Shown one piece after another: positions 1 through 64,000 of a DNA stretch of 64,000 bases (its first letter is position 1; each line of letters starts with the position of its first letter). Origin of the DNA: Planctomycetota bacterium (GTDB taxonomy: Bacteria; Planctomycetota; MHYJ01; JACQXL01). Made by a program: the position numbers and the translations under genes. The notes under the pieces are model-generated. The model did not search any database. It saw nothing but the letters and a program-made list of their open reading frames with translations, and was not told the origin of the DNA. The DNA is taken from positions 97,226 to 161,225 of the forward strand of contig JACRIK010000021.1 in NCBI GenBank assembly GCA_016235865.1. Reading direction: 5' to 3'.

Positions 1-170
1 AAGAGGGATATGAGGGGATTGGAAACAATGGGGATGATAAAAAGCTTTTCTTTATTTGACTCCATCAGGCAGAAGTGGTATTGATTCATTATTAACCGGT
101 GGCGGACGATTGTCTTTGGCAAGGATGCCATTGACGGTGATTTCGTTAAACTTTAACCTGCATAGAGCTA

Positions 171-230
171 AGAGCGTAGAGCGTATAGTAAATTCCTTAA
201 CATCTATGCTATAAGCCCTATGCTCTAAGC
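171..230. repeat. repeat family A (agagcgtagagcgtatag ... ctatgctataagccctatgct)
   Basis: same bipartite architecture as 4479-4534. Confidence 0.7.
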
Positions 231-238
231 TGTAAATT

Positions 239-1783
239 ATGGAAGACAAATTGAAGTTATTGCGCCAGAAGAAGGCCGAGTCGCTCCTGGGCGGCGGTAA
301 GGACAAAATCGCCAAACAACACCAGCAGGGTAAACTCTCGGCCCGGGAACGGATTGACCTGTTGCTGGACAAGGATAGTTTCCAGGAACTGGACGCCTTT
401 GTGGTCCACCAGTGCGACCATTTCGGTATGGAGGATAAAAAGGTCTTGGGCGACGGCGTGGTCACCGGCTACGGCACGATTGACGGCCGGCTGGTCTATG
501 TCTTCAGCCAGGATTTCACGGTCTTCGGCGGCTCGCTGGGCGAGGCCTTTGCCAACAAGATTTGCAAGGTGATGGATTTGGCTATGAAGGTGGGCGCGCC
601 AATCATCGGCATCAACGATTCCGGCGGCGCCAGAATCCAGGAAGGCGTGGTCTCGCTGGGCGGATATGCCGAGATTTTCTTCCGCAATACTTTGGCCTCC
701 GGAGTCATACCACAGCTTTCCATTATTATGGGACCCTGCGCCGGCGGCGCGGTTTATTCGCCGGCACTGACCGATTTCATCGTCATGGTCAAGAACACCA
801 GCCATATGTTTATCACCGGGCCTGAGGTCATCAAGTCCGTGACGGCCGAGGAAATCACCTTTGAGCAATTAGGCGGGGCGATGACCCACAACGCCAAGTC
901 CGGCGTGGCCCATTTTGCGGCTGATGACGAGAAGGCCGGCATCAAACTGATTCGGGAGTTGATGGGATTTATCCCGGCCAATAATATGGAAGAGCCGCCG
1001 TATGCCAAGCCCAAGGACAAGCCCAACCGGATGGCCAAGGAATTGCTCAAGGTCATACCGGATGATTCTAACAAGCCCTATAATATCATTGATGTCATTA
1101 AGCACGTGGTTGACGACGCGGAGTTCCTGGAGATACACAGCGAGTGGGCTAAGAATATGGTCATTGGCTTTGCCCGGCTGAACGGGCACAGTATCGGAAT
1201 AGTGGGTAATCAACCGGCTCATCTGGCCGGATGCCTGGATATCAATGCATCGGTCAAGGCCGGACGCTTTGTCCGGTTCTGCGACGCCTTTAATATTCCG
1301 CTGGTGACCTTTGTGGATGTGCCGGGATTCCTGCCGGGCAGCGCACAGGAATACGGCGGCATTATCCGGCACGGCGCTAAACTACTTTACGCTTATTGCG
1401 AGGCGACGGTGCCGAAGCTGACTGTGATTACCCGCAAGGCCTACGGCGGGGCATACGACGTGATGTGCAGTAAGCATGTCCGGGCGGATATGAATTTCGC
1501 CTGGCCGACGGCTGAGATTGCCGTGATGGGTCCGGATGGCGCGGTGAATATTATTTTCCGTAAGGAGATTATCGAGAGCAAGGACGCCAAGAAGACCAAG
1601 GATAAGCTGGTGTCCGAATACCAGGAAAAGTTTGAGAATCCCTATATCGCGGCCGAGCGCGGGTATATTGACGAGGTGATTGAGCCGCAGGAGACCCGGC
1701 CGAAACTGATTACGGCCCTGGAGAGTTTGTTGAATAAGCGGGAGTCCCGGCCGCCTAAGAAACACGGGAATATACCGCTCTAA
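239..1783 (+). CDS. acyl-CoA carboxylase carboxyltransferase subunit (methylmalonyl-CoA/propionyl-CoA carboxyltransferase, 12S-type)
   Basis: 514 aa ORF; strong family resemblance to PccB/MmdA carboxyltransferases (GGARIQEG..., two CoA-carboxyltransferase halves). Confidence 0.9.
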
Positions 1784-1789
1784 GAAGAG

Positions 1790-2020
1790 ATGAGAGATGA
1801 GAGTGGAGAGATGAGAGAGAATGACCTGGCGCTTATCAGCGCGGCGGTTTATGCGTATCTGTCGGATGGTCAGCCAGTCCTTCAGTCGGCCAGTCAACCG
1901 GCAGACAGGCAGACCGGCAGACCTTTTATCAGGCAAACCGGTAGACGTAACCGCTGGAAGCAGGCGTTTTTCCCTCAGGTAAATGAAAAAGGGATGAGGT
2001 GTAACCAATGGTCAAGATAA
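1790..2020 (+). CDS. putative small acyl-CoA carboxylase epsilon-like subunit
   Basis: 76 aa ORF between the 12S and 5S genes; 'ENDLALISAAVYAYL' resembles the EE(L)AA(I)xAA motif of AccE/PccE-type epsilon subunits; preceded by tandem gagatga repeats; overlaps next gene start by 13 nt. Confidence 0.35.
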   Translation: MRDESGEMRENDLALISAAVYAYLSDGQPVLQSASQPADRQTGRPFIRQTGRRNRWKQAFFPQVNEKGMRCNQWSR

Positions 2021-3864
2021 CCGAAACTGTTTTGCGTGACGGGCACCAGTCATTGATTGCCACCCGGATGGCAACTGAGGATATGCTGCCGATTCTGGAA
2101 AAGATGGACCGGGTCGGATTCTTTTCCCTGGAGATGTGGGGCGGGGCGACCTTTGACGTCTGCCTGCGTTATCTCAAGGAGGATCCCTGGCAACGGCTGA
2201 GGCAAATCCGGGAGCGGGTTAAGTCCACCAAGCTTCAGATGCTCCTGCGCGGCCAGAATCTGGTCGGCTACCGCCATTATCCGGATGATATCGTGGTCAA
2301 GTTTATCCAAAAGTCGCGAGACAATGGCATCGATGTGTTCCGTATCTTTGACGCCCTGAATGATATCCGGAATCTGGAACTGTCCATCAAGACGGCCAAG
2401 AAGACCGGGGCCATGGTGGAAGGCACCATATCATACACGGTCAGTCCGATTCATACCATTGCGAAATTCATCAGTTTCGCCAGCGAGCTCAAGGATGCCG
2501 GGTCTGATATTATCTGCATCAAGGATATGAGCGGGATTATCACGCCGACCGCGGCTTACGACCTGATTAATGCTTTGAAGAAAGAGATTAAACTGCCGGT
2601 GCATCTGCATACCCATTGCACCAGCGGCATGGCGCCGATGGTATATCTGCTGGCTTGTGAGGCCGGGGTTGATTACCTGGACACAGCCATTTCGCCGTTC
2701 GGCTGGGGCACCTCACAGCCGCCGACCGAGAGCATTGTCGGCGCGCTCAAAGGCACGCCGTTTGATACCGGACTTAATTTAGACATTATTGTTGAGATTT
2801 CAGAACATTTCCAGAAGGTGCGCGAGAAATATAAGAGCATTTTAGACCCGATTTCAGAACGGGTGGACCCGAAGATATTAGTGCATCAGACCCCGGGCGG
2901 GATGATTTCCAATCTGATATCGCAGCTCAAGGAGCAGAATGCGCTGGATAAATACGATGAGGCGCTCAAGGAAACCGCGTTGGTGCGCAAGGATTTGGGC
3001 TATCCGCCGCTGGTCACGCCGACCAGCCAGATCGTCGGTACCCAGGCGGTCTTTAATGTCATTCTGGGCGAGCGCTATAAGATGATTTCCAATGAGGTCA
3101 AGGATTACATCAAGGGATTATACGGCCGCTCGCCCGGGCTGATTGACGAGGAGCTGCAGAAGAAGGCTATCGGGAATGAAACTCCGATTACCACCCGGCC
3201 GGCCGAGTCCATTGCGCCGGAATGGGACAAATCGCTTGAGACAGTCAAGGCCTTAAAGCAGACCGACCAGCCGTCAGATGAGGATGTGCTGGCCTATGCG
3301 CTTTTCCCGTTGGTGGCCAAGGAATTCTGGGCTAACCCGGCAGTGGTTGCAGCGCCGGCGCCAGCAGTAAGCCCTGTAGAGGCGAAACAACCCAAGGAGG
3401 AGGTAGATTCATATTCTTCTAAGGCTACATTGGTACTGGAGTTGAACAACAAGAAATATTCGGTCAAGGTTACGCCGGCTTCATCCGGCAGTTTAAAGGT
3501 GGATGTAGAGGGCCGGCCTTATGATGTCAAGGTTTCTTATTCGGGAAAATCCGGATTAAAGAAGCCGGCAGCAGAAATTAAGCCCGAGCCGGCCGCGGTA
3601 AAATCCGCCCAGCCAATAGCGCCGGTTCAGGCTGCGACTGAGGGCGGTATGACCAATGTCACGGTGCCGATGCCCGGCAAGGTGGTAAATATCAAGGTGA
3701 AAATATCAGATAAGGTCAAGAAAGGGGAAGTGCTTTTTATACTTGAGGCGATGAAGATGCAGAATGAAATCTGCGCGCCCGGCGACGGTATTATCAGCGA
3801 GATTTCAATAAAGGTGGGCGATACAGTTGATAACCAAACAATACTGATGAAGATAAAGGGGTAA
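2008..3864 (+). CDS. oxaloacetate decarboxylase alpha / pyruvate carboxylase subunit B-like carboxyltransferase (5S-type) with C-terminal biotinyl domain
   Basis: 618 aa; N-terminal 'VLRDGHQSL' TIM-barrel carboxyltransferase; C-terminal 'EAMKMQNEI' biotin attachment motif. Confidence 0.9.
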   Translation: MVKITETVLRDGHQSLIATRMATEDMLPILEKMDRVGFFSLEMWGGATFDVCLRYLKEDPWQRLRQIRERVKSTKLQMLLRGQNLVGYRHYPDDIVVKFIQKSRDNGIDVFRIFDALNDIRNLELSIKTAKKTGAMVEGTISYTVSPIHTIAKFISFASELKDAGSDIICIKDMSGIITPTAAYDLINALKKEIKLPVHLHTHCTSGMAPMVYLLACEAGVDYLDTAISPFGWGTSQPPTESIVGALKGTPFDTGLNLDIIVEISEHFQKVREKYKSILDPISERVDPKILVHQTPGGMISNLISQLKEQNALDKYDEALKETALVRKDLGYPPLVTPTSQIVGTQAVFNVILGERYKMISNEVKDYIKGLYGRSPGLIDEELQKKAIGNETPITTRPAESIAPEWDKSLETVKALKQTDQPSDEDVLAYALFPLVAKEFWANPAVVAAPAPAVSPVEAKQPKEEVDSYSSKATLVLELNNKKYSVKVTPASSGSLKVDVEGRPYDVKVSYSGKSGLKKPAAEIKPEPAAVKSAQPIAPVQAATEGGMTNVTVPMPGKVVNIKVKISDKVKKGEVLFILEAMKMQNEICAPGDGIISEISIKVGDTVDNQTILMKIKG

Positions 3865-3869
3865 AGATT

Positions 3870-4472
3870 ATGTACAGCAAGATTAGTTTGGAAAAATATC
3901 TGGAGATGATAGCGGCGCCGACGGCCACGCCGGGCGGCGGGAGCGTTTCGGCATACGCCGGAGCCCTGGGCGCATCGCTGGGCAGTATGGCCAGCGGTAT
4001 CGCGCTCAAGAAGGTGCTGGCCCATTCGCATGATTTTGAGACGCTCAAGGAAGCGCAGAAGATATTCCGCCGGAATTATTACGCGCTTTTGAAACTGGCC
4101 GAGGCGGATAGCGCGGCATACGATAAGGTTAGTCAGGCATATAAACTCCCGCATCACGTCCTTAAGCGCCGGGGCGAGATTAACAAGGCCCTTAAAGCCG
4201 CCACAGAAGTGCCGTATAGGACAATGCTCCTGTCGCTGGAAAACCTCAACGAGATAAGCAAGGTCCGGAAACTTCTGCCGGTCCAGATATTGAGCGACAT
4301 CAACGTGGCGGCCCTGCTCAGCAAAGCGGCTTATAACGGGGCCCGGCTGAACGTTATTGTCAACGTCGAATCGCTCACTGACAAGAAGGTCTCGCGCAAG
4401 ATAGAAAAAGATATAGAGAAGGTGGAGCAGGCATTTGCCGAGACCATTCTCTGGCTTGATGATTGGATGTAG
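3870..4472 (+). CDS. cyclodeaminase/cyclohydrolase family protein (formiminotetrahydrofolate cyclodeaminase-like)
   Basis: 200 aa; 'AAPTATPGGGSVSAYAGALGASLGSMA' typical FTCD C-terminal-domain family. Confidence 0.75.
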   Translation: MYSKISLEKYLEMIAAPTATPGGGSVSAYAGALGASLGSMASGIALKKVLAHSHDFETLKEAQKIFRRNYYALLKLAEADSAAYDKVSQAYKLPHHVLKRRGEINKALKAATEVPYRTMLLSLENLNEISKVRKLLPVQILSDINVAALLSKAAYNGARLNVIVNVESLTDKKVSRKIEKDIEKVEQAFAETILWLDDWM

Positions 4473-4478
4473 GAGCAA

Positions 4479-4534
4479 AGAGCGTAGGGCGTATAGCGTA
4501 GAAACTATAAGCTCTATGCTATAAGCTCTATGCT
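4479..4534. repeat. repeat family A copy
   Basis: agagcgtagggcgtatagcgtag...ctataagctctatgctataagctctatgct. Confidence 0.7.
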
Positions 4535-4537
4535 ATT

Positions 4538-5125
4538 ATGTGGCAGATAGAAAAAACCACCAAACGCTGTCAGGAATGTAACTCAACTATAGAGGTCAGC
4601 CAGCATTATTTTTCGGCGCTGTTCCCTAATCCAACGGATAAAACAGGGGAGCCGCGCCTATTGCGCCGGGATTTTTGCGCTAATTGTTGGGAGCGGCGGA
4701 CCGCGGCCGGTGAAGAGCCACCCTTTTCCTTCTGGCAGACTGTCATAGAACCACCGGCTGAGCCGCCCAAGACCCCGCGCGAGGTTCTGCTTAATTTCTT
4801 TGATAACCTATTTAAGGAAGCAACTGAAGTGCCCGCGGCAGAGAATACGTCTGTGCCGGTGGTTCAGGACACCAGATTAAAATCCCAGGTAAAATACCTC
4901 TTTGCTTTGATTATGATGCGCAAGAAATTATTGCGGCTGAAGAGCCCGCTGACCCGGGACAATACCCGGTATCTGGTCCTGGAGCGGTTTGCGAAGCCGC
5001 AGCGGAGTCCCGATAACTTCGGGGGTGATGCTAAGGTTTATGAGGTGGCCGAAGTAAACATTTCGGATGAGGAGTTAGATTCCCTAAGGCAGGAATTTTC
5101 ACAACTCTTTGAATTCAGGATATAA
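4538..5125 (+). CDS. hypothetical protein with N-terminal CxxC...CxxC zinc-ribbon
   Basis: 195 aa ORF; CQEC...CANC; no recognisable family. Confidence 0.5.
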   Translation: MWQIEKTTKRCQECNSTIEVSQHYFSALFPNPTDKTGEPRLLRRDFCANCWERRTAAGEEPPFSFWQTVIEPPAEPPKTPREVLLNFFDNLFKEATEVPAAENTSVPVVQDTRLKSQVKYLFALIMMRKKLLRLKSPLTRDNTRYLVLERFAKPQRSPDNFGGDAKVYEVAEVNISDEELDSLRQEFSQLFEFRI

Positions 5126-5141
5126 TCCGGTCTACTCCAGC

Positions 5142-6269
5142 TTATTTAACCTTGAAATCAAAGTCAGAGGCATCGCCTTTGGTAATCCCGCGCAGTTCCA
5201 GTTTCAGTTCATCAGGCCGGTCCGCAAAGGCCAGGGCATCTTCCACGCTGATGAAATTATTCTGGTAGAGGTACTTTAACGACTGGTTAAAGGTCTGGGT
5301 GCCGTAGTAGGTATTGCCTTCCTTGATGGCATCATATAATTCGCGGGTCTTGCCTTCATAAAGCATATCTTTGATAGTCGGCGTGGCCAGCAGTATTTCA
5401 GCGGCCGGAACCATTCCCTTGCCGTCGTGCCGGGCGATTAACCGCTGGGAAATCACGCCCTGCAGGAGCATCGACAACTGCTGGCGCAGAAGTGGATGCT
5501 GGTGGGGCGGAAAGAAATTGATAATCCGTTCCACGGTCTGGAATGAATTGATGCTGTGCAGGGTGCTGATGACCAGGTGACCGGTTTCGGCCGCACCGAT
5601 GGCCGCTTCCATCGTGTCTTTGTCGCGCATTTCGCCGATCATAATGATATCCGGGCTCTGGCGGACCGCATGTTTCAGCGCCGAGGTGAATGAAAACGTG
5701 TCAATTCCCAATTCTCTCTGGTCAATCAGTGATTTTTCGTCCATAAAGAGGTATTCTATCGGGTCTTCTATGGTGACCACGTGTTTGCGCCAGTTTTTAT
5801 TGATGTAATTTATCAGGGCGGCAATGGTGGTGGATTTTCCGCTGCCGGCGATGCCGGTGACAATGACCAGACCGCGGGTGGTGGTAGCTAATTTCTGCAA
5901 CGGTTTCATTGGTAGTCCCAGTTCTTCTATCGGCGGGATATTGGAGCGGATATAGCGCATGGCCATTCCGATAAAACCTTTTTGCCTGAAAATATTTACC
6001 CGAAACCGGCCCATGCCAAAGACCTCATAAGCAGTATCCACTTCACCCTGGTCCACGAATTTTTGCCTTAATTTTTCAGTGGTGATTTCCAGGAAGAGTT
6101 TTTCTACCATCTCCGGGGTGAGCGGGAAAGTCTGAGGGAGAACTTCCAATTTTCCGGTCAGTCGGATCATGGGTGGGGCGCCGACTTTGATGAACAAATC
6201 AGAGGCGTTCTTGGCCACCACGGCGGCAAATAATCCCTTGACGTCTAATTCCTTTTTAGTTTCAGACAT
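5142..6269 (-). CDS. pilT: type IV pilus retraction ATPase PilT
   Basis: 375 aa; Walker A GSGKSTT, PilT/PilU family signature regions. Confidence 0.85.
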   Translation of the reverse strand: MSETKKELDVKGLFAAVVAKNASDLFIKVGAPPMIRLTGKLEVLPQTFPLTPEMVEKLFLEITTEKLRQKFVDQGEVDTAYEVFGMGRFRVNIFRQKGFIGMAMRYIRSNIPPIEELGLPMKPLQKLATTTRGLVIVTGIAGSGKSTTIAALINYINKNWRKHVVTIEDPIEYLFMDEKSLIDQRELGIDTFSFTSALKHAVRQSPDIIMIGEMRDKDTMEAAIGAAETGHLVISTLHSINSFQTVERIINFFPPHQHPLLRQQLSMLLQGVISQRLIARHDGKGMVPAAEILLATPTIKDMLYEGKTRELYDAIKEGNTYYGTQTFNQSLKYLYQNNFISVEDALAFADRPDELKLELRGITKGDASDFDFKVK

Positions 6270-6315
6270 ATTTGATTCCTTTCAGTTTGACTTCCCGTAC
6301 TCTTAATGTAACAAA

Positions 6316-9294
6316 TTATAGATATTTCTTCAATATTTTTCCAGTATAAGAGCGTTCTTGCCTGGCAATCTCTTCAGGGGTGCCGGAAGCGACTACTCGG
6401 CCGCCTTCATCACCGCCTTCGGGTCCCAGATCAATGATATAGTCAGCCATTTTGATGACGTGCATATTATGTTCGATGACCACAACGCTGTTACCGCGGT
6501 CCACCAGTCGATTGAGGACATTGAGCAGTTTATTGATATCGGAGAAATGCAGGCCGGTAGTCGGCTCGTCAAGTATGTAAAGGGTTTTATTGGTGGCGGT
6601 CTTGCCTAATTCAGCTGATAGCTTGACCCGCTGGGCTTCGCCGCCTGAGAGCGTGATGCTGGATTGGCCCAGGGCGATATAGCCCAGTCCGACGTTATCG
6701 AGTGTCTTGAGGATGCGCACGATATGCGGGAAGTTCTGGAAGAATTCCACGGCGGCTGAGACCTCCATTTCCAGGACATCGGCGATATTCTTACCCCGGT
6801 AGGTGATGTCCAGGGTCTCGCGGTTATATCTTTTGCCTTTGCACTGTTCACAGGTGATGTAGACATCAGGCAGGAAGTGCATCTCGATTAGTTTAGTGCC
6901 TTGGCCCTGGCAGTCGGCGCATCGGCCGGCCTTGAGATTAAAACTAAATCGGCCGGACTGGTAACCCCGTAATCGGGCTTCCTTAGTCATGGTAAAGACC
7001 TTGCGTATCTCGTCAAAGACGCCGGTATAAGTGGCCGGATTTGAACGAGGCGTCCGGCCAATCGGCGACTGGTCAATGATAATTACTTTGTCAACATGTT
7101 CGGCACCGATAATGTCGTCGCATTCACCTGAACGAATCCGGCTCCGGTAAATTTTCTTCATCAGCCCTTTATAGAGGATTTCATTGACCAGCGTGCTTTT
7201 GCCTGAGCCGGATACGCCGGTTACACAGGTAAAGCAACCTAATGGGATGGGTACATTGATGTCTTTCAGGTTGAATTCCCGGGCCCTGATGATGTTTAGC
7301 CAGTTATGTTCGCTCGCGCGGTCTCTGCGGAGTTCGCTGGCGCGGTCACTGCGGCCTTCTGATTTGTCATTTTTTATTTTATTATTAGCAGTATTTGGCT
7401 GCGGGAATAGATTGCGGTCAAAACGCCTTTTCTTTGGCACTTCTATTCTTAATTTATTGGTCAGGTATTGCAGGGTCAGGGAATGGTTATTATTATTTTC
7501 TCCTGAAGTTCCGTTAGGCGGTTTTACAGTATTATTATTGTTTGTCATTTTACCGTTTAGGACATCCTTACTCGGAGCCGAGATGATTACCTGTCCACCC
7601 CGGGTGCCGGCGCCCGGACCGACATCAATCAGATAATCCGATGCCCTGATGGTGTCTTCGTCGTGCTCAACTACAATGACTGTATTGCCTAAGTTTCTTA
7701 ATTTTATCAGGGTATTGAGCAGGCGTTGGTTATCGCGTTGGTGCAGTCCGATGGTTGGTTCGTCAAGGACATAGCAGACCCCGACCAGACCTGAACCGAC
7801 CTGGGAAGCCAGCCGTATCCGTTGGGCCTCGCCGCCTGAAAGCGTCAAACTGCGCCGGTCTAATGTCAGGTAGGACAGTCCCACGTCTATCAGAAATGAA
7901 AGGCGGTTCTTGATTTCCTTTAACGCCATCTGTCCGATAAGCGTCTGTTCAGCGGTTAGGACGAGTTTATCAAAGAAGTGATAGGCGTCCTTAACCGCCA
8001 TCTGAATCACCTCGGAGATATTTTTTCCGCCGATGCGGACGGCCAGTGGCTCTGGTTTTAAGCGCGCGCCTTTGCAGGTTGGGCAGGGCAGTTCGCTCAT
8101 ATATGAGTGTATCCGGTGCTTGACTCCTTCGCTCTGGGTTTTGTAGAACCGGTTCTCCAAGTCCGGTATCACGCCGGTAAAACTGCGTTTATATTTGGCT
8201 TCATCTGGTTGATTGGTGCCGTACATCAGGATCCGTTTCTTATCTTCAGGCAGGTTGTAGAAAGGCGCATCCATAGCTATGTTGAAATCGCCGGCGAACT
8301 CCTTGATAACATACGAATAATAAATAGCCATCCGGTGTCCGGATTTACGCCAAGCCTCGATGGCTCCGTTAGCCAGCGAGAGCGACTTGTCAGGCACAAT
8401 CAGGTCCATATCCAGTTCCATCCGTGTGCCCAGGCCGTTGCAGCGTGGGCAGGCGCCATAAGGTGAATTAAACGAGAATATCCGCGGGCTTAATTCCGAT
8501 AAACTTATCTGGCATTCCGGACAGGCAAAATGCTCCGAGAATACCAGGTCGGAAAACCGTTTGCCCTGGGGCTGATGCGAGATGATGACCAATCCTTCGC
8601 CTAATCTCAATGCGGTTTCGACCGAATCAGCCAGCCGGCTCTTTTCTATGCCGGCAGGCTCAACGCTCAGTCTGTCGATGACTATCTCGATATTATGACG
8701 TTTGTATTTATCCAGTTTAGGGACGGATGAGCCGAGTTCTATAACCTTGTTGTCAACCCGGACTCGGACAAAGCCATTGCGCCGGATGCGTTCAAAGACA
8801 TCCCGATGTTCGCCTTTTTTGCCTCGGATAATCGGAGCCAGGACAATAATCCGGGAATAAGCCGGGAATGATTGGATATGCTGGATAATCTGCTGGGCGG
8901 ACTGTTTGACAATTGGTTTATTGCACTTGGGGCAGAAGGGTTGGCCCAACCGGGCGAAGATAACGCGCAGATAATCATATATCTCGGTAGTGGTAGCCAC
9001 GATCGAGCGAGGTGTGCCGGTTCCGCCCCGTTGTTCTATAGAAATCGTGGGAGGCAGGCCTTCGATAGATTCCACATCCGGTTTGGCAATTTGTTCCAGG
9101 AACTGCCGGGCGTAGGCCGAGAGCGATTCGATATAACGGCGTTGTCCCTCGGCGTAAATGGTATCAAAAGCCAGGGAGGTCTTGCCTGAGCCGGAGACAC
9201 CGGTTACCACAATTAGTTTATCACGCGGGATATCAATGTTGATATTCCTGAGATTATGCTCCTTGGCTCCGCGTATGGATATATGATTGGTCAT
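6316..9294 (-). CDS. uvrA: excinuclease ABC subunit A (UvrA) with internal low-complexity/repeat insertion
   Basis: 992 aa; two ABC ATPase modules, Zn fingers; N-term '[42 protein letters not shown]'. Confidence 0.9.
7311..7356. repeat. dispersed repeat family B (modules X+Y) inserted in-frame in uvrA
   Basis: cgcgcggtctctgcggagttcgctggcgcggtcactgcggcc; translated '[13 protein letters not shown]' on minus strand. Confidence 0.85.
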
Positions 9295-9458
9295 AGGGGT
9301 AATTAATCCTGCAGTATATATTATTTTGTAAACTGTGTCTACGTTTTGGGATTTATTCTTTGACGATGGCTAGTGGTTTTTGGTATAGAATAAAGGTAAT
9401 GAACTAAGCGAAGCGTGAACTCGAAGAGGCCGCGAAGCGTGACCCTGAGCGAAGCGAA

Positions 9459-10304
9459 ATGAAAACCTTAATGCAATGTACTATTAAAAAGCCTGTTTTC
9501 TGTGAAGGCATCGGACTTTTTACCGGGCAGAAAGTGAAATTGTGTTTCCAGCCCGCTAAAGTTAATGATGGCATAACATTCATTGCCAATGGCGCCAGAA
9601 TTTCTGCTTCTATCAGTAACGTGCTGACCCAATACCGCCGCAATGCCATCGGGAAAGACGGCATCATTATCGAGACTATAGAACACCTAATGGCAGCTTT
9701 GAACGGATTAGGTATTACCAATATTGATATCGAGATTTATTCTGATAGTCAATCTGCAACCTATGAGATACCGAATACGGACGGCAGCGCTAAGTTATTT
9801 GTGGATTTATTATTAAAAGCCGGTATTGAGGAACAGCGCGCACCCAGGAGAGTCCTGCGAATAAATGCGCCGGTTAATTACAGGGATGGCGAGTGCTCTA
9901 TTATTGCCTTGCCAGCCGCTGACGATTCATTAACTGTTGACTATACCTTTTCGCATAGCGCCGTGATTATCGGCAATCAGCATTTATCAGTGGAACTGGT
10001 ACAGGATAACTTTATTTCGGAGATAGCCCCGGCCCGAACGTTTTGTATGGCCGACGAAGTGGCGTCTCTTCAGGCACAGGGAATAGGTAAGTCAGCCAAT
10101 TATCAGAATGTTCTGGTGGTGGATAATGACAAAATCGTCCAGAACACCTTGCGCTTTAAAGACGAATTCGTGCGCCATAAAATACTTGATTTAATCGGCG
10201 ATTTATACTTGTTAAATGCCTCGTTATTTGCTAAAATAGCAGCGGTTAAGACCGGCCATAGACAAAATGTAGAATTTGTCAGGAAATTGGTTGGATTACT
10301 CTAA
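9459..10304 (+). CDS. lpxC: UDP-3-O-acyl-N-acetylglucosamine deacetylase
   Basis: 281 aa; LpxC family; gene order lpxC-fabZ-lpxA. Confidence 0.85.
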   Translation: MKTLMQCTIKKPVFCEGIGLFTGQKVKLCFQPAKVNDGITFIANGARISASISNVLTQYRRNAIGKDGIIIETIEHLMAALNGLGITNIDIEIYSDSQSATYEIPNTDGSAKLFVDLLLKAGIEEQRAPRRVLRINAPVNYRDGECSIIALPAADDSLTVDYTFSHSAVIIGNQHLSVELVQDNFISEIAPARTFCMADEVASLQAQGIGKSANYQNVLVVDNDKIVQNTLRFKDEFVRHKILDLIGDLYLLNASLFAKIAAVKTGHRQNVEFVRKLVGLL

Positions 10305-10326
10305 GGCAGCTGAATTAATCAGATAA

Positions 10327-10824
10327 ATGGAGGATAATGTTATGAATCCAGAAAATAGCGAAATTAAATCTTCCGATGGGAATAAAGGCGTGAGGCTTGA
10401 CATCAGGGAAATCCATAATATCCTACCGCATCGGTATCCTTTTCTCCTGGTGGATCGGGTTATAGAAATGGAAGGATACCAGCGTGCGGTCGGGATAAAG
10501 AACGTCACGATGAATGAACCGTATTTCCAGGGGCATTTTCCGGGTATGCCAATTATGCCCGGCGTTCTGCAGATTGAGGCGATGGCGCAGTTGACTGGTA
10601 TTATGCTTCTTTCCCGGGCCGGTAACGAAAAGAAAATAGCCATGTTTTTGTCGATTGACGAGGCTAAGTTCCGGCGATCGGTCATTCCGGGAGACCAGTT
10701 GCGCATAGAAGTCAATACCACCAAGGTCAAGTCCAGAATTGTTGAAGCCGAAGCCAAGATTACCGTGGAAGGAGAGGTGGCTTCAGAATCAAAGTTCAAG
10801 TTTATGCTGGTAGATAAGGAATAA
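10327..10824 (+). CDS. fabZ: 3-hydroxyacyl-ACP dehydratase FabZ
   Basis: 165 aa; 'HRYPFLLVDRV...GHFPGMPIMPGVLQIEAMAQ' hot-dog fold signature. Confidence 0.9.
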   Translation: MEDNVMNPENSEIKSSDGNKGVRLDIREIHNILPHRYPFLLVDRVIEMEGYQRAVGIKNVTMNEPYFQGHFPGMPIMPGVLQIEAMAQLTGIMLLSRAGNEKKIAMFLSIDEAKFRRSVIPGDQLRIEVNTTKVKSRIVEAEAKITVEGEVASESKFKFMLVDKE

Positions 10825-10826
10825 TT

Positions 10827-11642
10827 ATGACAAATATTCATCCGACGGCCATTATTGACAAGAGCGCGGAGATTGACCAGAGCGTTACCATCGGTCCATA
10901 TACGACTATCGGGCCTGATGTCAGAATCGGCGCGGGTAATATTATCGGCCCTTATTGCCATTTTGAATCGCATACCACTATCGGCCGGAATAATAAGTTC
11001 CTGGCCTATTGCAGTGTTGGCACCCCGCCCCAGGATGTCGGCTACAAGAATGAGCCGACCCGCCTGATTATCGGCGATAATAATACCTTCAAGGAATTTG
11101 TCACGCTCAACCGCGGTACTATGAAGGACAGGCAGGAGACGGTTATCGGCAACAATAATTATCTGATGGCATATGCCCATGTCGGACACGACAGCGTTTT
11201 AAGCAATAATATCATTATGGCCAACGCCGTTCAGGTGGGCGGACACGTTCACATAGAGGATTACGCGGCTTTAGGCGGGATGGTCGGGGTTCACCATCTG
11301 GTTACTGTTGGAGCCCATGCTTTTATCGGAGGAATTGCCCGGGTGATTCAGGATGTGCCTCCCTATATGATTGCCGAAGGCCATCCGGCCAAGGTGCGCG
11401 CCCTTAATGCCATCGGCCTGGAAAGAAGAGGGTTCCCGCCGGAGATTATCAGCGCTTTAGAAGCGGCGTACAAACTTATCTGGCGCGGTAAGATAACAAC
11501 CGCCGAGGCATTTCAGAAACTGCTTTCGCCTGAAAAGAATCCCTGCAAAGAGGTTCAGTATCTGATAAAATCACTGCAAAACACCCGGGACGGCAAACAC
11601 GGGCGCTATCGCGAATCGCTCCGCAAGGTGCCGGCCAGGTAG
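10827..11642 (+). CDS. lpxA: acyl-ACP--UDP-N-acetylglucosamine O-acyltransferase
   Basis: 271 aa; left-handed beta-helix hexapeptide repeats, LpxA family. Confidence 0.85.
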   Translation: MTNIHPTAIIDKSAEIDQSVTIGPYTTIGPDVRIGAGNIIGPYCHFESHTTIGRNNKFLAYCSVGTPPQDVGYKNEPTRLIIGDNNTFKEFVTLNRGTMKDRQETVIGNNNYLMAYAHVGHDSVLSNNIIMANAVQVGGHVHIEDYAALGGMVGVHHLVTVGAHAFIGGIARVIQDVPPYMIAEGHPAKVRALNAIGLERRGFPPEIISALEAAYKLIWRGKITTAEAFQKLLSPEKNPCKEVQYLIKSLQNTRDGKHGRYRESLRKVPAR

Positions 11643-11708
11643 TCAATAGTGAATTGTGGAATGCGAATTGTGAATTGACTAATCCGCAATCCGCAATTCG
11701 TATCCATT

Positions 11709-13805
11709 ATGTTCCAAAAAAGGATTACGGTCATTGTCGGATTTATCGCGATAACCTTTTTTATCATTGTCATTAGGTTATTCGCCTTGCAGGTTATCAA
11801 TAATTCTTATTATCGAACCCAGGCGCGTAAATATGCGACTCGGATTGAACTCATCGCCGACCCGCGCGGCAAGATTCTTGACCGTAACGGTAATACCCTG
11901 GTTAGCAACAAACTTGCCTTTGATCTTTTTATCACACCGGCAATATACCTAAAACCGAAGACGCCGGCCGGCAAGACCGCAGTCAGTCCCGCTAATAGCG
12001 ACAAAACCGCCGGCAAGAATGATTTGCCGTCTAAATCTGATGTTTCTAAGGCGGCTGATTACAATACGGATGACGATTTGGTTCAGTGGGAAGTGATCAG
12101 GAAGCTGACCGGGCTGCTAAATATTAAATCAGACTTGTTTATTTCAAAGATAAAAGCCATTCAGGAGAAAATCATTGCTCAGGCCCAGACCAGACCGGAG
12201 CGGGAACAAAAACGTTATATCAAGCAACAATACCGCAATAAATACCGGATTTTCTCGGGCCTGACGCTCAATCAAGCCATGCAGATAGAGTCGCACCCGG
12301 AGATTTTCAGGGGCTTCAGCGTTTCGGAAACCATCTCGCGTAATTATATCTATAACGATCTGGCCTGTCATGTTATCGGATATACCGGTCCGATCTGGAA
12401 AGAGGAATATGACCAGTTTGTGGAGAACGGCTATTTTGACGATATGCTCAACCAGGAGATAGACGAGAATACCTACCAGGCGTTGATTGATATGGGCGAA
12501 TTTAAGAATGTGTTCATCGGCCGGAGCGGTATCGAACGGATGCATAACCGCTTGCTGACCGGGCGATACGGTGTTCGGATGAGTGAATTCGATTTTGCCA
12601 CCAGGCAGAAGGACGAGTTGAGCCGGACCGAGTCCGTTCCGCCGACGGATATTATGCTGACCATTGACCTGAATCTGCAGAAGAAACTGGAAGCGGCGCT
12701 TAAAAATAAGTCAGCCGGCGCCGGAATCGTAATGGATATACATACCGGTGAGATCCTGGCCATGGCCAGCGCGCCGTCGTTTAATCTCAACCTGCTTCAG
12801 CCGCCGGTGGATAGTCAGGTAACCGAGTTTATCTCCAAGTCGCCCCTGAAACCATTGTATAACCGGGCCATTTCCGGCGAATACCCGCCCGGGTCGGTCT
12901 TTAAGATTATCACCGCCCTGGCCGCCTTGGAAGAAGGCAAGATTACGCCTTATACGCCCTTTTACTGCAACGGCCATTTTTCGCCTAAATACAAGAAATT
13001 CAAATGTTGGATTGCCGAGCATAACCGGGAGCATGGTTCTCTTTCTTTAGAAGAGGGTTTCAAGCATTCCTGCAATATTTTCTTCTTTAATGCGGGTAAT
13101 TTAGCCGGCGGTGAGGCGATTACCAGATGGGCGCGGAATATGGGGTTCGGTGAGCGCGCCGGCATAGATGTCTCGGGCGAGAAAAAAGGCCGGGTGCCTA
13201 AGTCGCCGGCTGATAAAGACCTGAAAACAGGTAGACCTAATTGGGCGCTGGCTGATACCCTCAATATGTCCATCGGCCAGGGTGACTTGATGGTTACGCC
13301 GCTCCAGATAGTCCGGATGGTGGCGGCCATTGCCAACGGCGGCACGCTGGTCAAGCCGCGGATTATCAAGACCGATATACCGAAAGAGCCGTTAGAATCA
13401 TTACATGAAAACGATTCAAAACTTTCTGTTTCATTCAAGCCCGGAGACAGCAAGCCGGCTGTGGTTCAAAAGAATGAGCCGCCTCAAAAGATAAATATCT
13501 CCGAAAGCACGCTGACGCATATCCGTAACGGGATGTATAAAGTGGTGCATTCCGAGGGCGGGACCGCCCACGGTAGCGGGGTGCGGAATTTCCCAGCCGC
13601 CGGCAAGACCGGCACGGCCGAGGTCTGGGGCAAGAAATCGCACGCCTGGTTTGCCGGATTCGCGCCTTTTGACAAACCGCAATTCGCCTTTGTGGTCGTG
13701 GTGGAATACGGCGGCAAGGGTTCTGAGGTCTCGGCGCCCATCGTGGCCTCATTCCTGCCCGAAGCCCTGGCCATATATCAGCCGGCCCAACCGCAGGGAA
13801 AATAA
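11709..13805 (+). CDS. mrdA: penicillin-binding protein 2-type peptidoglycan D,D-transpeptidase
   Basis: 698 aa; N-terminal TM, SxxK (SVFK), KTG motifs; PBP dimerisation + transpeptidase domains. Confidence 0.8.
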   Translation: MFQKRITVIVGFIAITFFIIVIRLFALQVINNSYYRTQARKYATRIELIADPRGKILDRNGNTLVSNKLAFDLFITPAIYLKPKTPAGKTAVSPANSDKTAGKNDLPSKSDVSKAADYNTDDDLVQWEVIRKLTGLLNIKSDLFISKIKAIQEKIIAQAQTRPEREQKRYIKQQYRNKYRIFSGLTLNQAMQIESHPEIFRGFSVSETISRNYIYNDLACHVIGYTGPIWKEEYDQFVENGYFDDMLNQEIDENTYQALIDMGEFKNVFIGRSGIERMHNRLLTGRYGVRMSEFDFATRQKDELSRTESVPPTDIMLTIDLNLQKKLEAALKNKSAGAGIVMDIHTGEILAMASAPSFNLNLLQPPVDSQVTEFISKSPLKPLYNRAISGEYPPGSVFKIITALAALEEGKITPYTPFYCNGHFSPKYKKFKCWIAEHNREHGSLSLEEGFKHSCNIFFFNAGNLAGGEAITRWARNMGFGERAGIDVSGEKKGRVPKSPADKDLKTGRPNWALADTLNMSIGQGDLMVTPLQIVRMVAAIANGGTLVKPRIIKTDIPKEPLESLHENDSKLSVSFKPGDSKPAVVQKNEPPQKINISESTLTHIRNGMYKVVHSEGGTAHGSGVRNFPAAGKTGTAEVWGKKSHAWFAGFAPFDKPQFAFVVVVEYGGKGSEVSAPIVASFLPEALAIYQPAQPQGK

Positions 13806-13824
13806 GATATAATCCATAAATTCC

Positions 13825-13913
13825 TTGACCCCGCACATAAATAGTGTTAGAAAACCACACTACAAATAATAACTAAATTAGTACTGTATGTACTGCTTAT
13901 GTGCGGGGTTGAC
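13825..13913. repeat. TTGACCCCGCACATAA...TTATGTGCGGGGTTGAC inverted-repeat element upstream of efp
   Basis: 16/17-bp arms separated by 56 bp. Confidence 0.8.
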
Positions 13914-13976
13914 TAATTACCTTTTACATAAAATGAGCTTGTAATCTCTAACGGGATGAATGAGAAGATTTAACCT

Positions 13977-14549
13977 ATGTCTACTATTAATGCGACCGAG
14001 ATAAAGAAGGGGATGATCATTAAGTTCAATAATGACCTTTACGAGGTGGCGGACTATGACCACGTCACGCCCGGCAACTGGCGGGCCATGATGCAGGTCA
14101 AGATGCGCAGTGTCAAGACCGGCTCCACCCTTGAATACCGTTTCCGTTCGGTGGACAAAGTAGAACAGTTATCCGTGGAAGTAAAGCCGGCAGATTATCT
14201 TTACCAAAAAGGGAATTTCTTCGTATTTATGAGCACTGAGAACTACGAAGAGATTTCCATTGCCCTGGATGTCATTAAGGAAAAAGCCAAGTATATGAAA
14301 GAGAACCAGTCCGTGATGCTGGTTTATTGCGACGGCGGGCTGATTGATGTCCAGTTGCCGGTAACGGTTGACCTGAAAATCACCGAGACTACGCCGCCTT
14401 TGAAGACCGCCACGATTACCAATGTTTCCAAACCCGCCACCCTGGAAACAGGACTGGTGGCTCAGGTACCGGCATTTATCGAGCAGGGGGAAACCATCCG
14501 CATTGATACGCGCGACGGGCGCTACGTGGAACGCGTTAAAGTGGAATAA
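13977..14549 (+). CDS. efp: elongation factor P
   Basis: 190 aa; canonical EF-P N-terminus and three beta-barrel domains. Confidence 0.9.
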   Translation: MSTINATEIKKGMIIKFNNDLYEVADYDHVTPGNWRAMMQVKMRSVKTGSTLEYRFRSVDKVEQLSVEVKPADYLYQKGNFFVFMSTENYEEISIALDVIKEKAKYMKENQSVMLVYCDGGLIDVQLPVTVDLKITETTPPLKTATITNVSKPATLETGLVAQVPAFIEQGETIRIDTRDGRYVERVKVE

Positions 14550-14567
14550 GGTCTCTGCACTTTCTGT

Positions 14568-15263
14568 ATGAAACCATTAACTGTCTTCAAATTGGGCCCT
14601 ACTGCCTATGATGAGGCGCTTTCTTTCCAGTTCGAACTGGTGGAAAGGGTTCGGGAGTCAAAAGGCAAGAATTCATTCCTGATGCTTCTGGAACACCAGC
14701 CGGTTATCACCAAGGGCAAGAATGCCAACGGCAATAATATCCTGGCCTCTCCTGAGGCGCTTAAGAGAAAAGGCATCTCGGTAAAACAGATTGACCGGGG
14801 CGGCGATGTGACATATCACGGCCCGGGACAGCTGGTCGGCTATCCGATAATACAATTAGCATACCACAAGAAAACGCTCCGGGAATATGTCCGCCTGCTC
14901 GAGCAGACCCTGATTAAAACCCTGGCTGGTTTCGGCATAGATGCCCAGACCAATGATAACAGCTCGGCCGGCGTCTGGGTCGGTGATTCCAAAATCGGAT
15001 TCATCGGCATGCGGGTTTCCAAAGGCGTCACTTATCATGGGTTTTCGTTTAATGTCAATAACACTCTCGATGCCTTTGAACTGATTAATCCCTGCGGTAT
15101 GAAAAACCCCCAGATTACCTCGTTGGCCAAACTGCTTAATAAACCGGTGTCAATCAGTGAGGTGACTGCCAAATATCTTGAGGCGTTCCGGGAATTATTT
15201 AATGTCGGGATAACCGAGGTCAAGACCCATCTATCGTATATACCCAAAGAAATACCGTCATAA
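14568..15263 (+). CDS. lipB: lipoyl(octanoyl) transferase
   Basis: 231 aa; 'RGGDVTYHGPGQLVGYPI' LipB motif. Confidence 0.85.
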   Translation: MKPLTVFKLGPTAYDEALSFQFELVERVRESKGKNSFLMLLEHQPVITKGKNANGNNILASPEALKRKGISVKQIDRGGDVTYHGPGQLVGYPIIQLAYHKKTLREYVRLLEQTLIKTLAGFGIDAQTNDNSSAGVWVGDSKIGFIGMRVSKGVTYHGFSFNVNNTLDAFELINPCGMKNPQITSLAKLLNKPVSISEVTAKYLEAFRELFNVGITEVKTHLSYIPKEIPS

Positions 15264-15267
15264 AATT

Positions 15268-16119
15268 ATGTTGCCGTCCTGGTTAAAACAGAATAAACCA
15301 TCGCTGGGCAAATCCATGGCAATTAATAATATCATCAAGAGTCATGGTCTTCATACGGTCTGCCAGAGCGCCAAATGCCCCAATATCTTCGAATGCTTTG
15401 CCAAAGGCACGGCTACCTTTATGATTCTGGGCGATGCCTGCACCAGGCACTGCCGGTTCTGCTCGGTCAAGAAACAAGCGCCTCTGCCGTTGGCTTCCAA
15501 TGAAGCGAAGGAAGTGGCGGATGCCTGTTGCAAGATGAAACTAAAACATGTCGTGATTACTTCGGTTACCCGCGATGATTTGCCGGACGGCGGGGCAGGC
15601 GTATTCTATGATACGATTATGGAAGTGCGTAAGACGTCTCCTGGAGTGGCTATTGAGGTCCTGACTCCGGATTTCCAGGGTAATCAAACAAGCATCCGCC
15701 AGGTTGTCTCAGCCCAACCCGATATATTTAATCACAATATCGAAACCGTGCCCCGGCTTTACTCCGAGATTAGACCCGAAGCGGATTATCAGCGCTCATT
15801 AAAACTGCTGGCCTATGTTAAGGAGTTAAACCCGGCCATGCGGACCAAGTCAGGCCTGATGTTGGGATTAGGAGAAAGAGAAGACGAGGTGCTGTCGGTG
15901 CTCAAAGACCTGAGGGTCGTGGATTGCGATATGGTTACCATCGGTCAATACCTGCGCCCGTCATTAAGCGCCGGAACCGTGGAGGTGGCCAGATTCGTCC
16001 CGCCCGAGGAATTCGAGGCATACCGCGCCAAGGCATCAGAGATGGGTTTTAAGGCCGTGGCCTCGGGTCCTTTTGTTCGCTCGTCATACATGGCTGCGGA
16101 GTTGTACGGAGTTCGCTAG
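15268..16119 (+). CDS. lipA: lipoyl synthase
   Basis: 283 aa; radical-SAM CxxxCxxC (CTRHCRFC) plus N-terminal auxiliary cluster cysteines. Confidence 0.9.
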   Translation: MLPSWLKQNKPSLGKSMAINNIIKSHGLHTVCQSAKCPNIFECFAKGTATFMILGDACTRHCRFCSVKKQAPLPLASNEAKEVADACCKMKLKHVVITSVTRDDLPDGGAGVFYDTIMEVRKTSPGVAIEVLTPDFQGNQTSIRQVVSAQPDIFNHNIETVPRLYSEIRPEADYQRSLKLLAYVKELNPAMRTKSGLMLGLGEREDEVLSVLKDLRVVDCDMVTIGQYLRPSLSAGTVEVARFVPPEEFEAYRAKASEMGFKAVASGPFVRSSYMAAELYGVR

Positions 16120-16138
16120 CGCGGTCACTGCGGTGTTC
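16096..16138. repeat. repeat family B module Y overlapping lipA stop codon
   Basis: gcggagttgtacggagttcgctagcgcggtcactgcggtgttcc. Confidence 0.85.
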
Positions 16139-16275
16139 CGATAATTTCGGGGAAGAATTAGGATTAACCCCTCGACTTCGCTCGGGATAAGACATTGTAA
16201 CGTTCTCCCGCCCCAAAGGGACGGCATAACTAACAATCTCTAAAGTTTAGCCGCTAAACAACCGAGAGTCATATA

Positions 16276-16452
16276 ATGGGTTTTTTCTTTTATCTTATCG
16301 GATTTCTTGCCATTGGAGTGTTTTTTGTTATGCTTTGGAAAACCAGGTCCCGGAAAGAGGCCATGAGGCAAGAAGACGAGTGGATGCAGAGTTTGCCTCC
16401 TGAAGAGTGGGGTAGTAGTGAACATGAAGAAGAAGACGAAGAAAAAGATAGC
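16276..16452 (+). CDS. possible small membrane protein (58 aa, below ORF-track cutoff)
   Basis: ATG at 16276, hydrophobic 'GFFFYLIGFLAIGVFFVMLW' followed by acidic tail; overlaps annotated topA start in another frame. Confidence 0.25.
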
Positions 16453-18988
16453 TAAGGCTTCTGGTGCAGGCGCTAAGGCCAAACCGGCCACCAAGATTAA
16501 GTTCAAGTCGCCAGTTGATGCCTCTGGCGCCCCTGAAGCAAAATCAGAACCGGTAGCTAAGGTCAAAAAAGCCAAGGTGGTGTTGCCGGCAACGAAAGGT
16601 AAGTCACTGGTGATTGTCGAATCGCCGGCCAAAATCAAAACCATCAGCAAGATTCTGGGCAGCGATTATGTCATCACCTCGTCTTACGGCCATATCCGTG
16701 ACCTGCCCAAGAGCAAGCTCGGCATAGATATCGAGGACAATTTCAAGCCCGGCTATATCATCATGCGCAAGCAGATAAAGAATGTCAACGCGCTGAAAAA
16801 GATGGCGGCCGCGTCCAATGGCGTGTATCTGGCCACTGATCCGGACCGGGAAGGCGAGGCCATTGCCTGGCACCTGTCCGAGATTCTGGGCATGCCGCCA
16901 GATAAGTTCTGGCGGGTGAGTTTTGACGAGATTACCGCGCCGGCCGTTAAGGAGGCGTTCAGCCATCCCCGTAAGATTTCCATAACCCTGGTCAATGCCC
17001 AGCAGACCCGGCGTTTCCTGGACCGGATTATGGGCTATAAATTATCACCGCTCCTCTGGGACAAGATAACCCGGGGCCTGTCAGCCGGCCGGGTCCAGTC
17101 CGTGGCGCTTCGGCTGGTGGTGGAACGGGAAAGGGCCATCCGGTCATTCAAGCCCCAGGAGCACTGGAAAATAACGGCTGACCTGTCCCACGCGATGCCG
17201 CATGGCTGTCGCGCCCATCAGGGCAAGGACATATTTAACGCGACACTTTACAAACTTAACGACTCCAATGTCGGCAGTCCGATGGACGGCAGCGCCAATA
17301 TCTGGATTGGCTCGGAAACCGAATCCAAGAAACTGGTCGAGCGCCTCGGGAAAAGCGATTTCAAGGTGCTGGGTATAACCGAACGCGAAAGCAACCAGTA
17401 TCCGGCGCCGCCGTTTATCACCAGCACGCTCCAGCAGACCGCGTCCATCAAGCTCAATTTCAGCCCGCGCAAGACCATGATGATTGCCCAGCAATTATAT
17501 GAAGGCGTGGAACTGCCGGAAGGCCCGGCCGGCCTGATTACCTATATGCGCACCGACTCGGTCCGGGTCAGCGAGGTGGCTATCAAGGAATGCCGGAGTT
17601 TTATCGCTAAGCACTTCGGAGAGGGGTTGCTTAATCCGGAAGCCCGGCATTACAAGCCCAGCAAACAGTCCCAGCAGGCGCACGAGGCCATCCGGCCGAC
17701 CTATCCGGCCAAGATGCCGGATGATATCGCCCAATACCTGACCAGAGACCAGTATAAACTCTACACCCTTATCTGGAAACGGTTCACGGCCACCCAGATG
17801 AAACCGGCGGCCTGGAAGAGCAAATCAGTGGAGATTGAATCGCAGTTGGCGCCAGCACTGGAACTGGAGGTCTTCTCCAATGACAAGCGGCACAAGCTCA
17901 TCGCCGAAAAGATACTCGCCTCAGTTGGGTCCGGCCAGAACGGGGCAGTGCTGGAAAAAATCATAACCATATTAAGCCGGAACAAGCAGGACGATGAGAC
18001 GGCCCGGAAAATCATTGAAGCCCTGGGGCAGAATGTGGAAGACAAGGCATTAACCGCCCGGATAATCGGCATCATGGATGAAACCGTGGACGGTGCTCTG
18101 ATACTTGAGAAGATGAACGTAGCCAGATGCCTTTGGAGCGCCAATGAACGCCGGCTGGTGGCTCCGGGATTTATGACCCTCTATAATCCCGAGGAGCAGT
18201 TATTGCCCGGCTTAAAAGAATCCGGCAAGCTGGACGTAGCGCAAATCATCCCGGCCCAGTCGTTTACCGAACCGCCGCCTTATTACAACGAGGCATCGCT
18301 GGTCAAGGTCCTGGAAAAATACGGCATCGGCCGCCCGTCCACCTACGCGCCGATTATTGCCACCATCCAGGACCGGGGCTATGTCATCAAGCGGGCCCGG
18401 CAGTTGACGCCGACTGATTTAGGCCTGCTGGTCAACGACAAACTCGTGCCGTTCTTTGAGGATATCATCAATACCCAGTTCACGGCCCGGATAGAAGAGG
18501 AACTGGATTTGATTGAGGAAGGCCAGAAGGAATTGGTCCCGACATTAAAGGAATTCTACGCGCCGTTTGCCAAGGACTTGGAAAAGGCCCAGGCCGAGAT
18601 GACCAGCGAAAAGGGCAAGGAGAGCGGCGGGAAATGCCCACTGTGCAATAGTCCGATTGTCGAACGCTGGTCCCGGTTCGGCAAATTCCTATCCTGTTCG
18701 GCATTCCCGGAATGCCGGCATACCGCATCGCTCAAGCCAAAGGCTGAGCCGGAAAAGACCGACCAGGTCTGCGAAAAATGCGGCAAGCCCATGGTCATCC
18801 GGTTCAACCGCCGGCGCAGAACCCGGTTCATCGCCTGCTCCGGATATCCGGACTGCAAAAACGCCAAGCCGTTCAAGAAACCCGGTGAAGAGGCAGAAGC
18901 GGCCCCGGAGCCGGCCCGGAAACAAAGCCCGTCGGTTGAAGAGACCGAAGCCAACGGCACTTCAGCAGAAGAGACAGCCGCTAACTAA
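16418..18988 (+). CDS. topA: DNA topoisomerase I
   Basis: 856 aa; TOPRIM 'VIVESPAKIKTI', C-terminal Zn ribbons; Lys-rich N-terminal extension (true start uncertain). Confidence 0.9.
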   Translation: MNMKKKTKKKIAKASGAGAKAKPATKIKFKSPVDASGAPEAKSEPVAKVKKAKVVLPATKGKSLVIVESPAKIKTISKILGSDYVITSSYGHIRDLPKSKLGIDIEDNFKPGYIIMRKQIKNVNALKKMAAASNGVYLATDPDREGEAIAWHLSEILGMPPDKFWRVSFDEITAPAVKEAFSHPRKISITLVNAQQTRRFLDRIMGYKLSPLLWDKITRGLSAGRVQSVALRLVVERERAIRSFKPQEHWKITADLSHAMPHGCRAHQGKDIFNATLYKLNDSNVGSPMDGSANIWIGSETESKKLVERLGKSDFKVLGITERESNQYPAPPFITSTLQQTASIKLNFSPRKTMMIAQQLYEGVELPEGPAGLITYMRTDSVRVSEVAIKECRSFIAKHFGEGLLNPEARHYKPSKQSQQAHEAIRPTYPAKMPDDIAQYLTRDQYKLYTLIWKRFTATQMKPAAWKSKSVEIESQLAPALELEVFSNDKRHKLIAEKILASVGSGQNGAVLEKIITILSRNKQDDETARKIIEALGQNVEDKALTARIIGIMDETVDGALILEKMNVARCLWSANERRLVAPGFMTLYNPEEQLLPGLKESGKLDVAQIIPAQSFTEPPPYYNEASLVKVLEKYGIGRPSTYAPIIATIQDRGYVIKRARQLTPTDLGLLVNDKLVPFFEDIINTQFTARIEEELDLIEEGQKELVPTLKEFYAPFAKDLEKAQAEMTSEKGKESGGKCPLCNSPIVERWSRFGKFLSCSAFPECRHTASLKPKAEPEKTDQVCEKCGKPMVIRFNRRRRTRFIACSGYPDCKNAKPFKKPGEEAEAAPEPARKQSPSVEETEANGTSAEETAAN

Positions 18989-18991
18989 CGA
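18878..18991. repeat. direct repeat L (topA 3' end), paired with 19949-20047
   Basis: 72-bp core identical but 2 mismatches to 19949-20020, both end in ctaactaacga. Confidence 0.85.
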
Positions 18992-19103
18992 CCTTACCCC
19001 TAAAGACATTCCGATTGACAATTCTTGCCCGGCAAAGGCCAAAATGGTAGGATGGAATAAATGGGTCTTCCGGGAATTCCACTGGTTTCGGAAGGAGTAA
19101 ATT

Positions 19104-19943
19104 ATGAATAATGAACTTGTGCCGGTTACAAAAATAGCCGTTTTTCGCGGCCGGAAAATACGCAAAACCATCCACAAAAACGAATGGTGGTTTTCTATAG
19201 AAGATGTAGTTCGGGTCCTTACAGATTCATTACAACCAGCCGGATATATTAAGGATATGCGGCGCCGGGACCCGGAGATAGCCAAAGGGTGGGGGCAAAT
19301 TGCCACCCCCCTTTTGATTCAAACAGCCGGCGGTCCGCAAAAGGTGAATTGCGCTAATACCGAAGGCATGTTCCGTATTATCCAGTCCATTCCCTCGCCC
19401 AAAGCCGAGCCGTTCAAACGCTGGCTGGCTAAGGTGGGCTACGAGCGGGTCCGGGAGATAGAAGACCCGGAACTCGGCACCAAACGCACCCGGGCATTGT
19501 ATAAAGCCAAGGGCTACAGCGATGACTGGATAGAAAAACGGATGCGCGGCATTGCCATCCGCGAGGAACTGACCGACGAATGGAAAAAGCACGGAGTTGA
19601 AAGGGACAAGGAATACGAGATTCTGACCGCGGAAATCTCCCAAGCGACATTCGGGCTTACCCCGAGCCAGTATAAGAAACTCAAAAACCTGAAGCGTCAA
19701 AACCTGCGCGACCATATGACCGACCTGGAACTGATTTTCTCTATGTTAGGCGAGGCGTCAACCACCCAGATTACCAAGGTGGAACATCCGGACGGATTTG
19801 TGGAAAACAAGAAAGTGGCCCGGCGGGGCGGCAATGTGTCCGGAATAGCCCGCAAGAAACTGGAGCAGGAAACCGGCGGCCGGGTGGTCAGTCCGCAAAA
19901 CTATCTGGCAAATCAGCAGAATAAACGGCTAAAAGATAAGTAA
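19104..19943 (+). CDS. DinD-like DNA-damage-inducible protein with Bro-N-like N-terminal domain
   Basis: 279 aa; N-term 'KIRKTIHKNEWWFSIEDVVRVL' Bro-N-like; C-terminal region resembles E. coli DinD. Confidence 0.6.
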   Translation: MNNELVPVTKIAVFRGRKIRKTIHKNEWWFSIEDVVRVLTDSLQPAGYIKDMRRRDPEIAKGWGQIATPLLIQTAGGPQKVNCANTEGMFRIIQSIPSPKAEPFKRWLAKVGYERVREIEDPELGTKRTRALYKAKGYSDDWIEKRMRGIAIREELTDEWKKHGVERDKEYEILTAEISQATFGLTPSQYKKLKNLKRQNLRDHMTDLELIFSMLGEASTTQITKVEHPDGFVENKKVARRGGNVSGIARKKLEQETGGRVVSPQNYLANQQNKRLKDK

Positions 19944-19948
19944 TGGCA

Positions 19949-20047
19949 AAACCCGGTGAAGAGGCAGAAGCGGCCCCGGAGCCGGCCCGGAAACAAAGCC
20001 CGTCAGTGGAAGAGACCGAAAGCAGCGACGAAGCTACTAACTAACGA
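19949..20047. repeat. direct repeat R (orphan copy of topA 3' tail)
   Basis: copy of aaacccggtgaagaggcagaagcggccccggagccggcccggaaacaaagcccgtc...gagaccgaa...ctaactaacga. Confidence 0.85.
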
Positions 20048-20163
20048 ATCAATTCCCACAACCAGTTAATTGCTGGACATTCCGGGCGGGATTTTCTAAG
20101 TTTAAGGCATAAAATCAACCTCTATCAATAAAGAATTAGTGTATCCCCGGAATTAGAATTCGT

Positions 20164-22026
20164 ATGAATTTTCTGCGTAAAATATTTAAGAAGAAAGCGC
20201 AGGTTGATCCTGCCAATGATCCTAACATGGTAAAGGCCTATGATGGATATGGTCGGGAAATATTTATCTCCAAACAGCAATGGAAGGACAAGGTACTCCT
20301 GAAGAATCTAGAGGAGAAACGCAACAATCCTAATCAGCTTTATGATTGGCTTTTCTTGGCACTGAAAGATGGATTTGTGCAAGATATTGTTCCTTATGCC
20401 GAGCATTTATGGCGCACTGACCCTATTCCATCCAGGGGAGCCGCAGTACTCGGTATTGTCTATATGAAGAATAACCGCTTGGATGAGGCGGAACGAGTAT
20501 TAAATGATTTCCTGTCAGCACATGGCGATAATGGGGTTGTTCTGACTAACTTGGCAAAGGTATACGATAAACGGGGGGATAAAGCAAAAGCCGAATCAAT
20601 TCTTTGGCATGCCTTGGAGGTTGACCCTAATCAGGAAAATGGGCTTGCTTGGTATATTGCAATTCAGAGTGAGCGGGGAGGCGAAGCGTCGGTACTCGAT
20701 GCCTATCATCATATCGCCGCTTGGCCCAAAAGCTGGAGGGTCCAGCTTTGGTTGGCGCGTGAGGCGCTTGCACGCAAAGATTTGCCAGCTGCGGAGGCAT
20801 TTTACGCGGAAGTATTTGCCAGGGCTGAGCGTCCGGTTCCCGATTATGTCCTTACACAAATAAGTGGAGACTTAGGTAAGAACGGATATCTGGCAGAGAT
20901 GTTTCGTCTGGTCGAGCCTCATTTTGACCCGGCTATTCACGGCTTTAATGTTGGAAATAATCTTATAATGGCCAATCGTGAACTTGGTCGCACAGATATT
21001 GCCCGGCGTATTCTAAATCAGCTTTATGCCCAGAAACGTCCTGATTGGCAGCATGCGTTAAAGTACTGGGACACTGAACTTGCCAAAGACGAAGTAGCGC
21101 GCAAGGCGCAACAAAACCCCGGACAATCTATTGTTTTCATTTCAACAGAAGGTCCGTTATGGGCAAGTAAGGAATCCCCATTTGCAGTTCTCATGCCGGC
21201 TAAATCTGGTAACACACCGCAGATTGCCGTTTTGGGAAGCATGGCCTTGTTTTCGGAGTTATCCAAAAAGCCTGTGCCTCAACTCAGCGATGCTCCGGGC
21301 CGTATCAGCCGGATTGTTGCTCTTTTTCTGGCTGAAAAAATCCACCTTCAAACCGATGCGGTTGGTATAGCTTTAACTCCTTGGGCGCAAAAACTAGGGT
21401 TTGCTGTTTTTGGTAATCCCTACGGCGACAAGGATCTCTGTGAAGTTGCATGTAAGAGTGTGAAAGTTCCGCATTTTATCGTTGCTGTCAATTTTGATGC
21501 TACCCAGTTAAAATGGAAAATGATACTACGCTTATTGAGGGTGAGTGATTGTGTGCGTGTTGCAGAAGAACAGATTGAAGCCGATCCGCTGAATCCCGGA
21601 CCAGCTATTGAGCTTTTAGCTCAAACGCTTCAACAGTTGCTTGCTAAATACGCCGGGGTGCATATTACGGCACATCCGCAATGGTACCAGAATCTATCCG
21701 GACCGGATTTATCTGACTATCTTCTGCGGCTTGAGCAACAACTTGCAGTAATATGTAAAAATCTCGATTTCCTCGAAGGAGGAGGTTTGTTCGGGGAACA
21801 TGAAATCATTGATGGTGTTTTGCAACTCTGTCTAAGTCAGCCGGCAAGCCAATTGGTTAGAATGGTTCTGGCCCAAACGCTCCGGCAGATGAGCAAATTG
21901 CACCCGGAACTTATTTCCGAATATAAAGATAAGATTAATTTACTCCAACGGACTCATCTTCTGACAGGAGAAGTTGGCGAATTGATTAATAAAGCCATTA
22001 ATCAGACAATGACACGGACGGCTTAG
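20164..22026 (+). CDS. hypothetical protein, TPR-like N-terminal region; atypical codon usage
   Basis: 620 aa ORF; codon usage (cgt/gca/ctt, lower GC3) differs from neighbours. Confidence 0.55.
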   Translation: MNFLRKIFKKKAQVDPANDPNMVKAYDGYGREIFISKQQWKDKVLLKNLEEKRNNPNQLYDWLFLALKDGFVQDIVPYAEHLWRTDPIPSRGAAVLGIVYMKNNRLDEAERVLNDFLSAHGDNGVVLTNLAKVYDKRGDKAKAESILWHALEVDPNQENGLAWYIAIQSERGGEASVLDAYHHIAAWPKSWRVQLWLAREALARKDLPAAEAFYAEVFARAERPVPDYVLTQISGDLGKNGYLAEMFRLVEPHFDPAIHGFNVGNNLIMANRELGRTDIARRILNQLYAQKRPDWQHALKYWDTELAKDEVARKAQQNPGQSIVFISTEGPLWASKESPFAVLMPAKSGNTPQIAVLGSMALFSELSKKPVPQLSDAPGRISRIVALFLAEKIHLQTDAVGIALTPWAQKLGFAVFGNPYGDKDLCEVACKSVKVPHFIVAVNFDATQLKWKMILRLLRVSDCVRVAEEQIEADPLNPGPAIELLAQTLQQLLAKYAGVHITAHPQWYQNLSGPDLSDYLLRLEQQLAVICKNLDFLEGGGLFGEHEIIDGVLQLCLSQPASQLVRMVLAQTLRQMSKLHPELISEYKDKINLLQRTHLLTGEVGELINKAINQTMTRTA

Positions 22027-22077
22027 TGATACGACTTTCTAGTCCAGGGACACAACAAATTATCCTCCATCCTTACA

Positions 22078-22455
22078 GCGACCATAGAGTATCCCCTAAG
22101 CGGGGGCGGTCTATCCCCTAAGCGGGGATGGGCTATCCCCTAAGCGGGGAGGGGCTATCCCCTAAGCGGGGACGGGCTATCCTCTAAGCGGGGAGGGACT
22201 ACCCCCTAAGCGAGGGTGGACTATCCCCTAAGCTGGGAGGGGCTACCCCCTAAGCGGGGTGGGGCTACCCCCTAAGCGGGGATGGGCTATCCCCTAAGCG
22301 AGGTGGGGCTATCCCCTATGCGAGGTAGGGCTATCCCCTAAGCGAGGTGGGACTATTCCCTAAGCCGGGACGGGCTATCCCCTAAGCGGGGACGGACTAT
22401 CCCCTAAGCCGGGAGGGGCTACCCCCTAAGCGGGGATGGGCTATCCCCTATGCGA
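22078..22455. repeat. tandem array, ~17 copies of 22-bp unit CTATCCCCTAAGCGGGGATGGG
   Basis: head-to-tail copies with point variation, no spacers; stops in all frames. Confidence 0.9.
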
Positions 22456-22661
22456 GGATGGGGTATCACGGGTGCGGGGATGGGGGGAGGGGGGAGGGGG
22501 GATACCCCACCCCCCACCGTCTGAACCGGTTTTTGAGATAATAACTTTATGGATAAATGGTTACGCCAAAACCCGAGTGATTTTGGTAGCAGATTTCAGC
22601 CCGGATTACTTATTTAACGAGACATTAGACGACTTTTGGGGGTCGATATTGGCCTTTTGTT

Positions 22662-23636
22662 CTATGTCCCGCCAGAAGATAGGGCCAATGCGGCTGCGCC
22701 TAAGAGGCCGGCATCCTCGCCTAATTTGGCCGGGACAATCAGGGGCTTGCGATAGGGGTGTTTCATTATACTTGCCTTGACTACCTGACGCAGGGGTTTG
22801 AACAGAATCTCACCGGCCTGAGCCACTCCGCCGCCGATTACCACCATCTCCGGGTCAAAGATGTTAATCAGCGATGCGCAGGCCAGACCGAGATAATGGG
22901 CGGTGTCTTGAACAACTTCGCGGGCGAGTTTGTCGCCTTTTCTGGCTTTGTCAAATATTGTTTTAGCAGTAATGTCGTGCGTCTTGCGTCCTACGTCTTG
23001 CGTCCGGACGCCCAACGCATAACGCCCAACGCATAACGCATAGCGTTCTACAATGGCCGGTGCGCTGACCAGCGCTTCCAGATGCCCGGGTTTCCCGCAA
23101 CTGCAGTCCGGGCCATTGGGGTCTACGTTCATATGCCCGATTTCAGCGGCATAGAAATGCGAGCCGCGATATATCTGGTTGTCAATGATAATCCCGCCGC
23201 CTACGCCGGTGCCTAAGGTCAGGCAGATGAGATTCGTTGCTTTCTTCCCAGCGCCCCAGCATTTCTCACCCCAGCCGGCCAAATTGGCATCGTTGTCTAT
23301 GAAGACGGGTATTTTGAGCGCCTTCTCAAGCTCCTGTTTTACCTTCGTGCCTTTCCAGCCAATCAGATTGGGGGAGTCAGCCAGGATAATGCCTCTTTCA
23401 GCGTCAATAGAGCCGGGACAGGCGAGGCCGACACCGCGAACGGAATGACGAATGACGAATGACGAATGACGAATAACTTGATTGACTAATTGGGCAATGA
23501 GCCGGATGCCTTGTTTGCCATTGGGTGCTTTCGAGAAAGAGACCTTTTTCCTGGCCTTGATATGGCCGTTTTGGTCCACCAGCGCCGCGGTGATGTGGCT
23601 GCCGCCTAAATCGATACCAATAGCAAATTTGGTCAT
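22662..23636 (-). CDS. ROK family sugar kinase (glucokinase-like)
   Basis: 324 aa; 'KFAIGIDLGGSHITAALVD', CxCGxxGHLE zinc motif; contains in-frame repeat insertions. Confidence 0.8.
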   Translation of the reverse strand: MTKFAIGIDLGGSHITAALVDQNGHIKARKKVSFSKAPNGKQGIRLIAQLVNQVIRHSSFVIRHSVRGVGLACPGSIDAERGIILADSPNLIGWKGTKVKQELEKALKIPVFIDNDANLAGWGEKCWGAGKKATNLICLTLGTGVGGGIIIDNQIYRGSHFYAAEIGHMNVDPNGPDCSCGKPGHLEALVSAPAIVERYALCVGRYALGVRTQDVGRKTHDITAKTIFDKARKGDKLAREVVQDTAHYLGLACASLINIFDPEMVVIGGGVAQAGEILFKPLRQVVKASIMKHPYRKPLIVPAKLGEDAGLLGAAALALSSGGT

Positions 23637-23653
23637 AAGATGTATATAGTAAA

Positions 23654-23696
23654 ATCCCCCTTAATCCCCCTTTTGCAAAGGGGGAAGGGGGATTAG
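23654..23696 (-). terminator. nested poly-C/poly-G palindrome, candidate terminator for por operon
   Basis: atcccccttaatcccccttttgcaaagggggaagggggat, perfect nested inverted repeat directly downstream of porB. Confidence 0.4.
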
Positions 23697-23715
23697 AGCA
23701 AATAGTCCTATAACC

Positions 23716-24717
23716 TTAAGTGCCAACCGTCTCAAGGTCAGGTTTTTTGTCGCCCTGATTACACTTCTTGAGCAGTTTTTCCCATTCCTTATCCACATTG
23801 GCCTGGAGTTTGTTGATAAGCTCCTGGTTCGGTCCGCTCCGGTGGGTGCTCCCGGTCTCTGCGGAGTTCCCGCCCTTGGCGAAGATGTGCTTGAACCGGC
23901 CCTGGGGCTTGAGCCATTCGGTGATGGGTTTCTTTTCCTTGGGGATATAATTGAGTTTGTATTCCCCGTTTTCCACTTCATAAAGCGGCCAGTAGCAGGT
24001 ATCAGCCGCAATCCGGGCCAGGTTGATGGAGTCCTTCATCTCGTTTCGCCAGCCCCGGTGGCAGGGCGAGAGGATATTCAGGAAGCTCGGGCCGTCAGCG
24101 GCCAGTGCCTTTTTGACCTTGGTCATCAGGTCGCGCCAATGGGCCGGCGTGGTCTGGGCCAGGTAGGGGATATTATGGGCTGCCACGATGCCGGTCAGGT
24201 CCTTGCGGAAGACCGGTTTGCCGTAACTGGCCGAGCCGGCCGGGGTAGTGGTGGTGGAAGCGCCCATTGGGGTGGCGCCGGAGCGCTGGATGCCGGTATT
24301 CATATAGGCCTCGTTGTTGTAGCAGACATAGAGGAACTTGTGGCCGCGTTCCAATGCGCCGGAAAGCGCCTGCAAGCCGATATCAAAGGTCCCGCCGTCG
24401 CCGCCCACGGCGATGAATTTAATGGTCTTGGTAACCTTGCCCTGGCGTTTGAGCGACTGGTAAGCGGCCTCGATGCCGGAGATGGTCGCGGCCGAATTCT
24501 CGAAGGCGCTGTGAATCCAGTTGCATTTCCAGGCCGTATACGGATAGGTGGCGGTGGCCACATAGAGACAGCCGGTAGCCACGGACATAACCACCGGGTC
24601 TTCGGCGGCCATCAATATCTGGCGGAAGGTGGTTCCGGCGCCGCAACCGGCGCAAAGCCGGTGTCCGGAGACGAATGTTTCTTCCTTCTTGGATAATTCT
24701 TTTAAACTTAGTGCCAT
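23716..24717 (-). CDS. porB: pyruvate:ferredoxin oxidoreductase beta subunit (TPP-binding)
   Basis: 333 aa; 2-oxoacid:ferredoxin oxidoreductase beta family. Confidence 0.85.
   Translation of the reverse strand: MALSLKELSKKEETFVSGHRLCAGCGAGTTFRQILMAAEDPVVMSVATGCLYVATATYPYTAWKCNWIHSAFENSAATISGIEAAYQSLKRQGKVTKTIKFIAVGGDGGTFDIGLQALSGALERGHKFLYVCYNNEAYMNTGIQRSGATPMGASTTTTPAGSASYGKPVFRKDLTGIVAAHNIPYLAQTTPAHWRDLMTKVKKALAADGPSFLNILSPCHRGWRNEMKDSINLARIAADTCYWPLYEVENGEYKLNYIPKEKKPITEWLKPQGRFKHIFAKGGNSAETGSTHRSGPNQELINKLQANVDKEWEKLLKKCNQGDKKPDLETVGT
23828..23874. repeat. repeat family B module X inside porB 3' coding region
   Basis: ttcggtccgctccggtgggtgctcccggtctctgcggagttcccgcc. Confidence 0.85.
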
Positions 24718-24758
24718 AAAATTCCTTTCTTACTTAATTTTTGCGAAACGCCCCTTCC

Positions 24759-24827
24759 GTCATTCCCGTGTAAACGGGAATCCAGTAATCACATGGGGTC
24801 TGGATTCCTGCTTTCGCAGGAATGACA
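24759..24827. repeat. compound palindromic element (ATTCCC-N8-GGGAAT + ATTCCT-N8-AGGAAT) between porB and porA
   Basis: gtcattcccgtgtaaacgggaatccag...tggattcctgctttcgcaggaatgaca. Confidence 0.85.
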
Positions 24828-24838
24828 TAAAAGGGAAA

Positions 24839-26074
24839 TTATTCTCTTACCGTTAAATAGTCAAACACCTTATCAACCTTGCCGGCCTTGGCCACATCAA
24901 ACAATTTCTGGAATACCTTGTTGATGTCTTCCAGCCGGATATCGCGTCCGCCGATTCCATAGATGTAATTAATCATCAGGGGCTGTTTGGGCAGTCCGTA
25001 CATGGCAGACCTGACCTCGGTAAAGGTCGGGGTGCCGCCGGCGCCGAAGGCATCGACCCGGTCCATAACCGCGATGGCCTTGAGATGTTTCAGCGCGTTC
25101 TTGATTTCCTCTGCCGGGAACGGCCTGAAGATGCGGGGCTTGAGCAGCCCGACCTTGACGCCCTTGGCCCGGAGTTCATTGACCACCATCTTGGCCACGC
25201 CGGCCGCGGAATTGATGATGACCAGCGCGTATTCGGCGTCATCCAATTTGTAGGATTCGAACAGCCCGTATTTCCGGCCGGACATCTTGGCGAATTCCTC
25301 GGCCACCTCAAGTATCTTGGCCTTGCTGTTTATAATCGCCTCGGAATGCTGGCGTTTGTGTTCGGTATAATAATCCTGCAGGGCGCAGGCGCCGATAGTC
25401 ACCGGGTTATCCACATCCAGCAGTGAATTTATGGCTTTGAACTCGCCCACGAATTTCCTGACCGCCTCGTCATCGAGCAGGTCAACCCGTTCCACGGAAT
25501 GGGTGGTGATGAATCCGTCCATCGAGACCATGACCGGCAGGCGGATGTCCATATCTTCGCCGATGCGGACGGCCTGGATGAGGTTGTCATACATCTCCTG
25601 GGCGTTTTCGGAGTATATTTGGATCCAGCCGGAATCGCGTCCGCCCATGGTATCATCGTGCCCGCAGTGGATATTTAGCGGCGCGCTTAAGGAGCGGTTG
25701 GCTACATACATTATCACCGGTGTGCGCAGTCCGGCGGCGATGGGCAGCATCTCCCACATCAGGGCGAATCCGGCTGATGAGGTGGCGGTCATGGTCCGGG
25801 CGCCGGCGGCTGAAGAGCCGATACAGGCGCTCATGGAACTATGCTCGCTTTCCACCGGCACGTATTGGGTCTTGACCAGTCCGTTGGCCACGAACTCGGC
25901 GAATTCCTCCACGGCCTCGGTCTGGGGCGTAATCGGATAGGCGGCCACCACGTCCGGATTAATCTGGCGCATGGCCTCGGATACCGCGTTGTTTCCGGTC
26001 ATTGCAGCTATTCGGTTCGCTCCGGTAGGTGCTCCCGGTCTCTGCGGAGTTCTGGCGTTTTTGTTGTCTGTCAT
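24839..26074 (-). CDS. porA: pyruvate:ferredoxin oxidoreductase alpha subunit
   Basis: 411 aa; POR alpha family; repeat-derived N-terminal extension. Confidence 0.85.
   Translation of the reverse strand: MTDNKNARTPQRPGAPTGANRIAAMTGNNAVSEAMRQINPDVVAAYPITPQTEAVEEFAEFVANGLVKTQYVPVESEHSSMSACIGSSAAGARTMTATSSAGFALMWEMLPIAAGLRTPVIMYVANRSLSAPLNIHCGHDDTMGGRDSGWIQIYSENAQEMYDNLIQAVRIGEDMDIRLPVMVSMDGFITTHSVERVDLLDDEAVRKFVGEFKAINSLLDVDNPVTIGACALQDYYTEHKRQHSEAIINSKAKILEVAEEFAKMSGRKYGLFESYKLDDAEYALVIINSAAGVAKMVVNELRAKGVKVGLLKPRIFRPFPAEEIKNALKHLKAIAVMDRVDAFGAGGTPTFTEVRSAMYGLPKQPLMINYIYGIGGRDIRLEDINKVFQKLFDVAKAGKVDKVFDYLTVRE
26011..26057. repeat. repeat family B module X inside porA 5' coding region
   Basis: ttcggttcgctccggtaggtgctcccggtctctgcggagttctggcg (about 2 mismatches vs 23828-23874). 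Confidence 0.85.
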
Positions 26075-26134
26075 CTTAACGTCCCTTCTATAAGATACTT
26101 ACTTTTTTTACCGCGTCATTCCCGCCCCGTGTTT

Positions 26135-26227
26135 GTCATTCCCGCGAAAGCGGGAATCCACGGGATAAACTCCAGCGGGAATCTATACTTCTGGATTCCT
26201 GCCTACGCAGGAATGACAGAGAGTGAA
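26135..26227. repeat. compound palindromic element between porA and porD
   Basis: gtcattcccgcgaaagcgggaatcca...ctggattcctgcctacgcaggaatgaca. Confidence 0.85.
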
Positions 26228-26230
26228 TAG

Positions 26231-26524
26231 TTACTTCTTATCCTCCACCATCTGGATGGCCTTGACTTTATCCGGGCATTCCTCGGCGCAGATGCCGCAA
26301 CCCTTGCAGTATTTCAGGTCAAACTCGGCAATCTTGCCGTCCTTGACCTTGATGCAGCCATCCGGGCAGTAAATCCAGCAGAGCAGGCAGTTGGTGCATT
26401 TCTTGTTATCGTGCACCGGCTTGAGGTTGCGCCAGCCGCCGGTTTCATACTGCATACTACAGCCCGGGTCTTTGATAATTGAGCCGATAGGCATCTCGTG
26501 GCGATTCATTGTCTTCTTTGCCAT
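26231..26524 (-). CDS. porD: pyruvate:ferredoxin oxidoreductase delta subunit (2x[4Fe-4S] ferredoxin)
   Basis: 97 aa; two CxxCxxCxxxCP motifs. Confidence 0.85.
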   Translation of the reverse strand: MAKKTMNRHEMPIGSIIKDPGCSMQYETGGWRNLKPVHDNKKCTNCLLCWIYCPDGCIKVKDGKIAEFDLKYCKGCGICAEECPDKVKAIQMVEDKK

Positions 26525-26607
26525 ATTATTAATCTCCTTTTTAGAGCCAGTTAGGAACAGAGTGACTTACTGGGTCTTATCCCGGCAGTTTTTGCCGGGA
26601 CACCTCA

Positions 26608-27177
26608 TTATTCCTTTACTTCTGCGAAACCCTTTTTAATAGAGTTCAGGTTGCCCTCGACCACCTTGGCGGCGAATTTCTCGCCGAATGAATGTTTGAT
26701 ATCAGCCAGCAGACCGTCCAGCGAAACCACGTTGGTGGTCTTGACGATAGCGCCCATTATCGGCGTATTGGGCATGGTCCGGCCCAGTTCTGCGATGGAG
26801 ATGCCGGTGGCGTCCACGGTATAGATTTTATTGCCGTCCATCTTAAGTTTAGCGCGAAGTTCGGCCGGTGTCTTGGTGGTATTGACGATGATAATTCCGC
26901 CTTTATTAAGGCCTTCGGCCACGTTGACCGTATCCAGCAGCGAATCATCCAGCACCACCACCACATCCGGGTTGACCACGGAGCAGTAGAGCGAGAAATT
27001 ATCCTGGCTGACCCGGTTATAGGCGCGCATCGGAGCGCCCATCCGTTCCGGCCCGAACTCCGGCATGCCCTGGGCGTATTTGCCTTCGGTAATGGCGATT
27101 CTGGCCAGGGTCCGGGCGGCTAACATCGCTCCTTGCCCGCCCCGGGCGTGCCATCTGATTTCTGTTATTTTAGACAT
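26608..27177 (-). CDS. porG: pyruvate:ferredoxin oxidoreductase gamma subunit
   Basis: 189 aa; POR gamma family; gene order porG-D-A-B. Confidence 0.85.
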   Translation of the reverse strand: MSKITEIRWHARGGQGAMLAARTLARIAITEGKYAQGMPEFGPERMGAPMRAYNRVSQDNFSLYCSVVNPDVVVVLDDSLLDTVNVAEGLNKGGIIIVNTTKTPAELRAKLKMDGNKIYTVDATGISIAELGRTMPNTPIMGAIVKTTNVVSLDGLLADIKHSFGEKFAAKVVEGNLNSIKKGFAEVKE

Positions 27178-27207
27178 GTTTAGCGCTCCATTCTATTTCG
27201 TCTAAAT

Positions 27208-27237
27208 GTCATTGCGAGTATAGTCCCTCGCAATGAC
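27208..27237. repeat. related hairpin (gtcattgcgag..ctcgcaatgac) between porG and accD
   Basis: gtcattgcgagtatagtccctcgcaatgac. Confidence 0.6.
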
Positions 27238-27262
27238 AGAAAGAGGGTCTTTCAATAATCTC

Positions 27263-28102
27263 CTACACCAAATATTCTAACATCTTGGCCAGTTCTGCCT
27301 TCATATTCTTGCGGTCGATGACCCGGTCCACCAAACCGTGCTGGAGCATAAATTCCGAGGTTTGGAAACCCTCGGGCAGTTCCTTGCCGATGGTTTGGGC
27401 AATGACTCTCGGACCGGTGAATCCGATAAGCGCCCTGGGTTCGGCCAGGATGATATCGCCCAATCCGGCGAAACTGGCCATCACGCCGGCCATGGTCGGA
27501 TTGGTTAATATTGAGATATAAGCCACGCCGGCATCGTGCAAACGGGCCAGGGCAGCCGAGGTCTTGGCCATCTGCATCAGGGAGATGCAACCCTCATACA
27601 TCCGGGCGCCGCCGCCGGAGCCGGATACGAATATAAACGGAATCTTGAGTTCCATGGACTTTTCCGCGGCCCGGGCGAATTTCTCGCCTACCACCGAGCC
27701 CATCGAACCCATAATAAAACGGGAATCGGTCACGCCGAACATCACGTCTATGCCGTTGATTTTACCCTTGCCGACTATAACCGCGTCATTCATGCCCGTG
27801 GCCTTCTGGTCTTCGGCAACCTTATCCTTATAGGTGGACAGGGCCTTAAAACCGAGCGGGTCTTTGGAAACCATATCAGTCCAGTATTCCTCAAAGCTTC
27901 CCTTATCCATGGTTAGGGCGACGCGTTCCCGGGCGGTGATGGAGAAATGGTAATGGCATTCCGGGCAGACATTGAGCAGTTCCTTGACCTCGTTCTTGCG
28001 GACCAGGTTCTTGCAACCATCGCACTTGGTCCACTGGCCGTCCGGCATCTCCTTCTGGCGCTGGAGCACGAACTTCTTAAGGTTTCCCCATCCTTCAGAC
28101 AT
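27263..28102 (-). CDS. accD: acetyl-CoA carboxylase carboxyltransferase beta subunit
   Basis: 279 aa; N-terminal CxxC...CxxC zinc finger, AccD family. Confidence 0.85.
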   Translation of the reverse strand: MSEGWGNLKKFVLQRQKEMPDGQWTKCDGCKNLVRKNEVKELLNVCPECHYHFSITARERVALTMDKGSFEEYWTDMVSKDPLGFKALSTYKDKVAEDQKATGMNDAVIVGKGKINGIDVMFGVTDSRFIMGSMGSVVGEKFARAAEKSMELKIPFIFVSGSGGGARMYEGCISLMQMAKTSAALARLHDAGVAYISILTNPTMAGVMASFAGLGDIILAEPRALIGFTGPRVIAQTIGKELPEGFQTSEFMLQHGLVDRVIDRKNMKAELAKMLEYLV

Positions 28103-28191
28103 AGTTAGTGTTCTCCTTTATTGGTAAATTAATTTATGTAGTGTATCAAACACCAATGACCGGGTCAAGAGAAATCCTGATAAATAATTAC

Positions 28192-28220
28192 TTGACCCTG
28201 GCAGGACGGGCTGATATATA
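28192..28220 (+). promoter_or_regulatory. sigma70-like promoter TTGACC-N17-TATATA upstream of rimO
   Basis: TTGACC 28192-28197, 17-nt spacer, TATATA 28215-28220, ATG at 28231. Confidence 0.45.
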
Positions 28221-28230
28221 AAGGGCTAAT

Positions 28231-29616
28231 ATGCCAAAAAAGCCAAATGTTAGATTTGTCAGTTTGGGATGTCCCAAGAATCTGGTGGATTCTGAGGTGA
28301 TGTTAGGCCATTTGACCGGCGCCGGTTATCGGATATGTCCGGACAACCAGTTAAATCAGGCCCAAAGCGACCTGTTTATGGTCAATACCTGTTGTTTTAT
28401 CAACGAGGCCGAGCAGGAGTCGCGGGATATCATTGGACAGGCCATAGATATCAGGGATAAATTCCGCAAAGCGCATCCGGGCCGGAGCGGTTATAAGATA
28501 GTGGTCAGCGGATGCCTGGCCCAGCGGTATGCCGACCGTTTGAATAATGATTTTAAAGGACAGATTGACGGCATTATCGGGATATCCGAACGGGATAAGG
28601 TTATTGACCTATGCGATGGTTTGGTGAATAATGGGCATAGTAAAAATACCGTGTACCGGGCTAAGCCCAATACCGGATGCCGGACCGATGGTCAACGTCT
28701 GAGAATCACGCCGGCGCATTATGCCTATCTGCGGATAGCCGAGGGGTGCGACAACCGATGCAGTTATTGCGTGATTCCGGCGTTGCACGGCGCGTATCGC
28801 AGTAAGCCACTGGATAAGGTGATAGCCGAGGCATCATCATTGGTAGCAGGCGGGGCCATGGAGATTAATCTGATTGCCCAGGACATTTCTTCTTACGGCA
28901 AGGACATCGGCAGTTCCCTGCCAAAGTTGCTTGAGAAACTGTCCGGCATCAAAGGCCTAAAATGGATTCGGCTGTTATATACCCATCCGGCCCATTTTAC
29001 GGATGAATTGATATATGCCATACGCGATATTGACAAGGTGGTCAAATATGTGGATCTGCCGATTCAGCATATCAGCGACCGGATGCTGGCCTCAATGGGT
29101 CGGCACACAACCTCAGCCCGGGTCAGGCGCCTGATAGACAAAATCAGGCAGGAGATACCGGGCGTATTCATCAGGACCTCGGTGATTGTCGGGTTTCCGG
29201 GCGAGACCGCCCAGGATTTCCGGGAACTGATGAACTTTATCAAGGATACGGAATTTGAACGGCTGGGGGCATTTGAATATTCTCGGGAAAAGGATACCTT
29301 GGCCTATAAGATGGCGCATCAGGTTCCGGCTAAGATTAAAAAGCAGCGGCTGGACAAGGTGATGTTATTACAGCAGGGCATTGCCTTCAGGCAGAATCAG
29401 GCGCTCAAGGGTAAATTAATGGATGCTATTATTGATAAGTCCGGTAAGAACGGGTTTTATTTAGGGCGGATTTATGGAGACGCGCCTGACGTGGATGGTA
29501 ATATTATTATCAAGCCAAAAACTAAACTTTCAGCCGGGGATATTGTAAATATTAAAGTCACCGGCAGTAAAGGTTATGATCTTAAAGGAGAATTAGCAGA
29601 TGAACATACCAAATAA
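28231..29616 (+). CDS. rimO: ribosomal protein S12 methylthiotransferase RimO (MiaB-family radical SAM + TRAM)
   Basis: 461 aa; MTTase N-domain cysteines, radical SAM CDNRCSYC, C-terminal TRAM. Confidence 0.75.
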   Translation: MPKKPNVRFVSLGCPKNLVDSEVMLGHLTGAGYRICPDNQLNQAQSDLFMVNTCCFINEAEQESRDIIGQAIDIRDKFRKAHPGRSGYKIVVSGCLAQRYADRLNNDFKGQIDGIIGISERDKVIDLCDGLVNNGHSKNTVYRAKPNTGCRTDGQRLRITPAHYAYLRIAEGCDNRCSYCVIPALHGAYRSKPLDKVIAEASSLVAGGAMEINLIAQDISSYGKDIGSSLPKLLEKLSGIKGLKWIRLLYTHPAHFTDELIYAIRDIDKVVKYVDLPIQHISDRMLASMGRHTTSARVRRLIDKIRQEIPGVFIRTSVIVGFPGETAQDFRELMNFIKDTEFERLGAFEYSREKDTLAYKMAHQVPAKIKKQRLDKVMLLQQGIAFRQNQALKGKLMDAIIDKSGKNGFYLGRIYGDAPDVDGNIIIKPKTKLSAGDIVNIKVTGSKGYDLKGELADEHTK

Positions 29617-30202
29617 GATTACGGTATCGCGGTTGGTGCTGGCTATAATTTATTTTATCCTGCTCTATCTGGCCGGCCTGGATACGATACCCGAGAAGTT
29701 TGACAAGGCCATATTCTACGCCGGGATGGTGGTTTTTAGCGTTGCGGCCCTGACCGATGTTTTGGACGGCTACCTGGCCCGGCGTTACAATATTGTGACC
29801 AAGTTCGGCCGGATAGCCGACCCGTTCGTGGATAAGGTCCTGATTTGCGGCTCGTTTATATTCTTCGTGAGCTGGCCGTCGCTGAAGCCGTTTATCAGCA
29901 GCTGGATGGTGCTGGTGATTGTCTTCAGGGAATTCCTGGTGCACGGCCTGAGGACCATTGCCGAGTCCAAGGGTATATCTTTCGGCAGCACTGTCTGGGG
30001 CAAGCAGAAGACCTTTACCCAGTGCATCACCGTTATCTGGACGCTGTTCTACCTGGTCTATATGAGATATACCGAGGGACAATGGTGGAGCGCGGTGCTG
30101 TTGAAGTCCCTGGTCTGGCTGACTCTGTTCTCCACGGTTTTTTCCGCCCTGACTTATTTTTATAAGATAAGAAAGATGCTCAGGGAAGTAGTGGATGAAT
30201 AA
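29600..30202 (+). CDS. pgsA: CDP-diacylglycerol--glycerol-3-phosphate 3-phosphatidyltransferase
   Basis: 200 aa; CDP-alcohol phosphatidyltransferase motif DGxxAR...G...D...D. Confidence 0.8.
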   Translation: MNIPNKITVSRLVLAIIYFILLYLAGLDTIPEKFDKAIFYAGMVVFSVAALTDVLDGYLARRYNIVTKFGRIADPFVDKVLICGSFIFFVSWPSLKPFISSWMVLVIVFREFLVHGLRTIAESKGISFGSTVWGKQKTFTQCITVIWTLFYLVYMRYTEGQWWSAVLLKSLVWLTLFSTVFSALTYFYKIRKMLREVVDE

Positions 30203-30653
30203 GCTGTTAGTTATTATCGGGAGCGGGGGAGTGGGGTACAAATTGCCCCTGATGCAGGGTACAGTCGGCACCCTGGAGGCCGTGGTTTTGTATCTGGCGG
30301 TATTAAATTGGGCGCCGAAACAGGTTAATCTCTGGGCCTACGGTTTCATTGTTCTGTTTACGGTTTTGAGCTTGGCTTTGGGCGGTCTGGCTGAAGAGTA
30401 TTTTAAGGCCAGAGACCCGCGTCCCTTTGTGCTGGATGAATTAGCAGGATTTTTCTGCGCGGTAATATTTTTACCGGCCACATATTTTTATATAATATGC
30501 GCGTTTATCCTGTTCCGGATATTTGATGTCTGGAAACCTTTCCCGGTCAGGAGATTGCAGGATTTGCCGGCCGGGGTGGGCATCGTGGCTGATGATTTAT
30601 GGGCCGGTTTTTATGCTAATATCTGTTGCCAGATAATCAGGTATTTGATTTAA
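30195..30653 (+). CDS. pgpA: phosphatidylglycerophosphatase A
   Basis: 152 aa; PgpA family. Confidence 0.75.
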   Translation: MNKLLVIIGSGGVGYKLPLMQGTVGTLEAVVLYLAVLNWAPKQVNLWAYGFIVLFTVLSLALGGLAEEYFKARDPRPFVLDELAGFFCAVIFLPATYFYIICAFILFRIFDVWKPFPVRRLQDLPAGVGIVADDLWAGFYANICCQIIRYLI

Positions 30654-32422
30654 TATTACGTATGCAAAAAGGTAAACCAACATCGTCTTCGGTTAGTGGC
30701 GCTTCCGGCATCAATAAGCCTGGTAGTGCTTCCAAGGTTGTTCGTCCGGGCCGGCCGGACAGTCGACCGGGCGGACCTTCAGGCAAATCTTCCAAGATAA
30801 TGCCGGTTCCGGCTAATCTTGCCCCGGCCCAGAATGACAAGGCTACACCCGCCACGCATAAGGGGATATCATTGGGTATCAAATATGCCTTGCTGACCGC
30901 CCTGACCGTTAGTTTGGCCGTGATTTTACTGGTGGTTATCTATAATAATTTTTCCAGCAAAGTGATAGATGAGAATATTACCGAACAAGGTGTTAGATTC
31001 GTTCAATGGGCTGCCACCTTTAAGCCTTCCTATTGGAAATCAGCTGATAAAGACACCATAGAACTCCTGGCATCCAAAAAAGGTGATGCGATGGGTCTTA
31101 ATGTGCCGAATATTTTAAATCTGGTGATTACCGATTTGGATAAGCGCCCACTGGCCGGGATAGACCAAAGCGAGACTACTTTGAGGAATCCTAAGAAATT
31201 GCCATTGGTGACATCAGAGACTATCACGCTAATGGAAGGCGAATACCAGGATAAAATAACCGGACGCTGGGTTCGGACCAGGTTGTTCATAAAGAAGATT
31301 GTTGATTCCGAACTGAAAGGCCAGGGTTATGTCATCCTGTTTCTTGATGCCAGAAAGATAGATGAGCAGTTGAGTAAGATACTGGCGGCGTCTATATTCC
31401 CGGCAATACTGGCAATTATCATTGGCGGGATTATCGGGTTCTTTATGGCCCGCTGGGTAACCAGGCCGGTCCAGGTCCTGATGGAGGATATGGCCATCGT
31501 CAGCGCCGGTGACCTGACCCATAAAAGCCGGGTGGAGAGCACTGATGAAGTGGGTGTTCTGGCGTCGTCATTTGATAAGATGACCAATAGTTTAAAGGTG
31601 GCTCACCAGCGGGAACTCGAGAGCAAGGCATTGGAACATGAACTTAACATCGCCCGGGAAATCCAGTATAACCTTTTACCCAAGGAGATTCCGACCATTC
31701 CCGGGTACGATATCGCGGCCCGCTATTTCCCCTGTTTTGAGGTCAGCGGCGATTATTATGATATTATGCAGCTTGATAACGATAATCTGGGCATTATTGT
31801 GGCCGACGTTTCCGGTAAGGGCGTGCCGGCTTCGATGATTATGACCATGGCCCGGAGTCTGGTCCGGATGGAATCGGAACGGAATCTTTCCACAGCCGAT
31901 ACCCTGAAGAAGGTCAACCGCATCTTAGCCCGGGACCTCAGGCGCGGGATGTTTGTCACCGCCATGTATTGTATCCTGAATATCAAGACCGGAATGATTA
32001 AGGTTTCCAGCGCCGGACATAATCCGCTGGTGGTCTGGCGCAATGATCAGCAGCGCTATGAATTGTTCAACCCCAACGGTATTGCCCTGGGCTTTGACCG
32101 CGGGCCGGTCTTTGACCGGACCATCAAGGAGGAAACTATCATGATTAATCCGGGTGATTTGGTGGTGGGTTTTACGGACGGCGTTACCGAGTCAATGGAT
32201 ACGGACGATAACGAATTGGGCGGGGATAAATTTTATAAGTTAGTCGGCGAACTGCATCATCTGGAATCACAGCGTGTTATTGACAGCGTGATGAAATTCC
32301 TGAGTGATTTTAAGGGCAGCGCGCCCCAGCATGATGATATTACACTAGTTTGCGTCAAGCGGACGGCTATCCCGGCCGGAAATGTTCCGGTGACGGAAGG
32401 GCTGAAACCGCCGGACGCATAA
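30626..32422 (+). CDS. membrane-anchored HAMP-domain PP2C-type phosphatase (RsbU/SpoIIE-like)
   Basis: 598 aa; TM + HAMP + PPM phosphatase ('VADVSGKGVPASMIMTMARS'). Confidence 0.8.
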   Translation: MPDNQVFDLILRMQKGKPTSSSVSGASGINKPGSASKVVRPGRPDSRPGGPSGKSSKIMPVPANLAPAQNDKATPATHKGISLGIKYALLTALTVSLAVILLVVIYNNFSSKVIDENITEQGVRFVQWAATFKPSYWKSADKDTIELLASKKGDAMGLNVPNILNLVITDLDKRPLAGIDQSETTLRNPKKLPLVTSETITLMEGEYQDKITGRWVRTRLFIKKIVDSELKGQGYVILFLDARKIDEQLSKILAASIFPAILAIIIGGIIGFFMARWVTRPVQVLMEDMAIVSAGDLTHKSRVESTDEVGVLASSFDKMTNSLKVAHQRELESKALEHELNIAREIQYNLLPKEIPTIPGYDIAARYFPCFEVSGDYYDIMQLDNDNLGIIVADVSGKGVPASMIMTMARSLVRMESERNLSTADTLKKVNRILARDLRRGMFVTAMYCILNIKTGMIKVSSAGHNPLVVWRNDQQRYELFNPNGIALGFDRGPVFDRTIKEETIMINPGDLVVGFTDGVTESMDTDDNELGGDKFYKLVGELHHLESQRVIDSVMKFLSDFKGSAPQHDDITLVCVKRTAIPAGNVPVTEGLKPPDA

Positions 32423-32468
32423 TCGGACGCCGGAGAAGCTGTTTTGAGTCAGCGAGATAGGAGAAAGA

Positions 32469-32903
32469 ATGACAGACAATGTTAAAGACCGGTTGGTTAT
32501 TAACAGTGAACTGAAGCATCTGAATTTAGCGCGGCATTTTATCGTCAGGACTATCAGGAAGGTTAACCTGGCCCCGAGCGACGAGAATAAGATAGTCCTG
32601 GCTACTGATGAGGCATTGAGCAATATTGTTGAGCATGCCTACGAGTTTAACAAGAGCGGGTATATTGATATCAATGTCGAGGTTACCCCCAAGCAGTTCC
32701 AGATTCGGATACTGAACGGAGGGCGGGATTTTGATCTGGAGAAGGTGAAAATTAAGGATATTATGGAGCACGTCAAACAGGGGAAGAGGAGGGGACTGGG
32801 TATTTTTCTGATGAGACGGATAATGGACGAGGTGAAATACTCATTCAAGAACGGGCAGAATCAATTAATTCTAATAAAATATTTGACAACTTCCGATAGA
32901 TAA
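32469..32903 (+). CDS. anti-sigma regulatory factor, Ser/Thr kinase (RsbW/SpoIIAB-like GHKL ATPase)
   Basis: 144 aa; 'DEALSNIVEHAY' HATPase_c N-box. Confidence 0.75.
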   Translation: MTDNVKDRLVINSELKHLNLARHFIVRTIRKVNLAPSDENKIVLATDEALSNIVEHAYEFNKSGYIDINVEVTPKQFQIRILNGGRDFDLEKVKIKDIMEHVKQGKRRGLGIFLMRRIMDEVKYSFKNGQNQLILIKYLTTSDR

Positions 32904-32933
32904 TTAGATTGTTTGAGAAATAAGGAGGAATGA

Positions 32934-33281
32934 ATGGCAGAAATCAAGATAGAAATGCAGAAATTACCCAACGGAGCTATTCTTGTTAAGCTTAAAGGTT
33001 TTCTGGATGCTTACACTTACGGCGAGTTCGAGCAAACGATAAATAATTTATTTAACCAGAAAATGTACAGGTTGATTGTGGATATGTCAGCGGTGGATTA
33101 TATTTCCAGCGCCGGGGCCGGCGTTTTTATCGGTTCCATCGGCGTGGCTCAGGAAAATCAGGGTAATATCGTCATCGTCCGTCCCAAGCCGGCTGTTAAA
33201 GAGGTTTTTGACCTTCTGGGATTGTCGCAGATATTTACTATCGTTGAGAATATGGAATCCGCTCTGACCGCTCTGGCATAA
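32934..33281 (+). CDS. STAS-domain anti-sigma factor antagonist (RsbV/SpoIIAA-like)
   Basis: 115 aa; STAS fold with conserved phosphorylatable Ser region 'DYISSAGAGV'. Confidence 0.75.
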   Translation: MAEIKIEMQKLPNGAILVKLKGFLDAYTYGEFEQTINNLFNQKMYRLIVDMSAVDYISSAGAGVFIGSIGVAQENQGNIVIVRPKPAVKEVFDLLGLSQIFTIVENMESALTALA

Positions 33282-33302
33282 CAGGATTCTCATTGGAGCG
33301 TT

Positions 33303-34589
33303 GTGCATAAAATAAAACTCCCTTACGGCAAGAAATATCAGTATTTCCGTATTCCTTCATCGGTAAAATACAGGATATTGGAGGTGCGCGAGCCGGTACC
33401 GATTACTGATTTTTCAGGCAATTTGATACATGCCGTCAATCACCCGATTAATTCAGCTCGATTTGATTCTTTCTTTAACGTCCAGGATAAAATAGCCATT
33501 CTTATCCCGGATAAAACCCGTCGGTGCCCATCTGATAAGGTGCTTGATATTGTTATCAAACGCCTTACTGGTATGGGCGTGGACCGGGCAAATATCACCG
33601 TTATTCTGGCCCGGGGTTCTCATTCTGCTCACGCCCCGGCGGAGATAACTAAATTGGTTGGTCGGAGTACTTCCCGGGCTATAAAAGTCATAGACCACGA
33701 TGCCAATAAATCCACCGAGCTATCATATATCGGGACGACCTCAAGAGGTACGCAGGTAAGAATTAACAAGCATTGCGCCGATGCCGATAAAATCATTATT
33801 ATCGGGACAGTTGGCTATCATTATTACGCCGGCTTTTCAGGCGGCCGGAAACTCATCCTGCCCGGTATTTCCGCCTATCAGACCATCCAGCAGAATCACA
33901 GTTTGGTCCTGAATAAACCGCCTCTGAAAGGCAAGAATTCTGATGCCTGCCTAGGTAAACTTGACGGCAATCCGGTAAATGAGGATATGATAGAAGCCGC
34001 CCGGTTAGCCGGACGGGGAAGAGTTTTCTCCATCAATCTGGCGATTAATAGCCGGGATGAAATAATCAGAATGTTTTGCGGTGATATTATTGATGCGCAT
34101 CGTCGCGGGTGTGACTTTGTGGACAGGATTTATCAAGTACCGCTTAAAGGTAAGGCGGATTATATTATTGCTTCGGCAGGCGGGTATCCTACGGATGTTA
34201 ATTTTATTCAGACTCATAAAGCAATAGAAAACGCTGTTTATGCCTTAAAGGATAGAGGGAAAATGCTGATTTTGGCCGAATGCAAAGAGGGCATTGGTTC
34301 GGATATATTTATGGGTTTTTTGCAGCACCGGACACCGGAAAAAATGGAAGCCGAACTGCGCAAGAAGTTTGTGGTTTCAGGCCATACGGCCTTATGCACC
34401 TTGATAAAGGCAAATAGGTTTGATATCTACCTTTATTCTGGGCTCAAGGATTCTCTTGTCAGGAATTTACACTTTACGCCGATGGATGACGTCCAGCGGG
34501 CGATGGATATTTTCTTCAGGCAGATGCCTGATGACGCGACGGTATTTGTTCTGCCCAAGGGGTGCGGTGTCAGGCCGGTTGTTTCTTAG
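33303..34589 (+). CDS. LarA-like (nickel-dependent lactate racemase family, DUF2088) protein
   Basis: 428 aa; LarA N- and C-terminal domain family resemblance. Confidence 0.65.
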   Translation: MHKIKLPYGKKYQYFRIPSSVKYRILEVREPVPITDFSGNLIHAVNHPINSARFDSFFNVQDKIAILIPDKTRRCPSDKVLDIVIKRLTGMGVDRANITVILARGSHSAHAPAEITKLVGRSTSRAIKVIDHDANKSTELSYIGTTSRGTQVRINKHCADADKIIIIGTVGYHYYAGFSGGRKLILPGISAYQTIQQNHSLVLNKPPLKGKNSDACLGKLDGNPVNEDMIEAARLAGRGRVFSINLAINSRDEIIRMFCGDIIDAHRRGCDFVDRIYQVPLKGKADYIIASAGGYPTDVNFIQTHKAIENAVYALKDRGKMLILAECKEGIGSDIFMGFLQHRTPEKMEAELRKKFVVSGHTALCTLIKANRFDIYLYSGLKDSLVRNLHFTPMDDVQRAMDIFFRQMPDDATVFVLPKGCGVRPVVS

Positions 34590-35032
34590 ATGGCTTTTTG
34601 CTCATCCTGTAGTTCAGAAGGATGTTCCTTAAAATCACCTGGTTTATAACCAGGTTTTTTAGCCCGTTCCACTTCATCCTTATATGCCTGCAGGACTTTG
34701 TTTTGAATCATATCACGGCATTGAGTATTAATCGGGTGGCAGATATCGGCGAATACCTGAATCCGTCCGTTCAGATCACGAGGTCCTCGTCCGGAATCTA
34801 ATTTACAGCCGCACTCGCAGCAGAATCTTGAGAGCATGGTATTCTTACCACGGCATTTGGGGCAATGGTCTGTTATCTTGCGGCTGGGCATAGCCACAAA
34901 AATCCCGTTGGATCCTTCAATAACCTTCAAATCCCTGACGACAAAGGCATTGTCAAAAGTGATGCTGCAGAATGCCTTCAGCCGGTCTGCGGCCCGTCCC
35001 AGTAATCTTACTCTTGTCTCTGTTATTTCCAT
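34586..35032 (-). CDS. spoVG: SpoVG-family protein with inserted zinc-ribbon
   Basis: 148 aa; 'ITFDNAFVVRDLKVIEGSNGIFVAMPSRK...HPIN' SpoVG core interrupted by CPKCRGKNTMLSRFCCECGC. Confidence 0.7.
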   Translation of the reverse strand: MEITETRVRLLGRAADRLKAFCSITFDNAFVVRDLKVIEGSNGIFVAMPSRKITDHCPKCRGKNTMLSRFCCECGCKLDSGRGPRDLNGRIQVFADICHPINTQCRDMIQNKVLQAYKDEVERAKKPGYKPGDFKEHPSELQDEQKAI

Positions 35033-35122
35033 AAGAACACTGTCTTCTCCAGTTTATCCGGATACAAAAATGCCTCTTTTAGGATGTTTAATCTATGGAA
35101 GTATATACTTAAGAGACGTTTA

Positions 35123-35157
35123 CCCAGCCCTTGCATGCAAAGGCTGGGTTTATTTAT
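35123..35157 (+). terminator. rho-independent terminator-like hairpin + T-tract
   Basis: cccagcccttgcatgcaaaggctggg followed by tttatttat. Confidence 0.4.
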
Positions 35158-35162
35158 CAGCC

Positions 35163-36047
35163 CTAATCAAGGCCGTTAACAATAAAGGATTGGCCTAAAT
35201 TCCTTCTAGATAGTACGGTAGCCAGAGTTTTGGCTTCGGTTCGGCTACTGCATAGTTTAAAAATGGTAGACCCGCTGCCGGAAAGCAATATTCCCGGGTG
35301 GGATATTTTCTGGAATGCTCGGTGCGTGTCTTTTAAAACAGGATATAGTTTCATCGCCACGTTCTCTAATCTATTGTATAGCAACTTCTGGATTTCTTTG
35401 TAACCTGCCTGTTTCTGTTGGAGTTTATTAACTAATGGTAATATACCATTAGAGGCCGGTTTTGTCAAGTAGAATCTGATATTTTTGTAAATATTTTTGG
35501 TCGGGATGGATATCGGCGGTTTGAGTAGGAGATAGTGAAATTTTGCACTAATCATTAATGGCAAGATAATCTCACCCCGGCCTTTGACCAGGGCGGTTCC
35601 GCCGTATGTGAAAAAAGGTACGTCAGAGCCCAATCTGGCGCCCAGAAAAGACATTTCTTCCTGGCTTAATCCCAGGTTCCAGAGCCGGTTCAGGCCTAAT
35701 AAAACAGCGGCCGCATTGCTGCTCCCGCCGCCTAATCCGCCGCCTATCGGGATTCGTTTCTCCAGGATTATCCGAACGCCTTTCCCGATACCGTATTCCT
35801 TCTTTACAAGTTCAGCCGCTTTATAAACCAGGTTAGCCCTGCTTGATGCCAGTTCCGGATGGGTGGTTACTACTTCGATTCCTTTGCTTATTGGATGCAG
35901 GTAGAGCGTATCAAAGAGGGAGACTGTTTGCATGATGCTTTCTATCTCGTGGAATCCGTCCTGGCGCTTACCCAGCACCTCGAGAAACAGGTTAATCTTG
36001 GCCGGCGAAAGTATCTTCAGTCCTTTTCGGGTCTTTGTGATTAGCAT
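35163..36047 (-). CDS. ispE: 4-diphosphocytidyl-2-C-methyl-D-erythritol kinase
   Basis: 294 aa; GHMP kinase, 'KINLFLEVLGKRQDGFHEI'. Confidence 0.85.
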   Translation of the reverse strand: MLITKTRKGLKILSPAKINLFLEVLGKRQDGFHEIESIMQTVSLFDTLYLHPISKGIEVVTTHPELASSRANLVYKAAELVKKEYGIGKGVRIILEKRIPIGGGLGGGSSNAAAVLLGLNRLWNLGLSQEEMSFLGARLGSDVPFFTYGGTALVKGRGEIILPLMISAKFHYLLLKPPISIPTKNIYKNIRFYLTKPASNGILPLVNKLQQKQAGYKEIQKLLYNRLENVAMKLYPVLKDTHRAFQKISHPGILLSGSGSTIFKLCSSRTEAKTLATVLSRRNLGQSFIVNGLD

Positions 36048-36880
36048 AAAATATTATCTATCAGCCTGGTCTTACCTGCATATACGGCCAGGGCAATAAG
36101 CGTATGCCCCTTTTTTATCTTTTCTATAGTTTTAAGCGTTTCCGGGTCTGCGATTTCCACATAGTCAATCCGGCTGCCGGGGATGGTTTTGATGACGGCC
36201 AGCATGGCATCTCGGATTTTCCTGCAGTCCTTCTCGCCCGATATAATCAATTCCTTTGCCTTGAGCAATGACCGGTAAAGGCGCTGGGCATAATATCGTT
36301 CTGGCACACTCAGGTATTTATTGCGTGAACTCATGGCCAATCCGTCCGGTTCGCGGACCGTGGGCAGGGTTTTTATCTCAAGATTCATATCCAGGTCTCT
36401 GGCCATTTTTCTTATAATCAGCGCTTGCTGGAAATCCTTCTGTCCGAAATAGGCGACATCCGGCTGGACAATATTTAATAACTTGGTCACCACGGTCATC
36501 ACACCCCGGAAATGACCGGGCCGGGACTGGCCGCAGAGTTTATCGGTCAGGTTAGACATGTCAACGAAGGTAGAGGTGTTATGATACATTGCTTTTACAG
36601 TCGGTGCAAAGATGATATCTACTCCGGCCGTTTTGGCCAATTTGGCATCACCTTTGAGATTACGGGGATAGCGCTTGAAATCTTCTTTGGGCCCGAATTG
36701 GAGCGGGTTGACGAATATGCTGATGACCACCAGGTCGTTATCCTTCTTTGCCTGCCGCATCAGTTCCAGGTGTCCCTGATGCAATGCCCCCATGGTCGGC
36801 ACAAAACCAATCATTAATCCCTTGCGTCTGGCCCGGTTGATTTCTGTCCTGATGCTTTTGAGCGTGGTGATTATTTTCAT
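36041..36880 (-). CDS. panC: pantoate--beta-alanine ligase
   Basis: 279 aa; 'FVPTMGALHQGHLEL' HIGH-type motif. Confidence 0.9.
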   Translation of the reverse strand: MKIITTLKSIRTEINRARRKGLMIGFVPTMGALHQGHLELMRQAKKDNDLVVISIFVNPLQFGPKEDFKRYPRNLKGDAKLAKTAGVDIIFAPTVKAMYHNTSTFVDMSNLTDKLCGQSRPGHFRGVMTVVTKLLNIVQPDVAYFGQKDFQQALIIRKMARDLDMNLEIKTLPTVREPDGLAMSSRNKYLSVPERYYAQRLYRSLLKAKELIISGEKDCRKIRDAMLAVIKTIPGSRIDYVEIADPETLKTIEKIKKGHTLIALAVYAGKTRLIDNILC

Positions 36881-36881
36881 A

Positions 36882-37340
36882 TTACAGTTTTTTTAGCAAA
36901 GCGCATATCGGTTTATTCAGCACCGGGTGCATCAATTCCGGGGCCAGCTCGCAGAGCGGCTCCAGGACAAATCTGCGTTTGTGCATCCGCGGATGCGGTA
37001 TGGTCAGATGTGGCAGGCGATATATTTTTTGTCCATACAGTAAGATATCCAGGTCAATGGTCCTGGGTAATAATCTGTCGTTAATCCTGACCCGGCCCAG
37101 TGTCTTTTCTATCCGTGATGATTCCTTTAGCAGGGCTATTGCGGACAGCGATGTTTTCATCTCAATTACCGCATTGATATAATTAGGCTGCTGGATATTG
37201 CCTTCAGCCGGCGTCCGGTAAATCCCGGAAACGCCTGTGACCCGGGTGTCTTTTATTTGTTTTATAGAGCGGATGGCTATTTTGATATTCTGTTGCTTAT
37301 CACCCAGGTTGGAACCCAAAGCAATATAGGCGGTTATCAT
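36882..37340 (-). CDS. folK: 6-hydroxymethyl-7,8-dihydropterin pyrophosphokinase
   Basis: 152 aa; HPPK family 'YIALGSNLGD'. Confidence 0.85.
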   Translation of the reverse strand: MITAYIALGSNLGDKQQNIKIAIRSIKQIKDTRVTGVSGIYRTPAEGNIQQPNYINAVIEMKTSLSAIALLKESSRIEKTLGRVRINDRLLPRTIDLDILLYGQKIYRLPHLTIPHPRMHKRRFVLEPLCELAPELMHPVLNKPICALLKKL

Positions 37341-37345
37341 TTATT

Positions 37346-38104
37346 CTAACCTGATTCATTCGATTCAGCCGTAGCCGCGCGCCGGGTGAATATCTTTAGC
37401 TTGAAATGGTTGGCCACTCCGCTCAGGGCGTATAATAAAAAAGTTACGCTCAGGGTAATCTCAAACCACTGGAGCAGGGAAAATCCGACCACGATTATTT
37501 CCACCAGTTTGATAAGCGGGCGCGCTTTCAGGAACCGGTTCATAAAATGGGAATAACGAAAACGACTGATCATCAATGCGGAAATCAACAGTAATATGAA
37601 AGGCAGTGCTGTGATGATTATTTTAAGCTGGAGATGCTGGTAGAGGATAACCAAACTGGCCACCACGGCCGCGGCCCCGGGGGTGGGCAGCCCGAAGAAA
37701 AACTGGTGGTCCTCTTCCTTGGTGGTGGTTTCGGTGTTAAAACGGGCCAGCCGCAGAGTGGCGCAGACCAGATAAAACGCCGCCAGCGCCCAGATAAGCC
37801 GAACCGGGAAATTAGCGGAGTTGACTACCAGCTTCAGGGCTATAAATGCCGGCACCAGCCCGAATGAGATGACATCGGCCAGTGAATCCAGATGCACTCC
37901 GAATTGCGATGACGAATTGGTGAACCGGGCCATCTTGCCGTCCAGCATATCAAAGGCCATGGCCACGAATATCATCCAGGCCGCCGTGGCATAATCCATC
38001 TTCATCAGGTAGTATAATGACGCGAATCCGGACAGCAGATTGCCTATGGTCAGCAATGACGGCAGAATCGGCACAACTTTCAGCTTTCTAAATTTTACTT
38101 TCAT
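37346..38104 (-). CDS. pssA: CDP-diacylglycerol--serine O-phosphatidyltransferase
   Basis: 252 aa; CDP-alcohol phosphatidyltransferase motif 'DMLDGKMAR...G...DSLADVISFG'. Confidence 0.75.
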   Translation of the reverse strand: MKVKFRKLKVVPILPSLLTIGNLLSGFASLYYLMKMDYATAAWMIFVAMAFDMLDGKMARFTNSSSQFGVHLDSLADVISFGLVPAFIALKLVVNSANFPVRLIWALAAFYLVCATLRLARFNTETTTKEEDHQFFFGLPTPGAAAVVASLVILYQHLQLKIIITALPFILLLISALMISRFRYSHFMNRFLKARPLIKLVEIIVVGFSLLQWFEITLSVTFLLYALSGVANHFKLKIFTRRAATAESNESG

Positions 38105-38754
38105 TTCTTGTATACTCCTATGATACTTTCACCGCCTTTGACCTTGTCGTTAACCTTAACCTCCAGCCGCTCTAATTTATTCTTGGATATATAGACCTCG
38201 GTGCGCGAGCCGAATTTTATCATTCCGATTCGGTCGCCCCGCTTGACTTGCTGATTCATCTCCAGGCCGCAGACGATCCGTTGGGCAATGATGCCGGCGA
38301 TCTGGCGGACCAGGATTTTGAGGGAATGGCCGGCCGTTATGCCGATGCTGTTGCGCTCGTTCTGGCTGGACGCCTCGGGTTCGGATGCCACCAGAAACCG
38401 GCCCTTGCGGTAATCCAGCAGGGTGATTTTGCCGTCACAGGGCGCCCGGTTGATGTGGACATTGAACACCGACAGGAATATCGCCACCTTGACCGACGGC
38501 TCCTTGATAAAGGTGTCCTCATTAACATCGGCAATTTCTATGATGGTGCCGTCGGCCGGGGATACAATCAGGTTATCGCCCTCAGGAATCTTGCGATAGG
38601 GGTCGCGGAAGAAATAGAGCGTGAACAGGAATAACAAGGCCGGTAATATGACCAAAACCGGCATCATCTGGTAGAGCACATAGCCCATTACTCCGGTGAT
38701 GACCAGCATCACCGCTATCTCTCCGGCCGAATATTTTGCTAAAGGTAAACGCAT
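38101..38754 (-). CDS. psd: phosphatidylserine decarboxylase proenzyme
   Basis: 217 aa; Psd family with GSR/T self-cleavage region 'FGSRTEV'. Confidence 0.8.
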   Translation of the reverse strand: MRLPLAKYSAGEIAVMLVITGVMGYVLYQMMPVLVILPALLFLFTLYFFRDPYRKIPEGDNLIVSPADGTIIEIADVNEDTFIKEPSVKVAIFLSVFNVHINRAPCDGKITLLDYRKGRFLVASEPEASSQNERNSIGITAGHSLKILVRQIAGIIAQRIVCGLEMNQQVKRGDRIGMIKFGSRTEVYISKNKLERLEVKVNDKVKGGESIIGVYKK

Positions 38755-38857
38755 GTATTTAACAATTAATTAAAGGTTTAGAAATATAATGACGATATAC
38801 CAAACACTCTGAGAGGGGTCAACTAATTGTGGATAGTTTTAGATAAAGCGGGGATAT

Positions 38858-39163
38858 ATGAATACCTACTATTCTTCTCAGAGGCCCAGGACATCCGGCG
38901 TAACCAAATACTTCTGGCATTTCATCTTCGGCGCTATTATCATATTCCTGGTCACCAGTTCGCTGGCGGCTTATATCAAGAATAACCGTCTGGAGAATTA
39001 CATCCGGACGCTTGATAACGAGATAGCGGCCATCAAGAGTGAAAACATCTCTTTGGCCAGACAGGTGAACGCCATTTCCAGTGACCCGGTCTATCGCGAA
39101 GCGGTGATTCGCCGGGAACTCAAACTCGGCCTGCCCGGCGAGATGATTATCCTGCCCCGGTAG
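38858..39163 (+). CDS. septum formation initiator family protein (FtsB/DivIC-like)
   Basis: 101 aa; N-terminal TM + coiled coil. Confidence 0.55.
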   Translation: MNTYYSSQRPRTSGVTKYFWHFIFGAIIIFLVTSSLAAYIKNNRLENYIRTLDNEIAAIKSENISLARQVNAISSDPVYREAVIRRELKLGLPGEMIILPR

Positions 39164-39198
39164 ATATAAAACGTTATTCTGTCATTCCAGTCCCGCTT

Positions 39199-39330
39199 GT
39201 CATTCCCGTGAAAACGGGAATCCAGAGGGATAAACTCCGGCGGGAAGCCAGTCCCTCTGACGGGATGGTGGGAACCGTAAGCCCAAAGATGTCTGGATTC
39301 TGTGTCAAGCACGGAATGCCAGTTTAATAG
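39199..39330. repeat. compound palindromic element (partly degenerate) between ftsB-like and ruvB
   Basis: gtcattcccgtgaaaacgggaatccagagggataaactccggcgggaagcc...tggattctgtgtcaagcacggaatgcc. Confidence 0.7.
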
Positions 39331-39354
39331 AATAGATTCATTGTGCAAGCAGCA

Positions 39355-40359
39355 CTAAAATAATCTCGGCTCTTTGGGATGCTTACCAAGATGCTCGTGC
39401 GCCTTGGAGGTGGTCTTGCGGCCGCGCGGGGTCTTTTCCAGCATACAGCACTTAATCAGATACGGCTCATAGACATCCTCAATCGTATCTTCTTCCTCGC
39501 CGATGGAGATGGAAATGGTTTTCAGCCCGATTGGTCCGCCGCCGTTGTCAATAATAGTCTGGAGAATCTTGCGGTCGGTCTGGACCAGGCCATATTCATC
39601 TATGCCCAGCATCTTCAGGCCCTCTTCAGCCGTTTCCTTGGTGATGAAATTATTGGTCTTGACCTGGGCCACGTCCCGGACTCGCTTGAGAATCTGATTA
39701 GCAATCCGGGGTGTGCCCCGGCTGCGTGAGGCCACCATCTTTAACGCCTCTTCATCGCCCTGGACGTTCAGAATCCGGGCTGAGCGCTTGATAATCTTCA
39801 AGAGGTCGGCTTCCGGATAGAGTTCCAGTTTCTCAAAGATGCCGAATCTGGAACGGAACGGGTCGGTCAGGAGTCCTTCCCGGGTGGTGGCGCCAATCAG
39901 AGTGAATGGCGCGATAGTCAACTGGACCGTCCGAGCGTGCGGGCCTTGGTCTATCATGATATTTAAGTTGAAATCCTCCATGGCCGAATAGAGATATTCA
40001 GCCACGGTTACCGGAATCCGGTGAATCTCGTCGATGAATAGGACGTTCCGATTCTCCAGTCCGGTCAGAATCCCGGCCAGGTCAGCCGGCCTTTCCAGAG
40101 ACGGTCCCTGGATGACCTTGATATTGGTGCTCATCTCCTTGGCCACCAGATATGATAGGGTGGTTTTGCCCAGTCCCGGTCCGCCGGAAAAGAGGATATG
40201 GTCCAACGATTCCTGTCTTTTCTGGGCAGCGGTGATGTAGATTTTGAGATTGCTGACTATTTTGGGCTGGCCGACGAATTCCGAGAAATCAGCCGGCCTT
40301 AAAGTAGAGTCCAGTTTGAGGTCGTCTTCGGGCTTGTTGATGGAGATAGCTTTGCCCAT
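39355..40359 (-). CDS. ruvB: Holliday junction branch migration DNA helicase RuvB
   Basis: 334 aa; AAA+ Walker A 'GPPGLGKTTL', RuvB C-terminal winged helix. Confidence 0.9.
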   Translation of the reverse strand: MGKAISINKPEDDLKLDSTLRPADFSEFVGQPKIVSNLKIYITAAQKRQESLDHILFSGGPGLGKTTLSYLVAKEMSTNIKVIQGPSLERPADLAGILTGLENRNVLFIDEIHRIPVTVAEYLYSAMEDFNLNIMIDQGPHARTVQLTIAPFTLIGATTREGLLTDPFRSRFGIFEKLELYPEADLLKIIKRSARILNVQGDEEALKMVASRSRGTPRIANQILKRVRDVAQVKTNNFITKETAEEGLKMLGIDEYGLVQTDRKILQTIIDNGGGPIGLKTISISIGEEEDTIEDVYEPYLIKCCMLEKTPRGRKTTSKAHEHLGKHPKEPRLF

Positions 40360-40371
40360 AACAAGATAGAA

Positions 40372-40839
40372 TTATTTCTTAGCCTCTTCAGCCGGTTTCT
40401 CGTGCGTCTTGGGCTCTTCTGCCTTTGGGGTTTCGGCCTTAGGCGCTTCTGGCAGAGGGGCTTCTTCCTCAATGGTCTCAAAGCCTGGAATCGCGCCCAG
40501 CTGTTCCCTGACCTTGGCTGACTTGCCGGTCCGGTCCCTGAGATAATATAACTTGGCCCGGCGGACTACGCCTCTCTTTTTGACCACGATATTAGCCACC
40601 ACCGGCGCATGGACCGGGAATACCCGTTCTACGCCTTCGCCGTGCACGATCCGGCGTACTGTAAAGGTCTCGTGGATGCCGCTGCCTTTGCGGCCGATGA
40701 CCACGCCGTTGAATATCTGTATTCTCTCCTTGTCGCCTTCCTTAATCTTGACGTGCACATCCACGATATCGCCGATATCAAAGTGGGGCACCTTCTTCTT
40801 GCGTTGTTCTTTGTCGATTTCCTGCATCAGGTTTAACAT
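40372..40839 (-). CDS. rplS: 50S ribosomal protein L19 with Lys/Glu-rich C-terminal tail
   Basis: 155 aa; L19 core plus charged extension. Confidence 0.85.
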   Translation of the reverse strand: MLNLMQEIDKEQRKKKVPHFDIGDIVDVHVKIKEGDKERIQIFNGVVIGRKGSGIHETFTVRRIVHGEGVERVFPVHAPVVANIVVKKRGVVRRAKLYYLRDRTGKSAKVREQLGAIPGFETIEEEAPLPEAPKAETPKAEEPKTHEKPAEEAKK

Positions 40840-40921
40840 ACACTTACTCCTATTCTTACTGGCTGTTAGACCGAAGGTCGTTACAGCCAGTTAGACCCCG
40901 CAGAATTGCGGGGCATTCATT

Positions 40922-41563
40922 CTATTTACCTTTTCTCCATTTTTCTATCTGCTGGTGATTACCCGAAACCAGCACCTCCGGGACAGTATGGCCCCGGAAA
41001 TCGCGCGGCCTGGTGTATTGGGGGTAATCCAGTTCATTTCCCTTGCTAAACGACTCCTGTTCAGCCGACGAAGCGTTACCCAAGACGCCGGGTATCAGCC
41101 GGATGACGCTGTCCATCACGACCATTGAAGGCAATTCGCCGCCGCTTAGCACATATCGGCCGATGGATATAATATCATCAAATTTAATAATGTCAAAGAT
41201 TCTCTGGTCAAATCCTTCATAATGTCCGCAGAGAATAATCAGCCCCTTTTTCTTACTCAAGGCCCGGGCCTTGGGCTGTCCAAAGGTCTTTCCGGCCGGG
41301 GTCAGGACAATCTTATGGGCATCTGAGCGCCCGTTGGCCTTAAGATACTCAAAAGCCCGGACAATCGGCTCGGCCAGCAGGAGCATTCCCGGCCCGCCCC
41401 CGAACGGACGGTCATCCACCTTATGGTGTTTGTCCGTTGAAAAGTCCCGCAGGTCATGGAGATTGATTTTAACCAGCCGCTTTGCCTGGGCCCGCTTGAT
41501 GATGCTCTCCTTTAAGAACCCCTTGAACATCCCGGGGAACAGGGTAATTACGTCAATGACCAT
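40922..41563 (-). CDS. trmD: tRNA (guanine37-N1)-methyltransferase
   Basis: 213 aa; SPOUT knot family 'MVIDVITLFPGMF'. Confidence 0.85.
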   Translation of the reverse strand: MVIDVITLFPGMFKGFLKESIIKRAQAKRLVKINLHDLRDFSTDKHHKVDDRPFGGGPGMLLLAEPIVRAFEYLKANGRSDAHKIVLTPAGKTFGQPKARALSKKKGLIILCGHYEGFDQRIFDIIKFDDIISIGRYVLSGGELPSMVVMDSVIRLIPGVLGNASSAEQESFSKGNELDYPQYTRPRDFRGHTVPEVLVSGNHQQIEKWRKGK

Positions 41564-41619
41564 AACCGGTAATCAATATCAAATATCCTGGATGTAGTCA
41601 ACAAAATGCAACCACAGAT

Positions 41620-41697
41620 TTCGCGGATGACACAGATTAAAAATAATCAGTGAAATCTGTGAACACCGCAGTGACCGCGACAGCGAAATCTGTGGTT
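41620..41697. repeat. AACCACAGAT...ATCTGTGGTT terminal-inverted-repeat element
   Basis: 10-bp perfect TIRs, internal cacagatt/aatctgtg sub-repeats. Confidence 0.8.
41663..41693. repeat. repeat family B module Y (reverse orientation), intergenic, nested in AACCACAGAT element
   Basis: RC = ttcgctgtcgcggtcactgcggtgttcac. Confidence 0.8.
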
Positions 41698-41709
41698 ACG
41701 AGGTTTCCC

Positions 41710-41738
41710 TTGACATTTCCGGCGGAATAATCTATATT
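41710..41738 (+). promoter_or_regulatory. sigma70-like promoter TTGACA-N17-TATATT
   Basis: TTGACA 41710-41715, TATATT 41733-41738; upstream of OM-barrel gene. Confidence 0.45.
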
Positions 41739-41866
41739 ATCCACACCTACATTGAGACAGCACCATTGATTTAACCAAACTTATACTTGTAATCCGTGGA
41801 AAACCTTATGTTCCTTCAGGGGTATATATAATAGAGGGAATTCCCCGACATTCAGAGGTTTCAACA

Positions 41867-42601
41867 ATGCAAGTAATAAGAAATCTTACTGTTCTTATAG
41901 TTTTAGGATGTTTTATCTCAGCCAGCGGCTGCACAAGCATGATAAATCGATCCAGTTATTCTTTAAGGACTTTAAGCACGTTAAGTGGAGCAGGTCTTAC
42001 CGTTACTGGTACCAAAGAAAGTAATGCCGTAAACCCCCAGTCACAAACCACCAGTTCAGTCAACAAGCAATCGGGAACAGAAAAGCCGGGCGGGAATGAG
42101 AACCAGTCCACATTCGCCTTGAGATTCGGTGATTATGTTTTTTATAATAAAAGCAATCGGGAATATTATGGCAGTAGCGTGGGCGATAATTCATTGGATA
42201 TGACTTTCGGAACGGCTAATCCCAATATTTCTTGGCGGATTGCGATTGACGGCGCGGCCACGGAATCAGACGAACTGTTTTTCGGCGGATTTTCCGGCTC
42301 GGTTGTTTTTCACACTTCACGGGCAGAAATGGTAAGATGGTTCGGCGGATTAGGTTTGGGCTCCTATTCGGCCGAAGAATATGGCGTAGATAACTATGGC
42401 TATTCCGTTTTGTATGAAGGACGCGGCATCGGCTATAAGGCGTTCGGAGGCGTTGAAGTTGCCTTATCATCCGGATTTGCTCTAAGTATGGAGCTGGCCC
42501 TGAGAGAACTGACAGCCAGAATGGCGGCTTCTAACGCATCAACTACAAATGTAAGTTACAGCGGACAGGCGTTACTTTTCGGATTAAACTTTAGTTTCTG
42601 A
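41867..42601 (+). CDS. putative outer-membrane beta-barrel lipoprotein
   Basis: 244 aa; signal peptide + lipobox-like SASGC; alternating beta-strand pattern; C-terminal ...LNFSF aromatic terminus. Confidence 0.5.
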   Translation: MQVIRNLTVLIVLGCFISASGCTSMINRSSYSLRTLSTLSGAGLTVTGTKESNAVNPQSQTTSSVNKQSGTEKPGGNENQSTFALRFGDYVFYNKSNREYYGSSVGDNSLDMTFGTANPNISWRIAIDGAATESDELFFGGFSGSVVFHTSRAEMVRWFGGLGLGSYSAEEYGVDNYGYSVLYEGRGIGYKAFGGVEVALSSGFALSMELALRELTARMAASNASTTNVSYSGQALLFGLNFSF

Positions 42602-42623
42602 GCCGGAGCGGAGGTAATAATAT

Positions 42624-43853
42624 ATGCCAATAAAGTTTATTAAGGTGGTTGCATCAGTATTGATTATAATCTGTGCTTTTATTCTTAACTATGGTTGCCT
42701 TGACAGTGGCGGGCATACACCGCATACTTCTCCTTCCGAACCGCCTCCCAAGATACCCATAATAGACGGCTGGGCTAAGATTTCAGCCGGATACGGGCAT
42801 ACCCTGGCCCTGCAAACCGACGGTACGCTCTGGGCTTGGGGAGATAATTCTTATAATCAATTAGGTTTGGGGGAATATTACTATTATTATGGGGATTATT
42901 ATGCGGGCAGTTCCGGTTATTATAACTATTATTCTAAAAATATTCCGACCATAGTTGGGAGCGATACGGATTGGGTTTCTGTGGCGGCCGGCGAGAAACA
43001 TAGTGCGGCCCTGAAAACCGACGGCACGCTCTGGGTTTGGGGCAACAACTCCGATGGCCAATTGGGCGACGCGACTCATACGTATAAAAGCACTCCGACC
43101 AAGATTAGCGACACTGATTGGGCAACTATCGCGGTTGGTTACAATCACACCATTGCGCTTAAAACCGGCGGCACGCTCTGGGCCTGGGGCAAGAATGATT
43201 TCGGGCAGGTAGGCGACGGCACAACCTTCAGCAAGAGCATTCCCACCCAGATTGGAATAGATACGAATTGGTCGGCGATTACCGCCGGGCAGGGGCATAC
43301 CATAGCATTGAAAAGCAATGGCGAACTCTGGGCCTGGGGCAAGAATGATTTCGGGCAATTAGGCGATGGAACAACGACATCTATAAACCAGCCAATTAAG
43401 ATAACCGGCACCAACTGGTCCGCGGCGGCTTGCGGCGCCAATCACACGGTAGCGCTGAAAAGCGACAATTCGCTCTGGGTTTGGGGCGACAACACCAGCG
43501 GCCAATTAGGCGACGGCACAATCATATCCCGGACCCAGCCCACCCAGATAACTGGCACCAACTGGGCCGGGATTGCCTGCGGCGCAAATCATACCCTGGC
43601 TACCAAGGCCGATGGCACTTTCTGGGCCTGGGGCTATAACTACTATGGTCAATTAGGCAATGGCATACCGGACAATACAAGCAATCCGATTCAAATTACC
43701 GGCACAACCTGGTCAATTATTGCGGCCGGCAGTGACCGTTCATCTGCCATTAAATCAGATGGCACGCTCTGGTCCTGGGGCAAAAATTATAGTGGCGCTT
43801 TAGGATTAGGCAATTATGCCGATAAATTTATCCCAACCCAGGTCGGGGAATAA
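42624..43853 (+). CDS. RCC1-repeat (beta-propeller) lipoprotein with Tyr-rich insertion
   Basis: 409 aa; seven 'DGTLWAWGxNxxGQLGDG' RCC1 repeats; N-terminal signal/Cys; 'YYYYGDYYAGSSGYYNYY' segment. Confidence 0.8.
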   Translation: MPIKFIKVVASVLIIICAFILNYGCLDSGGHTPHTSPSEPPPKIPIIDGWAKISAGYGHTLALQTDGTLWAWGDNSYNQLGLGEYYYYYGDYYAGSSGYYNYYSKNIPTIVGSDTDWVSVAAGEKHSAALKTDGTLWVWGNNSDGQLGDATHTYKSTPTKISDTDWATIAVGYNHTIALKTGGTLWAWGKNDFGQVGDGTTFSKSIPTQIGIDTNWSAITAGQGHTIALKSNGELWAWGKNDFGQLGDGTTTSINQPIKITGTNWSAAACGANHTVALKSDNSLWVWGDNTSGQLGDGTIISRTQPTQITGTNWAGIACGANHTLATKADGTFWAWGYNYYGQLGNGIPDNTSNPIQITGTTWSIIAAGSDRSSAIKSDGTLWSWGKNYSGALGLGNYADKFIPTQVGE

Positions 43854-43879
43854 CCGGAATTCTAAGAAAGGATGCGATT

Positions 43880-44575
43880 ATGTCCGACTTCACTAAGAAA
43901 TCCTGGAAGTGCGTTGATATCAAGGATATTGATTGGGGCCAGAGGTTTGAGTTTAACGAGGATAAGGTGGATACCTATGTGTCGGACCTGCCCGGGGTCT
44001 ATCGCCTGGTTTATCGGACAATCCATGAGGGCAAGGATGGGTATTTTGTATTTTATAACGGCGAGACGGATGATTTATACAAGACACTGTGCGGGCATCT
44101 TAATCTCCTGAAGATTGAACTGCCACCGCCCAAGAATCCCTATAATGCCCCGGAGCATTGCATACAAAAGACCCTGCAGGAATACCCGTGCTATTTCAGG
44201 TTTATAATAGTCCGTTCAAAAAAGGAGCGGGTCCGGATTAAGAAGGAGCTTGATGATTCCATTATCCCCAAGGGCGAGATGGAATTCGCGGCCTGGGCCG
44301 ATAATTTCTTCCGGGTGTTGTCGGCCAACGCGGACAAGTGGTTTCCTCCGGCGGAGCGTCCTGCTGATTTTAGCGATGCTCTTGATAAATTTAATGACAA
44401 GCACAAGAAGTTTATGGCGTCCTATGATGAGCATCTCAAGGTGCAGATTAATCTTAGGGCCGCTGAGAAGAAACTGAAAGACGCCGAGCAGAAACTCAAG
44501 GATGAACAGCAGAAACGCAAGGAAGCTGAGAATGAAGGCGAGGAGTGGAAAGAGGGGAAGAATAAGCCGGACTGA
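43880..44575 (+). CDS. hypothetical protein with C-terminal coiled coil
   Basis: 231 aa ORF; weak GIY-YIG-like 'PGVYRL...GYFVFYNGETDDLYKTL'. Confidence 0.45.
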   Translation: MSDFTKKSWKCVDIKDIDWGQRFEFNEDKVDTYVSDLPGVYRLVYRTIHEGKDGYFVFYNGETDDLYKTLCGHLNLLKIELPPPKNPYNAPEHCIQKTLQEYPCYFRFIIVRSKKERVRIKKELDDSIIPKGEMEFAAWADNFFRVLSANADKWFPPAERPADFSDALDKFNDKHKKFMASYDEHLKVQINLRAAEKKLKDAEQKLKDEQQKRKEAENEGEEWKEGKNKPD

Positions 44576-44745
44576 TGATTAAAGCAACCCCCTGGACGGC
44601 TCAGGGGGACTGACCGATGACTGAAGCAACCCCCTGGATGACTCAGGGGGACTGACGGATGACTGAAGCAACCCCCTGGATGGCTCAGGGGGGCTGCGGA
44701 ATGACTGAATAAACCCCCTGGACGGTCCAGGGGAGCCATTTGCGG
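44574..44745. repeat. 4 tandem copies of ~42-bp unit each containing a CCCCCTGG..CCAGGGGG hairpin
   Basis: tgactgaagcaaccccctggatgactcagggggactgacgga x4 with point variation. Confidence 0.85.
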
Positions 44746-44788
44746 AGCGACAGCGGAGTCCCGACCAAATCGGGGAAGGAGTTTTGAT

Positions 44789-45490
44789 ATGCCACAACAC
44801 GATTTTATCCCTAAATCAGACCCGGGTATGGCTGCTTTCCTGCGGAATTTGGCCAATAAGATAGGCGGATATGCGGCTACCTTTAATCTGACCCCGGCTG
44901 AAGTGGCTTCGGCCAAGAACGATGCGGCCAGGTTTACCTATATCCTCAAGGTTCAGGAGGCGTATAAGACATTTAAGCAGGCGATTTCAGGGTATAAGGA
45001 TATGCTCCGGGATGGTCCTGGCGACGCTCCTGTAGGCGATCTGGTTTTTCCGACCATGCCGGCGGCTCCGGCCCTGGTTAACTCCGGTATTTTTCCCCGC
45101 ATTCGCAAACTAGTGGGCCGCATCAAGGCCACGCCTGGTTATACCGAGGCCATCGGCGAGGACCTCGGGCTGGTGGCAGATGAAGAGGCGATTGATATCC
45201 TAAACCTGAAACCGGTGTTGAAGAGCCGTCTGGATGGCGGGCGTCCGGTGATTATCTGGACCAAGGGGGCGGCTGGTTTCCTGGTCATCTACGTTGACCG
45301 GAAGGACGGCAAGGGATTTGTCTATCTGACCACCGATATGTATCCGGATTATATGGATAAATTCCCGGTGCCGGACGGCAAGGATGCGGTGGTCTGGGAT
45401 TATAAGGCCATTTACAAAATCGGTGATGAACAGGTCGGGCAATTCTCGGAGCCGATTTCGGTCACCGTGACCAGGCAACCCGGGGGGTAG
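44789..45490 (+). CDS. hypothetical protein
   Basis: 233 aa ORF with host-like codon usage; no recognisable motifs. Confidence 0.45.
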   Translation: MPQHDFIPKSDPGMAAFLRNLANKIGGYAATFNLTPAEVASAKNDAARFTYILKVQEAYKTFKQAISGYKDMLRDGPGDAPVGDLVFPTMPAAPALVNSGIFPRIRKLVGRIKATPGYTEAIGEDLGLVADEEAIDILNLKPVLKSRLDGGRPVIIWTKGAAGFLVIYVDRKDGKGFVYLTTDMYPDYMDKFPVPDGKDAVVWDYKAIYKIGDEQVGQFSEPISVTVTRQPGG

Positions 45491-45595
45491 AATTAAGGAA
45501 AGATTCACCACAAAGGACACAAAGAATTAATTTTTCTGCGTAATCTGTGGTCGAATTTACTTGACATTTCTTGCCTTCTGTTTCACAATTGAATT

Positions 45596-46168
45596 ATGAA
45601 TATCCAGACCCCGTTAACTGATGGGATAGTGGAGAATCTGCATATCGGCGACAAGGTGTTACTTTCCGGGGTAATCTACACAGCCCGGGACGCGGCCCAT
45701 AAGCGTATCTTTGACGAGATTCAATTAGCCCGCACCGAGAAACGCGCACCCAAACTGCCTTTTGACCTTAATGGCGCTGTAATCTATTATGTCGGTCCCA
45801 CCCCAGCCAAGCCGGGTCAGGTTATCGGCTCGGCCGGTCCGACCACGGCTTACCGGATGGACCCCTACACGCCCGCGTTGCTGGAACTGGGCCTGAAGGC
45901 CAGTATTGCCAAGGGCGAACGTTCTCCAGCTGTGTTAGAGGCGATGAAGAAATATAAGGCGGTTTATTTCGTGGCGGTCGGTGGCGCCGGGGCGCTCCTG
46001 AGCCAGCGGATTGTCAAGGCCGAGGTGATTGCCTATGACGACCTCGGGGCTGAGGCGGTTCGGAGACTGGAAGTGAAGGATTTTCCGGTCACCGTGGCCA
46101 ATGATATGCACGGCGGCGATTTATACAAGGTCGGGGTAAAGCAATACGCAAGGACAAGTCCCCCTTAA
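45596..46168 (+). CDS. Fe-S hydro-lyase beta subunit (class I fumarate hydratase/tartrate dehydratase beta-type)
   Basis: 190 aa; FumB-C/TtdB family resemblance; no adjacent alpha subunit. Confidence 0.7.
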   Translation: MNIQTPLTDGIVENLHIGDKVLLSGVIYTARDAAHKRIFDEIQLARTEKRAPKLPFDLNGAVIYYVGPTPAKPGQVIGSAGPTTAYRMDPYTPALLELGLKASIAKGERSPAVLEAMKKYKAVYFVAVGGAGALLSQRIVKAEVIAYDDLGAEAVRRLEVKDFPVTVANDMHGGDLYKVGVKQYARTSPP

Positions 46169-46228
46169 CAAAGGGGGATTAAGGGGGTTATAACCCCCTC
46201 GCCCCCTTTAATAAGGGGGAATGGGGAC
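46159..46228 (+). terminator. cluster of three poly-C/poly-G hairpins overlapping stop codon
   Basis: cccccttaacaaaggggg, gggggttataaccccc, ccccctttaataaggggg. Confidence 0.4.
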
Positions 46229-46435
46229 GAGAATAATTTATACAGGGTATGCAGTTTTTCGACCCTCTCAAACATTCTATATATTAGGAAATGCCCCGAT
46301 GTCGCTATGCTCATCGGGGTCTAAGAGCCAGTAACTCGCTACGTTGACCTGCGCGCCCCGACCCCGAAAGCATTCGGGGCGGGGTTCTCGGAGTCACGCT
46401 TCGCTTAGTTCTAACTGGCTCTAAGAGAGGAATAT

Positions 46436-48460
46436 ATGAGTAAAAGGTTAGTTGCCATATTTGTTATCGGTATATTTTTGAGTTTTGGCATAATATCAAT
46501 GGATACTTACGGCTGGTGCCCGAATCCGCCCAAGATGGGTGGATACACTCCGCCGCCCAGGCCCAAGCCGCCTGACCCTGCGCCAGAGGCGCCTAAGGAA
46601 CAACCTAGGCCGCCCGAGGCGCCCAAGGAGGCGCCCAAGACACCCGAGTCACCCAAGGAACAGCCCAAACAGTCCGAGACACCCAAGGAGTCCGAGACGC
46701 CAAAGCAACCCGAGGCGCCCAAGGACCAGCCGGCAACCCCGCCGGTTCCGGCAACACCGGAAGCTCCTAAGGATACTACGCCACCACCGCCTCCTCCTCC
46801 GACCACGGATACGCCTTTTGACCCCAATAGTTCTGTCGGAGGCACAGGAGGCAAGAGGCCAACCAGCGGAGGCGCATCTGTTACCCGTCCGCCATTGGAT
46901 TTCGGACTGCAACCCCGCATTCAGGCAATGACCCAGGGCACCTCTAATCTCCTGGGATATGTTGAACCCTGGGAGGTCTGGTGGACCCGTAACCGGGCCA
47001 AGTACCTGAAATTCCGCCAGCCCATAGAATTTATCAGTAAAACAAACGACGGCTATGTTAACGTGGCCAAGGAATACGACGAGATTTTCAATCTCTTCAA
47101 CAAAGCGCTGCACGACAAGGACCTCTATGTCCGGGTGGCGGCCGCCCAGGGATTGAGCAAGATGGGCGATAACAAGGTCAATCCCATCCTTAAAAAGGCA
47201 TTTTACGATGAGAAGCAGTTGTACGTGGAGAATAACATTATTTTTGCCATGGGCCTGATGGGCGATGCGACAAACGCCATTGTCCTGAAAGAGATAGCGG
47301 TCAATAAGCAGGAGACCGAGATAAACCGCGCCTATGCCATCCTGGCTTTAGGGTATGTCAAGAACAATGAAGAGGTGATTAAGGTATTAAAGGAATTAGC
47401 CGGCCAGCCGGACAAGGATGAGGTGGTGGCCAGCGCGGCCCTGGCACTGGGCAATCTTAAAGAAGCGTCCGCCGTTCCGATCCTGGCCAAACTTATCCAG
47501 CGGGGCGTTCTTTACCAGGGTGAGAAAAGTGACCGCAAGGTTAGGACGTATGCGGCCTTGGGCCTTGGCCGCATCGGCACTAAAGAGGCCGTGAACGAGC
47601 TGAAGAAATCGTTGGACGATAAGGATAAGGATGTCCAGGAATGCGTGGCCATTGCCCTGGGCTCAACCAAATTGCCCGAGGCCCTGAATCCGTTGATTCA
47701 ACTGCTATCAGACCGCGATTTGTCGGTCCGGGGATTCGCCGCCATTTCTCTAAGCCAGATATTGGATAAGGCGGTGTATCCTTTGCTATCTGATGCTTAC
47801 CGGAATGCCAAAGACCCGCAGGTAGACGGTATGATTGTCCTGGCCATGGGCTTGAACGGCGATAAGCGGGCCATCCCTGAACTGCAGAAGATTCTCACCA
47901 CCAAGACCAAGCGGTCCCTGATTAAAGGTGCAGCGGCTATTGCCCTGGGGCTCTTGAAGGATACCTCATCCGTCCAGATTATCTCCGACCTGCTGGACAA
48001 GAGCAATGACCCGGTGCTGGCGGCTCACCTGACCCTGAGTTTGGGGATGATCGGCGATATTAAGGCCGTGGATGTCATCAAGAAGAAGTGGGCGGATGTC
48101 GGAAGCAAGACGACCAATATTGCCTATACCAATATGGCCGTGGCCCTAACGATGCTGGGCGCCAGGGATGAGCTGGTGCTGCCGATGATTCGCAAGCACT
48201 TTGATAAGAAAGAAATGACCGCCCTGCGCCAGCATGCGATTCATTCGGCCGGACTGATCGGCGGCAAGGATATTATCAGCGATGTGGCCAAATTATATGA
48301 TGACGAGACCAACCCGCAGGTGCGTAATTACATCGTCAGTTCGCTGGGTTTTGTGGTTGACGTCAATGAAACCCCGCTGCTTACCAAGGTTACCGCAGAC
48401 AATGACTACAATGTCTTTATGTGGATTATGGAACACCTTCTGCCGCTGCCGCTGTGGTAA
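46436..48460 (+). CDS. secreted HEAT-repeat (PBS-lyase-type) protein with Pro/Lys/Glu-rich N-terminal linker
   Basis: 674 aa; signal peptide; 'PEAPKEQPRPPEAPKEAPKTPESPKE' repeats; multiple 'VRxxAAxALGxxGD' HEAT-like repeats. Confidence 0.75.
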   Translation: MSKRLVAIFVIGIFLSFGIISMDTYGWCPNPPKMGGYTPPPRPKPPDPAPEAPKEQPRPPEAPKEAPKTPESPKEQPKQSETPKESETPKQPEAPKDQPATPPVPATPEAPKDTTPPPPPPPTTDTPFDPNSSVGGTGGKRPTSGGASVTRPPLDFGLQPRIQAMTQGTSNLLGYVEPWEVWWTRNRAKYLKFRQPIEFISKTNDGYVNVAKEYDEIFNLFNKALHDKDLYVRVAAAQGLSKMGDNKVNPILKKAFYDEKQLYVENNIIFAMGLMGDATNAIVLKEIAVNKQETEINRAYAILALGYVKNNEEVIKVLKELAGQPDKDEVVASAALALGNLKEASAVPILAKLIQRGVLYQGEKSDRKVRTYAALGLGRIGTKEAVNELKKSLDDKDKDVQECVAIALGSTKLPEALNPLIQLLSDRDLSVRGFAAISLSQILDKAVYPLLSDAYRNAKDPQVDGMIVLAMGLNGDKRAIPELQKILTTKTKRSLIKGAAAIALGLLKDTSSVQIISDLLDKSNDPVLAAHLTLSLGMIGDIKAVDVIKKKWADVGSKTTNIAYTNMAVALTMLGARDELVLPMIRKHFDKKEMTALRQHAIHSAGLIGGKDIISDVAKLYDDETNPQVRNYIVSSLGFVVDVNETPLLTKVTADNDYNVFMWIMEHLLPLPLW

Positions 48461-48483
48461 TAATTACGATAGGAGTGATCAAA

Positions 48484-48969
48484 ATGTGCCTCAAGTGCGG
48501 TTGTCAGGGGGTGGTTAACCTCAATCAGCGGGAATATCTTAAAATAATCTCTTTACATCCATTCAAGGACAAGGTCATCCATAATAGCGGATATGATTTT
48601 TATATTACGGTTTCGGAGCCGGCGCCTCAGGTGATTGACCTTATTTTCTATGTAGAGAATCCCTTTTTCAAGAGGCCGGTCCATTCAGTCAAGGAGATAT
48701 TATTGTATCCCGATGGTTCTTCAACACCGCAGCGGTTTACTTTAGATACGGATATCGCCGGTGTTTCGTCATTGAGATACCGCTATCAGGAACCATTTGA
48801 GGCGAAACTAAAGATAATAACCGTAGCGTCTGACCGGCAGAATCTTTCGGCAGAAACGACTGTTCAAATCGGCTCGCCCAAGCCGTCTTATTTTTTCCTT
48901 ATTACCTTTGTGATAACAATCCTGCTTGCTGTTGCTTTTGTCTCTCTGAAGAGAGGACGGCGTAGTTAA
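48484..48969 (+). CDS. hypothetical protein with C-terminal TM anchor
   Basis: ORF track gives 48421-48969; Met at 48484 avoids overlap with upstream gene; C-terminal hydrophobic 'YFFLITFVITILLAVAFV'. Confidence 0.4.
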   Translation: MCLKCGCQGVVNLNQREYLKIISLHPFKDKVIHNSGYDFYITVSEPAPQVIDLIFYVENPFFKRPVHSVKEILLYPDGSSTPQRFTLDTDIAGVSSLRYRYQEPFEAKLKIITVASDRQNLSAETTVQIGSPKPSYFFLITFVITILLAVAFVSLKRGRRS

Positions 48970-49008
48970 GCACATATATGATGCCTGTTGCCTGCCGCTT
49001 TCTGAAGT

Positions 49009-50307
49009 ATGAATATCCTTAAATACAGATTCATCCATCGGTTGCTGATAAACCCGGTGTTCATATCTATTATCCGCTTTCCATTTGTCGTTGCCTTTTT
49101 CCTGATAATCTTCAGTGGATTATTCGGCAGTATCTATAGGAATTCCGTTAATCTTATGGTCGGTGTCATCTGGCTGGTCTTTATTTCGTTCACCGCTATT
49201 ATTGGAGGCAAAATCTGGTGTCTGGTCTGCCCCTGGAATACCCTGGCCGAATGGATGCAGTATATCCTACGCCTGCCTGATGCCAAATTCCAGGTTCCAA
49301 GGATATTTCGTAATCTCTGGATCGCCGTCTTTTTCTTCCTGTTAATTATTTGGCTGGAATATGCAATAGGGCTGGCTAACAATGCGCGGTTTATTGCTTA
49401 TCTGGCAATAATTATTTTTGGTATAACATTTATCTCGGTGTTATTATTTCCCAGAAAGTCATTCTGTCGTTATGGCTGTCCGGTCGGCGCCATCTGTGGG
49501 TTATACGGGCTTTTTGCGCCGCTCGAACTGCGCAGCGCTGATAAGGAGACCTGCCGGCAATGCCTGACCAAGGATTGTATTAAGGGCAATGATAAGGGAA
49601 ATGCCTGTCCTGTCTTTGAGTATCCCGGCACGATGGACGATAATCTGTATTGTATCCTCTGCACCGAATGCATCAAAACCTGCCCGAATGACAACATTGC
49701 CGTTAATATCAGGAAGCCCGTCGCAGACCTCTTAAAATTCAGGGTGTTATCATTCAGCGAGATATTTATGATTGTGACCATGCTGGCCTTATCCATATTC
49801 GGCGCAATGAATATAAGCCGCATTTATTTCCTGATAATAGATTGGTCGTTGGCAAAATTGGCATTACCCGAAATAGTTTCTTTATTATTCTTGATACTGA
49901 TACTGGTTCTTATTATTTTATTCCTCTTTTATGCCTTATCGCGTATTTATCGCACAAATCTATCTGTCGTTACCTATACATTTTTGCCAATCGCATTGTT
50001 TAACCATCTGGCAAATACCGTAAAACTGTTCTCTATCAGGGCCGAGGAGGTAATTCCGCTTATCTCAGATCCGCTGGGTTTATCCTGGAATCTCTTTGGC
50101 AGCGCCGGGTACCTGCCCAAACCGCTTTTTGATGCCGGGACTCTTCAGTACATAGCCGGGCCGGTGATGATTATCGGGCTGTTATATTCCATATATCTGG
50201 CATATCGGCTGGTTAGGATGCAATCTAAATCAAAGGCGGCGCTTGTTTTATTGTTAATGCCGATGGCCCTGTTGGTTTGGTTCAACTGGTGGCTGATACC
50301 GCAATAA
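49009..50307 (+). CDS. polytopic membrane 4Fe-4S ferredoxin-type protein (NapH/MauN-like polyferredoxin)
   Basis: 432 aa; multiple TMs; 'CLVCPWN', 'CRYGCPVGAICG', 'CRQCLTKDC...CPVF', 'CILCTECIKTCP'. Confidence 0.65.
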   Translation: MNILKYRFIHRLLINPVFISIIRFPFVVAFFLIIFSGLFGSIYRNSVNLMVGVIWLVFISFTAIIGGKIWCLVCPWNTLAEWMQYILRLPDAKFQVPRIFRNLWIAVFFFLLIIWLEYAIGLANNARFIAYLAIIIFGITFISVLLFPRKSFCRYGCPVGAICGLYGLFAPLELRSADKETCRQCLTKDCIKGNDKGNACPVFEYPGTMDDNLYCILCTECIKTCPNDNIAVNIRKPVADLLKFRVLSFSEIFMIVTMLALSIFGAMNISRIYFLIIDWSLAKLALPEIVSLLFLILILVLIILFLFYALSRIYRTNLSVVTYTFLPIALFNHLANTVKLFSIRAEEVIPLISDPLGLSWNLFGSAGYLPKPLFDAGTLQYIAGPVMIIGLLYSIYLAYRLVRMQSKSKAALVLLLMPMALLVWFNWWLIPQ

Positions 50308-50311
50308 AATC

Positions 50312-51376
50312 TTGCTAAAACAAATCTATCTTGATAAAATAGCAGATATGAGAAGATATAATATCGCCATTGTCGGTGCCACGGGTATTGTCGGGCTGGA
50401 GTTGCTTAAGATACTGGTGGAACGCAGATTCCCGGTAAGAGAATTGCGCCTGTTTGCTTCTGCCGGATCGGCTGGGAAAAGTATGAGGTATAAAGGTAAA
50501 GGGTTGAAAGTAAACAATATAACCAATAACTCATTTGAGGGCATAGATATCGCCTTCTTTGCTGTTGATGGTTCAATCAGTAAAAAATGGGCGCCGGTGG
50601 CGGTGAAAAGCGGGGCGGTGGTGATTGATAAGTCCAGCGCCTTCAGGATGGGCAAGAATGTGCCGCTGGTTATTCCGGAAATTAATGCCGATGCTATTAA
50701 CACAAACTCCCCTTTAGTAAGAGGGGGTAGGGGGTGTGTTATCGCCAGCCCTAATTGCTCGACCACGCCTCTGGCCATGGCCTTAAAGCCGCTCAATGAT
50801 TACGCTAAGGTGAAACGGGTGGTCGTGTCCACATATCAATCAGTCTCCGGCGCCGGTCTGCAGGCAGTGCAAGCGTTGACCGAACAAACAAAGCAAGTAT
50901 TAAATCTGAAATCTAAAATCTTAAATCTTAAATCTCAAAGATACGCCTTCAACGCCATCCCGCAGATTGATTCGTTCTGCGAGGACGATTATACCGGTGA
51001 AGAAGTCAAGATGATTAACGAGACCCGCAAGATACTCAATGATTATTCCATAAAGATAACCGCCACATGTGTGAGGATTCCGGTCTATTGCGGGCATAGC
51101 GAATCAGTCAATATCGAAACAGCCAGACCCATAACTGTTGCCCAGGCTAGGAATCTGTTAAGCAGGGCAAAGGGTATTAAGGTAATGGACAATCCTTTAA
51201 AGGGTAGTTATCCTATGCCGATTGATGTTGCAGGTAAGGACGAAGTATTCGTGGGCCGGATTCGCAAAGACCGGTCCGTCAGGAACGGAATCAACCTTTG
51301 GCTGGTTTCTGACAACCTTCGCAAAGGCGCGGCCTTGAATGCGGTGCAAATAGCGGAATATCTGATAAAAACATGA
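50312..51376 (+). CDS. asd: aspartate-semialdehyde dehydrogenase
   Basis: 354 aa; 'IAIVGATGIVG', active-site 'NCSTT'; contains two short in-frame repeat insertions. Confidence 0.85.
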   Translation: MLKQIYLDKIADMRRYNIAIVGATGIVGLELLKILVERRFPVRELRLFASAGSAGKSMRYKGKGLKVNNITNNSFEGIDIAFFAVDGSISKKWAPVAVKSGAVVIDKSSAFRMGKNVPLVIPEINADAINTNSPLVRGGRGCVIASPNCSTTPLAMALKPLNDYAKVKRVVVSTYQSVSGAGLQAVQALTEQTKQVLNLKSKILNLKSQRYAFNAIPQIDSFCEDDYTGEEVKMINETRKILNDYSIKITATCVRIPVYCGHSESVNIETARPITVAQARNLLSRAKGIKVMDNPLKGSYPMPIDVAGKDEVFVGRIRKDRSVRNGINLWLVSDNLRKGAALNAVQIAEYLIKT

Positions 51377-51415
51377 GTTATGAATTAATAATTGATAACT
51401 TATAATTCATAATTT

Positions 51416-53227
51416 ATGGTTCTCTATGATGTTGTTGTAGTCGGTGCCGGACATGCCGGAATAGAAGCCGCTCTGGTCTCTGCCCGAATGGGCTGTCAGA
51501 CCCTTCTCCTGACTATATCCTTTGACACCATTGCTCAGATGTCCTGCAATCCGGCTATCGGTGGATTAGCCAAAGGGCAATTGGTCCGTGAGATTGATGC
51601 CCTGGGCGGCGAGATGGCTAAGGCCACGGATGCCACCGGCATCCAATTCCGTATGCTCAATACCGGCAAGGGTCCGGCCGTTCAATCACTCCGCGCCCAG
51701 TGCGATAAGAAACAATATCACCTTTACATGAAGAAAGTTTTGAAGAATCAGGATAATCTCATCCTGCAAGAGGATATGGTTAACGAGATTATGGCCAAAG
51801 GCAATTGCGCAGTCGGCGTAAAGGGTAAAAAGGAGTCATACTACGGAAAAGCTGTGATTATTACCACCGGTACCTTTATGAAAGGGCTGATTCATATCGG
51901 TGAAGACAAGACCAAGGGCGGGAGAATCAATGAGCCGTCAGCCGAAAACATTTCGGATAGTCTGGTTAAGCTTGGCTTGGAATTAGGCCGCTTGAAGACC
52001 GGCACGCCGCCCCGGCTGGATACCAAAAGTATAGATTACCCCGGGCTGATAGAGCAGCCCGGCGATGAGATGCCGAAACCATTTTCATTCTCTACTGAAA
52101 AGATTATTCAGAAACAGATTCCTTGTTACATCACGCATACAAATAATAAGACGCACGAGATAATTCGCAAGAATCTTGATCGGGCGCCGCTTTATACCGG
52201 TCAGATTAAGGCCATCGGCCCGCGGTATTGTCCTTCCATTGAAGATAAGATAGTCAGATTCGCCGGCCGGGAACAGCATCAGGTTTTCCTGGAGCCGGAA
52301 GGCCGCAAGATTCCTGAGGTCTACTGCAACGGAATTTCCACCAGTTTGCCCAAGGATGTCCAGGAAGAAATGGTGCATTCTATCGAGGGGCTGGAGGATG
52401 CTGAATTTATCCGTTATGGTTATGCCATAGAATATGATGTGGTCCTGCCGCACCAGATAAAGCCGACATTGGAAACCAAGAAAGTGGAGAACCTTTTTGT
52501 AGCCGGTCAGATAAATGGCACATCCGGTTATGAGGAAGCCGGGGCCCAGGGGTTGATGGCCGGCATCAATGCGGTACTGAAGATAAGAAATGACCCGTCA
52601 TTTATTCTCGGGCGGGATGAAGCATATATCGGGGTTTTGATAGATGATTTAGTCACGCTCGGGCCGACCGAACCGTATCGGATGTTTACCTCGCGGGCCG
52701 AATATCGCCTGCTTCTGCGTTCTGATAACGCCGACCGGCGCCTGATGCCTTATGCGAATAAATTGGGATTGCTTGATAGGGCGCTGAAAAAGAGATTAGA
52801 TAATAAGGAACGCTTGATAAGAGATACGCTCAACGTATTAAGTCGGACGTTCAAGGGAACTAAGAATTTGAAGACGCTGCTCAAACAGCCGGAGATTACG
52901 CTGAAGGAATTAGAACATAAGTCAGCACCTTTGCGTAAGCTTAAACTGACCGACGATATCCGGGAACAGGTGGAGATTGAGGCTAAATATGAAGGGTATA
53001 TCCAGCGCCAATTGCGCCAGATTGAAAAGGCCAGAAAGATGGAGGATTATCCGTTGCCGCCTGGTTTTGATTACGGCAAGATAGGGCATCTCAGCAAGGA
53101 AGCCCGGACCCAACTCAATAAATTCAAGCCGGCTTCATTAGGCCAGGCATCGCGTATTGCCGGCGTCTCTCCGGCAGATATCACAGTTCTGATGGTATAT
53201 TTTCTATATGGCAGGAGAGCGCCATAA
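51416..53227 (+). CDS. mnmG: tRNA uridine-5-carboxymethylaminomethyl synthesis enzyme MnmG
   Basis: 603 aa; FAD-binding 'YDVVVVGAGHAGIEAA', GidA family. Confidence 0.9.
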   Translation: MVLYDVVVVGAGHAGIEAALVSARMGCQTLLLTISFDTIAQMSCNPAIGGLAKGQLVREIDALGGEMAKATDATGIQFRMLNTGKGPAVQSLRAQCDKKQYHLYMKKVLKNQDNLILQEDMVNEIMAKGNCAVGVKGKKESYYGKAVIITTGTFMKGLIHIGEDKTKGGRINEPSAENISDSLVKLGLELGRLKTGTPPRLDTKSIDYPGLIEQPGDEMPKPFSFSTEKIIQKQIPCYITHTNNKTHEIIRKNLDRAPLYTGQIKAIGPRYCPSIEDKIVRFAGREQHQVFLEPEGRKIPEVYCNGISTSLPKDVQEEMVHSIEGLEDAEFIRYGYAIEYDVVLPHQIKPTLETKKVENLFVAGQINGTSGYEEAGAQGLMAGINAVLKIRNDPSFILGRDEAYIGVLIDDLVTLGPTEPYRMFTSRAEYRLLLRSDNADRRLMPYANKLGLLDRALKKRLDNKERLIRDTLNVLSRTFKGTKNLKTLLKQPEITLKELEHKSAPLRKLKLTDDIREQVEIEAKYEGYIQRQLRQIEKARKMEDYPLPPGFDYGKIGHLSKEARTQLNKFKPASLGQASRIAGVSPADITVLMVYFLYGRRAP

Positions 53228-53279
53228 TGGCGCCATGGCGCTTCGGCACCAAAAGACAATCTGGTTTCCAAGCAATAGG

Positions 53280-54449
53280 TTATCCGACTATCTTATGGCT
53301 GTCCGACAGGAATATGCCTTTTATCAGCATCTTCAGTTGTTCGGGATTAGGAGAATATTTTAATCCGGTTTCCTCCCTGATTAACCCATCCTTGATTAGT
53401 TGATGGAGTGATTGGTTGAAATCCTGCATTCCTTCTTCTTCGCTGGAGCGCATTATGTCGGTGATTTTCTTGTCTTCCTTGTTCTGAATCAGTTTCTGGA
53501 TGGAAGGATTATTCAGCAGCACCTCCACAGCCGGAACCAGGCGGGCCTCTTTCTTGGCGCCGGGCAGCAGCCGCTGGCAGAATATGGCCCTGAGATTCAT
53601 CATCAAACTTTGGCGAATCAACTCCTGCCGTTCGGTCGGGAACAGGTCCAGGATGCGCGAGACGCTCTGGGCGGCCGTCGAGGCGTGCAGCGTGCCCAAT
53701 ACCAGATGCCCGGTCTCAGCCGCCATCAGGCCGGCTTCCAGGCTTTCCGAATCGCGCATCTCGCCCATCAGGATGACATCTGGATTCTGGCGCACGATAT
53801 ACCTCAGCGCATCGTGGAATGAAGCCACGTCAATGCCGACCTCGCGTTGGTTGACAAATGATTTGATATCCGTAAAGAGATATTCTATCGGGTCTTCCAC
53901 GGTAATAATATGGCATTTGCGGTTTTCGTTGATGTATTGCAGCATCGAGGCCAGGGTGGTGGATTTCCCCGATGAGGTCGGGCCTGAAACAATAACCAAT
54001 CCTTCCTTATAAGAAACCACCTTCTGAACAGCCGTCGGCAGGTTCAGCTCTTTGAAATTCGGTATCTGGGTGTTGACCCGCCGGGCGGCCAGGGCAATAT
54101 TGCCGCGTTCCTTGAAGACGTTGACCCGGAACCGGCCCGTGCTTTCAACGCTATAGGCAAAGTCAAGGTTGTTGTGTGCCTCAAAATGCGTCCGCTGTTC
54201 ATCGGTCAGTATTTCGTAAACTATCTTCTTGATATCTTCATTGCTCAGGGCGCGGCTGCCGACTTCATAAAGGACCGTGGAAATCCGGAATACCGGTTTC
54301 ATGTCGGCCTTGAGATGCAGGTCAGAACCCTTGTTTTTGGCTAATCCCACAAATAGTTTTTCCATATCCTTTAGGTTCGCCGGAGCCGAAATATCTGGTT
54401 GAACTGTCTGGGATTGGGAAGCCGGATGTTCTTTCTTGGATTCTGTCAT
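53280..54449 (-). CDS. PilT/PilU-family type IV pilus retraction ATPase (second paralog)
   Basis: 389 aa; Walker A 'GPTSSGKSTT'; N-terminal extension. Confidence 0.8.
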   Translation of the reverse strand: MTESKKEHPASQSQTVQPDISAPANLKDMEKLFVGLAKNKGSDLHLKADMKPVFRISTVLYEVGSRALSNEDIKKIVYEILTDEQRTHFEAHNNLDFAYSVESTGRFRVNVFKERGNIALAARRVNTQIPNFKELNLPTAVQKVVSYKEGLVIVSGPTSSGKSTTLASMLQYINENRKCHIITVEDPIEYLFTDIKSFVNQREVGIDVASFHDALRYIVRQNPDVILMGEMRDSESLEAGLMAAETGHLVLGTLHASTAAQSVSRILDLFPTERQELIRQSLMMNLRAIFCQRLLPGAKKEARLVPAVEVLLNNPSIQKLIQNKEDKKITDIMRSSEEEGMQDFNQSLHQLIKDGLIREETGLKYSPNPEQLKMLIKGIFLSDSHKIVG

Positions 54450-54460
54450 AAGGTTTCACC

Positions 54461-55873
54461 TCATTTCCATTCGATAACAGGTGGAATATCCTGAACGCTA
54501 AGCCAGGTTTTATTCGCAAGCGTTAGGGTGGTTCGTGTGTTATCAGGAAGAGTATAGGTAATTGTTTTTTTGCCATTTATGACTTCTTGTACCTGCGCAT
54601 CCGGGTATAATTTATTCAGAACCTTTTGATACGCATTAAACGATTCGTAGGCATCGTTATCTGAATCCCATATGGTCGAGAGGAATAAAACAATATCCTT
54701 GGTTTTATTGTTTTGGAGCAGGAAATATTTATCGCCATCCCAGCCCTCCGATGCCTCGCCGGCTTTTCCTTTGGCATAACTGCTGAATAGAATCCAAAAG
54801 CCGAATTCCCCCATGGTGTTTTCGGCCAGTATGGTCCATTCATCGCCAGCCTGGGGCGGTGTAATCGATTCAGGGGTATCGCGCGGTTCGGCCAATTTTT
54901 TGGTATGAATCATCTGTTCGGTTGATATAGGCGGATTCTTATATGTCCCGCTAACCAGCTGCCAGTTTTTTTGCTTCTCATCAATGGTCACCATGGTATG
55001 AATGGAGTAGGCGCCGTGGTAATAAGGCGCTATCAGCAGCCAGAAAAGATAATCCGGCACATCCTTGAGGGCTATTATGGATTCATATAAGTCAGGCGCT
55101 GTTTCTTTATACTGTTCAGCCATTGATGTTGATAACTCCAGTAAATCTTTGCGCCCCAGATTTTTGTAGCGGCTGAAAGCCATTTCCATCATCGGGCTGT
55201 CCGGCGCAAAGGTGATGCCCATTTTCTCTAACTGGGCAATGGTCATGACATAAGTGGCTTCTCCTTCTACCAGATATCTGATAGCGGTTTCCTGGTCGCT
55301 ATTATTCGCTGTTTTGATCAGTTTTCCCAGGTCATAATACTGGTCCTGGAGGGCGTGAGTCAGTTCGTGGATAACCATGGTTTCCATTTCCATCTGCGGC
55401 ATATTGATTTTTATGAAATACATACACTTGGTTTCGGGGTCATAATAAGCTCCGGCCTGGCTGACCAGCAGGTTTTCCAGTCCTTTTTTCATGTCATAAT
55501 TCTTGGGTAACAATCCCAGTTTAGATAATGCCAGCTGGTTCCATCTGCTTTCCTCATCAAATGATTTATCCAGGTCTTTTTTCACGAAAGTCCTAAATTC
55601 CTCAACGGATTGTACCGCTCCTTTGACATCAGACTTAAACTTCTTGCCGCTGATTCTTTCCACGATTTCCTGGCAGGATTTCAGGTTGACCGGGATTCCC
55701 GGCGTAGCAGCGGCGGAGTCCGCCGGCGCGGTCACTGCGGTTGTTCCCCGAAGGCTTTCGGGGGGCGCAGCGGCTGATTTGTCATCCGGTTTATTACTGC
55801 CGCCAGCGCAGCTAATAGAGGCGATAGAAATTAGTGTCAATGCTAATACTAAGGCAATATGTTTTTTATGCAT
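54461..55873 (-). CDS. putative lipoprotein zinc metallopeptidase (HExxH)
   Basis: 470 aa; lipoprotein signal 'LISIASISCAG'; 'MVIHELTHALQDQ' HExxH motif. Confidence 0.5.
   Translation of the reverse strand: MHKKHIALVLALTLISIASISCAGGSNKPDDKSAAAPPESLRGTTAVTAPADSAAATPGIPVNLKSCQEIVERISGKKFKSDVKGAVQSVEEFRTFVKKDLDKSFDEESRWNQLALSKLGLLPKNYDMKKGLENLLVSQAGAYYDPETKCMYFIKINMPQMEMETMVIHELTHALQDQYYDLGKLIKTANNSDQETAIRYLVEGEATYVMTIAQLEKMGITFAPDSPMMEMAFSRYKNLGRKDLLELSTSMAEQYKETAPDLYESIIALKDVPDYLFWLLIAPYYHGAYSIHTMVTIDEKQKNWQLVSGTYKNPPISTEQMIHTKKLAEPRDTPESITPPQAGDEWTILAENTMGEFGFWILFSSYAKGKAGEASEGWDGDKYFLLQNNKTKDIVLFLSTIWDSDNDAYESFNAYQKVLNKLYPDAQVQEVINGKKTITYTLPDNTRTTLTLANKTWLSVQDIPPVIEWK
55709..55765. repeat. 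repeat family B module Y inside lipoprotein peptidase gene, plus poly-C/G hairpin
   Basis: gcggcggagtccgccggcgcggtcactgcggttgttccccgaaggctttcgggggg. Confidence 0.85.
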
Positions 55874-55886
55874 TATGTTGTTGTCT

Positions 55887-56894
55887 TCAACGTTGGTAGT
55901 GTTTATGATAGAATTTCATGTATTCGCCGGTTTTTATCTGCTGCCACCACGCCTGATTATTCAGGTACCATAATATGGTTTTCTTGATGCCGTCCTCAAA
56001 CCGGTATTTGGGCCGCCAGCCCAGTTGCCGTTTGATTTTGGAGATATTGAGCGCATACCGGCGGTCATGCCCGGGCCGGTCCTTGACATAGGTAACCAGC
56101 GATATGGGCTGGTTCAGGAGTTTTAAGATAGTCTTGGTGATATAAAGGTTGGTCTGCTCGCAGTTGCCGCCGATATTATAAATTTCGCCCGGTTGGCCCT
56201 TGAGCATAACCGTCGCGATGGCCCGGCAGTTATCCTCGACATAGAGCCAGTCCCGGACATTGAGCCCGTCTCCGTAAAGCGGCAGCGGTTTGTCCGACAT
56301 GGCGTTGGTGACAAAAAGCGGTATCACCTTTTCCGGGAACTGGTATGGCCCGTAATTATTACTGCTTCGGGTGATAAGCGCCTTGTAGCCAAAGGTTTTT
56401 TCGTACGACTTGACCAGCAGGTCAGCCGCGGCCTTGCTGGCGGAATACGGACTGCTGGCTTCAAGCGGATAATCCTCCCTGAAGGCTGGCTCGTTTGGTT
56501 TTAGCGACCCATAGACCTCATCGGTTGATATCTGGATGAATCGTTTGATGTTATGCTGGCGGGCTGATTCCAGCATGGTCTGGGCGCCCAATATATTGGT
56601 GCTAAGGAACTCGGCCGGTTTGTATAAACTCCGGTCCACATGCGACTCGGCCGCGAAATTTATCACCACATCAGGATATTCACCCATCAGGCGATTGACC
56701 AATTTGCCGTCTCGGATATCGCCCCGGACGAATTTGTATCTTTTGTCCCTGCGGATATTTTCAAGGTTAGCCGGATTGCCCGCATAGGTCAGCAGGTCAA
56801 GATTGGTTATTTTTACGGAAAGGTAGTTTTTGAGAATGAATCTGATGAAATTAGAGCCGATAAATCCGCATCCGCCGGTCAGTAATATTTTCAT
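55887..56894 (-). CDS. rfbB: dTDP-glucose 4,6-dehydratase
   Basis: 335 aa; 'MKILLTGGCGFIGSNF' Rossmann, SDR-extended. Confidence 0.85.
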   Translation of the reverse strand: MKILLTGGCGFIGSNFIRFILKNYLSVKITNLDLLTYAGNPANLENIRRDKRYKFVRGDIRDGKLVNRLMGEYPDVVINFAAESHVDRSLYKPAEFLSTNILGAQTMLESARQHNIKRFIQISTDEVYGSLKPNEPAFREDYPLEASSPYSASKAAADLLVKSYEKTFGYKALITRSSNNYGPYQFPEKVIPLFVTNAMSDKPLPLYGDGLNVRDWLYVEDNCRAIATVMLKGQPGEIYNIGGNCEQTNLYITKTILKLLNQPISLVTYVKDRPGHDRRYALNISKIKRQLGWRPKYRFEDGIKKTILWYLNNQAWWQQIKTGEYMKFYHKHYQR

Positions 56895-56972
56895 CCTGGT
56901 AATTTAATAATTTCTATTATCTCTGGTCAAGAAAAGGACGATTTTATATAACGATAAGCATATAACCAAGAT

Positions 56973-58064
56973 ATGAAAATCATCTTTGCAGGCGGCGGAA
57001 CCGGCGGTCATCTTTTCCCGGGTATTGCTCTGGCCCAGGCGCTGTCTTCTAAATCATCAATCCTTTTTCTCTGCACCAACCGTCCGTTTGACAAGGCTCA
57101 GCTCGACCGCTATAAGTTTGCTTATCAGGCGCTGTCATCGCCGCGCCTGCCTTCAATAAAGAGACCCTGGACCGTTATTAGTTTCATTATTAATGTTTGG
57201 GCGGCTCTCTATCGAACAAACAGGTGTTTCTCTGGTTTTAAACCTGATATCGTAGTCGGATTGGGCGGTTACGGCGCATTCAGTTCATTAATCATTGCGC
57301 TGTTAAGAGGGGTGCCGTTTGTGTTATTGGAGCAGAATGTTCTGCCCGGTCGAATCTCGCGCCTGTTTTCACCCTTTGCCAGGCAGGTCTTCTGCCAGCG
57401 GGAAAAGTCACTGCGTCATCTCAGGAATAGAAAGAGCCTTATGGCAACCGGCAGTCCAATCCGCCAGGAGATTCTTTCCCATGTTAATCGCGGCAAGGCA
57501 GATGCCCGGAAGCAGCTTGGATTAACCCGGGAGCATATTATGCTGGTTATCGGCGGTAGCCAGGGCGCTGAGGCGTTAAATAGGGCAGTAGTAGATAACA
57601 TGGAACATCTTAAGAGACTGTCTGATAGATTAGGCATCGTTCATCTGACCGGCCAAAGGGATTATCAGCGTATTAAAGAGGCGTATGGGAAATCAGGCAT
57701 AGAGCATCTGGTAAAACCATTCAGCGATGATATGGGCTTGATATATGCCGCCTCGGACCTGGCGTTCAGCCGGTCCGGCGGGATTGCCATTTCTGAGATG
57801 ACGCTCTTCGGTCTGTCCATGTTTTTGGTGCCTTACCCGCAGGCCGCGGATAATCACCAGTTCTTCAATGCAATGGACGTCTATCAAAAAGGCGCCGGGA
57901 TTTTGGTTAGCCAAAACGAGCTCACCAGAAAGATGGCGTATATTCTATCTGATATAGAACGAAACGGCTTTCGGACATTAGGAGGAATTTCTCTTAAAGC
58001 CAAAATGATGGCTCGGCCCGGAGCCGCAGAAGAGATTATAGATTCTCTGCCTGCCCAACGATAA
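56973..58064 (+). CDS. murG: undecaprenyldiphospho-muramoylpentapeptide beta-N-acetylglucosaminyltransferase
   Basis: 363 aa; 'IIFAGGGTGGHLFPGIALAQ' MurG N-terminus. Confidence 0.85.
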   Translation: MKIIFAGGGTGGHLFPGIALAQALSSKSSILFLCTNRPFDKAQLDRYKFAYQALSSPRLPSIKRPWTVISFIINVWAALYRTNRCFSGFKPDIVVGLGGYGAFSSLIIALLRGVPFVLLEQNVLPGRISRLFSPFARQVFCQREKSLRHLRNRKSLMATGSPIRQEILSHVNRGKADARKQLGLTREHIMLVIGGSQGAEALNRAVVDNMEHLKRLSDRLGIVHLTGQRDYQRIKEAYGKSGIEHLVKPFSDDMGLIYAASDLAFSRSGGIAISEMTLFGLSMFLVPYPQAADNHQFFNAMDVYQKGAGILVSQNELTRKMAYILSDIERNGFRTLGGISLKAKMMARPGAAEEIIDSLPAQR

Positions 58065-58088
58065 AAGTTATGATACGGGTGTTCGGGA

Positions 58089-58553
58089 TTACTCGGAATT
58101 TGCTTCTAACGGGGACAGATATTTTATAAGGGTGAGTTTATTACCCGGCGGGGTAAAGATGAGTTCATTAATGCACTTCCTCATCAGGGCCAGGCCCAAG
58201 CCGCCCGGCGATCCGTATTTAACCGTCTTTTCTATCAATTTCGGGGCCTCGAATTCAATCAGCGGAACCTCCAGATGTTTGGTGAAATCGAACCCGTTTC
58301 CCTCGTCCTTGACCGTCAGGGTGATTTTAGACGCCTCATAAATATATTCCACCTCAACGAATTTGGCTGGCGAGAATTTATTTCCGTGAATGACCGCATT
58401 ATCAATGGCCTCGCCCACGGCCAGCATAAATTTCCGTTTGACATCGTCGGCTATTTTCTGGCCATCCAGGCATTTGTTAATCAGTTCAAAAACCCCGCGT
58501 GACATTTCCGGTGAAGTGCTGAATTTTACCTGTAGCTGCTGACGGTTTTTCAT
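58089..58553 (-). CDS. orphan anti-sigma regulatory factor Ser/Thr kinase (RsbW-like GHKL ATPase)
   Basis: 154 aa; 'AVGEAIDNAVIHGN' N-box. Confidence 0.65.
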   Translation of the reverse strand: MKNRQQLQVKFSTSPEMSRGVFELINKCLDGQKIADDVKRKFMLAVGEAIDNAVIHGNKFSPAKFVEVEYIYEASKITLTVKDEGNGFDFTKHLEVPLIEFEAPKLIEKTVKYGSPGGLGLALMRKCINELIFTPPGNKLTLIKYLSPLEANSE

Positions 58554-58768
58554 AAGCTAAGTTGCTTTCTTTCTCGGCACTGTCTCTAACCGCCGTTTGT
58601 GAAACAATATACTAACTCATCGCTAATTAGTTGTCAAGGTTTTTCTGTAAGTTTATTGTGATTATCGCTGGTGCAAATTTATCCGGCGGCGGATAATCCG
58701 CTGATTAGGAAGCGATGGATTTTCGTTGACTCGGGCGGGCATTTTTGATATACTTTGATGCGATTAGG

Positions 58769-58850
58769 GCGCGGGTGGTGGAACTGGCAGACACGTAGGT
58801 TTTAGGAGCCTATGCCTCACGGCTTGCGGGTTCAACTCCCGCCCCGCGCA
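58769..58850 (+). tRNA. tRNA-Leu (anticodon TAG)
   Basis: acceptor gcgcggg/cccgcgc, anticodon stem taggt/gccta with loop ttTAGga, long variable arm, T-loop ttcaact; no encoded CCA. Confidence 0.7.
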
Positions 58851-58886
58851 TTAGAATCTGTTAAGCCGAAGGCTGTTACAGATTCT

Positions 58887-58942
58887 TATCCCGCACATAA
58901 CCAGATTCTGCGCATCAGCAAAGCAGTAGATTATGTGCGGGA
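58887..58942. repeat. ATCCCGCACATAA...TTATGTGCGGGAT inverted-repeat element between tRNA-Leu and clpB
   Basis: 13-bp perfect arms, 30-bp spacer. Confidence 0.8.
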
Positions 58943-58977
58943 TTAGAACGGGGAGAACAAAGAGGATAAATAGAACT

Positions 58978-61578
58978 ATGCGTTTTGATAAATTTACCAT
59001 TAAGTCACAGGAGGCCATGCATCAGGCTGAAACCATTGCCGAGAAAAACGGCCATCAGGAGCTCCAGCCCGAACATCTTCTGCTGGCTTTATTGGAACAG
59101 CCCGAAGGATTGGTTACGCCTATCCTACAAAAAGTCGGCGTTAATATCCAGCAACTGACTCAGCGTATCCAGGACGAGTTCAAGAAATTGCCTAAAATAG
59201 AGGGTTTTATCGGACAGATTTATATCTCTCCCCGCTTAAAGCATATTCTGGAATCGGCGGTCAAGGAAGCCGAACGACTCAAGGACGAATATATTTCGAC
59301 CGAGCATATTCTGCTTGGTATCTTTGAAGACAAACAGGGCGCTCTGGTTAACACGCTCAACGGCTTGGGTATAAGCAAGGACCGTATCTATGCGGCCCTG
59401 ACTGAGGTGCGTGGCTCGCAGCGGGTGACGGACCAGCAGCCGGAGAGCAAATACCAGACCATGGAAAAGTACTGCCGTGACCTGACCAAGCTGGCCCGGG
59501 AGGGCAAACTGGACCCGGTCATCGGACGGGAAGACGAAATCAGGCGGGTGATGCAGGTGCTCTCGCGCCGCACCAAGAACAATCCGGTCCTGATTGGCGA
59601 ACCGGGTGTGGGCAAGACTGCGATTGCCGAAGGTTTGGCTCGGAGAATTATCCAGGGCGACGTGCCGGAGCCATTAAAGAATAAGCGGGTGATGGCTTTG
59701 GATTTAGGTGCGTTGGTGGCCGGCACCAAATACCGGGGTGAGTTTGAAGACCGCCTCAAGGCGCTACTCAAGGAAATCGGCCAGTCCGAAGGCGAAATCA
59801 TATTATTCATAGACGAACTCCACACCGTGGTCGGCGCCGGAGCAGCCGAGGGCGCCCAGGACGCATCAAATATGCTCAAGCCGGCCCTGGCCCGCGGTGA
59901 ATTGCGATGCATCGGCGCCACCACGCTCAATGAATACCGCAAATACATAGAAAAAGACGCGGCCCTGGAACGCCGGTTCCAGCAGGTTCTGATCGGCGAG
60001 CCGACAGTTGAGGATACCATTTCCATCCTGCGCGGATTAAAGGAACGTTATGAGGTCCATCACGGCGTGCGCATTCAGGATGCGGCCCTGGTTGCAGCGG
60101 CAACATTATCGCAGCGCTATATCTCGGACCGGTTTCTGCCGGACAAGGCCATTGACTTGGTGGACGAGGCGGCCTCAGCCCTTCGGTTGGAACTGGACAG
60201 CATGCCCCAGGAGATTGACAACCTCCAGCGCCGGATAATGCAGCTGGAAATCGAAATGCAGGCGCTTAAGAAAGAAACCGATCCGGCCAGCAAAGAGCGT
60301 TTCGCCAAGGCCGACAAGGAGCGCAAGGATCTGAACGAGCAGGTTACCGGTCTGAAGGCCCAATGGCAGAACGAAAAGAAACTGATTCAGGAAACCAGCG
60401 GGCTTAAAGAAAAGATAGAAACTGAAAAGTTAAAATTGGAAGACCTGATGCGCAAGGGTAGTTTGGACAAGGTGGCCGAAATCCAATACGGAATTCTGCC
60501 CGGCCTGCAAAAGCAGCTCGAAGCCCAGAACAAGAAATTAGCCGAGGTTCAGAAGAAATCCCAGATGCTCCGTGAAGAAGTGACTGAGGAGGATATTGCC
60601 GAGGTGGTGGCCAAATGGACCAAGATACCGGTGGCGCGGCTGGTCGAAAGTGAGGTTCAGAAACTGCTCAAGATGGAAGAGCGCTTGAGCCAGCGTGTGG
60701 TTGGCCAGGATGAGGCGCTCAAGGCGATTTCCGATACCATCCGCCGGGCCCGGGCCGGACTCCAGGACCAGAATAAGCCCATTGGTTCATTCATCTTCAT
60801 CGGGCCGACCGGCGTGGGCAAAACCGAACTGGCCAAGGCCTTGGCCGAATTCCTGTTTGATACCGAAGCTGCGCTGGTGCGCATAGATATGTCCGAGTAT
60901 ATGGAAAAGCACACGGTTTCCCGGCTGGTCGGCGCGCCGCCCGGATATGTCGGCTACGAGGAAGGCGGGCAGCTGACCGAGGCCATTCGCCGCCGGCCCT
61001 ATGCCGTGGTCCTGTTCGACGAGATAGAAAAAGCCCATCCTGAGGTGTTCAACGTTTTTCTCCAAATCCTGGACGACGGACGCTTGACTTCCGGGCAGGG
61101 CAAGGTGGTTAATTTCAAGAATACTATTGTCATCATGACATCGAATATTGCCTCTGATGTCATGAAGGAGTATGCTGAGGCCAAATCACCGGACCCGGTC
61201 AAGGTCAGGCAAAAAGTCATGGAAGTCCTGCGCCAGGGTTTCAAGCCGGAATTTATCAACCGGATTGACGATATCATTATCTTCCGTCCGCTGGACAAAG
61301 CAAATATCATCAAGATAGTGGATATCCAGATCGGTCTGTTGCAGAAACGTCTGGATGAGCGCAAGATAAAAATCAGTTTGAACAAGGAGGCCAAGGAAAT
61401 GCTGGTTCTGGACGGCTATGACCCGGTCTACGGGGCCCGGCCGTTAAAGCGCCTGATTCAGCACAAGATCCAGGACCCGCTGGCGCTCCAGATGCTGGAC
61501 GGTGAATTCAAGGCCGGCGATACCATCAAGATTACCCCGAGTAAAAAAGATATCGGTGAGTTTGAGTTTAGCAAGTAA
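58978..61578 (+). CDS. clpB: ATP-dependent chaperone ClpB
   Basis: start at '[18 protein letters not shown]'; two AAA+ modules with coiled-coil middle domain; ORF-track start 58933 lies inside an upstream palindrome. Confidence 0.9.
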
Positions 61579-61603
61579 GATGGTGTTGGCAGAACAATAA
61601 ACC

Positions 61604-61708
61604 TTGACCCCGCGCATAATATTTGTATACTTATGTAATGGGTGTCAGATAAGATTGTTTATTAAAACTACTGACGAATGAATAAAAGGGTTTATGTGCG
61701 GGGTTGAC
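61604..61708. repeat. TTGACCCCGCGCATAA...TTATGTGCGGGGTTGAC inverted-repeat element downstream of clpB
   Basis: 16/17-bp arms separated by 72 bp. Confidence 0.8.
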
Positions 61709-61721
61709 ATCAAGAGGATAA

Positions 61722-62798
61722 TTGGCTACTCTAAATAATATGCAGATTCAGGAATCAATTGTTAATGCGGTGAGTTTGTTGAACGGATGCAAGGATTATT
61801 CCGAGGCGTTATTGAATATCTCGGAGGAAATACTGAATCATCTCAGTGCGGATAGCTGCGTCTTTTTCTCGGTTGATGCGGACGAGGTCATTCCCGATAT
61901 GTTCGCCGTGGTTGGAAGAAAGCCGCAGGCCCTGACCAATAAACTTTCTGCCAATAGTCGAAATACCATGTCATCCTGGGTGGTCCAGAACGGTGAGACT
62001 ATAATACTGGATGCTTCCAGTAATGACCCGCGTTATAGCGAGGAGTTAAAATTACTCGGGGCAATGGCCCAGATCGCGCCGGTTATTATAAGTATCCCGC
62101 TGGTCTGCGTTGGTTCTTTGGTCGGGGTGATGGATGTTATGGTCACCAGCCGGCGACATGTCAATAATGAAGAATTGATTCCGGTTAATCCGCTGATTAA
62201 TATTGCGTCATTGATTTACTCGCGGCGCTATAGCAACGGCCTGACCAAGCTGGCCGAGATATCGGTCCAGCTGCTGGAAGGCCGGGATTATTACACGCAC
62301 GGACACTCTATGCGGGTGGCTAATTATTCCCTGGCCATTGCCGATAAATTGGGGTTGACCGAATTGCAGAAACAAAAAATCAGGTTGGCATCTATCTTGC
62401 ACGATATCGGAAAACTCACCTTCAGCGATACGCTCTTTAAGGCCGACCGGGCCCTGACCAAGTTAGAGCTGAAGATTATCGAGATGCACCCGATTATCGG
62501 TGCCAATATCATCTCGGAAATCAATAAAAGCATCGCCACTGTCATCCGCTCCCATCACGAGCATTATGACGGCTCGGGATACCCGGATGGTTTAAAAGGC
62601 AAGGCCATACCGTTGTTATCCATGATTATTGCCATCAGCGATGCCTTTGACGCCATGCTGACCGAGCGGCCTTACCAGCAGGCCACCGATGTTAAGACGG
62701 CGCTTGAGGAAATCAAAAATAAGAGCGGCACGCAATTCGATCCTGAGGTTGTCAATGTCATGCTGGAATGCTACAACTCCGGGAAATTGCAGTGCTAA
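61722..62798 (+). CDS. GAF-domain HD-GYP phosphodiesterase (c-di-GMP signalling)
   Basis: 358 aa; N-terminal GAF-like; 'HDIGKL' and 'HHEHYDGSGYPDGL' HD-GYP motifs. Confidence 0.75.
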   Translation: MATLNNMQIQESIVNAVSLLNGCKDYSEALLNISEEILNHLSADSCVFFSVDADEVIPDMFAVVGRKPQALTNKLSANSRNTMSSWVVQNGETIILDASSNDPRYSEELKLLGAMAQIAPVIISIPLVCVGSLVGVMDVMVTSRRHVNNEELIPVNPLINIASLIYSRRYSNGLTKLAEISVQLLEGRDYYTHGHSMRVANYSLAIADKLGLTELQKQKIRLASILHDIGKLTFSDTLFKADRALTKLELKIIEMHPIIGANIISEINKSIATVIRSHHEHYDGSGYPDGLKGKAIPLLSMIIAISDAFDAMLTERPYQQATDVKTALEEIKNKSGTQFDPEVVNVMLECYNSGKLQC

Positions 62799-62813
62799 AT
62801 ATCAAGAATAGTA

Positions 62814-62858
62814 ACCACAGATAAACACAGATTAACACTGATTTTATCTAATCTGTGC
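62814..62858. repeat. AACCACAGAT-family palindromic element
   Basis: aaccacagataaacacagattaacactgattttatctaatctgtgc. Confidence 0.7.
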
Positions 62859-62920
62859 TACTCCATTGCCATAGTAATAATTCATATCTGGTATCGACCA
62901 GGAGTTTTTCTCTCCATTAT

Positions 62921-63019
62921 CGTCATTTCCGTGTAAACGGGAATCCAGTATTAGGTTTTTGGATTCTTCCTGAGTTTAATACGTAAATGCCTGGACTCCT
63001 GCCTTCGCAGGCGTGACAA
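62921..63019. repeat. compound palindromic element between GAF-HD-GYP gene and valS
   Basis: gtcatttccgtgtaaacgggaatccag...ctggactcctgccttcgcaggcgtgaca. Confidence 0.75.
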
Positions 63020-63079
63020 ACACGTGGTTGGAATGGTATGGGGAATAAGCTTGATAGATTATGGTGATTTGCGGCTAAT

Positions 63080-63123
63080 AACCACAGATTTAATTATCTG
63101 TGTATATCTGTGTAATCTGTGGT
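63080..63123. repeat. AACCACAGAT-family palindromic element abutting valS stop
   Basis: aaccacagatttaattatctgtgtatatctgtgtaatctgtggtt (3 direct ATCTGTG + inverted CACAGAT). Confidence 0.8.
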
Positions 63124-64000
63124 TTATAGTTCTCTTAGCGATTCCTTCAGATTTGCTTCCTGTTTGGCCAGTTCTTCCTGCCTGAGCAATTCTTTTTGGA
63201 GAATGGCCTGGGGCGCCCGTGATTTGAAATTCTCGTCGGATAATTTATTGGTCACTAAAGCCAGTTGTTCCTTGATTTTGATCAGGCGCTGTTCCAGCCG
63301 TTTTTTCTCCGCCTCCGGGTCAATAATTCCCTCCAACGGTATGAAAAGCTGCAAAGCATTGACGATTTCGGTGGCCGAGTGTTTGGGTTTGGCCAGTTTT
63401 ACGCCCATCTCTATCTTACCCAGATTAGCCTGATGCTTAATCAGTTCTTCATGCGGCCGAATGCCGTCCAGCGCTTTGCTCACTTCAGCCGAGATAATCA
63501 GGTCTAACGCCTGCTTGCGCTCGATTGTCATCTTATTGCGGATATTCCGGACACTCCGGATGATGCCGATATTTATTTCCATTGTCTGCTCAATCTGCTC
63601 GTCTATCTGCTTGGGCTCGGCCGACGGCCAGGTTGCACTCATCACTGATTCGCTCTGGAAATGTTCCGGATATTGCTCCTTAAACTTCTGCCAGAGTTCC
63701 TCGGTGATAAACGGGATGAAGGGATGGAGCATGCGCAGGGTATTGCTGAAGAGATAAAAAAGCGTAGAGCGTGTAGCGTTGAGCGTAGAGGCGTCTTGGC
63801 TGTATAATCTTGGCTTGATGATTTCCAGATACCAGTCGCACAAATCGCTCCAGAAGAAGTGGTAAATCAAGTGGGCCGCCTCGCTGAATTGGTAGGTCTC
63901 TAAGGCCTTGGTATAATCGCGGATGGTGGTGTTCAGGCGGGAGAGAATCCAGCGGTCTTCGAATGTGTCGTGCGTTGTGGGTTGTGTGTCTTGGGTTTTT
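63124..64000 (-). CDS. valS: valine--tRNA ligase, C-terminal part (gene continues beyond window end)
   Basis: 'DRWILSRLN...SEAAHLIYHFFWSDLCDWYLEIIKP' and C-terminal coiled coil; frame stays open to 64000. Confidence 0.8.
   Translation of the reverse strand, partial: KTQDTQPTTHDTFEDRWILSRLNTTIRDYTKALETYQFSEAAHLIYHFFWSDLCDWYLEIIKPRLYSQDASTLNATRSTLFYLFSNTLRMLHPFIPFITEELWQKFKEQYPEHFQSESVMSATWPSAEPKQIDEQIEQTMEINIGIIRSVRNIRNKMTIERKQALDLIISAEVSKALDGIRPHEELIKHQANLGKIEMGVKLAKPKHSATEIVNALQLFIPLEGIIDPEAEKKRLEQRLIKIKEQLALVTNKLSDENFKSRAPQAILQKELLRQEELAKQEANLKESLREL

Follow-up and report, generated by a model that had tools for sequence, protein, structure and literature searches.

The question raised by this locus is what the strongly palindromic sequences between the genes of a central-metabolism operon are, and whether they belong to that operon or have entered it. 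The operon, accD-porGDAB (23716-28102, minus strand), lies in a window of 64,000 nucleotides from a Planctomycetota metagenome-assembled genome (MAG) and consists of accD (27263-28102), porG (26608-27177), porD (26231-26524), porA (24839-26074) and porB (23716-24717), all on the minus strand, Pfam agreeing with the gene identities given in a preliminary description of the sequence. That description had likened the palindromes to the dRS3 repeat of Neisseria, placed them in every intergenic gap and suggested, from their position in the operon, that they are REP-like mRNA stabiliser or processing sites. With a probability of about 0.7 we consider them to be Ssn-related hairpin repeats, gene-less derivatives of NTS-ssn-NTS cassettes that were recently inserted into intergenic sites in a planctomycete lineage. 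The host had been said not to be Neisseria, and the best PorA matches are indeed to Planctomycetota MAGs.

The element in the porA/porB gap (E1, 24758-24827; the elements as wholes are given without strand) reads CGTCATTCCCGTGTAAACGGGAATCCAG-14 nt-CTGGATTCCTGCTTTCGCAGGAATGACA and is an inverted dimer with outward tags, in which a left arm, CGTC-ATTCCCGT-GTAA-ACGGGAAT-CCAG (24758-24785, plus strand), is separated by 14 nt from a right arm, TGTC-ATTCCTGC-GAAA-GCAGGAAT-CCAG (24800-24827, minus strand). The porD/porA gap holds a composite dimer (E2, 26114-26218), the sequence of which (26134-26218, TGTCATTCCCGCGAAAGCGGGAATCCAC ... CTGGATTCCTGCCTACGCAGGAATGACA) is as first described, but which starts earlier, at 26114, and is nested: its left arm is a long-variant hairpin, CGTC-ATTCCCGC-[CCCGTG ... 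CACGGG]-ATAAACTCCA-GCGGGAAT-CTA (26114-26185, plus strand), with a short NTS (26134-26161, plus strand) within its inner loop, and its right arm is TGTC-ATTCCTGC-GTAG-GCAGGAAT-CCAG (26191-26218, minus strand), 5 nt beyond the long arm's tail or ~30 nt from the nested short arm. Compound palindromes are found in these two gaps and not, as had been claimed, in all of them: the accD/porG gap carries a single perfect palindrome (E4, 27207-27238, TGTC-ATTGCGAG-N8-CTCGCAAT-GACA), whose core, TGTCATTGCGAG-N8-CTCGCAATGACA, differs from ATTCCC and which has the tag on both strands and a GAC tail, while the porG/porD gap, where a tag search found no GTCATT, holds a hairpin that is not a family member (CCCGGCA-N5-TGCCGGG followed by a second stem, 26525-26607, minus strand). 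E4 is a sibling type (the GTCATTGCGAG family), related to the ATTCCC dimers but not one of them. The hairpin in the porB/ROK gap (23637-23715) is also unrelated to the repeat family.

Absence of the elements from other parts of the genome, which had been named as a ground for rejecting the first account, is not observed: further copies lie outside the por operon in the 64-kb window, to which the copy census was confined. A decayed composite dimer (E3, 39180-39322) separates a DivIC-family gene from the convergent ruvB and has a left long-variant arm (39180-39251) with a nested short NTS (39198-39225, plus strand) and a degenerate right arm (ATTCCGTG-loop-CACAGAAT type; 39293-39322, minus strand) whose tag is damaged, reading GCC; its nested architecture and a GGGATAAACTCC module are shared with E2. 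The dimer found where an HD-domain gene and valS converge (E5, 62921-63018) pairs a left arm, CGTC-ATTTCCGT-GTAA-ACGGGAAT-CCAG (62921-62948, plus strand), with a diverged right arm, TGTC-ACGCCTGC-GAAG-GCAGGAGT-CCAG (62991-63018, minus strand), and the arm spacers of E3 and E5 are ~41 and ~42 nt. The plan of an arm is an unpaired YGTC tag, an 8-bp stem (ATTCCYGY), a 4-nt loop and a C-led tail, CCAG, and tags-outward dimers make up four of the five window elements. The core pattern ATTCCY-N8-RGGAAT occurs five times in the window against 0.09 expected (three exact matches to the 20-mer ATTCCC-N8-GGGAAT and two of the ATTCCT/AGGAAT form).

Over 27 nt the two arms of E1 and E2 are 81% and 85% complementary, which upholds the description of the whole unit as a larger palindrome, and the transcribed strand is predicted to fold as RNA at -42.4 kcal/mol (z -6.0) for E1 and -54.3 kcal/mol (z about -6) for E2. 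When folded as single-stranded DNA each arm forms its own hairpin: E1 gives a cloverleaf (-18.8 to -20.2 kcal/mol), the minimum free energy structure of E2 (-31.4 kcal/mol, z -6.1) reproduces the nested outer stem, inner stem, inner hairpin and separate right-arm hairpin, and E4 folds at -13.1 kcal/mol (z -10). The 8-bp stem is perfect within each arm as against the 81-85% pairing between arms, suggesting that constraint acts on the single hairpins and not on a long RNA stem.

NTS/SRM, the family containing Neisseria dRS3, and the CGTC-1 REP class are names of one repeat family. NTS is cut as a single-stranded DNA hairpin by SsnA, a GIY-YIG nuclease (Chenal et al. 2025, Nat Commun, PMC11893778), which is the only experimentally shown partner of the motif and acts on single-stranded DNA with no RNA binding, and experiments in the same study showed that the GTC upstream of the palindrome is critical for cutting and the C after it for binding. 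NTS are defined there by recognition and cleavage by the cognate Ssn as single-stranded DNA, as opposed to double-stranded DNA, RNA or the reverse strand, and by a cd10448 GIY-YIG gene in the same genome which the motif typically flanks. Six window arms differ from the 28-nt NTS CGTCATTCCCGCGMAVGCGGGAATCYRG by 2-4 mismatches (three in each arm of E1), and GTC directly 5' and C directly 3' of the palindrome occur in every arm of E1, E5 and the three-armed E2 and, within E3, in the long arm and the one nested in it, so that the likeness to dRS3 extends beyond the core to the GTC tag and CCAG tail. As in the published NTS/SRM, the 28-nt unit consists of a GTC tag, a ATTCCCGC-type 8-bp stem, a 4-nt loop and a C-led tail, the repeat is multi-copy, nearly always intergenic and spread across many phyla, and small GIY-YIG genes are bracketed with tags outward (PMC11893778). 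The published SRM pattern, HGTCWYN(0-2)YYVSBRHN(0-5)WNVSBRGN(0-2)RNCYNB, matches four window arms against 0.31 expected from shuffles but not the ATTCCTGC-type right arms, a stem type carried by half of the window arms, nor E4. Other differences are that the host is a Planctomycetota MAG, unlike that of the Neisseria NTS, that the 64-kb window has no ssn gene (regular-expression and tblastn searches), and that two window copies are a 51-nt long variant with a nested second motif.

The likeness to REPs that had been noted proved to extend to all the defining features of the CGTC-1 class, namely a CGTC or TGTC tag, an 8-bp stem starting with AT, a 4-nt loop and a ~3-nt tail fitting CCA (PMC3733652), which are found in all short arms of E1, E2, E3 and E5. 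CGTC-1 repeats are mostly intergenic 'HH' dimers, with bodies facing and tags out, and spacers of 20-100 bp (Di Nocera, De Gregorio & Rocco 2013, BMC Genomics, PMC3733652); here too 'HH' dimers prevail, often as heterodimers and near the stop codon of the upstream ORF, with the spacers of E3 and E5 within this range and those of E1 and E2 below it. That survey reported CGTC repeats in five phyla, Planctomycetota not among them, and no associated enzyme, and the 51-nt nested variant is not one of its four CGTC families. In comparison with Neisseria dRS3 the elements share the ATTCCC-N8-GGGAAT core and a 27-mer pattern, found exactly in records of N. lactamica, N. dentiae and many other phyla, but they are isolated dimers in an unrelated host and not the large mosaic dRS3/NIME arrays interleaved with RS elements, and some arms read ATTCCT/AGGAAT. 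An Rfam scan of the whole window at gathering thresholds found only a tRNA and no family at the elements.

The same anatomy holds in loci collected from other contigs, where 431 ATTCC-N10-GGAAT sites carried the YGTC tag in 93% and the CCAG tail in 83%, and all three inner stem pairs formed at 418 of these, with compensatory stem types (CGC/GCG, TGC/GCA, CAC/GTG and CGT/ACG). Dimers in these loci were oriented with tags outward in 58 cases, tags inward in 18 and in the same direction in 28. The E4 type is also widespread, with 47 occurrences of GTCATTGCGAG in 31 of 364 collected loci where we estimate ~1.3 to be expected (an 11-mer in 2.8 Mb, both strands).

An all-against-all BLASTP comparison covering the ORFs of the first 244 loci recovered phage structural genes and housekeeping families and no recurring enzyme among the genome loci, but its 90-aa ORF cut-off excluded the ~95-aa ssn genes, which were later recovered by regular expression and tblastn. 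The tblastn search of the collected loci yielded 11 Ssn-like genes (93-97 aa, single-domain GIY-YIG), the domain being assigned with Pfam PF01541. In eight of these a hairpin in forward orientation precedes the gene by 34-65 nt and one in reverse orientation follows it after 9-28 nt. Two further genes, from planctomycetes (Scalindua and Brocadiaceae MAGs), are 75-76% identical to the query and have the motif on their flanks in its short and long forms, and in both of the planctomycete MAGs examined a type I restriction-modification locus surrounds ssn, which hints at a defence-linked role. As the window dimers have the same tags-outward geometry as the hairpins bracketing ssn, we read them as NTS-ssn-NTS cassettes that have no gene. 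We infer that the genome of the window's organism may encode an Ssn that would cleave the window copies, and that Ssn or host repair may have spread them.

The 51-nt long variant contains an inner hairpin and an ATAAACTCCR bulge, and in five of 125 copies a different short motif is nested at the same spot, in the loop of the inner hairpin. This recurrence suggests preferred insertion into hairpin loops of single-stranded DNA, and nested copies such as those in E2 and E3 would represent one repeat type that landed in the loop of a long-variant copy already present.

Comparison with relatives bears directly on whether the elements belong to the operon. The accD-por gene order is also found in relatives, and in the closest of them (L242, PorA 90% identical) the por gaps are 15, 1, 70 and 10 nt long with no element, the 10-nt gap corresponding to the porA/porB site of E1, while the family is represented between its porB and ROK genes and at one further site. 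Six further related contigs have no element at the window's por sites, one of them carrying a single NTS in the porG-porD gap; the porD/porA gap in relatives is 1-70 nt long with no element, and in several relatives por gaps are 1-27 nt, with some por genes overlapping or nearly abutting. Because the elements are missing at these sites in seven related contigs and present elsewhere in them, they are most simply read as lineage-specific insertions, and on this comparison the por-gap elements are not conserved parts of the operon, which tells against the stabiliser or processing role suggested from their position. Each downstream gene retains its own Shine-Dalgarno sequence past the inserted element. 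No clean pair of empty and filled sites was recovered, as the pattern-derived loci include no close relative of the window's organism, and the flanking spacers have also diverged, which blurs the limits of the insertions and any target duplication.

Closest to the original suggestion is an explanation in which selection maintains the hairpins as RNA elements that, like REPs, block 3' exonucleases or offer RNase processing sites and so set the relative stability of the por cistrons. E. coli REPs stabilise upstream mRNA, and the por hairpins are well suited to such a part, being very stable (-42 and -54 kcal/mol, z about -6), beginning 12-24 nt past stop codons, lacking a U-tract so that read-through is expected, and falling within one operon in three of five window copies, a clustering with a hypergeometric p of about 0.003 (a post hoc estimate) which could reflect local selection rather than neutral insertion. 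We nevertheless judge this explanation unlikely, given that the seven related por contigs lack the elements and that several of their gaps are so short as to fit translational coupling, that the same elements lie between convergent genes elsewhere in the window, and that SsnA does not bind RNA (PMC11893778). Simple intrinsic termination, with accD and the por genes separately transcribed, has in its favour that the gaps contain hairpins with G+C, but it is scarcely credible here: no U-run follows the hairpins (the flanks being ...AATGACGGAAGGGG, ...AATGACAAACACGG and ...AATGACATTTAGAC), a scan of 22400-28400 found no terminator-like site at the elements, and por genes overlap or nearly abut in relatives. 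That scan gave a single promoter-like site in all, on the operon strand upstream of accD (28168-28140).

The remaining alternatives concern mobile DNA. Mobilisation by RAYT, in which inverted REP doublets (REPINs) are copied by an IS200/IS605-like HUH tyrosine transposase, has been proposed for Neisseria repeats with the master sequence ATTCCCGCGCAGGCGGGAATC (Bertels & Rainey), and the Neisseria 21-mer, which is the same as here, was tied by those authors to the Group 2 RAYT NMAA_0235. Such a mechanism would suit both the insertion polymorphism and the doublet geometry, in which inverted REPs separated by less than 130 bp fold together as a single long hairpin, and as in REPIN-RAYT systems (Bertels & Rainey 2011, 2023) the doublets resemble gene-less derivatives of a hairpin-flanked single-copy gene and vary in position between relatives. 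The associated gene is however a GIY-YIG nuclease and not an HUH tyrosine transposase, with 11 Ssn-like genes found, most of them directly bracketed, and the tag is YGTC and not the GTAG cleaved by RAYTs; Di Nocera et al. saw no transposase flanked by CGTC repeats (PMC3733652), tblastn with E. coli RayT gave nothing below E = 0.7 in ~2.9 Mb around several hundred copies, and Y1_Tnp was absent from the 40 window ORFs scanned. Regular-expression and tblastn searches for a RAYT partner in the collected loci gave one Y1_Tnp ORF (L332), which is unflanked, with no GTCATT tag within 500 nt. On the loci and window ORFs covered, we regard RAYT mobilisation as improbable. The repeats might otherwise be attachment or target sites, as dRS3 is for Neisseria filamentous prophages with an IS110-family recombinase; dRS3 is a documented phage-recombinase target according to a citation in PMC11893778, and a putative IS110-family transposase, recognised by a look at the sequence only, occurs in seven viral contigs with the 27-mer. 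This is very unlikely to account for the window copies, none of the five having an integrated element, recombinase or transposase beside it, and it leaves the origin and pairing of the repeats unexplained.

On the favoured Ssn reading, NTS-ssn-NTS cassettes may have given rise to gene-less miniature derivatives, as REPINs relate to RAYT genes, and these dimers would have entered intergenic spacers recently, three copies reaching the accD-porGDAB operon. Whenever the DNA became single-stranded, during replication, repair or entry into the cell, each arm could fold into its own hairpin, which an Ssn encoded elsewhere in the genome would bind, nicking just upstream on the strand with the forward arm. 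Transcribed into por mRNA, these sequences would form very stable hairpins with no U-tracts, through which transcription probably reads, and an incidental hairpin effect on the mRNA, through its decay or through translational coupling, is possible as a by-product. Whether tags-outward dimers are active non-autonomous mobile elements driven by a GIY-YIG Ssn ('Ssn-REPIN'), by a route distinct from HUH (RAYT) transposition, we would suggest only tentatively and think somewhat doubtful. If it were so, the copies around porA would label a stretch subject to cutting on entry or when single-stranded, and their clustering would parallel the copies around Neisseria surface-protein genes. The repeat is near-identical across ~15 or more phylum-level groups and the Ssn genes are 70-80% identical, suggesting frequent horizontal transfer of both and not strictly vertical inheritance.

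The por palindromes are best annotated as Ssn-related (NTS/CGTC-REP) repeats and not as operon regulators or terminators, and they also account for the breaks of short-read assemblies around porA. They extend to Planctomycetota a family of repeats for which an enzyme partner became known only in 2025, and indicate that central-metabolism operons with tightly coupled genes are open to its invasion. The shared geometry of the dimers and the ssn-bracketing hairpins, and a structured 51-nt variant which takes nested insertions at one fixed spot, bear on how such repeats spread and on the role of Ssn outside Neisseria, without settling either.

As a gauge of whether the dimers had landed within older palindromes, complementarity between their flanks averaged 4.65 of 12 positions against 3.98 +/- 0.20 in permutations, a modest difference driven by a few loci belonging to larger repeats, and was 4 of 12 for both E1 and E2. 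A 1349-nt Logan contig matching the window's PorA terminates within the repeats.

The palindromes were sighted in a minus-strand operon, for whose region Pfam confirms accD (27263-28102), porG (26608-27177), porD (26231-26524), porA (24839-26074), porB (23716-24717) and a ROK-family gene (22662-23636). A preliminary description had placed dRS3-like palindromes in every gap of the por operon; the palindromes as sighted are real, since the window has 5 occurrences of ATTCCY-N8-RGGAAT where 0.09 would be expected, but their spread through the operon is narrower than described. Two gaps hold dimers, in which two inverted arms are paired: E1 (24758-24827, porA/porB) consists of CGTCATTCCCGTGTAAACGGGAATCCAG, a 14-nt spacer and CTGGATTCCTGCTTTCGCAGGAATGACA, and E2 (26114-26218, porD/porA) is a longer unit ending in CTGGATTCCTGCCTACGCAGGAATGACA. 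The accD/porG gap, however, has only a single perfect palindrome with a different core (TGTCATTGCGAG-N8-CTCGCAATGACA; E4, 27207-27238), and the hairpins of the porG/porD and porB/ROK gaps are unrelated. Nor is the repeat family limited to the operon, as E3 (39180-39322) lies between the convergent DivIC-family and ruvB genes and E5 (62921-63018) between an HD-domain gene and valS.

The repeat family to which these palindromes belong is a known one, only the host being new, and the analogy with dRS3 was apt. The CGTC-tagged REPs were defined by Di Nocera et al. 2013 (PMC3733652), who described for family CGTC-1 a tag of CGTC or TGTC, a stem of 8 bp that opens with AT, a loop of 4 nt and the tail CCA, found its dimers to be predominantly ‘HH’, recognised the dRS3 repeats as the Neisseria members of the CGTC REPs and found no dedicated transposase for them. 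For Bertels & Rainey, the 21-mer ATTCCCGCGCAGGCGGGAATC of Neisseria is a REPIN, and they link it with a RAYT (a Y1_Tnp REP transposase) of Group 2. The 28-nt NTS, CGTCATTCCCGCGMAVGCGGGAATCYRG, of Chenal et al. 2025 (PMC11893778) includes dRS3 and is found in many bacteria in spatial association with ssnA, a small GIY-YIG gene (CDD cd10448), in an NTS-ssnA-NTS layout that resembles an insertion sequence. SsnA acts on ssDNA only, where it binds the hairpin and cleaves immediately upstream; it is inactive on dsDNA, RNA and the reverse strand, and its cutting is governed by the three bases before the palindrome and its binding by the C after it (PMC11893778). The window arms differ from the NTS by 2-4 mismatches, and 4 of them match the degenerate SRM pattern of Chenal et al. 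2025 (0.31 expected). Three of the five window copies lie within the five gaps of one operon (hypergeometric p about 0.003, a post hoc estimate), which recalls the NTS clusters around particular Neisseria genes, a likeness that we would not build upon.

A well-preserved arm comprises Y-GTC, an 8-bp stem starting with AT (ATTCCCGC, ATTCCCGT or ATTCCTGC), a 4-nt loop, the complementary stem and CCAG, and in a dimer the arms are always turned towards one another, leaving the GTC tags outermost. Complementarity between the 27-nt arms is 81% in E1 and 85% in E2. The stem of every single arm of these two elements is perfect and the arms differ from one another by compensated changes (CGT/ACG versus TGC/GCA), which argues that constraint falls mainly on the individual hairpins rather than on the long inter-arm stem. 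Folded as ssDNA, E1 forms a cloverleaf, and E2 forms outer and inner stems and a nested hairpin, with its right arm in a hairpin of its own; as RNA on the transcribed strand the two elements fold at -42.4 and -54.3 kcal/mol respectively (z about -6).

The position of the elements within a co-transcribed operon had led to the proposal of a REP-like role in mRNA stabilisation or processing, and comparison with relatives gave no support to such an operon-specific function. The best PorA matches are in Planctomycetota MAGs (identity up to 90%), and seven related por contigs made up the comparison set. For the accD/porG, porG/porD, porD/porA and porA/porB gaps respectively, the window has 85, 83, 156 and 121 nt, compared to 15, 1, 70 and 10 nt in L242 (PorA 90%), 27, 19, 1 and 13 nt in L366 and 22, 1, 1 and 13 nt in L368. 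Elements were missing from the sites occupied in the window in all seven contigs (0/7), yet the family occurs elsewhere in relatives, L242 having one element in its porB-ROK gap plus a dimer 2 kb beyond and L367 one reversed copy in its porG-porD gap; the elements are thus lineage-specific insertions into ancestrally very short spacers and not conserved parts of the operon. The downstream gene has kept its own Shine-Dalgarno sequence after each inserted element. A scan of 22400-28400 gave a single promoter-like site, upstream of accD on the operon's strand, and no terminator-like sites at the elements, for which U-tract terminators and Rfam matches were also absent. It follows, as a prediction, that the por mRNA would be a read-through polycistronic transcript carrying stable hairpins. 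The only other public contig with an identical PorA (L001, Logan SRR12113407_1259469, 1349 nt) stops inside repeats on both sides, which fits short-read assembly breaking at a multi-copy repeat. The longest porA ORF (24839-26074, 411 aa) has an N-terminus about 18 aa longer than most homologues (393 aa), so the true start may lie further downstream and the porD/porA gap may exceed 156 nt.

E2 and E3 have in common a module, GGGATAAACTCCRGCGGGAA, which alone has at least 120 matches in metagenome contigs (loci L246-L364), with a unit of ~51 nt around it in 81 of the 108 usable matches listed. The long variant of the arm reads YGTC-ATTCCCGY-[CCCGnn-loop-nnCGGG]-ATAAACTCCR-GCGGGAAT-CCAG, its window copies being at 26114-26185 in E2 and 39180-39251 in E3, and no description of it was found in the papers covered, for the Ssn paper its main text. 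Its outer stem is that of the short arm, to which are added an inner hairpin and a 10-nt bulge, ATAAACTCCR, which belongs to the search pattern, so that its conservation is not independent. Positions 4-6 of the inner stem are about 90% paired, and position 5 has all four Watson-Crick pair types at similar frequency (C-G 21, T-A 14, A-T 11, G-C 10), which points to a structure maintained by compensatory change. In 5 of 125 long-variant copies a short motif is nested inside the inner loop (L273, L343, L360 and, in the window, E2 at 26134-26161 and E3 at 39198-39225), and the type of nested motif differs between loci. The simplest reading suggested by these copies is recurrent insertion at one structural position; descent of all five from one composite ancestor that spread is less likely, as the copies vary in nested unit and in inner stem alike.

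The family is widespread, the pattern GTCATTCCYG-N6-CRGGAATCCAG matching at least 120 stretches in viral contigs and at least 120 in species-representative genomes. By their record titles, the genome matches listed represent about 15 or more phylum-level groups, among them Chloroflexota, Nitrospirota, Bacteroidota, Planctomycetota, Desulfobacterota, several CPR lineages, Gemmatimonadota and Cloacimonadota, together with alpha-, beta- and gammaproteobacteria (including Neisseria lactamica and N. dentiae) and one Nanoarchaeota MAG, although single odd records could be MAG contamination. Among 431 ATTCC-N10-GGAAT sites in the fetched loci, CGTC or TGTC precedes the stem in 93%, a CCAG tail is present in 83% and 418 sites form every one of the three variable stem pairs, these figures being upper bounds because the set was partly chosen by the search pattern. 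Dimers in these loci were arranged with tags outward in 58 cases, compared to 18 and 28 for the other arrangements.

The 64-kb window has no ssn gene, and a Pfam scan of 40 window ORFs gave no transposase and no RAYT. A tblastn search of ~2.9 Mb of repeat-pattern loci identified 11 Ssn-like genes (93-97 aa), each with GIY-YIG (PF01541) as its one domain. Of these, 8 are bracketed by hairpins, forward 34-65 nt upstream and reverse 9-28 nt downstream, with tags outward; the window dimers have the same geometry without the gene. Long variants also flank ssn genes (L266, L348, L370). An E. coli RayT query in the same loci returned nothing below E = 0.7, and the single Y1_Tnp ORF there lies more than 500 nt from any GTCATT tag. 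Relatives of one Ssn-like protein number in the thousands, and the best 120 of them (69-100% identical to the query) include proteins of Candidatus Brocadiaceae and Candidatus Scalindua (both Planctomycetota), Omnitrophota and a Rickettsiales symbiont. In the Scalindua MAG (L370, 10001-10291) the gene lies between hsdR/Fic and hsdM/hsdS in a type I restriction-modification locus, and in the Brocadiaceae MAG (L371, 420-710, a shorter contig) it is just upstream of hsdM/hsdS. In both contigs the hairpin motif flanks the gene in its short and long variants, which indicates that the Ssn system is present in the phylum.

Alongside the observed family identity, dimer geometry, insertion polymorphism, nesting and ssn bracketing (elsewhere, Planctomycetota included), we propose that a putative Ssn encoded elsewhere in this genome would recognise the arms when the DNA is single-stranded and would nick upstream of the tag on whichever strand has the forward arm. 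The dimers may descend from NTS-ssn-NTS cassettes by gene loss, and their spread would depend on Ssn cleavage together with host repair or recombination. The structured long variant, insertion into its loop, gene-less dimers mirroring the ssn cassette and the highly conserved planctomycete ssn genes in restriction-modification loci are leads for research on Ssn.

Other repeats were noticed in the window. E4 represents the GTCATTGCGAG-type hairpins, a separate and widely co-occurring sibling family (YGTC-ATTGCGAG-inner hairpin-GCAAT-C) with 47 sites in 31 of 364 loci (2.8 Mb), compared to an estimated 1.3 or so expected. The porG/porD gap (26525-26607) contains a hairpin, then CCAGTAAGTCAC...CCTAACTGG and a Shine-Dalgarno sequence; this unit is clearly similar to sequence upstream of porA in L365 (1-159), i.e. 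in another gap, and a conserved leader and a further small mobile unit are both possible readings. The porB/ROK gap is filled by a copy (23645-23712) of a palindromic family on TCCCCCTTAA/AAGGGGGA, found again at 46159-46220, and L367 has a similar copy in the same gap (4731-4796). Within the ROK gene, a palindrome with 31-nt arms (22978-23033) coincides with an 11-aa in-frame insertion relative to the ROK protein of L242, the closest relative, and perhaps represents a palindromic repeat of another type inserted into the gene. Four tandem GAATGAC heptamers in this gene (23442-23480; (GTCATTC)x4 on the coding strand) encode VIRHSSFVIRHS and were rejected as a hairpin element, the protein of a relative being similar there, so that they are coding sequence. 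Intergenic inverted repeats on CCCGCACATAA / TTATGTGCGGG occur at 13819-13918 and at 58883-58948, the latter adjoining a tRNA (58769-58850). BRO-N domains are often phage-associated, and an ORF with one (19104-19943) lies in a region of otherwise housekeeping genes. Intergenic clusters of AACCACAGAT(T)/ATCTGTG repeats are found at 41610-41697, 62815-62860 and 63075-63129, and two of the three flank E5.

Follow-up and report, generated by a model that had tools for sequence, protein, structure and literature searches.

CACAGAT-word hairpin repeats in a Planctomycetes genome belong to a probably mobile palindrome family found across many bacterial phyla and phages

The REP/BIME/REPIN sequences are RAYT-associated extragenic palindromes, with GTAG- and CGTC-tagged superfamilies in several phyla (Di Nocera et al. 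2013, PMC3733652). Correia/NEMIS of Neisseria and Nezha of Anabaena/Nostoc are bacterial MITEs (Delihas 2011, PMC3184786), with target duplications of TA for Correia and 10 bp for Nezha (PMC6042816). STRR heptamers and TAACTGA repeats are found in Cyanobacteria, Bacteroidetes, and Beggiatoaceae, with neither a mechanism of transfer nor a binding protein known (MacGregor 2015, PMC4679880). In the window, i.e., the whole 64,000-nt stretch of Planctomycetota DNA analyzed here, three elements (E1, E2, and E3) and one hybrid hairpin are small (45–90 nt) non-coding hairpin repeats built from CACAGAT words (Table 1). The family to which they belong is not specific to this Planctomycetes MAG; a widely distributed mobile element is a more probable identity for it than a local regulatory site.

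The repeats are real and exceed the background of the window. Perfect copies of the terminal 10-mer AACCACAGAT were located at 41610 (+), 41688 (−), 62813 (+), 63080 (+), and 63115 (−), and with at most one mismatch there were 11 sites, compared with 2.84 ± 1.67 in shuffled sequences. The CACAGAT heptamer occurred 15 times (5.7 ± 2.7 in shuffles), including four tandem pairs where none were expected, and two inverted 10-mer pairs were found against zero. These counts bear out the internal CACAGAT repeats described in the first-pass annotation, whose example string was also placed correctly, at 63094–63122. The same annotation had listed three elements and a half-site, all with perfect 10-bp termini. 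The three elements stand, but the ‘half-site’ belongs to a complete hybrid hairpin as its 3′ arm, and its sequence ATCTGTGGTC does not lie at 45549–45559 as had been given. E1 had been assigned to 41620–41697, where the right end is accurate and the start is 10 nt off. The inverted termini are perfect in E1 (15 nt) and E3 (10 nt) but not throughout, as only the left terminus of E2 is intact and its right end reads ATCTGTGCTA. The family-B repeat said to be nested in one copy was found in E1, and an identical copy lies in frame inside the fumarase gene of a relative (L139). When this insert was left out, E1 aligned with copies from Phycisphaerae and phages at 77% mean column identity, part of the loop included. 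All window elements and the hybrid hairpin had predicted folds significantly better than those of shuffled sequences; for E1, the values were −36.0 kcal/mol on the plus strand (z −5.3) and −42.7 kcal/mol on the minus strand (z −6.5).

Table 1. Positions and arm composition of the hairpin repeats and their neighboring features in the window
Feature	Position	Strand	Description
trmD	40922–41563	−	
−35-like box of the trmD promoter (TTGACT)	41596–41601	−	8 nt beyond the left end of E1
E1	41610–41697	.	Full hairpin with an A/T-rich loop
E1, 5′ arm			AACCACAGAT / TTCGCGGAT / GACACAGAT, then the A/T-rich loop
E1, 3′ arm			ATCAGTG (41646–41652) / ATCTGTG (41655–41661) / 24-nt insert / AAATCTGTGGTT
Family-B unit AACACCGCAGTGACCGCGACAGCG	41662–41685	.	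Exactly 24 nt, nested within the 3′ arm of E1
Sigma-70-like promoter (TTGACA-17-TATATT)	41710–41738	+	12 nt beyond the right end of E1; serves ORF 41867–42601
Hybrid hairpin	45504–45555	.	Complete; two arms from different words
Hybrid hairpin, 5′ arm			TTCACCACAAAGGACACAAAGAA, CACAAAG words (word CACCACAAAGGACACAAAG)
Hybrid hairpin, 3′ arm			TTCTGCGTAATCTGTGGTCGAA, CACAGAT family; ATCTGTGGTC at 45543–45552
E2	62813–62860	.	Starts 15 nt past the stop codon of a GAF/HD-GYP gene
E2, arms			Gene-proximal arm AACCACAGAT / AAACACAGAT / TAACACTGAT intact; distal arm decayed to ATCTAATCTGTGCT
E3	63080–63124	.	Shares its last base with the stop codon of valS, which is convergent
E3, arms			valS-side arm of three units, ATCTGTGTAT / ATCTGTGTA / ATCTGTGGTT; distal arm of one unit, AACCACAGAT

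E1 separates trmD from an unannotated ORF, the first of an RCC1-repeat cluster, and the sequence previously noted beside it as a strong promoter was confirmed as a promoter-like site. Of the three elements, E1 alone is promoter-adjacent. Its position between two promoter-like −35 boxes reflects the landing place of this one copy. The hybrid hairpin lies 8 nt upstream of the −35 box of the fumarase gene (45561). A consensus terminator scan returned nothing at E2 or E3 and, for E1, no more than a minus-strand sub-stem of 5 bp at its left end. Rfam searches at the gathering score over the whole window retrieved nothing but one tRNA, and at E ≤ 1 there was no meaningful match around E1.

Genomes, one per species, were scanned with the pattern AACCACAGAT-N(11–71)-ATCTGTGGTT, and at least 120 loci were found across the species-representative genomes, where we calculated that ~33 matches would be expected by chance in 596 Gb. 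Additional internal CACAGAT-like units, which the pattern does not demand, were carried by 111 of the 124 matches listed, with a period of 10 nt in 78, 9 nt in 24, and mixed periods in 9 of those 111. The general architecture is AACCACAGAT, one or two units of N2–3 plus CACAGAT, a free loop, and the mirror image. The core words in the matches listed and the viral loci were CACAGAT (167), CACGGAT (39), and CGCAGAT (13), and the spacers were GAA, AAA, GGA, or GCA in the 10-nt form and TT, TA, TG, or GA in the 9-nt form. Three units per arm was the commonest form (55 of 139 distinct hairpins among the genome matches listed and the viral loci). The outermost unit was always ACCACAGAT, which can also be written (A/C)CCACAGAT, with GTGGT on the opposite arm, and the unit order AACCACAGAT-GAACACGGAT-GAACACAGAT recurred in unrelated phyla and in phages.

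The two arms are more than two arrays of the same site. Mirrored spacers were complementary in 47 of 137 unit pairs among the matches listed, compared with 14.0 ± 3.3 (maximum 27) when arms were shuffled among loci; because complementarity extends to these variable positions, the copies are genuine palindromes, with a median stem of 26 bp in the matches listed. Unit matches between arms were mirrored in 42 cases and swapped in 26 (matches listed). The arms are constrained and the loops are not, as seen at locus L093, where two copies have 30/30 identical arms and unrelated loops. The flanks tend to prolong the palindrome (tga|AACC...GGTT|tca; A-rich on the left, T-rich on the right), and lineage-specific A/T-rich extensions lengthen it further. 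In Opitutales, six copies within 8 kb had a common loop, and the copies of Nostocales formed the core of a 115–125-nt palindrome, CTTGCAAAAGT...ACTTTTGCAAG. Sister families built on the words CACGGAG and CACAAAG followed the same terminal ACCAC...GTGGT grammar, and other tandem-word hairpins (AGTGACG, CAAGTCC, GCGTATT, and AAGTTGATA) were common in the same genomes.

The hosts among the matches listed belonged to Cyanobacteria, Bacteroidota, Acidobacteriota, Planctomycetota, Chloroflexota, NC10, Nitrospirota, Verrucomicrobiota, and others. Isolates in the matches listed comprised Nostoc, Scytonema, Calothrix, Tolypothrix, Pedobacter, and Desulfonema magnum; the MAGs listed, some with Mb-size contigs, were affiliated with Acidobacteriota, Planctomycetota (including Kuenenia), Chloroflexota, NC10, Nitrospirota, Nitrospinota, Verrucomicrobiota, Omnitrophota, Proteobacteria, and Treponema. 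Many matches came from MAGs and some of the MAG labels are unreliable; for example, a ‘Chitinophaga’ locus (L015) looks mis-binned because it is the same locus as one assigned to Kuenenia (L014). The multi-phylum spread is still supported by the isolates of Nostoc, Scytonema, Pedobacter, and Desulfonema magnum and by the Mb-size contigs. In the IMG/VR viral contigs, 17 stretches contained the pattern, compared with 2 for a shuffled 10-mer. An inverse-orientation control gave 16 stretches, but these were mostly one conserved 36-nt phage sequence, which made it a poor control and left the shuffled 10-mer as the usable one; none of the inverse-orientation matches had word-array arms, and one spanned two adjacent copies at L131. 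Most CACCACGGAG matches and a few CACCACAAAG matches in viral contigs were likewise true word hairpins. One viral contig, which encodes terminase gpA, capsid, and cement proteins, carried three copies of the hairpin, each after a gene. A BLAST search with the consensus hairpin yielded one partial plasmid match and no cultured-phage match, for which low-complexity filtering is possibly to blame, and a literature search for the tandem words returned unrelated primers or nothing. The family has apparently not been described so far.

Among the 98 classifiable copies in the matches listed, co-directional gene pairs flanked 63, convergent pairs 23, and divergent pairs 12, so that 86 lay downstream of at least one gene. 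In the co-directional contexts of the matches listed, the upstream stop codon was a median of 41 nt away and the downstream start codon 71 nt, with the stop codon nearer in 40 cases and the start codon in 23 (p = 0.006), and copies often filled the whole intergenic spacer. The gene-proximal arm was better kept than the distal one in 21 tandem contexts and the reverse was seen in 8 (matches listed). This asymmetry hints at a sequence-level function of one arm, which would not be expected of a purely selfish element. No conserved neighboring gene emerged from BLAST clustering of 1,264 flanking ORFs of the matches listed, and Pfam searches of the 73 nearest small ORFs yielded housekeeping families; the neighbors included AhpC, RRF, HisB, and GroES. 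At L039 (HepT/PDDEXK_3 genes), small accessory genes are enclosed by hairpins much as in a cassette, and a ~4-kb RCC1 block in the window and a RhuM segment at L093 also fit the idea of bracketing. Flanking PF05635 four helix bundle/GxxExxY genes were considered as a general rule and rejected, as the 73 ORFs contained no PF05635 and one PDDEXK_3.

The flanking DNA was also inspected for signatures of mobility and transcription. Neither a transposase, a RAYT, nor an integrase was seen in ~1.2 Mb of DNA flanking the copies, and no autonomous IS with the same ends was found in the window or in these flanks. Direct repeats of 2–8 nt around 125 copies of the matches listed were at or near chance levels, and the flanks continued the palindrome instead. 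The MITE-like character proposed in the first-pass annotation therefore holds in part: the repeats are dispersed, non-coding, bounded by inverted repeats, absent or replaced in close relatives, and present in other genomes and phages, but the target-site duplications sought around them and a transposase partner in the ~1.2 Mb of flanks did not appear. No sense-strand U-tract followed the copies; in the matches listed, the upstream A content exceeded the downstream T content (p = 0.009). A sense-oriented terminator was ruled out by this flank composition together with the terminator scans. The isolated G·T and A·C mismatches, counted relative to gene direction, numbered an uninformative 15 and 11, so that a strand-specific G·U excess was absent. 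TTGAC-like boxes were present near 8.8% of hairpin ends against a background of 4.3%; because this ~2-fold excess came mostly from one Nostocales subfamily, and because the trmD −35-like box is conserved in relatives without E1, an outward −35 box was rejected as a part of the element. DnaA boxes, CsrA sites, and RNase E sites were also considered, and none fits the conserved core.

Comparison with relatives revealed turnover at both sites in the window. On the trmD side, E1 was absent from the relatives whose TrmD proteins are 93–94% identical (L140 and L139). In L139 (94%), the fumarase gene and trmD are neighbors ~420 nt apart, with a relic, GGTGAAATCTGTAGAT, by the fumarase −35 box, while L140 (93%) has a different gene upstream of trmD and its nucleotide homology to the window stops exactly at 41609/41610, the outer end of E1. 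In L142, whose TrmD is 73% identical, trmD directly adjoins the gene for the fumarase C-terminal domain, and the two are divergent. The segment 41610–45560, comprising E1, the RCC1 cluster, and the hybrid hairpin, is thus extra in the window as compared with these relatives. At the valS/HD-GYP junction, the contents differed among four relatives of ~80% identity. L143 (ValS 79%) has a homologous spacer of 79% identity with orthologs of both E2 and E3, the former with a near-identical proximal arm (1 mismatch in 31) and the latter with three proximal units kept and a decayed distal arm; in the window and L143 alike, the gene-proximal arms of E2 and E3 are retained and the distal arms are decayed. 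In L144 (ValS 81%), the junction hairpin consists of quite different words, AAGTTGATAAG, and the 75-nt spacer of L234 (ValS 80%) holds a hairpin from yet another family, one that occurs in the window too. None of the relatives compared offered a clean empty site, since the ‘empty’ ones were rearranged or carried other elements, and an insertion was therefore not caught in that form. The persistence of orthologous copies across ~80% protein identity indicates that movement is not frequent.

Several explanations without a mobile element were weighed. The copies could be cis-acting RNA structures selected at the 3′ ends of genes, where a duplex of ~26–30 bp would act as an RNase III site, an exonuclease block, or a terminator/insulator, as the intergenic RNase III sites of T7 and the effects of Correia and ERIC elements exemplify. 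The strong predicted folds (z −5.3 to −6.5 for E1), the complementarity of the arms at variable positions, the placement of phage copies after genes, and the location of most of the matches listed either tens of nucleotides past a stop codon or across a whole co-directional spacer are consistent with such a role. A selected RNA stem nevertheless agrees poorly with the lack of a strand-specific G·U excess (15 vs 11), with the lack of a downstream U-tract alongside a richer sense-upstream A-tract (p = 0.009, matches listed), and with a terminator scan that gave just the 5-bp sub-stem on the minus strand of E1. The distal arms of E2 and E3 have moreover decayed, as have those of the orthologs in L143, so that most of the stem is lost, and a structural role leaves the retention of the words across phyla unexplained; we consider this explanation unlikely. 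Even less probable, in our estimation, is an origin in place by replication slippage and template-switch ‘quasipalindrome correction’, with no transfer and with shared words arising through mutational or compositional convergence. The many other 7–10-nt tandem-word hairpins in the same genomes, the different words at the same junction in relatives, and the unequal unit numbers and sometimes swapped unit order of the arms (26 swapped vs 42 mirrored, matches listed) would suit such a process. However, the position-specific unit order and the terminal ACCAC unit recur in unrelated phyla and phages, the sister families CACGGAG and CACAAAG share that terminal grammar, and the shuffled 10-mer gave 2 matches in viral contigs against 17 for the real one. 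The loops and outer extensions common to copies within a genome also indicate that whole elements were copied.

The first-pass annotation had offered, as its other reading, an operator array for a dimeric regulator. In its general form, this would make the arms phased binding-site arrays on duplex DNA, whether operators, iterons, or sites for a nucleoid-associated or partition-type protein, with E1 co-regulating the divergent promoters of trmD and the RCC1 cluster. Such binding would account for a 7-nt core that is better conserved than the 2–3-nt spacers, for the 9–10-bp phasing, and for the identical arms that can accompany unrelated loops (L093), and it is compatible with the short distances from E1 to two −35-like boxes (8 and 12 nt) and from the hybrid hairpin to the fumarase −35 box (8 nt), as well as with the doubled frequency of TTGAC-like boxes (8.8 vs 4.3%), most of it in one Nostocales subfamily. 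The genomic context speaks against it: divergent promoter regions hold just 12 of the 98 classifiable copies in the matches listed, copies of this element lie beside unrelated housekeeping genes, with no linked regulator, in a dozen or more phyla, and relatives without E1 already possess the trmD −35 box. Complementarity at non-conserved spacers is not required for binding either, and the array would demand a cognate binder that is conserved in hosts from Cyanobacteria to Bacteroidota and also in phages, and no such protein is known to us. We therefore regard this explanation as very doubtful. A regulon whose promoters the copies would mark is not supported, and in the annotation of the window, the repeats should not be taken as evidence for a regulon controlling the RCC1/outer-membrane cluster.

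The explanation that we favor, and to which we would give about an even chance, is that the family represents a REP/MITE-like non-autonomous dispersed palindrome that occurs across many phyla and tailed phages and whose arms would be recognized by a putative trans-acting factor. Dispersal, genome-specific subfamilies, constrained arms with free loops, the nested mini-repeat, the phage copies, and replacement among relatives all point to this REP/MITE-like reading, which is drawn from sequence comparison. Under this model, intergenic spacers, mostly just past stop codons, would acquire copies, lose them, and exchange them for others. They would probably be moved by a putative trans-acting protein that recognizes the word arrays of the arms; candidate mobilizers are transposases, recombinases, and recombination events between the conserved arms, and phages could plausibly carry copies from one host to another. 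After insertion, a copy would form a long DNA or RNA hairpin and then decay. Hairpin formation would be a by-product, which may incidentally affect neighboring transcription or mRNA processing.

A broader possibility, which we put forward tentatively, is that the CACAGAT hairpin and its CACGGAG and CACAAAG sisters constitute a pan-bacterial, phage-borne, non-coding mobile element, whose phased arms would be the sites of a candidate widespread hairpin- or array-binding transposase or recombinase, and whose copies may be portable attachment or recombination sites that bracket accessory genes. If so, a non-coding sequence of 45–90 nt would be common, almost word for word, to about a dozen phyla and their phages, whereas the known small repeats (REP, MITE, and STRR) are, to our knowledge, essentially lineage-specific or share only a 4-nt tag. 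This would imply either a very widespread mobilizing or binding protein or a horizontal route for non-coding DNA. It would also provide a handle on the ‘word hairpins’ so abundant between the genes of Planctomycetes, Cyanobacteria, Acidobacteria, and Chloroflexi, hairpins which would mark rapid intergenic turnover and insertion sites of accessory genes.

Compared with the described systems, the family resembles REP/REPIN sequences in being short, non-coding, multi-copy intergenic palindromes that often lie downstream of genes, lack target-site duplications, and form genome-specific subfamilies. REP sequences are 20–40 nt and G+C-rich, whereas the hairpins described here have a median 26-bp A/T-rich stem of 9–10-nt periodic words; their flank profiles show no GTAG/CGTC tag at the foot of the stem, no RAYT lies in the flanks examined, and the whole sequence, not just a tag, is common to phyla and phages. 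With MITEs they share terminal inverted repeats (at both ends of E1 and E3 and one end of E2), a size of 50–170 bp, strong predicted hairpins, and apparent filled/empty differences among relatives, and Correia elements, also gene-adjacent, affect promoters, termination, and RNase III processing; the family differs in having neither a target duplication nor an IS with matching ends in the DNA searched. Like STRR and TAACTGA repeats, it consists of short tandem intergenic words with a puzzling spread across unrelated phyla. Those repeats are contiguous heptamer direct repeats mostly upstream of start codons, whereas the present ones contain no run of at least three contiguous heptamers and combine a 7-nt core and free 2–3-nt spacers (period 9–10 nt) in a mirrored hairpin whose terminal unit is distinct and which mostly follows a stop codon. 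The attC sites of integrons are likewise imperfect palindromes (55–140 nt) after ORFs in many phyla with AAC...GTT ends, and L039 is cassette-like. They were rejected as an identity since the A/T-rich flanks (ttga|AAC and GTT|tcaa) are unlike RYYYAAC/GTTRRRY; the stems here are near-perfect, whereas attC has an unpaired spacer and extrahelical bases, and the neighbors are housekeeping genes rather than cassette arrays (only L039 is cassette-like), with no integrase in the flanks. The ribbon-helix-helix heptad operators (omega of pSM19035) and plasmid iterons lie at promoters or origins of one replicon, beside the gene of their binder; they have 7-bp words in direct and inverted orientation with helical phasing in common with the hairpins, whose copies are scattered, lie mostly on the 3′ side of genes, and are not linked to any regulator. 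The G+C-rich stem and U-tract of an intrinsic terminator were not seen in the scan of E1–E3 or in the flank composition. The family lacks the target-site duplication of MITEs and does not fit the defining features of REPs, attC sites, terminators, STRR/TAACTGA repeats, or Rfam families. It is best described as belonging to the small dispersed palindromic intergenic repeats, among which its phased-word architecture and its near-identical sequence across phyla and phages are unusual.

The trmD gene and the gene for the fumarase C-terminal domain are separated in the window by approximately 4 kb, which comprises E1 (a CACAGAT hairpin element), an ORF (41867-42601), a gene encoding an RCC1-repeat protein, two unannotated ORFs, and a hybrid hairpin with CACAAAG words in its 5' arm and the CACAGAT family in its 3' arm. 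Because the two bordering genes are directly adjacent and divergent in the relatives L139 and L142, this stretch looks, on comparison of the sequences, like an accessory insertion bracketed by hairpins. Two unannotated ORFs of the RCC1 cluster flank three to four 42-nt tandem repeats, every one of which carries a CCCCCTGG...CCAGGGGG hairpin.

CACAGAT hairpins were also observed around accessory genes in other genomes. At locus L039 of an Opitutales MAG, an 8-kb stretch has six hairpins, which lie between genes of a glycosyltransferase cluster and flank small accessory genes, encoding a HepT-like toxin and PDDEXK_3, in a cassette-like manner. The two copies at locus L093 have identical 30-nt arms, similar right flanks, and unrelated loops, and the 2.2-kb segment between them encodes a RhuM-family protein and adjoins comEC; this layout would be expected if the hairpins were attachment or recombination sites. 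In heterocystous cyanobacteria, the hairpin sits in the middle of a palindromic element of 115-125 nt, whose outer arms read CTTGCAAAAGTCAAATTTATGAAAAT and which may or may not equal the published Nezha MITE. A contig binned as Chitinophaga (L015) is nearly indistinguishable, in both its locus and its hairpin, from the Kuenenia contigs L014, L044, L070, and L076 and is, judging from this match, probably mis-binned; thus, the taxon labels of MAGs among the matched loci need caution.

Coordinates of the repeats, hairpins, and associated genes in the window and at other loci
Feature	Window	Other loci
trmD-fumarase block	41610-45560	
42-nt tandem repeats	44570-44733	
Glycosyltransferase-cluster hairpins		L039 1838-5917
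HepT-like toxin gene		L039 4041-4514
PDDEXK_3 gene		L039 5282-5716
CACAGAT copies at L093		5326-5399; 7585-7657
Nostocales palindromic element		L009, L066, L113, L116, L005, L115
22-nt tandem array	22011-22538	
GTCATTCCCGTGTAAACGGGAATCCAG/TCTGGATTCCTGCCTTCGCAGGAATGACA repeat	24758-24827; 26134-26218; 39198-39245; 62921-63018	
GAGCCAGTAAC...GTTACTGGCTC family	26525-26607; 40840-40921; 46290-46430	L234 3855-3910
Other short-word hairpins/arrays	1784-1950; 9395-9458; 11640-11708; 22978-23045; 23649-23700; 46169-46230	
valS word hairpin	63746-63790	L143 1145-1212; 1563-1585
Related copies of valS word hairpin	158-231; 4466-4534	
Family B	41662-41685; 7304-7363; 16107-16142; 55714-55749	L139 181-228

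The window holds a further dispersed repeat, GTCATTCCCGTGTAAACGGGAATCCAG paired with TCTGGATTCCTGCCTTCGCAGGAATGACA, whose ATTCCC-N8-GGGAAT core resembles Neisseria dRS3. The interval between the CACAGAT hairpins E2 and E3 contains one copy, partly conserved in the relative L143. At the valS/HD-GYP junction of the relative L234, both hairpins are replaced by a member of another hairpin family of the window, GAGCCAGTAAC...GTTACTGGCTC. Word repeats crowd this genome: further hairpins or arrays consist of the tandem short words GAGATGA, GGCAGAC, CGAAGCG, GTGAATTGTG/CGCAATCCG, TGCGTCT, and AAGGGGGATT. A long intergenic tandem array contains >20 copies of the 22-nt unit CTATCCCCTAAGCGGGGANGGG, each with a small CCCC/GGGG stem.

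Some repeats lie within reading frames. The valS frame contains a GAGCGTAGAGCG / GCATAGAGC word hairpin in both the window and L143, where one copy adds ~22 codons in frame. Family B (AACACCGCAGTGACCGCGACAGCG, 24 nt) is a discrete mini-insertion: the fumarase gene of L139 carries two units in frame after codon 2, a site without units in the window's fumarase gene, and three window copies lie inside long ORFs or at their ends. Family B is in this respect like the Rickettsia palindromic elements, which are in-frame.

What the first reader, a model, noticed from the sequence alone, without database searches (positions are those of the whole stretch)
44574..44745. Four tandem 42-bp hairpin units between two uncharacterised genes
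The unit tgactgaagcaaccccctggatgactcagggggactgacgga is repeated 4 times with point variation. Each unit holds a ccccctgg..ccaggggg stem, the last copy being the perfect ccctggacggtccaggg. The 42-bp period equals 14 codons and a minus-strand ORF would read PLSHPGGCFSHxSV x4, but that ORF overlaps the next + gene and looks spurious. Stacked hairpins without a T-tract between co-oriented genes suggest a processing or attenuation site or a protein-binding array.
Basis: seen in the sequence. Interest (0 to 1): 0.65.

Follow-up and report, generated by a model that had tools for sequence, protein, structure and literature searches.

The report
Phased 21-nt repeat leader of unknown gene
The four 42-bp hairpin units are real and are the local copy of an undescribed element: a tandem array with a strict 21-nt period that sits just upstream of nearly every member of a large uncharacterised protein family, while the repeat sequence itself differs completely between lineages.

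Summary
TRF finds 44570-44733, period 42, 3.9 copies, 87% match, and the hairpin motif occurs nowhere else in the window.

The basic period is 21 nt. A core GGAYGRCTSA recurs every 21 nt, alternately in a 7-nt hairpin loop and in a non-palindromic linker.

The array belongs to the downstream 233-aa gene, not to the gene pair. In 58 of 61 non-redundant homologous loci (protein identity 29-100%; Planctomycetota, Bacteroidota and others) the 450 nt upstream have a best self-match lag of exactly 21. Controls gave 1/41 and 6/33. Unit sequences are unrelated between lineages. Arrays typically hold 8-12 units.

No reading frame is conserved on either strand, so the minus-strand ORF is spurious. There is no Rfam, Pfam, PHROG, NCBIfam or PADLOC match and no paper.

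In relatives, consensus sigma-70 promoters lie directly upstream of the array, so it is probably transcribed as a 5' leader. My best guess (about 0.45) is a multivalent RNA platform for an oligomeric binder.

A phased double-stranded DNA operator or iteron-like array (about 0.3) is not excluded. It is supported by the two-helical-turn period, the absence of wobble-pair asymmetry and the core occurring in both orientations.

The parts
44567..44734 (+). Whole array: eight 21-nt subunits (A1 B1 A2 B2 A3 B3 A4 B4), equal to four 42-nt units
   Evidence: TRF; the repeat finder; core GGAYGRCTSA found at 44594, 44615, 44636, 44657, 44678 and 44699 (21-nt steps)
44588..44608 (+). B1 hairpin/palindrome subunit CCCCCTG-GACGGCT-CAGGGGG
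44630..44650 (+). B2 hairpin/palindrome subunit CCCCCTG-GATGACT-CAGGGGG
44672..44692 (+). B3 hairpin/palindrome subunit CCCCCTG-GATGGCT-CAGGGGG
44714..44734 (+). B4 subunit with the perfect palindrome CCCCTGGAC-G-GTCCAGGGG
   Evidence: (I7)
44567..44587 (+). A1 linker subunit CCGGACTGATGATTAAAGCAA. It is degenerate and contains the stop codon of the upstream gene (44573-44575)
44609..44629 (+). A2 non-palindromic linker subunit ACTGACCGATGACTGAAGCAA, carrying the same core as the loops
44651..44671 (+). A3 linker subunit ACTGACGGATGACTGAAGCAA
44693..44713 (+). A4 linker subunit GCTGCGGAATGACTGAATAAA. The terminal GACTGAATAA form is conserved in L002, L056, L134 and L006
44760..44774 (+). Small hairpin CCCGA-CCAAA-TCGGG between array and ribosome-binding site. 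Counterparts with A-rich loops occur in relatives (GCCCTAAAAAGGGC, GGCTGAAAAGCC)
44776..44781 (+). Shine-Dalgarno sequence AAGGAG, 7 nt before the start codon
   Evidence: read from the sequence
44789..45490 (+). The associated gene: 233 aa, uncharacterised family, N-terminal helical domain plus C-terminal FN3-like sandwich (GenBank MBI5779106.1, locus tag HZA49_06580)
44422..44916 (-). Minus-strand ORF across the array (164 aa). Spurious.
   Evidence: not conserved in relatives

Best explanation
The array is the local form of a conserved repeat leader with a 21-nt phase that belongs to the downstream 233-aa gene.

Proposed mechanism:
1. It is transcribed with that gene. In relatives this happens from a promoter placed directly in front of the array. 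In this window it probably happens as an intercistronic segment of an operon.
2. It presents an 8-10-nt motif (here GGAYGRCUSA) once every 21 nt. The motif sits alternately in the 7-nt loop of a 7-bp stem-loop and in a single-stranded 21-nt linker.
3. This gives a multivalent, regularly spaced platform of typically 8-12 sites (8 here) for an oligomeric or cooperatively binding protein.
4. That protein sets translation and/or stability of the mRNA. The small hairpin and the Shine-Dalgarno (SD) sequence follow directly after the array.

Shown: the linkage to the gene family, the period, the non-coding nature, complementary arms with compensatory changes in this clade, purifying selection on the unit consensus, and promoters upstream of the array in several lineages.

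Inferred: that the RNA rather than the DNA is the active form, that a protein binds it, and the regulatory outcome.

The binder is unknown. In this clade the motif A(C/U)GGAUGA resembles the CsrA/RsmE site (my own recollection of that consensus). Other lineages lack GGA, so a partner that co-evolves with the array is more likely than a universal factor.
For: Linkage to the gene:
- The same kind of array lies directly upstream of homologues whatever the upstream neighbour is.
- In 551 kb of family loci, 60 of the 65 tandem arrays of at least 80 nt with a period that is a multiple of 21 lie within 450 nt upstream of the family gene on its strand.

Period:
- The best lag is 21 in 58 of 61 upstream regions, against 1/41 and 6/33 in controls.
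- All 46 TRF arrays that have a row with a period of 20-22 have period 21.

Transcription:
- The scan tool finds TTGACA-17-TATAAT (12 of 12 matches) in L138 and TTGACA-17-TATACT (11 of 12) in L148, just upstream of the array and pointing at it.
- By eye, the same promoter is present in L145, L147 and L143, and TTGACA-17-TTAATA in L136.
- The array is followed by a small hairpin, the SD sequence and the ATG.

Structure in this clade:
- On 68 distinct hairpin units from 13 loci, the 7-bp helix has 77.5% of cells paired against 57.8% in shuffles (0/500).
- 106 cells carry changes on both sides against 43.5 in shuffles (0/500). Slid controls give at most 54.6% paired.
- The stems are CCCCCTG, CCCCCTC, GCCTG, TTCCT, CTC, GTG and CTAACC around a conserved RAYGRCY loop.
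- The same core sits in the non-palindromic A subunits. A single-stranded RNA display explains this; dimer binding to DNA palindromes does not.

Constraint: orthologous leaders (about 230-300 nt upstream, mostly array) are about 80% identical, against 68-73% at four-fold degenerate sites of the adjacent gene.

Not coding.
Against: There are no transcript data.

The hairpins are not universal. Against column-permuted versions of the same arrays, only 9-10 of 30 lineages fold significantly better. The window array has z = -1.2, and the + strand folds better than the - strand in only 16 of 30.

There is no excess of G.U over A.C mismatches when stems are defined symmetrically for both strands (57 vs 62; inner pairs 10 vs 14). 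RNAalifold finds no consensus structure on the pooled units.

The core pentamer recurs as ATGAC in 6 lineage clusters and as its reverse complement GTCAT in 6 others. Each is enriched over permutation controls (P <= 0.003), which is hard to reconcile with one RNA-binding specificity.

Nothing in RNA biology known to me requires exactly 21 nt.

In this window no promoter-like site was found in front of the array.
Confidence: 0.45

Rival explanations
1. The array acts as a phased double-stranded DNA array, like an operator, iteron or centromere. Each 21-bp unit (two helical turns) is a binding site, often palindromic, for a dimeric or oligomeric DNA-binding protein that coats one face of the helix. 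The protein co-evolves with the repeat and may be the product of the adjacent gene. Binding downstream of the promoter would repress or time expression of the gene.
For: - The period is exactly 21 in 58/61 lineages despite complete turnover of the unit sequence. 21 bp is two turns of B-DNA (established knowledge).
- Indels are rare relative to mismatches, about 1:16.
- Many units are 15-21-bp palindromes of the kind bound by dimeric factors, for example TCGAAAAT-G-ATTTTCGA x17 in L197 and TCTAGCA-N5-TGCTAGA.
- The core recurs in both orientations.
- There is no G.U over A.C asymmetry and no strand preference in folding.
- Unit sequence diverges together with the neighbouring protein.
Against: - The array lies downstream of the promoters found, not over them.
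- In arrays with 42-nt super-units, including this one, every second subunit is not palindromic yet keeps the core.
- The conserved centre is asymmetric, while the arms vary but stay complementary. That is the pattern expected of a hairpin with a specific loop.
- The adjacent protein shows no known DNA-binding fold. The full model matches only FN3 domains. The N-terminal domain alone (pLDDT 87.5) has no PDB match with E < 1. It is mildly acidic, with a median pI of 5.9.
- There are no ParA, ParB or Rep neighbours and no hits in the viral-contig scans; plasmid collections were not searched.
Confidence: 0.3
2. The array is a passive structured leader with no dedicated binder. A string of stem-loops in a long untranslated leader shields the mRNA from 5'-end-dependent RNase E scanning, from RNase J or from Rho loading, and so raises expression.
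For: - The position is that of a 5' leader.
- The window region folds well below shuffles.
- Tandem stem-loops are discussed in a study of RNase E scanning obstacles whose abstract describes such obstacles slowing cleavage at distal sites (abstract of PMC9943677).
Against: - It explains neither the strict 21-nt period, nor the conserved core in loops and linkers, nor the exclusive link to one gene family.
- Many lineages are no more structured than permuted arrays.
Confidence: 0.12
3. The array is a CsrA/Rsm-type target or a sponge acting in cis. The repeated A(C/U)GGAUGA motifs, in loops and linkers 21 nt apart, bind CsrA dimers as CsrB and RsmZ do.
For: - Six of the eight cores in the window contain GGA.
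- The arrangement of loop and linker motifs and the ACGGAUGA sequence resemble RsmE sites and RsmZ (my own knowledge, not tested here).
Against: - There is no match to any Rfam family, including CsrB and Rsm families, even at E <= 10.
- GGA is absent from the units of many lineages with the same architecture.
- ACCGATGA variants are common.
- No csrA was found in the window or the fetched loci. This is weak evidence, since the whole genome was not available.
Confidence: 0.08
4. The repeat is translated, either as the minus-strand ORF (PLSHPGGCFSHxSV repeats) or as heptapeptide mini-ORFs.
For: - 21 nt equals 7 codons.
- The minus-strand ORF 44422-44916 is open in this window.
- Gene callers call ORFs over the arrays in L213 and L214.
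Against: - Across 44 arrays the mean number of open frames is 0.9 on + and 0.8 on -. Several arrays have none open on either strand (L027, L138, L145, L147, L148, L204).
- The AUG of the core varies freely with ACG.
- The minus-strand ORF overlaps two conserved + genes.
Confidence: 0.01

Closest known systems
CsrB/RsmZ-type sponge RNAs and CsrA-bound mRNA leaders
   Same: Many copies of a short GGA-containing motif displayed alternately in hairpin loops and in single-stranded linkers about 20 nt apart. Location in front of an SD sequence.
   Different: No Rfam match. The period is strict, the motif changes completely between lineages and often lacks GGA, and the array is tied to one protein family instead of being a free-standing sRNA gene.
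Plasmid iterons and centromere repeats (for example F sopC with twelve 43-bp units each holding a 7-bp inverted repeat, R1/pSK41 parC, 22-bp iterons). Recalled from my own knowledge.
   Same: Direct repeats spaced at whole helical turns, often with internal dyad symmetry. The sequence is specific to the lineage, and the repeats lie next to a gene with which they co-vary. The 42-bp hairpin units here look much like sopC units.
   Different: The array is chromosomal and occurs in varied contexts. There are no Rep, ParA, ParB or ParR neighbours. The neighbouring protein has no winged-helix, ribbon-helix-helix (RHH) or helix-turn-helix (HTH) fold. The array lies between promoter and SD sequence.
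trp-leader TRAP site and other leaders with repeated protein-binding elements (HutP, PyrR). Recalled from my own knowledge.
   Same: About 10 regularly spaced short RNA motifs in a 5' leader, read by a ring or oligomer. Some relatives (L142, L146, L151) have an AT-rich hairpin plus T-run between array and gene.
   Different: Units are 21 nt rather than 5 nt. No terminator passes the scan in those loci. No candidate binder was identified.
REP/BIME and other dispersed palindromic repeats
   Same: Short GC-rich imperfect palindromes in clusters between genes.
   Different: Not dispersed, with one site in 64 kb. Units are in strict head-to-tail orientation and phase, and always at the same place relative to one gene family.
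CRISPR and TIGR arrays
   Same: Arrays of short palindromic repeats next to a conserved protein gene.
   Different: There are no variable spacers, because the whole unit repeats. There are no cas or Nop-domain genes. The period is 21 nt.

Membership tests
CRISPR array | Conserved repeats separated by unique spacers of similar length | tested here: not met
   The entire 42-nt unit repeats at 81-100% identity. No unique segments.
CRISPR array | cas genes nearby | tested here: not met
   The six neighbouring ORFs scanned against Pfam are RCC1, fumarase and HEAT proteins or have no match. No PADLOC match for the two flanking proteins.
REP/BIME dispersed palindromes | Many copies dispersed through intergenic regions of the genome | tested here: not met
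   The hairpin motif occurs only in the array within 64 kb. The core motif outside the array is at chance level (27 matches found against 23 expected). The whole genome was not available.
CsrB/RsmZ sponge or CsrA-bound leader | Match to a CsrB/Rsm covariance model | tested here: not met
   No such Rfam match at gathering score or at E <= 10.
CsrB/RsmZ sponge or CsrA-bound leader | Multiple GGA motifs in loops or single-stranded segments | tested here: inconclusive
   Six of eight cores in the window have GGA. Homologous arrays in many other lineages have none.
CsrB/RsmZ sponge or CsrA-bound leader | CsrA encoded by the organism and binding the RNA | not testable with these tools
   tblastn with CsrA and RsmE finds nothing in the window or loci, but the rest of the genome could not be read.
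Iterons / plasmid centromere repeats | Direct repeats at a spacing of whole helical turns | tested here: met
   Period 21 in 58/61 lineages; 42 in this window.
Iterons / plasmid centromere repeats | Adjacent Rep or ParB/ParR-type binding protein, on a plasmid or phage replicon | tested here: not met
   The adjacent protein has no Pfam, NCBIfam or PHROG family. The folds are FN3 plus a helical domain without a PDB match. The loci are chromosomal in varied contexts. No relatives in viral contigs.
Intrinsic terminator / attenuator | GC-rich hairpin followed by a U-tract on the transcribed strand | tested here: not met
   No + strand terminator-like site in the array. The only matches are on the - strand, at 44734-44714 and 44608-44588, where no gene ends.
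Protein-coding tandem repeat | A reading frame kept open across relatives | tested here: not met
TIGR array | About 36-nt units with variable guide segments and a Nop-domain Tas protein (features partly recalled; abstract of PMC12045711) | tested here: not met
   21-nt units without variable segments. No Pfam domain in the neighbouring protein.

The most novel reading that the evidence does not exclude
A new class of two-part module is widespread in Planctomycetota, Bacteroidota and other uncultured bacteria. A roughly 230-aa protein with a helical domain and an FN3-like domain is coupled to its own array of about 10 units of 21 nt. The protein, or an oligomer of it, reads the array with exact geometric phasing, as leader RNA or as DNA at two helical turns. 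Repeat sequence and protein co-evolve, so each lineage has a private code. This would be a self-contained nucleoprotein device for autoregulation, counting or packaging, with no described counterpart.
Probability: 0.3. Interest if true: 0.9.

Novelty: categorically new. Interest (0 to 1): 0.8.

Why it matters
A protein family with about 3,000 cluster representatives at 50% identity has no annotation, and it carries one of the most regular non-coding signatures I know of in bacteria. The period is held at exactly 21 nt while the sequence turns over completely.

That combination implies a rigid physical reader, either a protein lattice on RNA or a protein on one face of DNA. It offers a natural system for studying how repeat number and phase encode regulation.

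The signature also gives an easy computational handle (lag-21 autocorrelation upstream of a profile hit) for finding and classifying the module. It explains why these genes sit on short, broken contigs in short-read assemblies. It also flags ORFs called across the arrays as likely annotation errors.

Tried and rejected
- Coding on either strand is rejected. Tandem mini-ORFs (AUG + 5 codons + stop = 21 nt) are also rejected: AUG alternates freely with ACG, and the stops are not kept.
- Known RNA families: none match in the window or in 20 related loci.
- Phage origin: no PHROG match, only generic FN3 hits in BFVD, and no relatives in IMG/VR.
- Defence system: no PADLOC match.
- The upstream 231-aa gene as a conserved partner is rejected. 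It has only 4 homologues, and other neighbours occupy its place in relatives. There is a weak local resemblance of its residues 126-160 to the family N-terminus (hhalign E 0.019, probability 2%).
- The idea that the protein's N-terminus is a ribbon-helix-helix (RHH) fold is not supported. The helical domain model has no PDB match and the sequence profile finds nothing in the PDB.
- The genome-contig scan with the 16-specified-base pattern GATGACTGANNNNACCCCCT was too loose.
- The G.U versus A.C test looked strongly + stranded when stems came from RNAalifold on the + strand (121 vs 34). The effect vanished with stems defined symmetrically for both strands, so I do not use it.
- The AT-rich hairpins with T-runs seen by eye in L142 and L151 (and in L146, which was not scanned) did not pass the terminator scan.
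- Literature searches for 21-bp or 21-nt tandem repeats and for hairpin arrays found nothing relevant.

Full report
**1. The observation**

TRF finds 44570-44733 with period 42, 3.9 copies, 87% matches and score 228. A weaker period-21 row sits inside it. The repeat finder shows three in-register 80-nt copies at 42-nt spacing and the perfect 9+9 palindrome at 44715-44733.

The hairpin pattern occurs four times on the + strand against 0.1 expected, and nowhere else in 64 kb. The region folds below dinucleotide shuffles on both strands (z -3.36 and -2.71).

Reading the sequence, the array consists of eight 21-nt subunits.
- The B subunits (44588, 44630, 44672, 44714) are palindromes of the form CCCCCTG-N7-CAGGGGG.
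- The A subunits (44567, 44609, 44651, 44693) have no dyad symmetry.
- Both kinds carry the same core GGAYGRCTSA, which recurs every 21 nt.
- A1 contains the stop codon of the upstream gene.

**2. What the array belongs to**

The flanking genes (231 aa and 233 aa) have no Pfam family. The upstream protein has only four homologues. The downstream protein has about 100 in the word-indexed search. A profile search finds 3,072 cluster representatives at 50% identity, of which 1,964 have E <= 1e-10. The source is a Planctomycetota MAG (HZA49_06580, MBI5779106.1).

Fetching the contexts of homologues showed the same kind of array directly upstream of the homologous gene, although the upstream neighbour differs:
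- an unrelated 230-aa protein in L002;
- a trypsin-TPR protein in L007;
- the same 231-aa gene only in L123.

Copy number runs from about 1.5 (L006) to 7 units of 42 nt in this clade.

**3. The 21-nt rule**

A protein-guided scan of metagenome contigs gave 79 further loci with 29-77% protein identity. TRF on the 700 nt upstream of each gene finds arrays with period 21 or a multiple of it (42, 63, 84, 105) in nearly all. The unit sequences are unrelated between lineages.

| Test | Result |
|---|---|
| Best self-match lag (10-32 nt) in the 450 nt upstream | exactly 21 in 58 of 61 non-redundant loci; median best score 0.61 |
| Same test, downstream control regions | 1 of 41; median score about 0.4 |
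| Same test, far-upstream control regions | 6 of 33; median score about 0.4 |
| TRF arrays that have a row with period 20-22 | all 46 have period 21, none 20 or 22; mismatch-to-indel ratio about 16:1; median 8 units, range 2-17 |
| Tandem arrays >= 80 nt with a period that is a multiple of 21, in 551 kb of family loci | 60 of 65 lie within 450 nt upstream of the family gene on its strand |

A small clade has higher-order periods of 83 and 104, meaning one 20-nt unit per block. The rule is therefore strong but not absolute.

**4. Not coding**

Across 44 arrays no frame is consistently open. The mean is 0.9 open frames on + and 0.8 on -, and several arrays have none. The minus-strand ORF of the window is an accident of this lineage. 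ORFs that gene callers place over the arrays in Bacteroidota loci are probably spurious as well.

**5. Not a known family**

- No Rfam family matches, in the window at gathering score or at E <= 10, or in 20 related loci.
- The protein has no Pfam, PHROG, NCBIfam or PADLOC match and no sequence relative in the PDB.
- Its AlphaFold model (pLDDT 90.6) has an N-terminal helical domain and a C-terminal FN3-like sandwich.
- Foldseek finds only FN3 domains for the full model. It finds nothing with E < 1 for the helical domain alone (pLDDT 87.5).
- The protein is mildly acidic (median pI 5.9) and was not found in viral contigs.
- Literature searches found no description.

**6. Evidence that the element is constrained**

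Orthologous leaders (about 230-300 nt upstream, mostly array) are about 80% identical, while four-fold degenerate sites of the adjacent gene are 68-73% identical. Repeat-to-repeat alignment inflates the first figure somewhat.

In the clade that shares the RAYGRCY core (13 loci, 68 distinct hairpin units), the arms differ (CCCCCTG, CCCCCTC, GCCTG, TTCCT, CTC, GTG, CTAACC...) but remain complementary. For a named 7-bp helix:
- 77.5% of cells pair, against 57.8% in shuffles (0/500);
- 106 cells have changes on both sides, against 43.5 in shuffles (0/500);
- slid controls reach at most 54.6%.

Two caveats apply. The register was chosen per array to maximise symmetry, and the units are related to each other.

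**7. RNA or DNA?**

Arguments for RNA:
- Consensus sigma-70 promoters lie immediately upstream of the array and point through it to the gene. L138 has TTGACA-17-TATAAT (12 of 12 matches) and L148 has TTGACA-17-TATACT (11 of 12). By eye, the same holds in L145, L147, L143 and L136.
- The array is followed by a small hairpin with an A-rich loop, then the SD sequence and the ATG.
- In arrays with 42-nt super-units, the core is kept in subunits that have no dyad symmetry.
- A conserved asymmetric centre with variable complementary arms is the signature of a hairpin with a specific loop.

Arguments for DNA:
- The period equals two helical turns.
- With strand-symmetric stems there is no excess of G.U over A.C (57 vs 62; 10 vs 14 for inner pairs).
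- Against column-permuted arrays only about a third of 30 lineages are significantly more foldable, and there is no strand preference (16/30).
- RNAalifold gives no consensus on the pooled units.
- The pentamer ATGAC is recurrent in six lineage clusters and its reverse complement GTCAT in six others. Each is enriched over permutation (P <= 0.003).
- Many units are classical 15-21-bp palindromes.

I rate a transcribed, multivalent leader RNA at about 0.45 and a phased DNA array at about 0.3. The remainder is split among a passive structured leader, a CsrA-type site and coding.

**8. In this window**

No promoter-like site precedes the array, and A1 overlaps the upstream stop codon. Here the array is therefore probably an intercistronic part of a transcript that also covers the 231-aa gene. 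The fumarase gene downstream has its own promoter-like site at 45561-45589.

The core motif has no excess outside the array, so there is no sign of a dispersed regulon within 64 kb.

**9. Verdict**

The feature is not a junction signal between two genes. It is one instance of a widespread, undescribed repeat array with a 21-nt phase that is tied to an uncharacterised protein family.

The mechanism is unresolved. The regularity implies a rigid reader.

Noticed in passing
window 22090-22502: A second, unrelated hairpin array: 17 tandem copies of the 22-nt unit TATCCCCTAAGCGGGGAGGGGC (85% match), followed by GGGGAGG x3.7. It lies between the convergent genes 20164-22026(+) and 22662-23636(-). The period is 22, not 21, and no family gene is adjacent.
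   Followed up: partly
window 22974-23042, 23443-23474, 50900-50939, 63761-63790 and others: Heptanucleotide tandem repeats are frequent in the window, and several lie inside long ORFs. GAATGAC x4.6, ACGCCCAACGCATA x2.3 and GTCTTGC all lie inside the ROK-kinase-like ORF 22662-23636(-), giving peptides such as VIRHSSFVIRHS. TTAAATC x5.7 lies inside ORF 50297-51373. The stretch CGGAATGAC(GAATGAC)nGAATAAC resembles the last linker of the 42-nt array.
   Followed up: partly
L201 2545-2860: On a 1.25-Mb contig, a 5'-truncated family gene (180 aa) is preceded by two arrays that, by eye, are inverted copies of each other.
   Followed up: no
L213 7671-7967; L214 6101-6460: Gene callers annotate 98-aa and 119-aa ORFs that consist of the repeat array itself. 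These are probably false genes.
   Followed up: partly
L138 and L142, about 30-60 nt before the start codon: A conserved hairpin GGCTGT-AACATCCTGACGGATTA-ACAGCC lies just upstream of the SD sequence, with a covarying outer stem (CTGGCTGT/ACAGCCAG vs AGAGGCTGT/ACAGCCTCT). Its loop contains a CUGACGGAU motif like the array linker.
   Followed up: no
window 43880-44575: Residues 126-160 of the upstream 231-aa protein (IIPKGEMEFAAWADNFFRVL...) weakly resemble the N-terminus of the 233-aa family (hhalign E 0.019, probability 2%). This may be a remnant of a partial duplication.
   Followed up: partly
window 23640-23700: An inverted repeat AATCCCCCTTAATCCCCCTT...AAGGGGGAAGGGGGATT lies between the ROK-kinase-like gene and the next gene. 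A similar CCCCCTTAATCCCCC...GGGGG hairpin lies at 46159-46187.
   Followed up: no
L135 1242-2600: Downstream of the family gene in L135 lies a 452-aa protein full of short repeats of the form AVTxxKIxxG, which by eye look like those of a fibre or adhesin. It is not conserved in other loci.
   Followed up: no
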